Assembly: GCA_963704755.1 (NCBI GenBank) | Contig: OY969938.1 | Span: forward strand, 330,001-362,000 | Reading direction: 5' to 3' | Length of the DNA stretch: 32,000 bases | DNA from: an uncultured Chloroflexia bacterium | GTDB lineage: Bacteria > Chloroflexota > Anaerolineae > Anaerolineales > Anaerolineaceae | In this document: positions 1-32,000 of the stretch, in pieces | Layout of the letters: the number at the start of each line of letters is the position of its first letter | How positions within the stretch are numbered: the first letter of the stretch is position 1 | Notes under the pieces: generated by a model | What the model was told of the DNA's origin: nothing | Seen by the model: the letters and a program-made list of their open reading frames with translations, nothing else | Databases searched by the model: none | Translations under genes and position numbers: made by a program

Positions 1-746
1 GGGAATATCAGAAAGCCGTCATTGAGCAGTTCGATGATTGGCGCCAGCTTAAACCACTCAACCCCAACCAGGGGCACCTGGCCGAAATGCTGGTCTGCTT
101 ACGCCAGCTCGTCAAGGAATTTTCGCCGGACGTTCCTATCATCCAGACCATCTTCAACCCGCTCTCGCAAGCCAAGAACCTGATCGGCCGGGAACGCCTG
201 GCCTACCATTTGCGCTCCTGTCCGGAAGCTGTCCACGAGGGCCTGAAAACGATTACCGAATCGACCATCAACTTCCTCAACGAAGCCAAGAAAACCGGCA
301 TTGACGGTGTCTTCTTCGCCGTGCAGCACGCCCAATACGGTCTTCTGTCCATCCCTGAGTTCGAAGCCTTCGGCCGGTTCTATGACAAGCAAATCCTCGC
401 AGCCTGCCAGGACCTCTGGCTGAACGTTGGCCACATCCACGGCTCGGATATCATGTTCGAGCAAGTTATGGATTATCCCGTTCACATCCTCAACTGGCAC
501 GACCGTGAGACCATTCCTAACCTGCAGGAAGCTCAGCATAAATTTTCCGGCGTGGTCTGTGGAGGATTGCGCCAATGGGATACTATGGTATTGGGTGACC
601 CGGCCAGAATTGAAGCTGAAGCAAAAGATGCCCTCGAACAGACTCAGTCTACCCGCTTCGTACTGGGCACCGGCTGTGTCGTGCCGATTACTGCACCGTA
701 CGGTAATCTCATGGCCGCCCGCAAAGCGGTCGAAAAATTCGCCTGA
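1..746 (+). CDS. URO-D (uroporphyrinogen decarboxylase / MtaA-like) family protein, 5' end outside window
   Basis: Frame 3 is open from base 3 to TGA 744-746; the track ORF 87..746 is only the part after the first Met. The translation ...GIDGVFFAVQHAQYGLLSIPEFEAFGRFYDKQIL...VGHIHGSDIMFEQVMDYPVHILNWHD... resembles the C-terminal half of URO-D-type TIM-barrel enzymes as I remember them. Family assignment is by eye only. Confidence 0.6.
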   Translation, partial: EYQKAVIEQFDDWRQLKPLNPNQGHLAEMLVCLRQLVKEFSPDVPIIQTIFNPLSQAKNLIGRERLAYHLRSCPEAVHEGLKTITESTINFLNEAKKTGIDGVFFAVQHAQYGLLSIPEFEAFGRFYDKQILAACQDLWLNVGHIHGSDIMFEQVMDYPVHILNWHDRETIPNLQEAQHKFSGVVCGGLRQWDTMVLGDPARIEAEAKDALEQTQSTRFVLGTGCVVPITAPYGNLMAARKAVEKFA

Positions 747-771
747 CACCAACGACTGGCAGTCTAATCCA

Positions 772-1362
772 TTGGCTAACCCAAGAATAATTGCCGGCAA
801 AGCCCGCGGGATCCGCCTGCAAGGCGTCCCCGGCGATATCACCCGTCCGATTACCGACCGGGTCAAGGAAGCCTTGTTCAATATCCTGGGACCGGATATT
901 CACGACAGCGCTTTCCTGGACCTGTTTGGCGGGACGGGCAGTGTAGGCATCGAAGCCCTCAGCCGGGGCGCAGCATGCGTCCACCTGAACGATATTCACC
1001 GCCAGGCGGTCACTGTGATCAAAGCCAACCTGCAAAACACGCGCCTGGAACAAGGGGCTATGGTCACCCAGCAAGATGCCTTCACCCTGATCTCTCGACC
1101 TGCCATGCGGGCTTACGATTATATCTACGTGGCACCGCCACAATATAAAGAATTATGGTTGCAAGCACTCCATAAGATCGATACGAATACCGGTTGGCTC
1201 GCACCAACCGGTATGGTGATCGCTCAAATTGATCCCGTCGAAGACGTACCTCTTGAATTAACAAACCTGGTTGAGTTTGACCGCCGCAAATACGGCAGTA
1301 CTTTGCTGCTGTTTTACGAGCTTTCCGAGAACTCGACCAGTAGTTTGCCTTCGGAATCGTAA
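772..1362 (+). CDS. rsmD: 16S rRNA (guanine966-N2)-methyltransferase RsmD
   Basis: RIIAGKARGIRLQGVPGDITRPITDRVKEALFNILG...FLDLFGGTGSVGIEALSRGA...YIYVAPPQY is the classic RsmD pattern, with SAM motif DLFGGTG and a PPQY motif. The track ORF 427..1362 overlaps the upstream gene. The only in-frame start after that gene's stop is TTG 772 (M-ANPRIIAGK). No clear SD, so the start is less certain than the gene. Confidence 0.8.
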   Translation: MANPRIIAGKARGIRLQGVPGDITRPITDRVKEALFNILGPDIHDSAFLDLFGGTGSVGIEALSRGAACVHLNDIHRQAVTVIKANLQNTRLEQGAMVTQQDAFTLISRPAMRAYDYIYVAPPQYKELWLQALHKIDTNTGWLAPTGMVIAQIDPVEDVPLELTNLVEFDRRKYGSTLLLFYELSENSTSSLPSES

Positions 1363-1823
1363 TGGGATAGCGCAAAAAATGGCGGCTCACCGGCACGGAA
1401 ACGGATCACCTGCGGAAGCAAATAAGGCAAATCTTCGACTGTGGCCAGCTCTTGCCAGCCATCCACCGGCACCCATTCCAGCCCGCCCTCTTCGGAAGGG
1501 ATCACATTCGTGATCTGCGAATCGCCTTCGAAAACGTATAATCCGATCCCGGTTTTCTCTTCTACATCCACCATCACCATGCCGCACAGGGCCAGCGGCA
1601 CATCGACCAACCCGGTCTCTTCGTGCAGTTCCCTGCGGGCTGCCATAAGAATGTCCTCACCGCGCTCGACATGCCCGCCGATACCGTTATAGCGGTTCGC
1701 CCACAGGCGTTTGGTCGGAGCCCCTTTCAACAACAAAATCTTGTCCTGGTGGAAAACAAAGATCAATGTACGGGGAATGATCTTGTAGCGGTCCTGGCCG
1801 GTACCTTGTTCCTCTTTGGGCAT
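1314..1823 (-). CDS. NUDIX hydrolase
   Basis: Nudix box GGHVERGEDILMAARRELHEETGL. I prefer ATG 1821-1823 (MPKEEQGTG...) to the track start at 1886, because the extra 21 codons are AT-rich and low-complexity. The 3' end overlaps rsmD convergently by 49 nt. Confidence 0.8.
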   Translation of the reverse strand: MPKEEQGTGQDRYKIIPRTLIFVFHQDKILLLKGAPTKRLWANRYNGIGGHVERGEDILMAARRELHEETGLVDVPLALCGMVMVDVEEKTGIGLYVFEGDSQITNVIPSEEGGLEWVPVDGWQELATVEDLPYLLPQVIRFRAGEPPFFALSHYDSEGKLLVEFSESS

Positions 1824-1916
1824 AAAATTACCTTTTATTTTAAGAGGTGGTTTCCTTATTTTCGCGTACAAAAACAAGAAAACCACCTCTAATTTACCAT
1901 CCTACCAAAGCCGAAA

Positions 1917-3089
1917 TTAGCTCATGAACATCGGTACGCCCATGAAATCGTGGATCTTGGGCCGGTAGGCTTCGATGTCATAATAAGCCGGTACATCCAC
2001 CCGTTTACGCCCGGCCATGACCATATCCACCGGTACGGTGGTGTACTTACCGCCGTGCAGGGCGACCAATTTGCCCGTTTCCTTGCGGCGGATCAATTGG
2101 ATGGCCAGGTTACCATAAGACATTGCGACCATGCGGTCGAGCGAGTCAGGCGCGCCGGAGCGCATCAAATAACCCAGTTTTTGCACCATGGTGTGCTGGC
2201 CAGTGATGCGCTTGATTTCCTCGCCCAGCAATTCGCCGATTCCACCCAGTTTGCGGTGCCCATAGGCATCTTCTTCGCCGGTTTCGACAATTTCTCCGCC
2301 TTCCATCGTGGCGCCTTCTGAAATGGTCATGATCGCGTAATTCGATGGGTTGCGGTGTTTATCCCGGACGAGCAGATCGCACAATTTGTTAACATCGAAG
2401 GGGACCTCGGAAATGATGGCTCGGTCCACGTATGAAAGGTAAGCACTGATCAGGCTGGTCTCACCCGAATTGCGTCCAAACAGCTCGACTACACCGATTC
2501 GCTCGTGCGAGCCAATCGAGGTGCGCATGTTGGTGATAAATTCGACACTGCGGGTGACCGCCGTCGAAAAGCCGATGCAGTAGTCGGTGCCGAAAACATC
2601 GTTATCCATGGTCTTCGGGCAGGCCACGATCGGGAAACCCTCTTTATGCAGCCGGCAGGCGAACGACAGGGTATCATCCCCACCGATGGGGACCAGCACA
2701 TCCAGGCCCAGGTTGTCGATGACTTTCATAATGTAGTCGGTATAATCGGTTTTTGTATCGTCATTTTTTACCGGTTTACCATAGGACGAATTCTTTAAGA
2801 AGTCCGGCGTATCATCCGCGGACACCTTTTGCGGATTGGTTCGCGAGGTATGTAAGAAAGTACCGCCGGTCCGGTCGATGGTACGGACGTCCTCTTCGTG
2901 CAGTTCCCGTAGATAATAATCCCGCGTGGATGGTTCGTCCGGATTGAACTGGAGCAACCCGCCCCACCCCCGGCGGATGCCAATGACACGATATCCCATC
3001 TCAAACGCGCCATAGGCCACCGCTTTTATGCATGGGTTCAAACCGGGTACGTCACCGCCACCTGTAAGGATGCCAATCGTTGTAGTCAT
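1917..3089 (-). CDS. pfp: 6-phosphofructokinase, predicted pyrophosphate-dependent type
   Basis: N-terminus [24 protein letters not shown], then [11 protein letters not shown] and [10 protein letters not shown], then MGYLMRSG-like LGYLMRSG: PFK family hallmarks. GGAGG sits 4 nt upstream of ATG 3087-3089. The GGDD and PKT signatures point to PPi as donor (see finding). Confidence 0.88.
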
Positions 3090-3120
3090 AATGCCTCCGC
3101 AGATTAAAATAATTGCAAAA

Positions 3121-4191
3121 TTACTGATCAGTAGAACGTGCGACTACTGGTACCTTCAGGGTAATACGGGTGCCTTGTCCGGGAGCCGAATCGATATCAC
3201 AATCTCCACCCAACATCTCCAAGCGCTCCTGAATAATTTTAAGGCCCAGGCCCGGGCTGGCAGCCAGGCTAGCCGGGTCAAAGCCCTTGCCGTTATCGGA
3301 TACGATGATCCGAACGAACTCATCATCCAGCGCCATTTGAACGCTGAGGCTGGGTTTTGAGGCATCCTGGTTATGGCGAACTGCATTGCCCATTAATTCC
3401 TGAACTGCTCGGAAAATCAGCACCTCCAGGTAGGGTTCAATGCGCTGCTCGGTACCCTTGATATTGATGCTGGCCTCTACCCCCGTTTCGTCCTTATAGC
3501 TTTCCACATACCGCTTGATGGTCGGCACCAGGCCCAAATCGTCCAACATCATCGGCCGTAGATTGGTGATAAACGCGCGGATCTTTTGGAAGGTGCCCAT
3601 GGCCGATGACTTCAGGTTATTGAGCTCTTCTTTGGCCCTGACCGGGTCCACTTCGAGTAACCGTGCGGCAATTTCGGCCTGGACGATAAAATTGGACATC
3701 GCCTGGGCCGGGCCATCGTGCATCGCCCGGGATAAGCGCTGTCGTTCGGTTTCCTGGGCATTGATCATTTTTTCCAGGGTGGCGTTTCCACCCCTGGACG
3801 AAGCAGCCGGGCTGCCCGGTTTGGCTCCATCCGCGAGGAAATCCTTCACCTTGGCCAGGATATCGGTGTACCGCTGCAAATTGGTCTGATCGTTCTGGAG
3901 CTTGTCGATTTGGCCGCGCATCACCAACAGCCGCTGCTGGGCATCCAGCATGGCGTTATAGGCCATGCGGATATCACTGCGCGGTACGGTGTCGAACTGG
4001 TTCTGGATCTGCTGCAAATGCGTGCTGATATTCGAACTGCGCTGAGTCATCTTGTTCAACTCGGTCTGACTCTGTTCGAGCATCAGGTTGACTTCTTTGA
4101 GCGCGCCCTTAGACTGCTCCAGTTCGGTGATAATTTGTTGGTAAAACTCGTCCCAGGGATTGATTTCTTTTACTGAGGAATCAGTTACCAT
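3121..4191 (-). CDS. DegS-like cytoplasmic sensor histidine kinase (coiled-coil N-domain, HisKA_3, HATPase_c)
   Basis: H-box [18 protein letters not shown]-box GNAVRHN, G1 DNGKGF, G2 GLGLKII. The N-terminal about 150 aa are coiled-coil-like, with [28 protein letters not shown] resembling B. subtilis DegS. No hydrophobic segments. AGGAG lies 8 nt upstream of ATG 4189-4191. Confidence 0.85.
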
Positions 4192-4447
4192 GTAACTTTC
4201 TCCTGGTCGCAGGCAACTAGAATATTTTAATGAAACGACCGGTCCGGGAAAATCGGGTTAAGTATAGCACAACCTAGAAATCTTGTCCTCGTGATCAAAC
4301 TGTAATTGTAAAGACAATCAAGTCTTGTTAATAAATTTATTGTATTTATGTTGGGTTGCGCTTACCAAAACACAAATCTGCCGGTGAAGAGGCATATTGC
4401 CTGGTAAAAACAAAGGTTGATTTCACCATCCCCTTCCAGTTACCCGG

Positions 4448-5950
4448 TCATTTGCCCCATTGATAAACCGCAATGTTCTCTCCGCCCGACTGGAGCGCAT
4501 AATTCCCCTGGCTGGTGTAAATCAACCGGGCAGTACGAACCAGTTCCGGGTACCAGCTCGGGAACGTGATTAGATATGTCACATTTTGCTCGTCCAGGTA
4601 GGCGGCCAGCCGGTTTTGGTCGCGGATGAAGGGAATCACCTCTGGGGAAACCAGGCCGGCCAGGTCCACCAGGTCGTTATCACAATAATAGCCAATCGCT
4701 CCAATATCGTGCACCGCGATGCGGGCGTCGCCGGGGACATTCTGGTTGACCCATTTCGCCGTGGCGACCATTTCGGTGTTGATAATCGCGACATCCTGGG
4801 CATAGCTGCCGGCGCCTAAAATAAAAAAGGCCACTAATACGACCGGTATGACCATTTGGGCAAACATCCTGACCCAACGTGTGACTCGTCCTGGACGGAG
4901 CCAGTCGACCAATAATATTCGCGTACCGGCCAACCCCAATACAAAATAGATCGGCATCGCCGGGATCAGGTAGCGCCCGTGCTGGTAAACCACCGGCAGC
5001 CGCCAGGCGTAGATGGCCGAGTACCCCAACCACCACAAGGCCAGCCCGATTGTTACCCAGTTCCGGCTGCGCACCGACTGAATAACCCCGGCGATAAAAC
5101 CGGGCAGCAGCAGAATCCCCGCGCCTACCATTGGCAGCGCCAGCATTTCGCCCAGGCGATAGAAAATCGACTGCTGTTGCAGAGCAGCGTATTCGGCTTG
5201 TTTAGCGTAAAAGGTATTGGGCCAGGCTGTACCGCCTACCTTCAAATTAAAGAAGAGATACAGCCCAAACGGCAGGATAAATCCTAACAACGCCAGGCCC
5301 AGTCGCTTTCTACGTTCGCGCCAACCGGTCACTCCGAACCAACCGGCCAGGGCCAGCGGCCCCAACATGGTCAGCCCATCCGGGCGGATCCAGACCGAAA
5401 TACCGCAGACCAGCCCGGCCAGGGCCAGTGAACGCGAATCCCTGGCGATCAACCAGGCCATCAGCAAGAAAACCGCCGCCATCCAGGCCGTTTCCATACC
5501 TGAGCCGGCTGCCCAGACCAGGTGCCATTCCAGCACAATGAACAGCCCAAACCAGGGTATTCTCCCGGCTTTTATCCCACTCAAGCGCCGGTAAGCCAGC
5601 TCGCCCAGCAGGCCGGCTGCCCACAAACCCAAAAAGCCCAAGAAAAAGGTCCATAAATAGGCCGGTTGTTCGCCCAGCAGGTAGCCAATACTGAGCACAA
5701 ACGTCCACAACGGCGAAGTGGACCCGGCCGAAATGGTACCCGGCTTGAACGACCACTGCCCGTACCAGGCCAGATTGCGAGCGTACACCTGGTGGATCCA
5801 GGCGTCATCCAGCGGGAATCCGCTGCCCTGGTAAATCCTTGCCCATAACAGGTAAATCAGCAGGCTGAGGAGTGCAGTCACGCCTAGAATGAGTACAGGC
5901 AAACCCCGATCCCGGAAAAAGCGATTATTTTTTGTTTTCGCGGAGTTCAT
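4448..5950 (-). CDS. Polytopic membrane protein, GT-C-fold glycosyltransferase-like (ArnT/PMT superfamily, family unassigned)
   Basis: 500 aa with many hydrophobic helices. Acidic first-loop motif GFPLDDAWIHQVYARNL follows TM1 directly. Soluble C-terminal region of about 110 aa. ATG 5948-5950 overlaps the upstream stop (ATGA). Confidence 0.6.
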   Translation of the reverse strand: MNSAKTKNNRFFRDRGLPVLILGVTALLSLLIYLLWARIYQGSGFPLDDAWIHQVYARNLAWYGQWSFKPGTISAGSTSPLWTFVLSIGYLLGEQPAYLWTFFLGFLGLWAAGLLGELAYRRLSGIKAGRIPWFGLFIVLEWHLVWAAGSGMETAWMAAVFLLMAWLIARDSRSLALAGLVCGISVWIRPDGLTMLGPLALAGWFGVTGWRERRKRLGLALLGFILPFGLYLFFNLKVGGTAWPNTFYAKQAEYAALQQQSIFYRLGEMLALPMVGAGILLLPGFIAGVIQSVRSRNWVTIGLALWWLGYSAIYAWRLPVVYQHGRYLIPAMPIYFVLGLAGTRILLVDWLRPGRVTRWVRMFAQMVIPVVLVAFFILGAGSYAQDVAIINTEMVATAKWVNQNVPGDARIAVHDIGAIGYYCDNDLVDLAGLVSPEVIPFIRDQNRLAAYLDEQNVTYLITFPSWYPELVRTARLIYTSQGNYALQSGGENIAVYQWGK

Positions 5951-7551
5951 GGCAGCACCTGATAGATTTGCACACCGGCCACGCTTCTCAGGTAATCCAA
6001 CCCCTCCCGATCCCCTGGTTGGGCATACAGGTCCGCCAGTTTAGGCTGATTGTTGTCCAGCAATAAGTACCCCGCGTGATATCGCCGGGCAGCCGCCAGC
6101 ATCGTCTCACGAGATCCATCCGGGACCACCACAGCCGGGTAGCCGCCGGCCAGGTTGAAACCGGGCGGGTTATTGACCATGACTATCGTGTCTGCCGAAA
6201 TGCCCATGTCATGCATCGCCTGGGCTACCTGATCATAAGTTCGTTCGCTGGCCATCCACTTGTCGGCCGTTACCGTCCCACCCAATACCCGGCCGGAATA
6301 CGTCCAGACGGAGATGCCCATACAAACCAGCACGGCCATGACTCCAAAGACTGCCAGAGAGCGTTCCAGCGGCAGCCCCCGGCGTACCTTGAACCATTCG
6401 GCTGCCCTTTCCAATCCCAGGACGGTCAGTACCCACCAGAAGACCTGGAAAGCCGAACCGGAGTGCAAAAAGCCACCTCGTGCGCCCGAGAACGGAAAAA
6501 CGAAAGTCATCACCAGCAGAGTCGCCAGGGCCATTAATCCCGTGAATTGCACAATCTTTTTTCTGCGGTTGATCCAGCCCCCCACGACCATTAATGGCAG
6601 CAGCACAATGTTTCCCTGGACTACCCAGCCATTTTCCAAATTGGTCACCAGGGCCGAAACCCAGGTTTTGATATGATCACCCCAGCCGGCAGCCAGCCAA
6701 CCCGCCAGGCTGATTTGTGCGGCCGGATAAGCAAAGGTCTGGTCGTAATTCGTCAGCCACATCGCCCGTCCTGAGCCCGGCACAAACGGAGAGCCGTAAT
6801 ATTGAAAATTGCGCAGATACCACCAGAAAGTTACCGAAAGGTAGCCCAGTATGATAAGCAAACCTGCCGTTGTGGCTACACGCAGTTTGTTGTTTTGCTT
6901 GCTCGAAAAAGTTGCCCAGACCACCCAGACCAGCGCCCCGGCCAGCCACAGAATCCCATCCGCACGGGTCAGGTGCATCAACCCAGTCACCGCACCAACC
7001 AGCACGACCCGCTGCAGGCTGACCTGTCCGCCCAGCCAGTGCCAATCCGCCAAAAAGGCCAGGATCAGGAATAGCCCACCCAGCAGCATATAGGGCAAAA
7101 AAGTTTCCGGGATGGTCAGATAGATCACGTAAACGCCCGGAAACACCGCCAGCAGACCGGCCAGCCAGGCATAACGCGGACAATTCAACAACCGGGCCGC
7201 GATCCAGGCCGCCTCGACCGGCAGCAACCCGGCCAGCAGGATATACCCGATCCGAGCCGCCCAAAAGCCGCTATTATGCAGCAGCCCCATCCCGGCCGCT
7301 GCTAAAAGGGAAGCCAGCGGCATCCAATAGGTGTGCGAAGGATGCGGCAATCCTTGGGGATCATCCAGGTAGTTCCACAAAACCGGCTCCCAGAAGCCCT
7401 TCCCGCTGGTCAGGTCCTTACCGCCCAGGTAATAATATTCGGCGTCCATGTAGCCCGGCCCGGGTTGAAATGCTGCCGCCAAAGCCGAAACGCCAATCGC
7501 GGCCAGCACCAGCCAGATCCATAAACGCCAATTCGCTCCGGCCTGCGTCAC
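5947..7551 (-). CDS. Polytopic membrane protein, GT-C-fold glycosyltransferase-like
   Basis: 534 aa. GTG start 7549-7551 overlaps the upstream stop (GTGA). First-loop motif PGPGYMDAEYYYLGGKDL after TM1. Many TM helices and a soluble C-terminal region of about 120 aa. Confidence 0.6.
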   Translation of the reverse strand: MTQAGANWRLWIWLVLAAIGVSALAAAFQPGPGYMDAEYYYLGGKDLTSGKGFWEPVLWNYLDDPQGLPHPSHTYWMPLASLLAAAGMGLLHNSGFWAARIGYILLAGLLPVEAAWIAARLLNCPRYAWLAGLLAVFPGVYVIYLTIPETFLPYMLLGGLFLILAFLADWHWLGGQVSLQRVVLVGAVTGLMHLTRADGILWLAGALVWVVWATFSSKQNNKLRVATTAGLLIILGYLSVTFWWYLRNFQYYGSPFVPGSGRAMWLTNYDQTFAYPAAQISLAGWLAAGWGDHIKTWVSALVTNLENGWVVQGNIVLLPLMVVGGWINRRKKIVQFTGLMALATLLVMTFVFPFSGARGGFLHSGSAFQVFWWVLTVLGLERAAEWFKVRRGLPLERSLAVFGVMAVLVCMGISVWTYSGRVLGGTVTADKWMASERTYDQVAQAMHDMGISADTIVMVNNPPGFNLAGGYPAVVVPDGSRETMLAAARRYHAGYLLLDNNQPKLADLYAQPGDREGLDYLRSVAGVQIYQVLP

Positions 7552-9029
7552 GGCTGCCTCGTGTAATGGTAGATTTCCAGGTCGTTGATTACCTTTTTTT
7601 CGGCCAGGTCGTAGTGTGCGTCCAGCCAGGCCAGGTTGGGATCGGCTTCTCCAGCCGTACGGTATTCGTTGATGGCCTGGGTAAAGAGCACAAAATAAAC
7701 GCTCGAGTGGCCTTGGGTAGCCGTTTGGATGTCTACCTGTGGGATCAGGCCAATCGCCTGCTGAGAAGCCGGGGCGTAGGTATCATTGGCGCTGCCCGGC
7801 TGGTCGGCCAGGAATTCCTGTTTCGGGTTCCGGTCGTAGAAATAAGCGGGAAAGAAGCTGAGCTTGTTCTCGTGCAGGATCAGGTCTCCCGGACCGCTGG
7901 TGCCCTCCAGGTAGGCTTCCGCCTGGCGAAATGGCGAGCGCGGAAACTGCTCGAATGTGTAGAAAGATGGCAGCGAAATGCACACCGAAAGCACAAACGC
8001 TCCCACCAGGAAAGGCCCTACCCCTTTTTTCCAACGGCGTCCGACCACCAGGCCGATCAAGGCGTAGTACCCTAACGAAGCGACCAGAAAACCGCGTGCT
8101 ACAAAAACCGGCCGGATCAGGTAGGAAACAATAAACAGCAGCACCGGCGGGACCAGGGCCACACAGGCGAAAAATCCAAGATGGTTAATTTTGCCGCGGA
8201 GTTTCCAGCCCTCCAGGACGGTCAGCACCAGGATTTGCAGGCTGAGGATGGCCACAATCGCAAAGGGAACCGTTCCTAACGGTAAATTGGCCGTGAACTG
8301 GACCAGGGCCTGAAAGACCTCCACCAGGCCTGGCCGGGGTGTCCAGAAGGCCGCCTGGATCTTCGCGATTTGCCCCGGCAGGTAGACCAGCCAGGGCAGC
8401 GCCAGCAGACCAATTCCAAGCTGGGCCAGCAGCAAGCCACCCAGGGCCTTCCAATCCCGCTTGAACAACAGGTACAAATCCGCCACAGCCAGGCCGAAGA
8501 TAGCCAGGTTGTGACTGTACATGGCCACCGCCCCAAACAAAACCAGTCCCAGCCATAAACCTGCCCGGCGGTCGATCTTCTCTTTTTCCAGGAAGATACG
8601 GAAAAAGCACCAGAAATACCCCATCTGCCCCAACACCAACAGGGTGTACATGCGCAGGTCCTGGGCATGGTAGATCTGGATCGGTGAAATGGCCGCCAGC
8701 AAAGCCGTCCAGGCTGCCGGCGCCCATCCCCAGGCACGGCGGACCAGGTCAAATGTAATCAGCAGAATCAGCACCGAGAGAATCGCGCTTAGTAGCCGTA
8801 AAAATACCAGGTTGCTGCTGACCTGCTGCCAGAAGTGCAGCACAAAATAATATAGAGGCGGCATCGTATCGGCCGCTGTGCCTTGCACGATCTGACCCAG
8901 GCTCCTTGCGGACAGAAAGACACTGAATGCATCGTCGTATTGGATTTCCCGTGTGGCAATTCCCAGCAATCGCAAGGCCAGCGCCAATAGCACAATTGCA
9001 AACAGCAGGAACGTCTGGCGCTTGTTCAT
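7548..9029 (-). CDS. ArnT/PMT_2-like (GT39/GT83-type) phospholipid-carrier-dependent glycosyltransferase
   Basis: 493 aa. REIQYDDAFSVFLSARSL...AADTMPPLYYFVLHFW is the pattern I associate with PMT_2/ArnT-type enzymes. Multi-TM with a soluble C-terminal domain. Starts 5 nt after the stop of the upstream gene. Confidence 0.72.
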   Translation of the reverse strand: MNKRQTFLLFAIVLLALALRLLGIATREIQYDDAFSVFLSARSLGQIVQGTAADTMPPLYYFVLHFWQQVSSNLVFLRLLSAILSVLILLITFDLVRRAWGWAPAAWTALLAAISPIQIYHAQDLRMYTLLVLGQMGYFWCFFRIFLEKEKIDRRAGLWLGLVLFGAVAMYSHNLAIFGLAVADLYLLFKRDWKALGGLLLAQLGIGLLALPWLVYLPGQIAKIQAAFWTPRPGLVEVFQALVQFTANLPLGTVPFAIVAILSLQILVLTVLEGWKLRGKINHLGFFACVALVPPVLLFIVSYLIRPVFVARGFLVASLGYYALIGLVVGRRWKKGVGPFLVGAFVLSVCISLPSFYTFEQFPRSPFRQAEAYLEGTSGPGDLILHENKLSFFPAYFYDRNPKQEFLADQPGSANDTYAPASQQAIGLIPQVDIQTATQGHSSVYFVLFTQAINEYRTAGEADPNLAWLDAHYDLAEKKVINDLEIYHYTRQP

Positions 9030-9034
9030 TCGGC

Positions 9035-10285
9035 TTAGCGGTCTTTTTCGGAGAAGGAATCAAAATACATGCGCGGTGGATGGATTGTCCACCAGCGGAC
9101 CCAATACATGACTACAAACATGAACAACGGGAAGGGGAAGAACAGGATTGGGCTCTGAATGGGCTGATACGTATATGCCACCGTCCTCAAAAAGACGTAC
9201 CAGATTCCAACCCCTACCACCAACATGCACAACACCACCATCCAATGGCCAAACTTGCGCCAGCGCTCGACAATTACCGAGAAGACCAAAATTAGCGCGG
9301 GGTACGCGACGATAAAGTTACCCGGGTCGGTCTGCAGGCCGATCCAGAAACTGCCTACCAGGGTCAAACTGGCCGCCCAAATAAACCCACGCGGACCATC
9401 ATGGCGGGTCACAAACCATTCCACCAGCAGCACCACGCCGGTCAGGATTGAAAGGGCAATACCGATCCGTTTGCCAACCCCGGGCAGGTACCCATTCAAA
9501 GCCGCCGAGACGGTCCCTGGCGGGTTGTAGCCCGGGTAACGTAATACTTCGCGCAGGTTTTGCATAATCCAATCCGGGATGAGCAGCGCCGCGATGCCGG
9601 AAAGGATCGCTACCGTCCCGACAAAATACCAGAAAGCCTTCATACGCCGGTTGGAAATGCCCCAGAAAAAGATAAAGACCACAAACAGGGCCACTACCTG
9701 CGGTTTGATCGAAGCGAAGCCCAACAATATGCCGGCGACTTCATCATGCCCATCGCGGATCGCCACCATCGCAGCGGTGATCGCCAGGGCGACCAGGATG
9801 ACCGCATTGCCCAGAATAAGCGGCCGCAAGGCGTGATACCAGAACAGCGAGAAAATTAATATCGCACCTAGCAAGATGGGCTTCGGTTTCCAGCGCACCA
9901 GGTTGAAGGAAAGGAAGGTCATTCCTACCAACGCAGCCTCTAAAACTGCCATCCAGATCGCCCTGGCCAGATCGAAGTTATGCATAAAGGCAAACGGCAG
10001 GAACAGGATGATCGAATAGAGTGGGTATGCCACGCGTAGTTCGTGCTCACCGGCCTGGGCCGGGTGGCCATAAACCATATTTTGGATGCGCAGCGCAACT
10101 TCGTCAGAATAAGGGCTCAATCCGTCTTCGATAAAGGACTGTGCCCCCTCCCAGTGGACCAAAAAATCGGTGCCCCCAGGATTCTGGCGGGTGTAATGGT
10201 AATTACCCAGCACCAGGCCCACGAATAGACCTATTGCCAGCACTACGGCTACGATGAATAAACCAATCGGGCTGCGTCGCCTCAT
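9035..10285 (-). CDS. GT87/DUF2029-like (PimE-type) membrane glycosyltransferase
   Basis: 416 aa, hydrophobic throughout. NPGGTDFLVHWEGAQSFIEDGLSPY after TM1 resembles the GT87 first-loop Asp region. Size fits PimE-like enzymes. Confidence 0.6.
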   Translation of the reverse strand: MRRRSPIGLFIVAVVLAIGLFVGLVLGNYHYTRQNPGGTDFLVHWEGAQSFIEDGLSPYSDEVALRIQNMVYGHPAQAGEHELRVAYPLYSIILFLPFAFMHNFDLARAIWMAVLEAALVGMTFLSFNLVRWKPKPILLGAILIFSLFWYHALRPLILGNAVILVALAITAAMVAIRDGHDEVAGILLGFASIKPQVVALFVVFIFFWGISNRRMKAFWYFVGTVAILSGIAALLIPDWIMQNLREVLRYPGYNPPGTVSAALNGYLPGVGKRIGIALSILTGVVLLVEWFVTRHDGPRGFIWAASLTLVGSFWIGLQTDPGNFIVAYPALILVFSVIVERWRKFGHWMVVLCMLVVGVGIWYVFLRTVAYTYQPIQSPILFFPFPLFMFVVMYWVRWWTIHPPRMYFDSFSEKDR

Positions 10286-10435
10286 TATCGCTGCTTACTC
10301 CAGGAATAAGATGGATTAATCAATTTGCTTCTCCCCAAGCCAATTATAAAACACGAACCCGTTTCGCGTTCATAAAAAGCGGGTCCGGGGTTTTCAGCCG
10401 GGAGGGTAATATCCAAACCGACTGCTTCGATAAAA

Positions 10436-11965
10436 TCAGCGCTCCAACAAGATACTTTTTTCGTCCTGATAATCAACCGACCAGCCAGCCGCTTTTAACT
10501 GCTCGACCAGCGGCATATCGGGCTCGAGCAATACGGTGTGGATATCCCATTGGGCCAAAACATCCTGCCAGCCATCTTCAGCACGGACCGCCTTCATCCA
10601 CTGCTGCAAGATATCATCCCCGAATAGATCCGTACGCCCGTCGACGAAGACCTTTGTGTTCGGTACCGCCCAATCCAGGTAGCCGCCCCAGGCATACGAA
10701 TTCAACAGGTTGCCCGGCAGTCCTTCAGACTCCCAGACCCGGATCGCTTCGAGGGGATAATCCCGGTCGATATAGGCATTCACCCAGGTGGGATAGCTGG
10801 TCACATACAGCTTACCCACCCCAACCAGGGCCAATGCCCCGATCAAAAAGAGGTTGATCCCTTTGCGCAGCCGATTGGGGAGTTCGAGGTTGTAATCCGC
10901 GCGCCCTGTTTGCGGGCCGTTATTTGCCATCCAGTCTTTGAGCTTCTCGATCAGTTCGGACAACACCGGCCACAACGTCCTGGCCAATACCGGGCCGGCA
11001 AACAGCGCAAACGGGGCGATATTCCTTTTGGCCAGAAATCCCAAATACCCCAACCCCAGGATACCCACCAGGTCGGGCCCGTCCATGCGTTTACGGGATA
11101 GGGCCGCGCCGATTACGATCAGGAATAAAACCCACAGGTAAGGTTGCAGCACCAGTTGGTGAAAATCCGGAGAAGCCCATTCGTCGATGTATTGCTGCAA
11201 AACATTGACCCCGATGGTTTTAAAAGGAATCAGCCAGGTATTGATCCCGTTGGGATTGATCAGGACGGCAAAAACACACACCAGCGTCACAATGGCCAGT
11301 TTGCGGATTTGTTTCCATTCCAGCATGTGTTCAGGTGTAATAATCCACTTGTTGAGCAGTTCGCCGGAAATCCAGATGCCCAGGAGGATAAAACCTAAAG
11401 CGTAACCGCCGTGCAGGTTCGACCACAAAACGAAAATGGGCACCAGCCACCAAAGGCGATCCACCCCACGCCATTTATACAGGAACAGAACATAACCCAC
11501 CAGGGCAAACAATAATAGCGAAAACATTTGCGGACGTGGGCTCCACACCAGCGAAAAAAGGATTGCGCATAATACCACTACGAAAGTCCGCATCAGCGGG
11601 GGGCCGTCCATTTGCAGATAGACCAACGCCAGCGCCAGAGTTGCCAGCAGCGCGACCAGCAAACTCAGCCCCAGGTACCCGCCCAGCGAAAATATCAGAT
11701 ACAGGATGATCTCCGAAAGCCAGCTATGGTTGATCCAGGGCTGGCCCATCCGCGTAAAAGAGAATTGATCCGTCAGCATCGGGTGGCCGGTCTGGACCAT
11801 CACCTGCCCGGCCCGCAAATGCCACCACATGTCGCTGTCCAGGGGTGTGCGGGCAGCCATAATGAACACGATCAGCAGCATCAAGATGAAGATAAACCGG
11901 CTGCTCTCGATCTTTTTGGCATCGCTCACAGGTTCAGTCGCAGGCACATTCATAATTTCGCTCAT
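10436..11965 (-). CDS. Polytopic membrane protein, putative GT-C-fold glycosyltransferase
   Basis: 509 aa. First-loop motif TPLDSDMWWHLRAGQVM after TM1. Many TM helices and a soluble C-terminal region of about 110 aa. ATG 11963-11965 overlaps the upstream stop (ATGA). Confidence 0.5.
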   Translation of the reverse strand: MSEIMNVPATEPVSDAKKIESSRFIFILMLLIVFIMAARTPLDSDMWWHLRAGQVMVQTGHPMLTDQFSFTRMGQPWINHSWLSEIILYLIFSLGGYLGLSLLVALLATLALALVYLQMDGPPLMRTFVVVLCAILFSLVWSPRPQMFSLLLFALVGYVLFLYKWRGVDRLWWLVPIFVLWSNLHGGYALGFILLGIWISGELLNKWIITPEHMLEWKQIRKLAIVTLVCVFAVLINPNGINTWLIPFKTIGVNVLQQYIDEWASPDFHQLVLQPYLWVLFLIVIGAALSRKRMDGPDLVGILGLGYLGFLAKRNIAPFALFAGPVLARTLWPVLSELIEKLKDWMANNGPQTGRADYNLELPNRLRKGINLFLIGALALVGVGKLYVTSYPTWVNAYIDRDYPLEAIRVWESEGLPGNLLNSYAWGGYLDWAVPNTKVFVDGRTDLFGDDILQQWMKAVRAEDGWQDVLAQWDIHTVLLEPDMPLVEQLKAAGWSVDYQDEKSILLER

Positions 11966-13609
11966 TGGCGGGGAGACAAATCGATTTCAGCCGGTCGTAC
12001 CGGCGCGGAAAGATTGTAATAGATATTGAAATCACCAATCGTTTCTTCGTTCCAGCGAATATCCAATTTGGTAAATCCTTCTTGCAGCCGCGCGTCCAGG
12101 GCCGGGTTCTTGCTGGTGATATAGGCAATGTCCTGGCTCTGATCGACCAATGCATTATACGGCAGGTAACGGTTATCCCGGCTGGTATATCGCAAATCCA
12201 GGTGGTAGGGCAATTCGGGGGTAAAAATGATCCTTTCACGGCTAAGAAAGTCGAGTGGATAGGACACCCAATAGTTGCTGTATCCGCGCGTCAGGTTATG
12301 ATCATCCAGGAACTGGATCAGGGCGTCCATCGAACTCATGTTGACACGGGCCGGTTCGTAGAACTGGGTGGTGAAACCGGGCGGATTGGTCGAAGCACAC
12401 TGCACATTCCCATAAACCTGGAACACCACCAGCAAAAGAACCACGCCGGTCGCATAGCGGCTGGCAGCAATCCAGCGATCCAATACCAGGCCGGCCAGCA
12501 GCGCCAGCAACACCGTAACCGGAAGAAAATAACGCCCGGAAGGGTCAACGCCAAAAGAAGTCAGCTCAAAAGCCAGCATCAACAGGCCGATGATAGCGGC
12601 AATTAACCGGGTTGCATTTTTCTTGCCGGGATTATCGCGGACGATTTTCCCCACCGTAAAAATGACCAATCCCCAGGCGATCAGGATAAAGGGGATCAAG
12701 GGTAACCCCAGCCAGGCCGCGCTCCAGGGCGGGCGCAGGCCGAGGATTACCGGGAAGCCCAACAATACCAGGGACAAAAAGTGATCCCACAGGATTTTCA
12801 GGTACGAGCCCTGCTCAACGGCCACTGCCTGGCCAAAGATTTCAGTGACCAGCGCGTGCAGGCCGTTTTGGGCCGCATAAATCCACCAGGGCAGGGTGCC
12901 GATCAGCGCGCCCGCCAACATCAAAACCAGCGCCATTATCCAGCCCCGGTTCTTCGCCCTGGAAAAAAGCCGCCACAAAATAAACACCCCCACCGGCACT
13001 GCATAGACCAGGCTGAGCGCATCTGCCCAGAACCCCAGGCCGGCCAGGAAGCCCCACAAGGCAAAAAACGCCCCATAACGGGTTGTTGGCCCGGCTTTGT
13101 CTGCCTGTGTGATTTCCTCAACCAATCTCCAGCCCAGTAGCAATATCAGGTTGCCGATCAAGAGCGCCTCACCATAGCCCCCCAGGGAGGCGGTGGTATA
13201 CAAAGTCAGGTTAACCGTAGGGACGGCCAGCAGCCCGCCCGCAATTAGCCCGGCGCGAGTTCGAACCCCAAAGACGTTTGCCCAGCCAAACCGTGGTTAT
13301 AATGGTTAACAAATATAATCCGCCCTGCACCAGGCGGATCGTGGCGACCGAGCGGCCAAACACAGCGAAAGCCGCCGCCACCAGGTACGCATCCAGGCTG
13401 CCCATGTAAGCCTGGCCATAAAAAAACAGCGGTGTTTCCCCCTGCAGGATGTGCCCCGCCATCAGGCCCACAATGGCTTCATCCGCATTGAATGGCACCA
13501 GTCCCTGCGCAACGATCCAGGCTTTATAGCCGGCTGCCACGAGCAAAATGCCTGCCAGGATTGGGATCGCGGTGAACTTGACCTGTTTTTCATGCATTGG
13601 GGGATTCAT
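11962..13609 (-). pseudogene. ArnT/PMT_2-like GT-C glycosyltransferase interrupted by a +1 frameshift (track ORFs 13211..13609 and 11962..13203)
   Basis: The 132-aa ORF carries TM1 plus the PFNADEAIVGLMAGHILQGETPLFFYG first-loop motif, then turns into an Arg/Gly-rich tail. The frame of the 413-aa ORF is already open from 13296 and reads ...FGVRTRAGLIAGGLLAVPTVNLTLYTTASLGG, a natural continuation. Joined length is about 545 aa, like its neighbours. The break is most plausibly in CCCCAAA at 13266-13272. Confidence 0.65.
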
Positions 13610-13647
13610 ACTTTAGTATTTTAGCCATATATTTTCCAGACGTCCAA
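13605..13647. promoter_or_regulatory. Putative overlapping divergent sigma70-type promoters in the 55-bp gap between GT-C genes
   Basis: Minus strand: TTGGAC (13642-13647) -N18- TAAAAT (13618-13623), only 8 nt before ATG 13609 and with no SD, so the transcript may be leaderless. Plus strand: TTCATA (13605-13610) -N17- TATATT (13628-13633). Hexamers matched by eye only. Confidence 0.3.
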
Positions 13648-13664
13648 AGATTTCGCATGCAGAA

Positions 13665-14981
13665 ATGGCCCGGCCCATGAAGAAACTCGACCCAGAAAAA
13701 ATCGCTCTGTTGATCGTCTTTGCCGGCCTCTCGGTCTTCTATTTTGGCGGGATAAGCCGGGTTCCGTTTCACCCGGATGAAAGCACCGAGATCTTCAGCA
13801 GCGCTGACGTCGACGATTTTATCCGCGATCCAGCTTCATTGTTTTGGAACCCGGCCAATGCCCAGGATCTGCGCCAGTATTACCGCCTGGTGGACCCCGC
13901 CCTGACGCGCACCTGGATCGGTTTGTCTCGCCAGGTGCTGCACCTGGCTGCGCTGCCGGCCGATTGGAACTGGTCTTTGAGTTGGGACGAAAATGCACTT
14001 TCGGGGGCTTTGCCGGCGCCGGTCGAACTTAACCTCGTCCGAGCAGCAGTGGCGATCTTTTTCCCCTTCACCTTATGGTTGGCTTATCTGATCGGGGTCG
14101 AAGTCCTGCAATCCCGCCTGGCCGGCTGGTTCAACTTACTCCTTACGGGCAGCAACGCCCTGGTCCTGCTCGATACCCGCCGGGCGATGGCGGAAAGCCT
14201 GCTGCTTTTCGGCTGCATGTTTACTCTCTGGGGAATTGCTCGCTGGCGTAAAAAACCCTGGCTGGCCGCTCTCCCGGCCGCGATCGCCTTCAATGCCAAA
14301 TATTCTGCTTTGCCATTCTTGGGGCTGGCCCTTTTGGGAATATTCTTCGACGGTTACGGGTTAACAACGCACTTACGCCGGAAAAGCATCCATTTTGGCA
14401 TTGCCATCGCCTTGTTCTTGGCCAGCACGTTTCTGTTGAACCCCGTGTTCTGGTCCGCTCCTGGGCAGGCTTTGCAGCAAGCTTCGCGCCTGCGGGCCGG
14501 ATTGATGACCAACCAGGCGACGGAGATCAGCGCCATCGCGCAAAACGAAGCGCCATCCTCGGTTGGCAGCCGCTTGACCGCCTGGATTGGGGAACTTTTC
14601 GTTCTGCCGCCTATCGCCCAGGACGTCCGCAACTATAACGACCAGATCGATCCTCAAATGGAGATCTACTTGCAAAACCCCGGTAATTCTCTTTTCCGGG
14701 GAGTTTTTGCCGGTGGGCTGATGATGTACCTTTTTCTCGCCGGCCTTGTGCTCTGGATCATTTCGCTATTCAAAGGCACGCCTGGATCTGATACGAGGAA
14801 TAGAACCCTTTTCCTGGCCGGATTCGCCTTACAGATCGTCTCTCAGGTGGCCCTAATCCAGGTGATTTTTCAACGCTATTACCTGACGTTTTTACCCTAC
14901 GTCACCCTGATCGTTGCGTTTGCCCTGGTCAGCATCGTTCGACTTTTCAATCGAGGCCCCGCGCGAAATCCTGCCCAATAA
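13665..14981 (+). CDS. Polytopic membrane protein, GT-C-fold (PMT_2-like) glycosyltransferase
   Basis: 438 aa. ISRVPFHPDESTEIFSSADVDDF acidic loop after TM1. Multiple TM helices to the C-terminus. Divergent from the six-gene minus-strand array. An alternative start is Met5 at 13677. Confidence 0.6.
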   Translation: MARPMKKLDPEKIALLIVFAGLSVFYFGGISRVPFHPDESTEIFSSADVDDFIRDPASLFWNPANAQDLRQYYRLVDPALTRTWIGLSRQVLHLAALPADWNWSLSWDENALSGALPAPVELNLVRAAVAIFFPFTLWLAYLIGVEVLQSRLAGWFNLLLTGSNALVLLDTRRAMAESLLLFGCMFTLWGIARWRKKPWLAALPAAIAFNAKYSALPFLGLALLGIFFDGYGLTTHLRRKSIHFGIAIALFLASTFLLNPVFWSAPGQALQQASRLRAGLMTNQATEISAIAQNEAPSSVGSRLTAWIGELFVLPPIAQDVRNYNDQIDPQMEIYLQNPGNSLFRGVFAGGLMMYLFLAGLVLWIISLFKGTPGSDTRNRTLFLAGFALQIVSQVALIQVIFQRYYLTFLPYVTLIVAFALVSIVRLFNRGPARNPAQ

Positions 14982-15005
14982 GGCAGCACTGATACAATAA
15001 ATTCC

Positions 15006-15035
15006 AAAAAAAGACGGGCATAAGCCCGTCTTTTT
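15006..15035. terminator. Bidirectional rho-independent terminator between convergent genes
   Basis: AAAAAAA-GACGGGC-ATAA-GCCCGTC-TTTTT. A 7-bp GC-rich stem (15013-15019 / 15024-15030) is flanked by an A-run and a T-run, so it can function on both strands. Confidence 0.75.
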
Positions 15036-15068
15036 GCCTATTCAAGGAAAAACATCTTCGGAAAGGGA

Positions 15069-16199
15069 TTAATCCAGGTGCTTGAAATACACCCGGTGGT
15101 TCTTGTAAGCCTTCCCGCCCACGCTGATCAGGTCTTTGCGCATCTGTACCGCCGATTCGGCTACCTGGGTCAACTCATAGTGTTCGAAATCATACTCGTG
15201 AATGGTCTTATCCATTTCGGAATAAAGCAGTGCATTCCCGCCCCGGCCGTGATACTGCGGCAGCACGCCGGCGCCGTTCAAAGAGACCCAGTTGGTGCGC
15301 TTCATCTCGCGCAGCAGATCGATAATTGCCCAGGGGGTCAAACGCCCCTTGGCCCGCTGCAAGGCCGCCGAAACATCCGGAAAGCCCAGCAGGAAACCCA
15401 CCACTTCCCCTTCATTGAGGATGATCTTGATCAGCCGCGGGTCGGCCACAGAAAGCAGTCCCGCCAGGGTGTAGTCAATTTCGGCCTTGGTCAGGGGATA
15501 GTATTCCCAATTGTTGACGAAGGTCTTATTGTAGGCCTCGCCAATCCGGTCGGCCCATTCCTTCAATTCAGCCTTGGACTTGAACCGCTTGACCTCGAAT
15601 GTACCCCGTTTTTGCACCAGCTCGGCCACTTTATGAACTTTTTCAGGCATTCTGAAACTATCCCGGTGCACATAGCAGGACACAAAATCAACTTCTTTTT
15701 CGAACCCCAGGCTCTCTACCAACCGGACGTAATACTCCGGGTTGTAATTCATCATGATCATCATCTGGCGATGTTCGAAGCCTTCGATCTGGATCCCATA
15801 ACCGTCGAATGGGCTGAAACCCTTGGGCCCAACCACTTCATCCAGTTCGCGCGCTCGCGCCCAATCGAAAATTTTTCCGAACAGCGCGTTGGCGACTTCC
15901 TGGTCGTCGATACATTCGAACAAATAAAACTGCGCCTGGTGTGTGCCATGATACGTGTTGAAAGGTTTGTTCTCCATGGCTGCAATGCGTCCGGCAATTT
16001 TCCCGTCCTTACGCGCCACAAAAAATTCAGCATCTGAGTGCTCGTAAAAAGGATGTTTCTTCGGGTTGAGCATGGTGCGAATGTCACTCAAAACAGGTGG
16101 GACCCATTGTTTGACATCCTTGTAGACGGCGAAGGGGAACATGACGAACTCATTGATCGACTTCTTGTTGTTCAAGTCGATTTTTTCGACAGTAATCAT
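15069..16199 (-). CDS. GNAT-superfamily acyltransferase (about 376 aa, apparently two-lobed)
   Basis: The C-terminal lobe has an acyl-CoA-binding-type motif, VLPQYHGRGGNALLY. The N-terminal lobe ...FFVARKDGKIAGRIAAMEN...FYLFECIDDQEVANALFGKIFDWA is GNAT-like. GAGAGG lies 6 nt upstream of ATG 16197-16199. Substrate unknown. Confidence 0.55.
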   Translation of the reverse strand: MITVEKIDLNNKKSINEFVMFPFAVYKDVKQWVPPVLSDIRTMLNPKKHPFYEHSDAEFFVARKDGKIAGRIAAMENKPFNTYHGTHQAQFYLFECIDDQEVANALFGKIFDWARARELDEVVGPKGFSPFDGYGIQIEGFEHRQMMIMMNYNPEYYVRLVESLGFEKEVDFVSCYVHRDSFRMPEKVHKVAELVQKRGTFEVKRFKSKAELKEWADRIGEAYNKTFVNNWEYYPLTKAEIDYTLAGLLSVADPRLIKIILNEGEVVGFLLGFPDVSAALQRAKGRLTPWAIIDLLREMKRTNWVSLNGAGVLPQYHGRGGNALLYSEMDKTIHEYDFEHYELTQVAESAVQMRKDLISVGGKAYKNHRVYFKHLD

Positions 16200-16244
16200 G
16201 GTTAACCTCTCTTAAAAAATAATGGAATGATGCAAAGATATCTC

Positions 16245-16272
16245 AGTATACTCTCATTTTCCTTTAATTCAA
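16245..16272 (-). promoter_or_regulatory. Putative sigma70-type promoter of the GNAT gene
   Basis: Minus strand TTGAAT (16267-16272) -N16- TATACT (16245-16250), about 40 nt upstream of ATG 16199. By eye only. Confidence 0.35.
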
Positions 16273-16593
16273 TAAAGTTAGCCTCCGCTCAACCGGATGA
16301 GCCAGGGCTTCGAACTTGAGACGCCTGCCGCAGCAAACAGAAACATCTCAAATTCAGGAACTTATTTATTGGCAAGGAGAGCACCCGATTATCTTCTGCC
16401 CGGGGAAAAACCCCTTTGACATATAACACCTCATACCCCAAAAAAGTACTCCTCTTGGGGTTATTGTTTCGCGCCTGCAACGCCAGGCCGATTAGGGTAG
16501 AATAAATTAGACTACTTTGTTAACAATTTATCCGGCTAACAACGGATTTCATTCGCTGTAAGACCGTTTTCTTGGCCGATTAAGGAAAACCCG

Positions 16594-18600
16594 ATGACCA
16601 ACCAGCTCATCAATGAAATCTCACCCTACCTGCGACAGCACGCCGGGAACCCGGTAGACTGGTATCCCTGGTCCGATTCTGCCCTCGAAAAAGCCCGCCA
16701 GGAGGATAAACCGATCTTTCTCAGCATCGGTTATGCGGCCTGTCACTGGTGCCACGTGATGGCTCACGAATCATTCGAAGACCCTCGCGTGGCCGAATAT
16801 CTCAACCGGCACTTCGTGAGCATCAAGGTGGACCGCGAGGAACATCCCGAATTGGATAATATTTACATGTCGGCCGTGGTTGCTATGACCGGCCAGGGTG
16901 GCTGGCCGATGTCCGTTTTTCTGACGCCTGCCCTGGAGCCCTTTTATGCCGGTACATATTTTCCTCCGGAACCCCGCCACGGTTTACCCGCATTTTCCCA
17001 GGTGCTGGAAGGAATCCTGCACGCCTGGCAATCCGACCGCCCGCAGATCCTTTCATCGGCGGCTCAGATCCACGCCTACGTAGAACAGGCCAGTGCCTGG
17101 ACCGGCAGCCCTGAACCTGTCCTCCAGGCCGATATACCCGATCAATGTGTCGCCACCCTGACCAAAAACTACGACTGGCAAAATGGCGGCTGGGGCCGCG
17201 CACCTAAATTTCCCCAACCGATGACCATTGATTTCCTGCTCGGGCAAGCCGTTCACGGAAATTCCAGCGCCAAAGAGATCGCTTTCCACGCCCTGGATTG
17301 CATGGCGCAGGGCGGCATGTATGATCTCGTCGGCGGTGGCTTCCACCGCTACAGCACGGATGCCACCTGGACCGTTCCCCATTTCGAGAAAATGCTTTAC
17401 GACAACGCCCTGCTGGCACTGGTATACCTGCATGCTTACCTGATCGATGGAAAACCAGCCTATAAGCAAATCTGCACAGCCACCCTGGATTTTGTCCTGC
17501 GCGAAATGACCAATGCCCTGGGTGGGTTCTATTCCAGCCTGGACGCCGATTTAGACGGGCAGGAAGGTGCCTTTTACCTGTGGAGTTTAGAAGAAATCCG
17601 GCAAAGTCTTTCTCCAGCTCAATTCACCCGTTTTGGAGAACTCTATGAAACCGGCGATGAGGCGGATTGCGAGGGCAAGCTGGTCATCCGTTATCGACCC
17701 GACCGTGAACCCACGCTACCTGGCGATCTGGCCATCCCAACCCGGCTGCTGGAAGTACGTGGTAAGCGTATCCGGCCGGCGCCCGACCAAAAAGTATTGG
17801 TTTCCTGGAATTCATTGGCTATGCGCAGTTTCGCCGAAGCCGGGCGCTATCTGGACCGCCCAGATTATCTGCTGGCCGCCCAATGCAATGCCGATTTCCT
17901 GCTCTCGCACCTGGTCAACGAAGGTCATCTCTGGCGGACCTGGTTGGACGAGCGCGCTCACGTTAACGCGTTTCTGGAAGATTACGCGGGCCTGGCTATC
18001 GGCCTCCTCAGCCTCTACCAGGCGGATTTTAACCCGCGTTGGTATTCCACAGCCCGTGAACTGATGCAATCCGTATTAGGGGAATTTTCCAACCCCGCCG
18101 GTGGGTTTTACGACACCCCCGCGAACCGGCAGGACCTGATGATTAAACCGGTCTACACCGAGGATAACGCCACTCCCAGCGGAAATTCCCTGGCTGCCAT
18201 GGGGCTGTTGTGGTTGAGTGCCTTCGACGAGAATCCGGGATATCGCCGGTTGGCCGAACAATCGCTCGGGGCTATTCAAGAAAAAGCCCTGGCTTACCCA
18301 CCCGCTTACGCATTCTGGCTCCAGGCCTTCGATTTCTCGCAGCAGCCGGTTCAACAGGTAGCCCTGGTTTGGCCGGATGGAGATCAAACCGAACTTTCTC
18401 GCTGGCGCACAGTTATCGACCGCACCTACAATCCTGGGCGCATCCTGGCCGGGTCCGGCCTGGCACCGGACAAAGTGCTCCCAGGCCTCCTGACCGGCCG
18501 CCCGACGATAAATGATACCCTGACGGCTTATCTCTGCCGGGACTTCGTCTGCCTTCGGCCGGTCAACGATCCTGAGGCATTGGCCGCTCAATTATCTTGA
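16594..18600 (+). CDS. Thioredoxin-domain protein of the DUF255/YyaL family (thioredoxin-like N-domain plus alpha/alpha-barrel)
   Basis: [70 protein letters not shown] is the hallmark N-terminus of this family. 668 aa is the typical length. AAGGA lies upstream of ATG 16594. Confidence 0.85.
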
Positions 18601-19361
18601 TGTGCATTCAGAAAATTCAAAAGCTCGGCGTTGAAGATTTCCGGCTGGTCCACATTGATCGCGTGTCCGCCTCCCGGAATGATTACATGCCTGGCCTGGG
18701 GGATCGAAGCCGCCATCTTGTTCTGGGCCTGGACCGGAATGGTCGAATCATCCTGGCCGCTGATTACCAATACAGGCATTTTTAATTGGGGAAGCTTCCT
18801 GGCTTTATTGAAACCCGCGATCGAGATTAACGCCCGGCGGTAAACCAGGGGATTAGAGCTCGCAATCGCCTCCACCAGGTATTTCCGATATTCGGATTTT
18901 TCTGCGTCAGGAAAGACCCGCCCGGCAACCAACTCGGCTTGCGCACGCGGACTTTTTGTAAAAACCCGGTAGCTTCGTTTTAAAAAATAGCCCCACTCAT
19001 TTATACTGGTCGGCCGCAGGGAAGCGAAAGTACTCACCAGGGTCACTGTTTTGATCCGCTCCGGCTCTTGCAGGGCCATCTTCAATGCAATTGCCCCGCC
19101 CATGGATAACCCTACCAGGTGAAAACGCTCAATCTGCAATTGGTCCATCAGCTTGCGCAGATCATGGATCACATGGTTGAAATTCCAGGAAACCCCTTCG
19201 AACGAAGATTCCCCGAAACCCGGTAAATCCGGAGCAACCGAACGGTAGCCATTTTGATTTAGTGCTTCGATTTGGAAATACCAGGAACGAGAAATTGCAC
19301 CTAATCCGTGCAAGAAAAGCACTGTTTCGCTGGCGTTAATCCCTTCATCCAGATAAAACAA
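18588..19361 (-). CDS. Alpha/beta-fold hydrolase
   Basis: VLFLHGLG oxyanion region, nucleophile elbow GLSMGG, C-terminal [11 protein letters not shown] (catalytic His). TTG start 19359-19361 with AGGAG 8 nt upstream. The 3' end overlaps the convergent gene by 13 nt. Confidence 0.85.
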
Positions 19362-19600
19362 ATCGTTTTCTCCTGGCCTGGATCCACAGAATGATAAGAG
19401 CCGGACACAAACTAATCACTGAAGAGTTCAATTCAGGTGAATTTGTCTGGTAAAGCAGCCTATCCACACCGGGGGATGCATTTTTGAACCGGTTGAGCTG
19501 CCCAAAAAGAAAGGGATGCAATCACCCGGCCCGGATTGATCGAAAACCGGGGTGCTTTCAAATAGTGAGGATATAATACTCCTTAAATCTGGAGGTGCAA

Positions 19601-20884
19601 ATGGAAAAGTTCATCATTGAAGGGGACATTCCTCTCCATGGAGAGGTTACCCCGGCCGGAAACAAGAACGCGGCGTTACCACTCCTGGCGGCCAGCTTGC
19701 TCACCGACGAGCCCATTCTCTTGCACAACATCCCTGATATTCTCGACATTCGCGCAATGCACGCCTTGTTGGAAAGCCTGGGCGTAGAAATCCAGGTGGA
19801 GGATACCCATACCTGGCGAGTTACCGCGAAAGAAGTCCATCCGGCCGACCTGGATCCGGATATTACTCGCAAAATTCGCGCTTCGATCCTTTTAGCCGGC
19901 CCAATGATTGCCCGTTCAGGGGAAATAAGCCTGCCCCCTCCTGGCGGTGACGTGATCGGCCGGCGCCGGGTGGATACCCATATTCTGGCCTTGAGTAAAT
20001 TAGGGGCCGAATTCAGTTATGACGACCGTTTTTTTCAATTCAAAGCCAAGCAATTACATGGCGCCGATATTTTATTGGATGAGGCCAGCGTGACTGCCAC
20101 CGAAAATGCCATAATGGCCTGTATCACTGCCAAAGGCGAAAGCGTGATCCGCAACGCCGCCTCCGAACCTCATATCCAGGAATTGTGTTATTTCCTCAAT
20201 GAATTGGGCGGCAAAATTGAAAACATCGGATCGAATACGCTGCACATTAGCGGAGTAGATAGGCTGCATGGGGGTGAATTCACGATCGGCCCGGATTACC
20301 TGGAAGTGGTCAGTTTCATCGGCGCCGCAGTAGTGACCCACGGCTCGATTACCATCCGCAATGCCGGCAACCAGTATCTGGATATGATCCGGTTGGTCTT
20401 TAACCGGCTGGGGGTAGTCTGGGAACCGCGCGGGGAGGATTTGTTTGTCCCGGCTGAACAACCGCTCGAGATCGAACCGGACCTGGGCGGGGCCATTCCC
20501 GAGATCAGCGTCATGCCCTGGCCGGCCTTCCCGACCGATTTGATGAGCATCGCCCTGGTGGTCGCCACCCAATCCAAGGGCACCGTCCTGTTCCACGATT
20601 GGATGTATCCCAGCCGCATGTTCTTTACCGACAAACTGGTTGGGATGGGTGCCCAGGTGGTCTTGTGCGATCCACACCGTTGCATCATCCAGGGACCGAC
20701 CAAGCTCTACCGCGAAAAAATGGAAAGCCCGGACATTCGCGCCGGAATGGCGCTGGTTTTGGCTGCCCTCTCCGCCCCTGGTAAATCGACCATTCGTAAT
20801 ATTGGGCAGATCGATCGTGGTTACGAAAAAGTTGACGAAAAATTGGCTGCGCTTGGCGCCCAAATTATTCGTGTCCAGGAATAA
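19601..20884 (+). CDS. murA: UDP-N-acetylglucosamine 1-carboxyvinyltransferase (MurA), Asp-type active site
   Basis: MEKFIIEGDIPLHGEVTPAGNKNAALPLLAASLL..., then LPPPGGDVIGRRRVDTH, with a C-terminus ...IDRGYEKVDEKLAALGAQI. GGAGG 19591-19595 is 5 nt upstream of ATG 19601; the track's GTG 19595 overlaps the SD. A TATAAT lies at 19572-19577 without a good -35. Confidence 0.93.
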   Translation: MEKFIIEGDIPLHGEVTPAGNKNAALPLLAASLLTDEPILLHNIPDILDIRAMHALLESLGVEIQVEDTHTWRVTAKEVHPADLDPDITRKIRASILLAGPMIARSGEISLPPPGGDVIGRRRVDTHILALSKLGAEFSYDDRFFQFKAKQLHGADILLDEASVTATENAIMACITAKGESVIRNAASEPHIQELCYFLNELGGKIENIGSNTLHISGVDRLHGGEFTIGPDYLEVVSFIGAAVVTHGSITIRNAGNQYLDMIRLVFNRLGVVWEPRGEDLFVPAEQPLEIEPDLGGAIPEISVMPWPAFPTDLMSIALVVATQSKGTVLFHDWMYPSRMFFTDKLVGMGAQVVLCDPHRCIIQGPTKLYREKMESPDIRAGMALVLAALSAPGKSTIRNIGQIDRGYEKVDEKLAALGAQIIRVQE

Positions 20885-20912
20885 ATAATCCCGGTGTCCC
20901 GGGATTATTTTG
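20884..20912 (+). terminator. Rho-independent terminator of murA
   Basis: AATAATCCCGG (20884-20894) - TGTC - CCGGGATTATT (20899-20909), followed by TTTG. It starts at the last base of the murA stop codon. Confidence 0.7.
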
Positions 20913-20940
20913 CCTAATAGAACGTGTCATTAAAATAATA

Positions 20941-20980
20941 GTGTTTGGTTTTTAGCGACAAAGCCCTAAAAACCAAACAC
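20941..20980 (-). terminator. Probable trxA terminator hairpin (13-bp stem)
   Basis: GTGTTTGGTTTTT (20941-20953) pairs with AAAAACCAAACAC (20968-20980) across a 14-nt loop. On the minus strand it is followed by TATTATTTTA. A smaller hairpin, AACGTTT-TTCT-AAACGTT, lies between it and the trxA stop. Confidence 0.45.
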
Positions 20981-21013
20981 TCGAACGTTTTTCTAAACGT
21001 TGCTTCTGGTTAA

Positions 21014-21370
21014 TTAATTCACATTCGGTGCAGCCGATTGGACAACTTCCATGAATTGTTCCAGTACGTCGCGCAGCATGGCCTCTGGTAAAGCGCCTAC
21101 CTGGCGATGAACTATCTTGCCATTTGCGACAAACAGCATCGTCGGTATGCCTTGCACGCCATAACGGGTAGCCCATTCCGGGTTCTCATCGGTGTTTACT
21201 TTGGCTACCATTAATTTTCCCGAATATTCGTTGGCGATTTTCTCTAGTATAGGCGCAACCATCCGGCATGGGCCGCACCATGGTGCCCAGAAATCAACTA
21301 TAACGGGGATATTCGATTGTAAAACTGCTTTTTCAAAAGCTGCATCGGTAACATGTACGGGTTCGGTCAT
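21014..21370 (-). CDS. trxA: Thioredoxin
   Basis: VIVDFWAPWCGPCRMVAP active site, about 118 aa. AGGAG lies upstream of ATG 21368-21370. Confidence 0.93.
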   Translation of the reverse strand: MTEPVHVTDAAFEKAVLQSNIPVIVDFWAPWCGPCRMVAPILEKIANEYSGKLMVAKVNTDENPEWATRYGVQGIPTMLFVANGKIVHRQVGALPEAMLRDVLEQFMEVVQSAAPNVN

Positions 21371-21496
21371 TTGCTTATCTCCTGCTAGAGAATAGATCTA
21401 AAAGTAGTATATCATGCTCAATAATTATAGATGCAAACCGGATAACAAAAGTTGCAGGGGATATAAAAGTCGTTCCCGTCAGCTACAGAAACCTAT

Positions 21497-21688
21497 TTAT
21501 TTTCCCGTTTCCCGGTGATCGGTTGTATAAAAACCGCTGCCTTTATAGATTATATGTGGTGTAGTAAAGACCTTACGAACATGGGTATGGCCTTCCGGGC
21601 AATGGACATCAGGGCCCGAATCGCCCATTTTCAAGCGCACGTCGAACTCACGCCCACAATCATTGCAATGAAACCGGTACGTTGTCAT
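21497..21688 (-). CDS. FmdB-family zinc-ribbon protein (putative regulatory protein)
   Basis: MTTYRFHCNDCGREFDV... (first CxxC knuckle) and a C-terminal GSGFYTTDHR tail are typical of the FmdB/CxxC_CxxC_SSSS family. The second knuckle is CPEGH rather than CxxC. AGGAG lies upstream of ATG 21686-21688. Confidence 0.7.
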   Translation of the reverse strand: MTTYRFHCNDCGREFDVRLKMGDSGPDVHCPEGHTHVRKVFTTPHIIYKGSGFYTTDHRETGK

Positions 21689-21843
21689 TATTCAACTCCT
21701 GCTGTATTCATCAAGGACTGCCGGGGAATCCTTCCTGGCAGCCCTCATTAAACTATCGCAATTTAAGCGTACTCAATTCTCATTAAAATACCGCAAAAGA
21801 AATATTAATTTTTTGTAACTTTTCAGGTTTCTGTTTATAAGTA

Positions 21844-21898
21844 CCCAAAATTGAGTTGTTTGCGAGGGCAAAACCCTCGCTAACAACTCAATTTTGGG
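21844..21898. repeat. Long near-perfect inverted repeat / hairpin (24 bp stem, 5-nt loop)
   Basis: CCCAAAATTGAGTTGTT-t-GCGAGGG-CAAAA-CCCTCGC-t-AACAACTCAATTTTGGG. It lies 87 nt downstream of the response-regulator stop on the minus strand. No U-tract on either side. Confidence 0.6.
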
Positions 21899-21984
21899 GT
21901 TCGTTCCATGCAGGCCAAGCAGCTACTATTGTTTTGTATTTTCTGCCGGAATGCGGCGAGGGTTTGTTTCAGATTGACCTTTAA

Positions 21985-22722
21985 CTAACTCTCCGCTGCG
22001 GCGGTTGCCTCGCGGTTGAAATCTACAAATCGATATCCCACCCCGCGTTCGGTCAGGATGTATTTTGGATTAGCCGGGTCCTTTTCGATCTTTTGGCGCA
22101 GATAATTAACGTACAGGCGCACATAATGCGGCTCGTCGCGATATTCGTACCCCCACACCTTCGAGAGCAACTGGTCGTAAGTCATCACCCAGCCGGCGTT
22201 CTGCACCAGGTGATAGAGCAAGCGATACTCGGTTGGCCGTAATTTGACCAGCTCTCCGTCCACCCAAACTTCCCTGCGCCCAAAATCGATTTTCAACCGA
22301 TCGTCGATATTGAACACATCTTTGGATACAAACCCGGTCGATTCGGTCCGGCGCAGGACGGCTTTTACCCGGCTGACCAATTCCCGTGGGCTAAACGGTT
22401 TGGTGACGTAATCATCGGCGCCCAATTCCAGCCCCTTGACCCGATCGTCTTCTTCACCCTTGGCCGTCAGCATAATCACCGGTACCGAACTGATCTCGCG
22501 GATCAATTTCAAAACCTCGAACCCGTCCAGGTCCGGCAGCATCACATCCAGAACGACCACATCCGGCATGGCGTCGCGTAACTGATGAATGGCGTCCAGC
22601 CCGCGATATGCTTCGACCACCTGAAAACCATCTTGTTCCAGGTTAAGCCGGATAAATCGAGCCATTCTTTCTTCATCATCGACGACCAGAATGACCCGAT
22701 TTCTGAAAGAATCATCTTGCAT
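21985..22722 (-). CDS. OmpR/PhoB-family response regulator (receiver plus winged-helix), no adjacent histidine kinase
   Basis: Receiver residues are intact: VVDDEE, VVVLDVMLPDLDG (acceptor Asp), IMLTAKG, YVTKPF. The C-terminal winged helix has LRPTEYRLLYHL...YVRLYVNYLRQKIE...TERGVGYRF. ATG lies 4 nt after the upstream stop, with AAGGGAG inside the upstream gene. Confidence 0.92.
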   Translation of the reverse strand: MQDDSFRNRVILVVDDEERMARFIRLNLEQDGFQVVEAYRGLDAIHQLRDAMPDVVVLDVMLPDLDGFEVLKLIREISSVPVIMLTAKGEEDDRVKGLELGADDYVTKPFSPRELVSRVKAVLRRTESTGFVSKDVFNIDDRLKIDFGRREVWVDGELVKLRPTEYRLLYHLVQNAGWVMTYDQLLSKVWGYEYRDEPHYVRLYVNYLRQKIEKDPANPKYILTERGVGYRFVDFNREATAAAES

Positions 22723-22726
22723 AGCT

Positions 22727-22966
22727 TCACTCCCTTACGAAGGTGATGATATCTTCTTCTTCGCCAACGGGGATTATCTCAATGTAAGAAACGCGGGTAA
22801 ACGGCCAGATCACCGTGGTCACATTTGGTTCCAGATAAGGCAGGTCCTTGCCATCCTTTTTTCGAGGATTTTTCACTACCAATAAAGTGTCGTTTGAGGT
22901 AGGGAGCGAATCGACTTCACCAACAACAGGATCCTCATTAATAATGTGGATGATTACACTTGGCAT
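22727..22966 (-). CDS. Hypothetical 79-aa cytoplasmic protein, translationally coupled to the response regulator
   Basis: ORF MPSVIIHIINEDPVVGEVDSLPTSNDTLLVVKNPRKKDGKDLPYLEPNVTTVIWPFTRVSYIEIIPVGEEEDIITFVRE. Non-repetitive, beta-strand-like composition. Embedded in the operon, 26 nt after the FHA gene and 4 nt before the RR gene. I recognise no family. Confidence 0.55.
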   Translation of the reverse strand: MPSVIIHIINEDPVVGEVDSLPTSNDTLLVVKNPRKKDGKDLPYLEPNVTTVIWPFTRVSYIEIIPVGEEEDIITFVRE

Positions 22967-22992
22967 AATATCGTTTCCCGGCCTGGCTGCCT

Positions 22993-23524
22993 TTACTTAT
23001 GGATAATCAACTGGATCTTGAGTTTCCCCAAGGCAATAATATCACCATGTTTAACAGGATAATCGACATGCGGGACAATTTTTTGGCCGTTGACTCGCGT
23101 CCCATTGGAAGAACCCAGGTCCATGATGGAAATCCGCTGTGGACCTACTTTTAATCGATGCGTGCAGCCGTGAAACGCCCTGGGAATATGCCTCGAATTC
23201 CGAAAGGTCCACATCCGGCAAGATCGGCTGTCCTTCGGCGATCCGCCCGAGCGAATATTCCGACCGGCCGCTCAGATTGTACAGCTTTCCCGAATCGACC
23301 ATGCGTAAAGAGACCATCGATTCGTCTTCTTTGGTCAATACAGGTTCCGATTGAGCTTCATCGAGGTGGGCATTTCTCAGTACGTCGGTATTGAGAATAT
23401 CCGAATGAATCCGATCGAAATTTTGAGTAGTCAGAGCATCGGCTGAAACCAGCTGAGCTCCACATTCACTACAAAATAATGCGCCAGGCAATTCTTGGTG
23501 GTGGCAATTAGGGCAGAGGATCAT
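22993..23524 (-). pseudogene. Zinc-ribbon::FHA-domain protein interrupted by a +1 frameshift in a T4 run (track ORFs 23051..23524 and 22993..23214)
   Basis: The N-terminal part has the ribbon CPNCHHQELPGALFCSECG and the first half of an FHA domain, YSLGRIAEGQPILPDVDLSEF..QGVSRLHASIK. The other frame continues VGPQRISIMDLGSSNGTRVNGQKI...GDIIALGKLKIQL, the second half of the FHA domain. Removing one T from TTTT 23149-23152 joins them into a 176-aa protein. ATG 23522-23524 overlaps the upstream stop (ATGA). Confidence 0.75.
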
Positions 23525-24996
23525 GAATCGCTTCCCTCCGGTTCGGGTAACAAAAGTAATGCGCGAGTCCCATATTTAATCTTTTTATCGCCTTCTTTAC
23601 TAAACTGGTGCGTACGTTGAATATGTTCGGCTTCCATCAAGACCGTCCGCGCCAGTTCTCGATCGCCTTGCGATAACAAGTGAGTAGCAAGGTACTGTAA
23701 ATGGCGGGCAGCCTGGTGGTAATTCCCTCCCTTAACCTCGGTTTGGGCTCGTTCCTGCAAGCGATAAAGCGTAAGCCGTGACATAGCCTGTAATATATTA
23801 GTGGGTGGTTTTTCACCCAGATTATGGTCTTTAATGGGCAGAGATAGGTTAATATCGTATCGCGAATATGGAATTGGGTTGGAGGGAACTTCCATTAAAA
23901 TTTTACCGCGTATCAGCTCAAATTCAGAGACATTTTTAGGAACTGGTGGAACTTTGAACTCGAGAATCAGGCTGGTTTTGTTTCCGAAACCAATCGTCCC
24001 GACCGGAACCGGCGATTTACCCATTAATGGGGATAGCTCCGGCTGGATCCGGAATATGTAACGCAGCTCCACGTCATCTCCCACTTCGAAATGGAACTCA
24101 ACCTTGTGGGCGTAGCTGATATTGAATGAGTTCATCTTCTCGACGATATATCGAGAAAGGTCAGATCCGTTTTTTACAAAAATAGCATTCCCGCCACCGG
24201 CAGTGGAGAGCTTGTCCAGGAAATTATCGTTCCATTCGTGGCCAATACCAAAACTGGAAATCGAAAAGCCTTCTGCCCAGGCTTTGGCTGCCAGTTCCAG
24301 GCAAGCTTCTTCATCCCCGTAGGTATGCCCGTCGGTGATCAAAATTAAATGTTTGGATTCGTTTTCCAGGGTAGCCTGGCGCATGACCTGGTAACCCATT
24401 TCTAGCCCCTGGAATATTTCGGTAGCGCCGTTTGGCTGGATCTTGAAGAGCATGTTTTTGAGCAAATGGGGCTCGGTGACCGCCGCGGGTGAAACCACCA
24501 CTTCGGCCCGGTCGCTAAAAGACACAATTCCCAGGGTATCTTTCTTGCGCATTTTGCCCAATAAATCGACGATATTCGAGCGTACCATATCCATTCGCTC
24601 GCCGGCCATCGAGGTCGATCGGTCGATAATCAGGCAAATGTGGATGGGCGGCAGGTCCGATTTTACGATCGGCCGGCTGCATTCCATTTCCAGCAGCGCG
24701 TAGAATAGCTGGGGCTCATCCATTTTCGGGATGCCCGTTTTGCTAAAATAGGCCTTCAGGTTGATCTCCGCCGGCTTGAGGGTGCCGGGTGGCAGCGAAT
24801 AATCATAAGATTTCCGCTTTTCAGCCACAGACAGGACCTCGTAGGCCTCTTTTGCCTGGGTAAAGATTTTTTCAGCATCTTTATCCGGGTTTACATCCGG
24901 GTGAAAGCGTTTAGCCGCCTCGAAATAAGCCGCCCGAATTTCTGCGGGGGTTGCATCGACCGGCAGTTTTAGAAGATTATAATAATTCATCCCCAA
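23521..24996 (-). CDS. J-domain (DnaJ-like) :: von Willebrand factor A domain fusion protein
   Basis: J domain NYYNLLKLPVDATPAEIRAAYFEAAKRFHPDVNPDKD...AYEVLSVAEKRKSYD, with HPD at 24895-24903. vWA MIDAS DRSTS at 24610-24624, plus LILITDGHTYGDEE. The C-terminal about 200 aa look beta-rich and then helical. No TM segment. Confidence 0.85.
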   Translation of the reverse strand: MGMNYYNLLKLPVDATPAEIRAAYFEAAKRFHPDVNPDKDAEKIFTQAKEAYEVLSVAEKRKSYDYSLPPGTLKPAEINLKAYFSKTGIPKMDEPQLFYALLEMECSRPIVKSDLPPIHICLIIDRSTSMAGERMDMVRSNIVDLLGKMRKKDTLGIVSFSDRAEVVVSPAAVTEPHLLKNMLFKIQPNGATEIFQGLEMGYQVMRQATLENESKHLILITDGHTYGDEEACLELAAKAWAEGFSISSFGIGHEWNDNFLDKLSTAGGGNAIFVKNGSDLSRYIVEKMNSFNISYAHKVEFHFEVGDDVELRYIFRIQPELSPLMGKSPVPVGTIGFGNKTSLILEFKVPPVPKNVSEFELIRGKILMEVPSNPIPYSRYDINLSLPIKDHNLGEKPPTNILQAMSRLTLYRLQERAQTEVKGGNYHQAARHLQYLATHLLSQGDRELARTVLMEAEHIQRTHQFSKEGDKKIKYGTRALLLLPEPEGSDS

Positions 24997-25005
24997 AATA
25001 GCGGC

Positions 25006-25902
25006 TTAGATGTATTGCACGATAACTACGCTGATGTTATCCGGTCCGCCGGCCGCATTGGCTGAATCGACCAGGTTTTTACATGCTACCGATGGGTTTC
25101 GCGCGCTGGTGACGATTTGGAACACTTCGTTCTCAGAAACACTCCCCCACAAGCCATCGCTGCATAATAACATGTAACCCGGATGTGGCATAGGGAAGGA
25201 TTGAATATCCGGTTTAAAAGGTTCCGTCTGGCCCAACGCCCGGTACAACACATTCCGATTGGGGTGGACCGCTGCTTCGGCCTCGGTAATCTGGCCCAAC
25301 TCGACCAAGCGCCGGACCAGAGAATGATCGTGTGTAATCGCCTGCATACGGCCATCCGTGAAAATGAAATACGCCCGGCTGTCACCCACGTGGGCAATCG
25401 TGACTTGCTCACCGATCACCAGGGCTGCCGTTAAAGTCGTGCCACCACCCGGTGCTTTACGGCTGACGACCTGCTGGGCTTTTGCAACCCCGGCTTCCAT
25501 AATCTCTTGCAGGCTTTCAGACGGCGATTCGGCATCCAGGCTGATGTGAGGTAAATAGACCTGTGAAAGCACGTGGTTGGCCATCGTGCGGGCCGCTACG
25601 CTGCTGGCAATTTCACCATATTCATAGCCACCCATCCCATCCGCGATAATAAACAGGCCAAACGGAATTTCGATCGTCCCATCCGCCAGCAAAGCGCTCA
25701 TAGTAAATATCGCGTCTTCGTTATGGTCCCTTTGCAGGCCCACGGACTGGCCGCAGCCCACCAGAAAATGCGCCGGGTGCATACTGACCGGTTTGACGGA
25801 TACTGCCTGCAACTGGTCCTCAGTCAACGGCGCGGTTTGGACGTCGGTACTCTTTGGTTCCGTTGTTTCCTTACGGAATAATTTTTTGAAAAAGTTAGCC
25901 AA
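25006..25902 (-). CDS. PP2C-family Ser/Thr protein phosphatase
   Basis: RDHNEDA, FIIADGMGGYEYGEIAS, LLCSDGLWG and GGPDNISVVIV motifs. No C-terminal TM segment. The stop is 9 nt before the next gene's ATG. Confidence 0.9.
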   Translation of the reverse strand: MANFFKKLFRKETTEPKSTDVQTAPLTEDQLQAVSVKPVSMHPAHFLVGCGQSVGLQRDHNEDAIFTMSALLADGTIEIPFGLFIIADGMGGYEYGEIASSVAARTMANHVLSQVYLPHISLDAESPSESLQEIMEAGVAKAQQVVSRKAPGGGTTLTAALVIGEQVTIAHVGDSRAYFIFTDGRMQAITHDHSLVRRLVELGQITEAEAAVHPNRNVLYRALGQTEPFKPDIQSFPMPHPGYMLLCSDGLWGSVSENEVFQIVTSARNPSVACKNLVDSANAAGGPDNISVVIVQYI

Positions 25903-25938
25903 GGTACCTCCGCTTTGGGGGAAGAATGGTGGGATAGG

Positions 25939-27744
25939 TCATGCGATCAGGGCGTAAAAAATGTGATCGCTTGACCCAAAATAAACGACGTCATTAAAAA
26001 TCAATGGCGTGGAAGTAATCGGGCCATCCGTTAAAAATTTCCAGCGCAGCCGGCCGGTCTTGTATTCCAGGCTGTAAAATGTCCCGTCGGCGGCCCCAAT
26101 ATAAACCGCGTCTTTGTGCACCACCGGCGAACCGCTAACCTGGTGATCGGTCTGGAATTTCCATATTTCTTTGGCCGAATTGGCATCCAGGCAGTACACA
26201 TAACCATCGGCCGAACCCACGAAGATGTAATTATCCACCCGCGACGGCGAAGAAACCGAGCCCTTCATCATACGGTGTCGCCAGACGATCCAGCCGCTGC
26301 GAGCATCCAATGCATAAAAATTGCCATCCAGCGAGGTGAAATAGACCACGCCCTGCAAGACCAGCGGTGATGAGGTCACCGCCCGTTTGGCGTGGAAATG
26401 CCACTTCGATTGCCCGCGGTAATCCATGCAGAAGAAATCGCCGGCTTCATTGCCGAAATACAAAAACTCGTTGGTGACATAAGGTGTGGACCTTACCGCC
26501 GCGCCGGCATCGATTCGGAACGCCCGCCGGGTAGAAAGGATGTTGACCGCATACACAAACCCGTCGTCTGCGCCAAAGAAGACATGCCCTTCGGAAACCC
26601 GTGGAGAGCTGCGAATTGGCCCGTCCACCTGGTGACTCCAGGCCAGTTTCCCGGTGCGCGGCGTAATCGAATACAGATGCGAATCTTCCGAGCCAATGTA
26701 AATCGAATCGGGGGTTATCGCCGGCCGGGTGACGATGCCGCCTTCGGTTGGGAATTTCCAGCGGAACTCCCCGCTGGTGGCATCCAGGGCATACAGGTTA
26801 TTATCGTAGGCCCCGACGTAAATTGTGCCGTTGTCATAAGCCGCCGAACCGCGAATTTCGTCTTCACAGCGGAACACCCACAAGGGTTTGACCACCTGTT
26901 CCGAGTTTACCGTTGTGGGCAAATTGATCCGGGACAAAATGCCCGTCTTTTTGGCCGCGTTCAGCAGTGCATCTTTCATTTCACTGGCAGATTGGAAGCG
27001 CTCGTCCGGGTTGTACTGCAAGGCCGTGTTGATGATCGTTTCCAGTTCAATGCTTACAGCCGGGTTGATCTGGCGCACCGGGCGTTCGGCAAATGAAAAA
27101 GGTGGCTCGATACGTGGGTCCCGCCGGGTCAATAAATGGTGCATGGTCGCACCCAGGGCATAGATATCGGCCAGTGGTGAAGCCTCACCGCGATATTGCT
27201 CGGGTGGTGAATAGCCCTCGGTGCCGATCATGGTCCCTTTTTGGCCAACCCGGAACATTTTTGCGATGCCAAAATCGACCAGGACGACATGGCCCTGTGA
27301 ATTGATCATGATATTGGAAGGCTTCATATCCCGAAAAATGATCGGCTCGGGTTTATGGTCGTGCAGGTACTCCAAAACGTCACAAATTTCCACCGCCCAG
27401 GAGACCACCCGCTCTTCCGAGACCATCCCTTCCGAATCAGCCAAAACCGTTTCGAGATCTTTTCCGTTAACCAGCTCGAGAACCAGGTACGAGCGCTCTT
27501 CATGCGAAAAGAAATCGAAGATTTTCGGGATGGAAGGGTGGTTTAGCGTAACCAGGATGTTGCCTTCCCGCTCAAAGTTTACGATGATTGTCTGGCGAAC
27601 CAGGGGATCTCGGGCCTGGTTGATCATTTCTTTTACAGCAACCAGTTTGACTACGTTCGGGAAATGAAGATCACGAGCCCGGTATACGGAACCCATCCCC
27701 CCAACCCCAATTACGTCCTGGACCAGGTAGCGGTCAACCAGCAC
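25939..27744 (-). CDS. Hanks-type Ser/Thr protein kinase fused to a C-terminal 8-repeat PQQ-like beta-propeller, no TM segment
   Basis: G-loop IGVGGMGSVY, LVAVKEM, catalytic loop FRDMKPSNIM, VDFGIAK, GTEGYSPPE. Eight repeats of the type D(N/G)xhYALDAxoGxxhWKF follow, running to the C-terminus. Coordinates use the first canonical start (GTG 27742-27744). The true N-terminus is probably 24-30 codons further upstream (see finding). Confidence 0.88.
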   Translation of the reverse strand: MLVDRYLVQDVIGVGGMGSVYRARDLHFPNVVKLVAVKEMINQARDPLVRQTIIVNFEREGNILVTLNHPSIPKIFDFFSHEERSYLVLELVNGKDLETVLADSEGMVSEERVVSWAVEICDVLEYLHDHKPEPIIFRDMKPSNIMINSQGHVVLVDFGIAKMFRVGQKGTMIGTEGYSPPEQYRGEASPLADIYALGATMHHLLTRRDPRIEPPFSFAERPVRQINPAVSIELETIINTALQYNPDERFQSASEMKDALLNAAKKTGILSRINLPTTVNSEQVVKPLWVFRCEDEIRGSAAYDNGTIYVGAYDNNLYALDATSGEFRWKFPTEGGIVTRPAITPDSIYIGSEDSHLYSITPRTGKLAWSHQVDGPIRSSPRVSEGHVFFGADDGFVYAVNILSTRRAFRIDAGAAVRSTPYVTNEFLYFGNEAGDFFCMDYRGQSKWHFHAKRAVTSSPLVLQGVVYFTSLDGNFYALDARSGWIVWRHRMMKGSVSSPSRVDNYIFVGSADGYVYCLDANSAKEIWKFQTDHQVSGSPVVHKDAVYIGAADGTFYSLEYKTGRLRWKFLTDGPITSTPLIFNDVVYFGSSDHIFYALIA

Positions 27745-27935
27745 ATAACCAGGAGCCAGTTGCTTTACCGAGCTTTGATTATCACCAAAGCTTTGAGTGA
27801 TACGTTGAGTATCCAGCGCTGCCTCCTTTAACCATTATTTTCCCCTCTATATTCTAGATAAAAATAAGCGTCTTTCCATGAAAATTGAGTGAAAACGACC
27901 TTACTAGAACGAATGAGGGACAATACCTTCCCTAA

Positions 27936-27963
27936 ATTATAACTTGTACCACACTTTTTGCAA
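27936..27963 (-). promoter_or_regulatory. Putative sigma70-type promoter of the kinase/PP2C/vWA/FHA/RR operon
   Basis: Minus strand TTGCAA (27958-27963) -N16- TATAAT (27936-27941) in an AT-rich 320-bp intergenic region, about 100 nt upstream of the SD at 27822-27828. By eye only. Confidence 0.4.
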
Positions 27964-28136
27964 CCGAAATAACAACAACACTGCCCATTTCTATGGATAT
28001 TTTTGTAAGCTCTACAAATTTGATAACGAATATCAAACCGTCCAAATTTGCTTGTTTACCCCTCGATTTGACCGGTTTTACGAATTAAGCGCACTCAGCG
28101 CTAAGCGTGGGGGCGCTTCATTCGCAAACGCGACCA

Positions 28137-28487
28137 TTATTCAGCGGCATTGGCGCGGCATTCCGCACAGGGGCATAATGCCCGTAAATAGGGCCAGTTG
28201 TAAATACCATATTGATGGCCATCTTCCCATTGGATGGAAATGGCATAGCTGCCAATGCCTTCCACAGTGACCATCCGGGTGGCCGGAGTATCCCCCAGGG
28301 AGCGGCTGAAAACATCTGGGTCGGGGGTAGCGCTCATGTATTCATGCCCGCCCCGGCAACTGGCGCACGGGCAGGCCGCGCGCAGCAGTTCGAAGGGATA
28401 ATTACTGGTATGGCCATCATCCCAATCGATAGTCAAAACTCGCGTTTGGCGGTTAGCTGATATGTTTCGCGGTGAAGTACTCATCAT
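28137..28487 (-). CDS. DUF971 (gamma-butyrobetaine hydroxylase-like N-terminal domain) protein
   Basis: LTIDWDDGHTSNYPFELLRAACPCASCRG and ISIQWEDGHQYGIYNWPYLRALCPCAEC are the duplicated pattern typical of DUF971. AAGGA lies upstream of ATGATG 28482-28487. Confidence 0.8.
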   Translation of the reverse strand: MMSTSPRNISANRQTRVLTIDWDDGHTSNYPFELLRAACPCASCRGGHEYMSATPDPDVFSRSLGDTPATRMVTVEGIGSYAISIQWEDGHQYGIYNWPYLRALCPCAECRANAAE

Positions 28488-28503
28488 TAATCCTTATTTA
28501 TGA

Positions 28504-29004
28504 TCAAGGGGTAGGCGTCTCGAGCTGAACGATCTTCAGAAAATCTGCAACAGCCCAGCCGCTGCGGTTCTTGTCGTATGGCGCGGTCAGGTACCACCAG
28601 GTGTAGCCATCCACAAGTTGGGGGCCGTCGGTCACCTGAAATGCTTCGGATTCATAACCCAGGAACAGGACCGGCGATTCGGTACCCGGCTCGCTCCTCA
28701 ACCGCAGCCCATCCCCGCCCGTACCGGAAATTTGCACATATACCCCCTGGCTGATGCCATTGATGGTTACGCCGGAGGTGGTTGCGGTAGGTGTAGGCGT
28801 GTCGAACAGGCTTTGATTTCCCGGTGGGGTGCTGGTCGGTGCATTGACCACCGTCAGGATCGCTGTGGGTTCCGCTGCCGCTTCGACGGCCGGTTTCAAC
28901 AAGTAAAGCCCGGCCAGGATCGTCAAAAACCCGGCAACTCCTAGAAAAATCGCCAATACGATGACCCACACAGATAATATTCGTTTTGGTTTGCGCTCAA
29001 TCAT
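28504..29004 (-). CDS. Membrane-anchored protein with C-terminal bacterial SH3-like domain
   Basis: One N-terminal TM (ILSVWVIVLAIFLGVAGFLTILAGLYLL), a Pro/Thr-rich linker, then VYVQISGTGGDGLRLRSEPGTESPVLFLGYESEAFQVTDGPQLVDGYTWWYL...GWAVADFL, which is SH3b-like. I prefer ATG 29002-29004 (MIERKPKR, GAGGG upstream) to the track start 29043, which overlaps the antiporter gene. Confidence 0.6.
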   Translation of the reverse strand: MIERKPKRILSVWVIVLAIFLGVAGFLTILAGLYLLKPAVEAAAEPTAILTVVNAPTSTPPGNQSLFDTPTPTATTSGVTINGISQGVYVQISGTGGDGLRLRSEPGTESPVLFLGYESEAFQVTDGPQLVDGYTWWYLTAPYDKNRSGWAVADFLKIVQLETPTP

Positions 29005-29011
29005 CGTCCCT

Positions 29012-30130
29012 CTATACCGACGCCGGCAGCAGGAAAAAGGCAATGGCCAGGATCAAATAGACCGCCAAAAGCGCCGATCCCTCCAGCCAGTTGGATTCGC
29101 CATCGAAAGCGACCAGCGAAGCCACAACCACACTAGCGCCCAATGCCAGCAGCTCGAATGGGTTGAAGATCAGCGTTAGCGGATGTCCCATCGCCAGGCT
29201 GATAAAGACCAGCAATGGGGCCACAAACAAAGCGATCTGCAAACTGGACGAGACCGAAATCTCGATGCTCAAATCCATCTGGTTGCGCAACGCCACGGAC
29301 ACCGACACCAGATGCTCGGCTACGTTGCCGACCACCGGGATCAAAATGATACCCAGGAAGAATTCGGAAACACCCCAGGCTGCCACAACCGGTTCAACTG
29401 CCCCAACCAGAAGTTCGCTCAAAATCACCACACCGACCGTCGAAAGCGCCAGGACCAGAATGGTTTTGGAGAGGCTCCAATGCGACTGCACCCCCTCAGC
29501 ATCGGCCGGGTTGACCGCCAGGGGGCTTTTACTGCTTCGAAGAGTGTAAAGCAGTCCGACCCCGTACAAGATGATCATGATCACCGAAACGCCCAGGCTG
29601 AGCGATTCCACACCATTGCTGCCTTCGGCGCCGATCGAATGGCTGAACAACGAAGGAACCACCAGGGCAACGATGGTCAGCGCCAACAAGACGGTGTAAT
29701 TGCCGGTATGGCGCCGGTCGAATTTTTGAATGCCATTTTTCAATCCACCGGTCAGCATGGCCATTCCGGTGACCAGCAGCAAATTGCCCACAATCGACCC
29801 GGTAATCGAGGCTTTGACCAGCTCCAGCAGGCCCGCCTTGACTGCCACCAGGGTGATGATCAGTTCGGCAGCGTTTCCCAGGGTAGCGTTCAGCAGACCG
29901 CCAATGCGCGGACCGGTGGTAACCGCTAACGCTTCGGTCGCTTCACCGATGAATCCGGCCAGGGGAATCACACCCACGGCAGAAAAAATAAACACCCAGG
30001 CCATTCCCCATCCCAGCAGTTTAGCTAAAACGGCCAGAGGGAATGCGACGATTAGAATTGACAGGGGATTTTTGCGCAGGTAATTCTGCAATGGCTTCAA
30101 TGATTCCTTTAGCGAGTTTTTCTTTCCCAA
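29012..30130 (-). CDS. cax: Ca2+/H+ antiporter (CaCA family, Cax/ChaA-type)
   Basis: Two alpha-repeat signatures, ATLGNAAELIITLVA and PVVGNVAEHLVSVSVA, with about 11 TM helices. TTG start 30128-30130 without an obvious SD, so the start is uncertain. Confidence 0.88.
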   Translation of the reverse strand: MGKKNSLKESLKPLQNYLRKNPLSILIVAFPLAVLAKLLGWGMAWVFIFSAVGVIPLAGFIGEATEALAVTTGPRIGGLLNATLGNAAELIITLVAVKAGLLELVKASITGSIVGNLLLVTGMAMLTGGLKNGIQKFDRRHTGNYTVLLALTIVALVVPSLFSHSIGAEGSNGVESLSLGVSVIMIILYGVGLLYTLRSSKSPLAVNPADAEGVQSHWSLSKTILVLALSTVGVVILSELLVGAVEPVVAAWGVSEFFLGIILIPVVGNVAEHLVSVSVALRNQMDLSIEISVSSSLQIALFVAPLLVFISLAMGHPLTLIFNPFELLALGASVVVASLVAFDGESNWLEGSALLAVYLILAIAFFLLPASV

Positions 30131-30183
30131 CCGGACTGGCTGGTTTGCCCTTTATTCAGGACGGACGGTAGGTATATTATATC

Positions 30184-31380
30184 GTGATTGGAATGGCAGA
30201 CAGAAACCCGGTTACATCGCTCGCTCCCACTCCGAGCATTCCTGACGAGCCATGTTATAATCTTTCCAACACAGCCGCTATGGAAGAGCCGAAAGAAATC
30301 CCTCAAATTCTTGGAAACCGGTACAAGCTTCTCCAAACCATTGGTACGGGGGGCATGGCCATGGTATACCGGGCCCAGGATTTGATGCTCGAACGGCCGG
30401 TCGCGATCAAAATATTGCGCCAGGATTTTTCCACCAACGAGAGCTTCCGCGAACGCTTTCGCCTGGAAGCCCGCGCAGCAGCCAACCTGTCGCATCCCAA
30501 TATCGTCACGGTCCACGACTTCGGTTATGACGAAGAACATCTGTACCTGGTCATGGAATATGTACCGGGCACCGATCTTAAAACCATAATCCGTGAGAGA
30601 GGCAGCCTGCCCATCTCGGAAGCGGTTAATATCATCATTCAAGCCTCGGCCGGAATTGGCTATGCGCACCGCGCTGGCTTGATCCATTGCGACGTAAAAC
30701 CGCACAACATGCTGGTGTCGCCCGACCAGCGCGTCAAGGTGACCGACTTCGGTATTGCCCGCGCCATGGCCAGCATCGAACCGGACGAGAAACACGACGT
30801 AGTCTGGGGCTCACCGCTTTACTTTTCGCCCGAGCAGGCCGCCGGCCTGGCGCCTTCGCCGGCTTCGGATGTTTACTCACTGGGTGTGGTGCTGTACGAG
30901 CTCACCACCGGCCGTTTGCCTTTCAACCACAATGACCCGTCTGAACTGGCACGCCTGCACCGTGAGGTCAACCCTGTCCCGCCAAGCAAACTGAACCCGG
31001 ATATTCCGCCCGCGTTGGAACAGATTATCCTCAAAGTCCTATCCAAAGAGCCGGCCGCTCGCTATCGCACGGCCGATCAGTTAGGCCGGGTGCTATCCAA
31101 CTTTTTGAACAGCGAAGCCACGCAAGGGTCACCCGCGTATAGCTACCCCGTCCCGCCGGCCGGCGTTCCCGCTAACCCTGCCGGATCTGGCACATCCATC
31201 CCCATCCAACCCGGCCCAGCCGTATCCACCCAGCCCAGCGCGGAAGACAGCGACGAGGATACTTCCCTCGACATCGATTGGAGCCTCATCGGCCTGGCGC
31301 TCGTGGCAATCCTGGCCGTAGGCGGGCTAATCCCTTTCTGGCTGTGGATCTGGTTCACTTTTAACCCACCGATTGCATAA
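30184..31380 (+). CDS. Hanks-type Ser/Thr protein kinase, C-terminally tail-anchored, non-RD catalytic loop
   Basis: IGTGGMAMVY, VAIKIL, LIHCDVKPHNML (HCD at 30685-30693), VTDFGIAR, SPEQ. A Pro-rich linker is followed by a single TM (WSLIGLALVAILAVGGLIPFWLWIWFTF) with only 6 residues after it. The start is ambiguous: GTG 30184, ATG 30193 or Met33. Confidence 0.85.
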   Translation: MIGMADRNPVTSLAPTPSIPDEPCYNLSNTAAMEEPKEIPQILGNRYKLLQTIGTGGMAMVYRAQDLMLERPVAIKILRQDFSTNESFRERFRLEARAAANLSHPNIVTVHDFGYDEEHLYLVMEYVPGTDLKTIIRERGSLPISEAVNIIIQASAGIGYAHRAGLIHCDVKPHNMLVSPDQRVKVTDFGIARAMASIEPDEKHDVVWGSPLYFSPEQAAGLAPSPASDVYSLGVVLYELTTGRLPFNHNDPSELARLHREVNPVPPSKLNPDIPPALEQIILKVLSKEPAARYRTADQLGRVLSNFLNSEATQGSPAYSYPVPPAGVPANPAGSGTSIPIQPGPAVSTQPSAEDSDEDTSLDIDWSLIGLALVAILAVGGLIPFWLWIWFTFNPPIA

Positions 31381-31384
31381 CATC

Positions 31385-32000
31385 ATGGATTCGTTAACGC
31401 TTTCCTCATCAATACTTTCAGCCGATTTTTCCAACCTTGCCGATCAAATTCACCAGGCAGAACAGGCCGGTATCGATTGGATTCATATCGATGTGATGGA
31501 TGGCCATTTCGTCCCGAACATCACGATGGGGCCATTTGTGGTCGCGACCTGCCGCCGCATCACCAACCTGCCCCTGGACGTTCACCTGATGATCGAAAAG
31601 CCTGAAAACCATATCGAGGCTTTCATTCAGGCCGGTGCCAACACGGTATCTATTCACCTGGAAGGAAATTCCAGTATCCACCGCACGGTACAGGGTATCC
31701 GGGATATGGGTGCCCACCCGGGCATTGTCATCAACCCCGGCACAGCGGTTAGCGCGCTGGATGCCATATGTACCAGCATCGATTACGTACTGGTAATGTC
31801 GGTTAATCCAGGCTTCTCCGGCCAGAAATTCCTCCCGGAAACCGTTCAACGAGTAGCATCCGTACGCCGCCTGCTCGACGAAAAGAACCCCCAAGCCTTC
31901 ATCGAAGTCGATGGCGGGGTCGATCACACCAATATCGGCTCCCTATATCAGGCGGGGGCTCGTTGTTTCGTCTCGGCCACAGCCATCTTCAAGTATCCCC
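31385..32000 (+). CDS. rpe: Ribulose-phosphate 3-epimerase, 3' end outside window
   Basis: My own translation from ATG 31385 gives MDSLTLSSSILSADFSNLADQIHQAEQAGIDWIHIDVMDGHFVPNITMGPFVV...DVHLMIEKPE...VLVMSVNPGFSGQKF...EVDGGV. These are textbook Rpe motifs. The frame stays open to the window end, which is why the ORF track lacks it. It starts 4 nt after the kinase stop. Confidence 0.92.
   Translation, partial: MDSLTLSSSILSADFSNLADQIHQAEQAGIDWIHIDVMDGHFVPNITMGPFVVATCRRITNLPLDVHLMIEKPENHIEAFIQAGANTVSIHLEGNSSIHRTVQGIRDMGAHPGIVINPGTAVSALDAICTSIDYVLVMSVNPGFSGQKFLPETVQRVASVRRLLDEKNPQAFIEVDGGVDHTNIGSLYQAGARCFVSATAIFKYP

Follow-up and report, generated by a model that had tools for sequence, protein, structure and literature searches.

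What is the role of seven adjacent genes for strongly hydrophobic membrane proteins, here termed G1 to G7, that occupy positions 4448-14981 of an Anaerolineae (Chloroflexota) chromosome within the window analysed (the whole stretch of 32,000 nucleotides)? A sequence-only reading had taken them for diverged glycosyltransferases of the GT-C fold that assemble an envelope glycan stepwise. All of these genes except G6 are intact ORFs; G6 is split into two. The minus strand carries G1 (4448..5950, 500 aa), G2 (5947..7551, 534 aa), G3 (7548..9029, 493 aa), G4 (9035..10285, 416 aa), G5 (10436..11965, 509 aa) and G6 (11962..13609), whilst G7 (13665..14981, 438 aa) lies on the plus strand and diverges from G6 across a 55-nt spacer (13610..13664). 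The ORF coordinates agree with the proposed layout of ATGA/GTGA overlaps or 5-nt gaps, one 150-nt gap and one divergent gene: the G6/G5, G3/G2 and G2/G1 junctions are 4-nt ATGA/GTGA overlaps, implying co-translation of G6-G5 and of G3-G2-G1, the G4/G3 junction is a 5-nt gap, and the sole 150-nt gap separates G5 from G4 (10286..10435). This gap has no unusual RNA fold (z = -0.78), and promoter-like matches on both strands of the G6/G7 spacer were weak and not above shuffle expectation. The array is flanked by housekeeping genes encoding PFK, EPSP synthase and thioredoxin.

G6 had been described as a single ORF of about 545 aa, but it comprises two ORFs in different frames, 13211-13609 (132 aa, with the motif FNADEAIVG) and 11962-13203 (413 aa). 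The cause is a +1 frameshift at a T3G4 run, TTTGGGG, at 13266-13272 (site 13262..13276, minus strand, CGTCTTTGGGGTTCG; T-run 13270-13272, G-run 13266-13269). Removing one base from this run restores the frame and gives a 548-aa protein that agrees residue for residue with the orthologue consensus around the site and is colinear with intact orthologues of 530-565 aa in 55 other genomes. Either a sequencing error or a genuine mutation would be compatible with such a homopolymer context; G6 in this genome is either inactivated or mis-sequenced, and the reconstructed protein is considered below.

In order to establish what the seven proteins are, profile searches, structure predictions compared using Foldseek and profile-profile comparisons were combined, and together these support, with evidence graded by gene, the proposal that all seven are GT-C-type membrane glycosyltransferases. 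By a crude hydropathy scan, each protein contains 7-10 strongly hydrophobic segments. Judged against the Pfam gathering thresholds for PMT_2 (PF13231, 26.1 bits) and GT87 (PF09594, 25 bits), only the window copies of G3 (PMT_2, 6.8e-8, 33.3 bits) and G4 (GT87, 1e-14, 55.3 bits, residues 87-306) pass a curated family cut-off. The window copy of G6 falls below threshold, whilst 13 of 25 orthologues match PMT_2 (best 5.3e-11); similarly, the G7 window copy has a PMT match under the cut-off (0.0095), with PMT_2 (7.9e-9) and PMT (1.3e-8) each found in 12/25 orthologues. The G2 window copy has no Pfam match, although a few close homologues bear PF13231 or PF02366. For G1, Pfam was empty for the window copy and for 25 orthologues (PMT_2 in 0/25), and its match is to NCBIfam NF047440, the LA_3751/LA_3752 putative glycosyltransferase family (8.6e-7, 28.1 bits), which also matches 20 of the 25 orthologues over about 270 residues (best 7.2e-12); as these scores of 28-45 bits lie far below the cut-off of 200 bits, G1 is only distantly related to this uncharacterised Leptospira family and does not belong to it. 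Searches of PDB sequences with the profiles returned no match for any of the seven, including no PimE chain for G4.

G5 matches nothing in Pfam or NCBIfam, and its profile likewise found nothing among PDB sequences, yet it belongs to a large unannotated family of 23,231 clusters at 50% identity (E<=1e-10), one homologue of which carries the UniRef label 'Glycosyltransferase RgtA/B/C/D-like'. The AF2 (AlphaFold) models of G5 (pLDDT 89, pTM 0.89) and G2 (pLDDT 92.5, pTM 0.92) each contain about 11-13 long helices. When compared with the PDB using Foldseek, the top 22 matches of G5 were all GT-C proteins (best STT3, 1.8e-6, TMq 0.56-0.61; further matches DPY19, AglB, ArnT and AftA/B/D), as were the top 34 of G2 (TM 0.5-0.64), led by STT3 (5.4e-8) and ArnT (7.6e-8; TM 0.56/0.56) and including AglB, ALG12, PglB, AftA, DPY19 and Pmt4. 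For the other five proteins the assignment comes from Pfam or from profile-profile comparison.

It had also been claimed that the seven share almost no sequence beyond features of the fold; this holds for BLASTP but not at the profile level. By hhalign, G1, G2, G3, G6 and G7 are demonstrably homologous in their sequence profiles and form one PMT_2/ArnT-like group, with links of G1 to G2 (97.6%, E 3e-12, 370 columns), to G7 (94.9%) and to G6 (87.6%), of G3 to G6 (95.8%, 441 columns) and of G6 to G2 (95.6%); only G4 and G5 fall outside it. The array is composed of five distantly related PMT_2/ArnT-like proteins, one GT87 protein (G4) and one member of an unannotated GT-C family (G5). Five of the proteins, as had been noted, end in a non-hydrophobic domain: the tails of G1, G2, G3, G5 and G6 measure 117-143 aa, with soluble domains of ~120 aa in G1 and ~139 aa in G3 and alpha/beta domains of ~105-117 aa in G2 and ~105-120 aa in G5, whilst those of G4 and G7 are only 20 and 13 aa.

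Each of the acidic motifs quoted for the first loop was found in its protein, namely FPLDDAWIH (G1; D48, D49), GYMDAEYYY (G2; D36), IQYDDAFSV (G3; D32, D33), GGTDFLVHW (G4; D40), PLDSDMWWH (G5; D43, D45), FNADEAIVG (G6; D43, E44) and FHPDESTEI (G7; D38, E39). Their distance from the first transmembrane helix (TM1), given previously as 10-25 residues, is about 0-12 when taken from hydropathy and from helix ends in the AF2 models. Six of the seven families have invariant acidic residues: D48/D49 in G1 (25 sequences), D36 in G2, D32 (along with Y31) in G3, where D33 is at least 90% conserved, D45 in G5, where position 43 is Asp in 24/25, D43/E44 in G6, and D38 and E39 within an invariant P34, F35, H36, P37 context in G7. 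The exception is G4, in which position 40 is Asp in 19/25 and Glu in 2/25 sequences (acidic in 21/25) and the D40 loop lies outside the GT87 Pfam match, which begins at residue 87; D40 is nevertheless the G4 candidate for comparison with the PimE catalytic Asp, D58, at the tip of the first juxtamembrane helix. In the G2 and G5 models the acidic residues lie at the N-terminal tip of the first helix after TM1, the same tip position as the catalytic Asp in PimE, ALG6, ArnT and PglB (PMC12041525). Equivalence to a catalytic Asp was compared residue by residue for G6 and ArnT alone, and this placed G6 D43-E44 in register with the D-E motif of E. coli ArnT, D31-E32 (46% probability, E 2e-4). The N-termini ahead of TM1 hold 1-5 Lys/Arg on crude TM calls which, by analogy with solved GT-C structures, would fit an N-in topology with the acidic loops facing outward.

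The array is real, widely conserved in the Anaerolineae and vertically inherited. G1-G7 each have orthologues at 35-60% identity, and the expectation that the genes would be co-conserved was borne out by 21 of 80 related Anaerolineae loci that keep the same order and orientation, with the divergent G6/G7 arrangement present in all 21 full arrays. Elsewhere gene content varies: G1 is missing from Bellilinea-type loci, G3 is often missing, and G5 stands alone in 15 of the 80 loci. Distant relatives have enlarged arrays with extra PMT_2, GT87 and YfhO genes, and a few of their loci add Wzy_C(+TPR), Wzx (Polysacc_synt_3) and Bac_transf genes. In relatives the counterpart of the G5/G4 gap holds a second GT87-like gene (32 loci), a CN_hydrolase gene (25 loci) or both, no remnant of either being found in the window. 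Downstream of G1 lies a soluble DegS-like HisKA_3 histidine kinase (3121..4191, minus strand; Pfam HisKA_3, HATPase_c and DegS), the translation of which has no hydrophobic segments, and which adjoins the array even in distant relatives whose flanks otherwise differ. From this association the kinase is a possible regulator of the array.

With regard to the donor, the absence of a GT2 synthase, flippase or polymerase from the window was upheld: a domain search found none in the other ORFs of at least 100 aa, the small ORFs in two larger gaps (21371-21984 and 27745-28503) appear soluble on inspection, and tblastn with E. coli ArnC, ArnE and ArnF gave no match in the window. Among 82 related loci, an ArnC-like GT2 gene occurs within 10 kb in only three and no ArnE/F-like gene was matched, and given the scarcity of GT2 genes nearby, a donor link has no support from gene context.

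Do the seven enzymes then serve one product? We consider it reasonably probable that these six co-oriented, translationally coupled genes and one divergent gene, encoding seven different GT-C-fold integral-membrane glycosyltransferases, serve one common extracytoplasmic envelope glycan. The alternative that they are seven real glycosyltransferases with several unrelated targets, e.g., protein O-glycosylation for the PMT-like members, a glycolipid for GT87 and polysaccharide decoration for the others, and are neighbours by descent and not through a shared pathway, is in our judgement unlikely but deserves serious weight, given the loss or gain of individual members in particular lineages, the stand-alone G5 genes, the division of the seven into at least three families unrelated at the profile level, and the housekeeping flanks. 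What points towards one pathway speaks against it, namely the co-translation implied by the 4-nt overlaps, the retention of gene order and orientation across 21 genomes with protein identities of 35-60%, which is unusual for functionally unrelated genes, and the fact that the additions in relatives are again envelope-glycan genes. As for the stepwise assembly line originally suggested, the variable gene content is fitted at least as well by modular additions to a common glycan as by a strict linear line, and the absences of G1 and G3 together with the stand-alone G5 mean that a fixed sequence, or even one product, is not required.

The G5 and G2 models have their closest structural counterparts in the oligosaccharyltransferases (OSTs) STT3, AglB and PglB and the C-mannosyltransferase DPY19, and this raises the prospect that G5, and possibly others, transfers an oligosaccharide en bloc from polyprenyl diphosphate in the manner of STT3/PglB/AglB whilst the other GT-Cs extend the lipid-linked glycan outside the membrane, much as in the ER-luminal ALG3/9/12/6/8/10 plus OST pathway. 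STT3 subunits and AglB are the best matches of G5, which has a D-x-D loop past TM1 (D43, D45) and, ~35 residues past its last TM helix, an invariant N-x-Y-x-W-G-G-Y-L-x-W / F-x-D-G-R-T-D block, placed comparably to WWDYG in OSTs; Wzx, Bac_transf and Wzy-like genes are, moreover, interleaved with the array in some relatives. We nevertheless regard this as improbable, as G2 is an equally good STT3 match, so that the ranking may only mirror the many STT3 entries in the PDB, and the TM-scores are just 0.55-0.61. G5 and G2 differ from OSTs in lacking sequence similarity and in their much smaller C-terminal domains (~105-120 aa in G5, far below OST periplasmic domains), the WWDYG, DK and MI motifs as such were not found, and the G5 profile matched no OST chain in the PDB, leaving G5 with neither a WWDYG motif in a large C-terminal domain nor sequence membership of the OSTs. 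Least probable of all, and in our view very much so, is that none, or only some, of the proteins are glycosyltransferases, the others being transporters, Wzy/WaaL-type polymerases or ligases, or non-catalytic subunits of GT-C fold such as PIGU, a non-glycosyltransferase with a GT-C-like fold (PMC12041525). Five of the seven window copies do fail every curated family cut-off, one G7 orthologue weakly matches O_anti_polymase, and PIGU is among the Foldseek matches of G2, but transporters appear only far down the Foldseek lists (probability < 0.25, TM-score < 0.2), the canonical catalytic position is occupied by invariant acidic residues, and Pfam PMT_2, PMT or GT87 is found in G3, G4 and orthologues of G2, G6 and G7.

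Among known systems, the lipoglycan and arabinogalactan GT-C sets of mycobacteria and corynebacteria (PimE/GT87, MptA-D, EmbA-C, AftA-D) resemble the array in comprising several GT-Cs including GT87, in the acidic first-loop residue and in the extra C-terminal domains of some members; they use polyprenyl-phosphate mannose or arabinose, and the donor synthase Ppm1 is encoded apart from most of the transferases (PMC12041525, PMC3485146). The structural matches of the G2/G5 models include AftA, AftB, AftD and EmbB, whilst at the sequence level similarity to solved mycobacterial enzymes is not detectable. Mycobacterial GT-C genes are also largely dispersed, whereas here seven lie in one array, and the host belongs to a Chloroflexota lineage without known PIM, LM, LAM or arabinogalactan. 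In the three-component systems (GtrA/B/C, ArnC/E/F/T, CsbB/GtcA/YfhO and Citrobacter GT136), a GT2 synthase and a flippase accompany a GT-C that has a conserved loop past TM1 and sometimes a C-terminal acceptor-binding module (PMC11127046). ArnT, with which the G6 profile is in register, belongs to one of these, but the array has seven GT-C genes instead of one and no linked synthase or flippase in the window. Rhizobium leguminosarum RgtA/B/C/D are ArnT-like galacturonosyltransferases, several paralogues of which, some of them encoded side by side, act on separate positions of a single envelope glycolipid, with the donor synthase gene rgtE unlinked. The likeness to the array lies in the several GT-C paralogues and the unlinked donor synthase, the link to G5 being a UniRef name alone, and the Rgt system acts in a diderm, on its LPS core and lipid A.

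GT-C enzymes draw their sugars from lipid-linked donors on the outside of the membrane, and where they have additional extracytoplasmic domains these can serve to bind the acceptor glycan (PMC11127046). By this analogy each of the seven enzymes would take a polyprenyl-phosphate-linked sugar on the outer side of the cytoplasmic membrane, with the conserved Asp/Glu directly past TM1 as the putative catalytic base, whilst in five of them the C-terminal domain of ~105-140 aa would probably aid acceptor binding, and the GT2 polyprenyl-phosphate glycosyltransferase and the flipping function may be encoded elsewhere in the genome. G1-G7 add new members to an enzyme class that is already known. Their likeliest function lies in a shared extracytoplasmic glycan pathway, in which each enzyme would act at its own position on a single common envelope glycoconjugate, which may be a polysaccharide of the wall, a lipoglycan or the glycan of a glycoprotein.

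The array of seven membrane glycosyltransferase genes (G1–G7, numbered by ascending coordinate) is real, is conserved and was rightly recognised as GT-C by the sequence-only reading. Six of the genes are intact ORFs, five on the minus strand, namely G1 (4448–5950, 500 aa), G2 (5947–7551, 534 aa), G3 (7548–9029, 493 aa), G4 (9035–10285, 416 aa) and G5 (10436–11965, 509 aa), and one, the divergent G7 (13665–14981, 438 aa), on the plus strand. The junctions are as that reading had described them, with 4-nt overlaps at G6/G5, G3/G2 and G2/G1, spacings of 5 nt (G4/G3) and 150 nt (G5/G4), and a divergent spacer of 55 nt separating G6 from G7. The sixth gene, previously taken for a single ORF of about 545 aa, proved instead to be two minus-strand ORFs in different frames, one (13211–13609, 132 aa) bearing the acidic motif FNADEAIVG and the other (11962–13203) encoding 413 aa. 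Removal of one base from a TTTGGGG run (13266–13272) gives a 548-aa G6 protein that is colinear with intact 530–565 aa orthologues from 55 other genomes and also, across the frameshift junction, with E. coli ArnT, and G6 in the source genome either became a pseudogene recently or carries a sequencing error in a homopolymer. In one related locus (L007, from MAG MFD04408) the orthologues of EPSP synthase and of G3 are each present as two adjacent fragments, an indication that some related MAGs contain assembly errors of the frameshift type, which bears on how the G6 frameshift is read. The AT skew of the plus strand tracks the coding strand of the hydrophobic array genes. A scan for promoters and terminators gave no enrichment over shuffled sequences, and no tRNA or Rfam matches were found in the window.

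Family membership in the GT-C class was borne out by Pfam for G3 and G4, by structural models for G2 and G5, through orthologues for G6 and G7, and through profiles for G1. Curated thresholds were passed by only two window proteins, G3 (PMT_2, 33.3 bits) and G4 (GT87, 55.3 bits). Among orthologues, PMT_2 was matched by 13/25 for G6 and 12/25 for G7, with PMT also matched by 12/25 for G7, and 20/25 G1 orthologues matched the NCBIfam ‘LA_3751/LA_3752 putative glycosyltransferase’ family, well under its cut-off. Pfam searches returned no match for G1 and its orthologues, nor for the window G5 and its 120 best homologues. A profile-versus-sequence search of PDB sequences with all seven orthologue sets gave nothing meaningful, and no solved relative of G5 was detectable by sequence. 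The array proteins are therefore not placeable by sequence alone, and structure and profile–profile methods were needed. The AlphaFold2 model of G2, built from database homologues (pLDDT 92.5), had GT-C-fold proteins as its first 34 consecutive Foldseek PDB matches, including STT3, ArnT (TM 0.56/0.56), AglB, ALG12, PglB, AftA, DPY19 and Pmt4, with transporters ranked below them at a probability of <0.25, whilst the top 22 PDB matches of the G5 model (pLDDT 89) were exclusively GT-C (STT3, DPY19, AglB, ArnT and AftA/B/D). A transporter or Wzy-type identity was rejected on these rankings, and it is unlikely that the array proteins are anything other than glycosyltransferases.

The sequence-only reading held that the paralogues share almost no sequence, which is correct for BLASTP, where zero pairwise similarity was found among the seven proteins, but not at the profile level. 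Using hhalign, the G1 profile was linked to those of G2 (97.6% probability, E 3e-12, 370 columns), G7 (94.9%) and G6 (87.6%), and G6 was further linked to G2 (95.6%) and G3 (95.8%); a single E. coli ArnT sequence compared with the seven profiles gave weak results for all but G6. On these profile links G1, G2, G3, G6 and G7 form one anciently diverged PMT_2/ArnT-like group, with G4 (GT87) and G5 as separate GT-C lineages. Recent tandem duplication was rejected as the origin of the array since BLASTP found nothing among the seven, each of which also has its own orthologue set.

An acidic motif near the first transmembrane helix (TM1) was found in all seven proteins, as had been claimed, though 0–12 rather than 10–25 residues past it. 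In alignments of 25–30 orthologues the acidic residues are invariant in G1 (D48/D49), G2 (D36), G3 (D32), G5 (D45, with D43 in 24/25), G6 (D43/E44) and G7 (D38/E39), and G4 D40 is acidic in only 21/25. A profile alignment places G6 D43-E44 on E. coli ArnT D31-E32, and in both AlphaFold2 models (G2 and G5) the conserved acidic residue opens the first helix to follow TM1. This modelled position corresponds to that of the catalytic Asp at the JM1 tip of PimE and its equivalents in ALG6, ArnT and PglB (PMC12041525). The N-termini preceding TM1 contain 1–5 Lys/Arg, consistent with an N-in topology and outward-facing acidic loops; the alternating-loop positive-inside count was uninformative because the hydropathy scan under-calls transmembrane helices. 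The five proteins said to end in a non-hydrophobic domain do so, with tails measuring 117–143 aa that fold as small alpha/beta domains in both models.

By its homologues the window belongs to the class Anaerolineae. The window array proteins are singletons at 90% identity, and the order of their genes recurs in related genomes. Amongst 80 loci fetched around G5 homologues in the genomes of GTDB species, 21 have all seven genes in identical order and orientation (35–60% identity) and nine more have six of them. Most full-array loci also share the flanking genes, with genes for PFK and a HisKA_3 kinase to one side and GNAT, DUF255, hydrolase, EPSP synthase and thioredoxin genes to the other. G1 is missing from Bellilinea-type loci, and three of these (L005, L015 and L026, including B. 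caldifistulae GOMI-1) have G2–G7 and the same flanks, a natural G1 ‘knockout’ comparable with the complete array of Longilinea arvoryzae (L010). G3 or G7 is absent from many of the more distant loci. Between G5 and G4 many relatives (L002, L006, L007, L083 and others) have a second GT87-like membrane gene, the eighth of the array (32 loci), and an oppositely oriented carbon–nitrogen hydrolase (CN_hydrolase) gene (25 loci); the 150-nt spacer of the window (10286–10435) contains no remnant of either and its RNA folding is not unusual. Anaerolineae that are more distant (L024, L025, L043, L011 and others) have arrays expanded by extra PMT_2, GT87-like and YfhO genes, with G5 duplicated two to three times, and Wzy_C with TPR (10 loci), Bac_transf phosphoglycosyl transferase (8) and Wzx-type flippase (4) genes are interleaved. 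By these additions the array is linked to the making of envelope polysaccharides. Some loci with a stand-alone G5 (L008, 13352–14449, and five others) have a GDP-mannose 4,6-dehydratase-type gene ∼2 kb downstream, a possible hint of a deoxyhexose pathway.

Directly downstream of G1 lies a gene for a soluble DegS-like HisKA_3 histidine kinase (3121–4191, minus strand), which adjoins the array even in distant relatives where the other flanks have changed, often with a response regulator nearby, and may regulate it. The intergenic region between G1 and the kinase gene (4192–4447) has a more stable fold than shuffled sequences (z = −2.46; 1/200 shuffles equal) and no Rfam family match. Convergent with G7 is a protein of 376 aa that matches GNAT only faintly (15069–16199, minus strand) and whose identity beside the array in relatives (55–77%) exceeds that of every array gene. 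Elsewhere in the window are a four-gene minus-strand run (23051–27744) encoding a zinc-ribbon protein, a DnaJ and von Willebrand A protein, a PP2C phosphatase and a Ser/Thr kinase–PQQ-like beta-propeller fusion, and a second Ser/Thr kinase gene (30184–31380, plus strand).

The claim that the window has no donor-synthesis or flippase partner stands, with no GT2, GtrA, SMR or MATE domain in the remaining window ORFs and no tblastn hit in the window to E. coli ArnC, ArnE or ArnF. An ArnC-like GT2 was found by tblastn in just 3/82 related loci, and the absence of a partner therefore holds lineage-wide. Unlinked donor synthases have a precedent in rgtE of Rhizobium. Another is Ppm1 of mycobacteria (PMC3485146).

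The fold, the conservation of the motifs, the coupling of the genes and their synteny are shown; as to the donor, the acceptor, the topology and the order in which the enzymes act, we infer an operon-like set of extracytoplasmic transferases that would depend on polyprenyl-phosphate sugars, each adding a different sugar or linkage to a single envelope glycoconjugate, with the C-terminal domains assisting acceptor binding as they do in EmbC and GT136 (PMC11127046, PMC3044687). Since gene content varies between lineages, modular additions to the glycan are favoured over the strictly linear assembly line proposed earlier, although the enzymes might instead act on unrelated targets. G5 might also carry out an OST-like en bloc transfer, given that its top structural matches are STT3 and that it combines a D-x-D loop with an invariant W-G-G-Y / D-G-R-T-D block (W426–Y429 and D442–D446) right after the last transmembrane helix, but STT3 is matched just as well by G2. 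We consider it improbable that the array, of seven GT-C genes here and at least 10 in certain relatives, assembles a complex lipoglycan or wall polysaccharide of the envelope wholly outside the membrane, as the Chloroflexota counterpart of mycobacterial LM/LAM/arabinogalactan assembly, or that it corresponds to the ER-luminal ALG/OST pathway, in which case the final en bloc transfer would fall to the STT3-like G5 family. If either variant were true, the multilayered envelope of Chloroflexota, which is debated, would be explained in part by the product, and under the en bloc variant the huge unannotated G5 family would be a novel class of transferase for lipid-linked glycans in bacteria.

The array stays within known GT-C mechanisms, and seven to more than 10 consecutive GT-C genes without a synthase or flippase are unusual in size, not in kind. 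The enzymes are new, uncharacterised members of the class, and no published description of the array was found in the literature on Anaerolineae/Chloroflexota and GT-C enzymes or mannosyltransferases. In a profile search the G5 family comprised 33,782 (E ≤ 1e-3), 23,231 (E ≤ 1e-10) and 7,239 (E ≤ 1e-30) clusters at 50% identity, labelled ‘hypothetical protein’ in their sources, and recognising its members as GT-C-fold proteins is of use for annotation. Understanding of the Chloroflexota cell envelope is poor, with its layering under debate (PMC7332563), and Anaerolineae are filamentous bacteria plentiful in digesters, sediments and activated sludge. Deep conservation of an extracytoplasmic glycosyltransferase array of at least seven genes points to a complex, uncharacterised Anaerolineae envelope glycan, for which the array offers concrete genetic targets in the cultured carriers Longilinea arvoryzae KOME-1 and, naturally without G1, Bellilinea caldifistulae GOMI-1, making it a promising entry point to the biology of the Chloroflexota envelope.

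What the first reader, a model, noticed from the sequence alone, without database searches (positions are those of the whole stretch)
21985..27835. Six-gene cytoplasmic operon: PQQ-propeller kinase, PP2C, J-domain::vWA, Zn-ribbon::FHA, 79-aa unknown, orphan OmpR regulator
**Seen in the sequence**
- Six same-strand ORFs have junctions of 36, 9, -4 (ATGA), 26 and 4 nt.
- They are preceded by a 320-bp AT-rich region with a good promoter match and followed by a 24-bp hairpin.
- None of the six products has a hydrophobic segment.

**Established knowledge**
- Comparative-genomics work on tellurite-resistance loci describes a recurring vWA protein + PP2C phosphatase + Ser/Thr kinase triad, the 'TerY-P triad'. 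It is proposed to act as a phosphorylation switch.
- FHA domains read phospho-Thr.
- J domains recruit Hsp70/DnaK.

**Inference**
- This locus looks like an elaborated triad with three changes.
  - The vWA component has acquired a J domain.
  - The kinase has acquired a cytoplasmic beta-propeller, a likely ligand or protein sensor.
  - The module is hard-wired to a transcription factor whose usual partner histidine kinase is missing.
- I know of no characterised system with this full composition.
- A plausible logic is: an intracellular cue is sensed by the propeller, Thr phosphorylation follows, FHA/vWA assembly is remodelled by DnaK, and RR-dependent transcription is the output.
Basis: partly seen in the sequence, partly recalled or inferred. 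Interest (0 to 1): 0.8.

Follow-up and report, generated by a model that had tools for sequence, protein, structure and literature searches.

The report
Conserved Anaerolineae Ser/Thr phospho-switch operon
This is a real six-gene signalling operon kept in the same order in every related Anaerolineae genome examined; its core looks like a bacterial version of the archaeal ArnA/ArnB phospho-switch with a chaperone-recruiting domain, a small barrel protein and a transcription factor added, but in this genome the phospho-threonine reader gene carries a one-base frameshift.

Summary
The six minus-strand genes, their tight junctions, the upstream promoter, the downstream hairpin and the lack of membrane segments are all confirmed, and every predicted domain is confirmed by Pfam.

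- The Zn-ribbon::FHA gene is split by one extra A (23149-23152).
- The kinase starts at a CTG (27816), not at the out-of-frame ATG at 27835. CTG occupies this position in 60 of 73 related genomes.

New findings:
- The cluster is strictly conserved. All 69 related loci that are long enough and not frame-broken carry the six genes in the same order. At least 598 species-level genomes encode the J-vWA protein.
- The J-vWA protein models confidently as a J domain plus a vWA domain inserted in a beta-sandwich plus a four-helix bundle. Its best structural matches include Sulfolobus ArnB.
- Together with the Zn-ribbon::FHA partner, which has ArnA architecture, this points to an ArnA/ArnB-like switch rather than a TerY-P triad.
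- The 79-aa protein is a Chloroflexota-specific small barrel with an Sm-like predicted fold.

Mechanism beyond domain logic remains inferred. Verdict: a new variant of a known kind, moderately interesting.

The parts
27936..27963 (-). Sigma-70-type promoter, TTGCAA (27963-27958) - 16 nt - TATAAT (27941-27936)
   Evidence: One search gives a 10/12 match. A perfect TATAAT occurs in 72 of 73 homologous upstream regions against 11 expected, often as GGTTGCAA...TATAATTT.
27822..27829 (-). Shine-Dalgarno AAAGGAGG, 5 nt upstream of the CTG start of the kinase gene
   Evidence: Sequence read. In one search, 70 of 73 related genomes have a GGAG/GAGG/AGGA-type match in the window 5-17 nt upstream of the aligned start position.
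25939..27816 (-). Hanks-type Ser/Thr kinase (residues ~25-275) with a C-terminal cytoplasmic PQQ-type beta-propeller; 625 aa from the CTG start (601 aa from the GTG at 27744)
   Evidence: - Pfam: Pkinase 8e-40, Beta-prop_ACSF4 6e-73, PQQ_2 1e-45.
- Best NCBIfam match is AfsK, 199 bits, far below its cutoff of 1300.
- VAVK, FRD, DFG, activation-loop threonines and SPPE are at least 92-100% conserved in 76 genomes.
- CTG start supported.
25006..25902 (-). PP2C Ser/Thr phosphatase (298 aa) with a ~50-residue N-terminal extension carrying a conserved T-A-P-L
   Evidence: - Pfam PP2C 4e-17.
- NCBIfam Stp1/IreP 213.6 bits against a cutoff of 230.
- Metal-binding motifs NED, DGMGG, GDSR, DGLW and DN are 98-100% conserved.
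- T23, P25 and L26 are 94-98% conserved.
23521..24990 (-). J-domain::ArnB-like vWA protein (489 aa from the ATG at 24990; a TTG at 24996 is also possible)
   Evidence: - Pfam DnaJ 1e-18, VWA 4e-19.
- HPD, the MIDAS residues D-x-S-x-S/T/D and C-terminal K-Y-G-T475-R-x-L478 are 94-100% conserved in 82 genomes.
- AF2 model: pLDDT 88, pTM 0.84. It shows a J domain, two beta-strands, the vWA domain, a six-strand sandwich and four helices.
- Foldseek top hits: 4fx5 (6e-27), ArnB 8s05_A/B (1e-25, TM 0.72), 5a8j, then Sec23/24.
22993..23524 (-). Zn-ribbon::FHA gene (ArnA-like architecture), interrupted in this window by a 1-nt insertion in the A-run 23152-23149; overlaps the J-vWA stop by 4 nt (ATGA)
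   Evidence: - The ORF split is seen. The alignment to relative L089 shows one extra A.
- The repaired 176-aa protein hits Pfam FHA 1e-14 and Zn_Ribbon_1 1e-5.
- The CxxC pairs and the pThr-binding G-R, S-R-x-H and N-G residues are 97-100% conserved.
- Downstream of the shift there are 33 synonymous codon differences against 1 non-synonymous, compared with L089.
- It is the only frame break among the 14 syntenic L089 proteins that match the window.
22727..22966 (-). 79-aa small beta-barrel protein (Sm-like predicted fold) with an acidic tail and a C-terminal I-I-x-F-V-R-E
   Evidence: - No Pfam, NCBIfam or PADLOC hit.
- 183 close homologues; the 120 listed are 79-80 aa.
- 225 representative clusters.
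- AF2 pLDDT 84, five strands.
- All top Foldseek hits are Sm/LSm, with E about 6e-3 and TM 0.5-0.6.
21985..22722 (-). OmpR-family response regulator (245 aa) with an intact phospho-acceptor pocket
   Evidence: - Pfam Response_reg 2e-32, Trans_reg_C 6e-25.
- D14/D15, D59, T86 and K108 are 96-100% conserved.
- It is the most conserved protein of the six, at 79% mean pairwise identity.
- Nearest NCBIfam models are MtrA, RpaB and YycF, all below cutoff.
21844..21898 (-). 25-bp near-perfect inverted repeat 87 nt downstream of the regulator's stop codon; no U-tract
   Evidence: single copy in the window. It lies where relatives carry an hsp20 gene with its own palindromic promoter region.

Best explanation
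**What it is**
The six genes form one operon encoding a cytoplasmic Ser/Thr phospho-switch of the ArnA/ArnB type.

**Shown**
- All six genes are co-oriented, tightly spaced or overlapping, and strictly syntenic across the class.
- All catalytic and ligand-binding residues are conserved.
- The vWA protein is predicted to have the ArnB tripartite fold with an N-terminal J domain.
- Its translationally coupled neighbour has ArnA's Zn-ribbon-plus-FHA architecture.

**Inferred mechanism**
1. The PQQ-propeller kinase, made at low level from a conserved CTG start, phosphorylates threonines on its partners.
   - Candidate sites are the invariant T475-R-x-L in the last helix of the J-vWA helix bundle, T23-A-P-L in the PP2C tail, and T3-x-x-I at the kinase N-terminus.
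2. As in ArnAB, the Zn-ribbon would hold the FHA protein loosely on the beta-sandwich and helix bundle.
3. The FHA domain would then clamp onto the phospho-threonine to give a tight complex.
4. The PP2C erases the mark.
5. The J domain (HPD invariant) recruits DnaK, either to remodel or dissolve that complex or to hand over a client bound at the MIDAS site.
6. The co-translated OmpR-type regulator is the transcriptional output. It could be a kinase substrate or be sequestered and released by the complex.
7. The 79-aa barrel acts as an adaptor or regulator of the kinase propeller.

**In this genome**
If the frameshift is real, the FHA reader is truncated after its Zn-ribbon and half of the FHA domain.
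For: **Operon**
- Junctions in the window are 36, 9/15, -4, 26 and 4 nt.
- Medians across about 75 genomes are 25, 9, -4, 15 and 4 nt.
- 69 of 81 related loci have all six genes in order. The other 12 are cut by contig ends or frame-broken.
- A conserved TATAAT lies upstream, and in relatives the next promoter follows directly after the regulator gene.

**Activity**
- Kinase, PP2C, HPD, MIDAS, FHA pThr-pocket and receiver residues are 92-100% conserved.

**ArnAB likeness**
- AF2 model of the J-vWA protein: pLDDT 88.
- Foldseek matches ArnB 8s05_A/B at E 1e-25 with TM 0.72 over nearly the whole chain, plus 4fx5 and 5a8j.
- ArnB is the best non-J-domain PDB hit for the sequence profile, E 2e-17.
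- ArnA appears among the FHA hits.
- Zn-ribbon plus FHA architecture is confirmed.
- The ArnAB mechanism is taken from PMC6509490 and PMC12852372.

**Link between the 79-aa protein and the kinase**
- The 79-aa gene is retained with kinase, PP2C and FHA genes in variant locus L092, which lacks the J-vWA protein and the regulator.
- It is fused in frame to the end of a PQQ-propeller kinase in L090 and L093.

**Transcription factor as output**
- The regulator is the most conserved component.
- In L092 a MerR-family HTH protein occupies the equivalent end of the cluster.
Against: - The ArnB similarity rests on a predicted structure.
- Sequence similarity is confined to the generic vWA and FHA domains. 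ArnA scores only E about 1e-3.
- No family other than DnaJ and VWA matched the C-terminal 200 residues.
- ArnB's helix bundle carries many phospho-threonines. This one has a single invariant Thr, and it is modelled inside a helix.
- Variant L092 keeps the kinase, PP2C, FHA and 79-aa genes without any vWA protein. The FHA's main ligand may therefore be something else.
- The regulator keeps every residue needed for ordinary Asp phosphorylation. It may simply answer to a distant histidine kinase.
- 79-aa homologues also occur next to topA in Limnocylindria and between hisF and hisIE, with no kinase nearby.
- No regulator-binding motif was found upstream of the operon.
- There are no experimental data for any step.
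Confidence: 0.55

Rival explanations
1. Phospho-gated chaperone-targeting device. The J-vWA protein is primarily a specialised DnaK co-chaperone. Its client binding at the MIDAS site is switched by the kinase, PP2C and FHA proteins in response to proteotoxic or redox stress sensed by the propeller. Transcription is secondary.
For: - The HPD motif is invariant.
- hsp20 is the next downstream gene in 20 of 71 related loci and thioredoxin in 23.
- In relatives the hsp20 promoter region carries a conserved palindrome directly after the regulator gene.
- A DUF255 thioredoxin-domain gene is also nearby.
Against: - hsp20 is absent from this window and from most loci.
- hsp20 has its own promoter, so the adjacency may be plain synteny.
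- The regulator is the best-conserved member, which argues that transcription is central.
- Variant L092 lacks the J-vWA protein but keeps the rest.
Confidence: 0.15
2. Two functionally separate units share one transcript. The first is a kinase/PP2C/vWA/FHA signalling module. The second is an unrelated pair made of a nucleic-acid-binding barrel protein and a response regulator, with the regulator controlled by a histidine kinase encoded elsewhere.
For: - The receiver pocket is fully canonical.
- 79-aa homologues occur with topA/xerC or his genes and without kinases.
- The predicted Sm-like fold suggests RNA or DNA binding.
- In L092 the regulator is replaced.
Against: - There is no exception to the six-gene order in the 69 complete loci.
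- The 4-nt junction between the 79-aa gene and the regulator gene, and the 15-26-nt junction between the FHA and 79-aa genes, are conserved.
- The 79-aa domain is fused to a PQQ-propeller kinase in another lineage.
- The 79-aa gene stays with the kinase, PP2C and FHA genes when the regulator is lost.
Confidence: 0.15
3. An elaborated TerY-P triad: a vWA/PP2C/kinase stress or anti-phage switch of the kind found in tellurite-resistance and defence loci.
For: - The three domain types co-occur in one operon.
- The kinase domain hits generic defence-kinase models PD-T4-6 and mad6.
Against: - The vWA, FHA and 79-aa proteins hit no PADLOC model.
- There is no TerF/TerY-type vWA Pfam hit.
- The kinase lacks the C-terminal Zn-ribbon or OB fold that defines the triad (PMC11090510).
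- The locus is a fixed, single-copy part of core synteny in every related genome examined, not a variable island.
- The kinase hits are to the catalytic domain only.
Confidence: 0.05

Closest known systems
ArnA/ArnB with kinase ArnC (and ArnD) and phosphatase PP2A, Sulfolobus acidocaldarius (PMC6509490, PMC12852372; PDB 8s05, 5a8i, 5a8j)
   Same: - An adjacent gene pair encodes a Zn-ribbon-plus-FHA protein and a vWA protein.
- In the vWA protein the vWA domain is inserted in a beta-sandwich and followed by a four-helix bundle (predicted here).
- A Hanks-type kinase writes the mark and a Ser/Thr phosphatase erases it.
- The system is cytoplasmic, the MIDAS site is intact, and the output is transcriptional.
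   Different: - The host is bacterial.
- The kinase and a PP2C (not PP2A) are encoded in the same operon.
- The vWA protein carries an N-terminal J domain.
- The helix bundle has one invariant Thr rather than a Thr cluster.
- A 79-aa barrel protein and an OmpR regulator are co-encoded.
- Sequence similarity is weak, and no interaction has been tested.
Deinococcus radiodurans DRA0331-DRA0334 operon (vWA, Ser/Thr kinase, FHA, PP2C; bioRxiv 10.64898/2026.01.23.701218)
   Same: A bacterial operon that combines the same four domain classes. The FHA protein and the PP2C are shown there to act antagonistically on kinase phosphorylation.
   Different: - There the PP2C carries its own KI-FHA domain.
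- The abstract mentions no J domain, propeller kinase, barrel protein or response regulator in that operon.
- Gene order differs.
- Homology of the individual proteins was not tested here.
AfsK / KbpA / AfsR of Streptomyces (PMC1262709)
   Same: - A Hanks kinase with C-terminal PQQ-type repeats and no extracellular domain.
- It acts on a transcription factor that has an OmpR-type DNA-binding domain.
- A small kinase-binding regulator is encoded nearby.
- AfsK is the best NCBIfam model for this kinase.
   Different: - The score is far below the AfsK cutoff (199 against 1300 bits).
- AfsR is a SARP/NB-ARC protein, not a response regulator.
- KbpA's relationship to the 79-aa protein was not examined here.
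- The passages read on AfsK mention no vWA, FHA or PP2C partners.
TerY-P triad (Anantharaman et al. 2012, as summarised in PMC11090510)
   Same: A vWA protein, a PP2C and a Ser/Thr kinase in one operon, proposed to act as a phosphorylation switch.
   Different: - The vWA protein is not TerY-like.
- The kinase has a propeller instead of a Zn-ribbon or OB fold.
- There is no ter or defence-island context.
- FHA, J-domain, barrel and regulator components are additional.
Ser/Thr-kinase cross-talk to OmpR-family regulators (PrkC-WalR, Stk1-CovR, PknH-DosR; recalled from memory)
   Same: A Hanks kinase and PP2C pair acting on a response regulator close to the MtrA/WalR/RpaB group.
   Different: - Those regulators have cognate histidine kinases next to them, and the Ser/Thr kinases are membrane receptors.
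- Here the regulator is encoded inside the kinase operon with no adjacent histidine kinase.
- Phosphorylation of this regulator has not been tested.

Membership tests
ArnA/ArnB-type FHA-vWA switch | Reader protein with an N-terminal C4 Zn-ribbon/Zn-finger followed by an FHA domain with an intact pThr pocket | tested here: met
   - Pfam Zn_Ribbon_1 (1e-5) plus FHA (1e-14) on the repaired protein.
- The CxxC pairs and the GR, SRxH and NG residues are 97-100% conserved.
- In this window the gene is frameshifted.
ArnA/ArnB-type FHA-vWA switch | vWA domain inserted in an eight-strand beta-sandwich and followed by a C-terminal four-helix bundle | tested here: met
   - AF2 secondary-structure order: two strands, vWA, six strands, four helices, at pLDDT 88.
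- Foldseek to ArnB 8s05_A/B gives E 1e-25 and TM 0.72-0.73 over 423 alignment columns.
- This is a predicted structure only.
ArnA/ArnB-type FHA-vWA switch | Sequence-level membership of the C-terminal regulatory bundle (ArnB_C, IPR040929) | tested here: inconclusive
   - Pfam reports only DnaJ and VWA-type families at E <= 0.01.
- I could not verify that an ArnB_C model is in the library.
- The profile-to-PDB alignment with ArnB covers only the vWA region, positions 118-312.
ArnA/ArnB-type FHA-vWA switch | FHA and vWA genes adjacent in one operon | tested here: met
   A 4-nt ATGA overlap here. The median junction is -4 nt in 78 genomes.
ArnA/ArnB-type FHA-vWA switch | Kinase-dependent phosphorylation of bundle threonines creates a tight FHA-vWA complex that the phosphatase reverses | not testable with these tools
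   Only a candidate site is available: invariant T475-R-x-L478.
TerY-P triad | TerY-like vWA protein | tested here: not met
   No PADLOC family. No vWA-TerF-like Pfam hit at E <= 0.01. The predicted fold is ArnB-like.
TerY-P triad | Ser/Thr kinase fused at its C-terminus to a Zn-ribbon (or an OB fold in the defence variant) | tested here: not met
   The C-terminal 330 residues form a PQQ-type beta-propeller. Definition from PMC11090510.
TerY-P triad | PP2C phosphatase in the same operon | tested here: met
   Pfam PP2C 4e-17.
AfsK (NCBIfam NF053615) | Score at or above the curated equivalog cutoff | tested here: not met
   198.8 bits against a cutoff of 1300. It is the best-scoring model, and its best stretch lies in the propeller.
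OmpR-family response regulator | Receiver domain with the acidic pocket, phospho-acceptor Asp, Thr and Lys, plus a winged-helix Trans_reg_C domain | tested here: met
   Pfam 2e-32 and 6e-25. The residues are 96-100% conserved.
MtrA / RpaB / WalR(YycF) equivalogs | Score at or above the curated cutoff | tested here: not met
   227 against 300, 226.5 against 330, and 220 against 340 bits.
Stp1/IreP PP2C (NF033484) | Score at or above the curated cutoff | tested here: not met
   213.6 bits against a cutoff of 230. This is a near miss.
Sm/LSm fold | Five-strand bent beta-barrel superimposable on Sm proteins; N-terminal helix; Sm1/Sm2 motifs; ring oligomer | tested here: inconclusive
   - The model has five strands and no N-terminal helix.
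- All top Foldseek hits are Sm/LSm, but with E 6e-3 to 6e-2 and TM 0.5-0.6.
- Motifs and oligomerisation were not tested.
J-domain co-chaperone | J domain with the HPD tripeptide | tested here: met
   Pfam DnaJ 1e-18. HPD is 100% conserved in 82 genomes. DnaK stimulation was not tested.

The most novel reading that the evidence does not exclude
Across a whole bacterial class, a master-type OmpR regulator (nearest to MtrA/WalR/RpaB) may have been handed from a histidine kinase to a Hanks-kinase circuit. In that circuit an ArnA/ArnB (Sec23/24-core-like) phospho-switch, coupled to Hsp70 through a fused J domain, would sequester or release the regulator. A new Sm-like barrel protein would gate the kinase's cytoplasmic propeller, and kinase dosage would be set by a conserved CUG start codon. 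This would be the first ArnAB-type switch in which the route from switch to transcription is visible in the operon itself.
Probability: 0.15. Interest if true: 0.8.

Novelty: new variant of a known kind. Interest (0 to 1): 0.55.

Why it matters
- **A missing link in the archaeal system.** For ArnA/ArnB it is still unknown how the FHA-vWA complex reaches transcription (PMC12852372). This bacterial counterpart encodes writer, eraser, reader, scaffold and a DNA-binding protein in one conserved operon. That makes the question directly testable with six recombinant proteins.
- **Hsp70 and phospho-signalling.** The operon offers a natural case of Hsp70 recruitment to a phospho-signalling complex.
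- **A new protein family.** It gives a first functional context to a Chloroflexota-specific 79-aa protein family.
- **Relevance to Anaerolineae.** These are abundant, poorly tractable filamentous bacteria of digesters and sediments. A module this conserved, with a regulator 79% identical across the class, probably controls a central process.
- **Limits.** All parts are known domains, and vWA/FHA/PP2C/kinase operons are already described. The surprise is in the combination, not in the kind.

Tried and rejected
1. **Programmed +1 frameshift in the FHA gene: rejected.**
   - The closest relative reads ATT-AAG-GTT in frame.
   - FHA is a single ORF in nearly all other genomes. The exception seen is the frame-broken long-read MAG L073.
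2. **General poor assembly as the cause of the frameshift: not supported.** No other frame break occurs among the 14 syntenic proteins that match the window. A local homopolymer error cannot be excluded.
It is out of frame and gives a 17-codon ORF.
4. **Search for a regulator-binding or other conserved motif upstream of the operon.** K-mer enrichment in 73 upstream regions found only the promoter hexamers and the CTG-GAT-AC start.
5. **Rfam scan of the whole window:** no family.
6. **Loose regex for the downstream palindrome across loci:** uninformative, with too many chance hits.
7. **TerY-P or defence-system membership:** not supported.
8. **Context of divergent 79-aa homologues as a test of linkage to the kinase: mixed.**
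   - Same six genes in L091.
   - A reduced cluster in L092.
   - Kinase fusions in L090 and L093.
   - Unrelated contexts in Limnocylindria and L094.
9. **The window's own protein could not be located** in the contig index, so the source organism's name was not obtained.
10. **One literature query failed on syntax**.

Full report
**1. Anatomy in the window**

All six genes lie on the minus strand.

| Gene | Coordinates | Size |
|---|---|---|
| Kinase | 25939-27744 from the first canonical start | 601 aa |
| PP2C | 25006-25902 | 298 aa |
| J-vWA | 23521-24996 | 491 aa (489 aa from the ATG at 24990, the start used in the source annotation) |
| Zn-ribbon::FHA | 22993-23524 | 176 aa when repaired |
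| 79-aa protein | 22727-22966 | 79 aa |
| OmpR-type regulator | 21985-22722 | 245 aa |

- The junctions are 36, 9 (or 15), -4, 26 and 4 nt.
- Pfam confirms every claimed domain: Pkinase (8e-40) with a PQQ-type propeller (6e-73); PP2C (4e-17); DnaJ (1e-18) plus VWA (4e-19); Zn_Ribbon_1 (1e-5) plus FHA (1e-14); Response_reg (2e-32) plus Trans_reg_C (6e-25).
- The 79-aa protein hits nothing in Pfam, NCBIfam or PADLOC.
- No product has a membrane-like segment. The highest 19-residue Kyte-Doolittle mean is 1.56.
- The upstream intergenic region is exactly 320 bp at 40% GC, against 53.6% for the window. It carries TTGCAA-16-TATAAT at 27963-27936.
- A 25-bp inverted repeat sits at 21844-21898. It is single-copy in the window and lacks a U-tract.
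- Rfam finds nothing in the window.

**2. Two corrections to the observation**

*The FHA gene is frameshifted.*
- It is not a single ORF. The frame from the ATG at 23524 ends at 23051 (157 aa). The conserved C-terminal half of the FHA domain continues in the +1 frame to 22993.
- Alignment with the closest relative (L089) shows one extra A in the run at 23152-23149: ATT AAA A GTA here against ATT AAG GTT there. There is no other indel.
- Deleting one A gives a 176-aa protein collinear with L089.
- Downstream of the shift, 33 codons differ synonymously and only 1 non-synonymously. Upstream the counts are 53 and 21. The +1-frame tail has therefore been under purifying selection for essentially all of the divergence.
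- It is the only frame break among the 14 syntenic L089 proteins that match the window.
- Relatives have an intact gene.
- The lesion is either a local sequence error or a very recent inactivation. A programmed frameshift is rejected.

*The kinase does not start at the ATG at 27835.*
- That codon is out of frame and opens a 17-codon ORF. The kinase frame has a stop at 27837-27835.
- Stop-to-stop translations from 16 relatives show amino-acid conservation beginning at L-(D/E)-T-x-x-I-T, upstream of the first canonical start.
- In 73 genomes the codon at that aligned position is CTG in 60, TTG in 5, ATG in 3 and GTG in 1. In 70 of the 73 an SD-like match (GGAG, GAGG or AGGA) lies in the 5-17 nt upstream. 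Forty-three of them have no in-frame canonical start upstream.
- The start is therefore the CTG at 27816, 5 nt after AAAGGAGG, giving 625 aa.
- CUG is a weak initiator in studied bacteria (established knowledge). Its conservation next to a strong Shine-Dalgarno suggests deliberately low or tunable kinase dosage. This is inference.

**3. Conservation**

- The 79-aa protein has 183 close homologues. The 120 listed are 79-80 aa long and 61-100% identical to it; the 100% match is the source genome's own copy. Those that carry a source name are Anaerolineae or other Chloroflexota.
- A pattern and tblastn scan of one genome per species found at least 598 genomes encoding a relative of the J-vWA protein. 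The best 80 are all Anaerolineae or Chloroflexota.
- I called ORFs in these loci and searched them with the six window proteins. Of 81 loci, 69 carry all six genes in the same order and strand. The remaining 12 are cut by contig ends or have frame-broken genes in long-read MAGs. I found no counter-example.
- Junctions are conserved, with medians of 25, 9, -4, 15 and 4 nt.
- A perfect TATAAT occurs in 72 of 73 upstream regions, against about 11 expected.
- Mean pairwise identities:

| Protein | Mean pairwise identity |
|---|---|
| Regulator | 0.79 |
| Kinase | 0.64 |
| 79-aa protein | 0.56 |
| PP2C | 0.54 |
| FHA | 0.50 |
| J-vWA | 0.44 |

- All catalytic and ligand-binding residues are 92-100% conserved: kinase VAVK/FRD/DFG and activation-loop threonines, PP2C metal ligands, HPD, MIDAS DxSxS/T/D, the FHA GR/SRxH/NG pocket, the Zn-ribbon cysteines, and receiver DD/D/T/K.
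- The locus sits in stable housekeeping synteny (Zn_ribbon_8, thioredoxin, murA) and not in a variable island.
- No histidine kinase lies in the flanks examined here or in L001-L003 and L089.

**4. What the vWA/FHA pair is**

- An AlphaFold2 model of the J-vWA protein is confident (pLDDT 88, pTM 0.84). It reads J domain (1-65), two strands (76-104), vWA (116-290), six strands (292-387) and four helices (397-477).
- Foldseek against the PDB returns these hits:
  - the Catenulispora vWA protein 4fx5 (E 6e-27);
  - ArnB in the ArnAB complex 8s05_A/B (E 1e-25, TM 0.72-0.73 over nearly the whole chain);
  - the ArnB paralogue 5a8j;
  - then Sec23/Sec24.
- By sequence profile, ArnB is also the best non-J-domain PDB hit (E 2e-17, vWA region). 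ArnA appears among the FHA hits at E about 1e-3.
- In Sulfolobus, ArnA is a Zn-finger plus FHA protein. ArnB is a vWA domain inserted in a beta-sandwich and followed by a regulatory four-helix bundle.
- Its reported mechanism runs as follows (PMC6509490, PMC12852372):
  - The Zn-finger binds the sandwich and bundle constitutively.
  - The Hanks kinase ArnC phosphorylates bundle threonines.
  - The FHA domain then binds tightly.
  - PP2A reverses this.
  - The complex modulates archaellum gene expression by an unknown downstream route.
- The pair here has the same two architectures, and the genes overlap by 4 nt, which is also the median junction across 78 genomes. It is encoded with a Hanks kinase and a Ser/Thr phosphatase.
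- I therefore regard ArnA/ArnB as the closest known system. Membership is by architecture and predicted fold, not by strong sequence similarity.

**5. TerY-P is not the right frame**

- TerY-P is a TerY-like vWA protein, a PP2C and a kinase fused to a C-terminal Zn-ribbon or OB fold (PMC11090510).
- This kinase has a propeller.
- The vWA protein matches no PADLOC family and no TerF/TerY-type Pfam family.
- The genomic context is core, not defence.
- The kinase's PADLOC hits are to generic catalytic-domain models.

**6. The other parts**

*Kinase, PP2C and regulator.*
- AfsK is the best NCBIfam model for the kinase (199 bits, cutoff 1300). AfsK is the classic cytoplasmic PQQ-repeat kinase that acts on a transcription factor with an OmpR-type DNA-binding domain (PMC1262709).
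- The PP2C narrowly misses the Stp1/IreP cutoff (213.6 against 230 bits).
- The regulator is nearest to MtrA, RpaB and YycF but falls below their cutoffs.

*The 79-aa protein.*
- It models as a five-strand barrel (pLDDT 84). Its Foldseek hits are all Sm/LSm proteins, but weak (E 6e-3, TM 0.5-0.6).
- An exhaustive profile search finds 225 representative clusters.
- Distant members of 130-180 aa (profile-profile probability 98.5%) lie between Big_5 genes and topA-xerC in three loci. One of the three was tied to Candidatus Limnocylindrales through its TopA cluster. No kinase is nearby.
- Another member lies between hisF and hisIE.
- Against that, a divergent Anaerolineae-like locus (L092) keeps the kinase, PP2C, Zn-ribbon::FHA and 79-aa genes. 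It lacks the J-vWA protein and replaces the regulator with a 122-aa protein and a MerR-family HTH protein.
- In L090 and L093 the 79-aa domain is fused in frame to the end of a PQQ-propeller kinase. Those kinase genes are broken by several frameshifts.
- So a kinase, PP2C, FHA and 79-aa core with a DNA-binding protein at the 3' end is plausible. The 79-aa family is not exclusive to it.

*Candidate FHA docking sites (inference).* Three conserved T-x-x-(L/I) motifs lie at or near protein termini:

| Protein | Motif | Conservation |
|---|---|---|
| J-vWA | T475-R-x-L478 | 100% |
| PP2C | T23-A-P-L26 | 94-98% |
| Kinase | T3-x-x-I6 | 64-83% |

**7. Mechanism and confidence**

- *Shown:* the operon organisation, the conservation, intact active sites, and the ArnA-like and predicted ArnB-like architectures.
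- *Inferred:*
  - the kinase and PP2C write and erase threonine marks;
  - the Zn-ribbon::FHA protein reads them on the vWA scaffold;
  - the J domain brings in DnaK to remodel the complex or take a MIDAS-bound client;
  - the regulator is the transcriptional output;
  - the 79-aa barrel modulates the propeller.
- I give this 0.55.
- The main caveats are the reliance on a predicted structure, the single invariant bundle threonine, the vWA-less variant L092, and the canonical Asp pocket of the regulator.
- No paper describing this operon was found. The nearest bacterial precedent is the Deinococcus DRA0331-0334 vWA/kinase/FHA/PP2C operon.

**8. Verdict**

This is a real, strongly conserved and uncharacterised operon. 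It is a new variant of a known kind: an ArnAB-like FHA-vWA phospho-switch with its kinase and phosphatase, here joined to a J domain, a small barrel protein and an OmpR regulator. It is of moderate interest (0.55). It is not categorically new, but it is a good experimental handle on how such switches reach transcription.

Noticed in passing
window 27814-27816 (CTG) with SD 27822-27829; homologous position in L001-L083: The kinase gene uses a CTG initiation codon. CTG is at this position in 60 of 73 related genomes, and TTG, ATG or GTG occupies the same aligned position in 9 others. It follows an SD-like GGAG/GAGG/AGGA match. A rare, weak start codon conserved across a class suggests tuned low kinase dosage, or control sensitive to initiation-factor fidelity.
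   Followed up: yes
window 21689-21984, compared with L089 8988-9930: Relatives carry an hsp20 gene directly after the regulator gene (20 of 71 loci, including the closest relative L089). This window has no hsp20 match at all. The 296-bp gap instead holds the 25-bp perfect palindrome at 21844-21898. A DUF362 gene upstream of the kinase gene in L089 is also absent here.
   Followed up: partly
L053 12984-13048, L080, L041, L044, L033, L016 and others (alignment A5): A conserved 14-17-bp palindrome lies 20-50 nt after the regulator's stop codon in relatives. Its consensus is TATACAGGG-TTTGCGT-N7-ACGCAAA-CCCTGTAT. It spans a TTGCGT -35-like hexamer and a TATnnT -10-like hexamer that are exactly 19 nt apart, upstream of hsp20 or Zn_ribbon_8. 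Stems of 12 bp or more occur in 16 of 73 loci, against 13 of 730 shuffles. The layout recalls HspR/HAIR or MerR-type operators (from memory). It marks the start of the next transcription unit.
   Followed up: partly
window 30184-31380 (+): A second, unrelated Ser/Thr kinase gene (398 aa, Pfam Pkinase 6e-53) lies about 2.4 kb upstream of the operon on the opposite strand. It is 31% identical to the L089 orthologue of the operon kinase over the catalytic domain.
   Followed up: partly
L084-L087 (about 9001-9540): Homologues of the 79-aa protein, 145-179 aa long, have a disordered Ala/Pro-rich linker and a conserved C-terminal D-L-L-R-R-I-R-E-A. In all three loci examined they sit between Big_5 genes (with dprA further upstream in two of them) and topA-xerC. 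The Limnocylindria assignment rests on one TopA cluster (L087). This hints at a nucleic-acid-related role for the family.
   Followed up: partly
L090 2800-4849; L093 55-989: A lineage in which the 79-aa domain is fused in frame to the C-terminus of a PQQ-propeller kinase, next to tatA. In both independent contigs the kinase/propeller part is broken by several frameshifts. The cause (pseudogene, assembly error or something else) is unexplained.
   Followed up: partly
L092 5386-10390: A variant cluster with kinase, PP2C, Zn-ribbon::FHA and 79-aa genes, then a 122-aa hydrophobic protein and a 244-aa MerR-HTH plus coiled-coil protein. It has no J-vWA protein and no OmpR regulator. This suggests that the vWA scaffold and the type of transcription factor are exchangeable.
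   Followed up: partly
L081 11953-13209: One genome has an extra kinase-like gene inserted between the FHA and 79-aa genes. It is the only interruption of the six-gene order seen.
   Followed up: no
L038 and L081, immediately upstream of the kinase ATG: In two genomes where the kinase starts with ATG, a TATAAT box lies only 9-11 nt upstream and there is no Shine-Dalgarno. This suggests a leaderless kinase mRNA there.
   Followed up: no
It overlaps the kinase's Shine-Dalgarno and CTG start in another frame. It was not checked for conservation.
   Followed up: no
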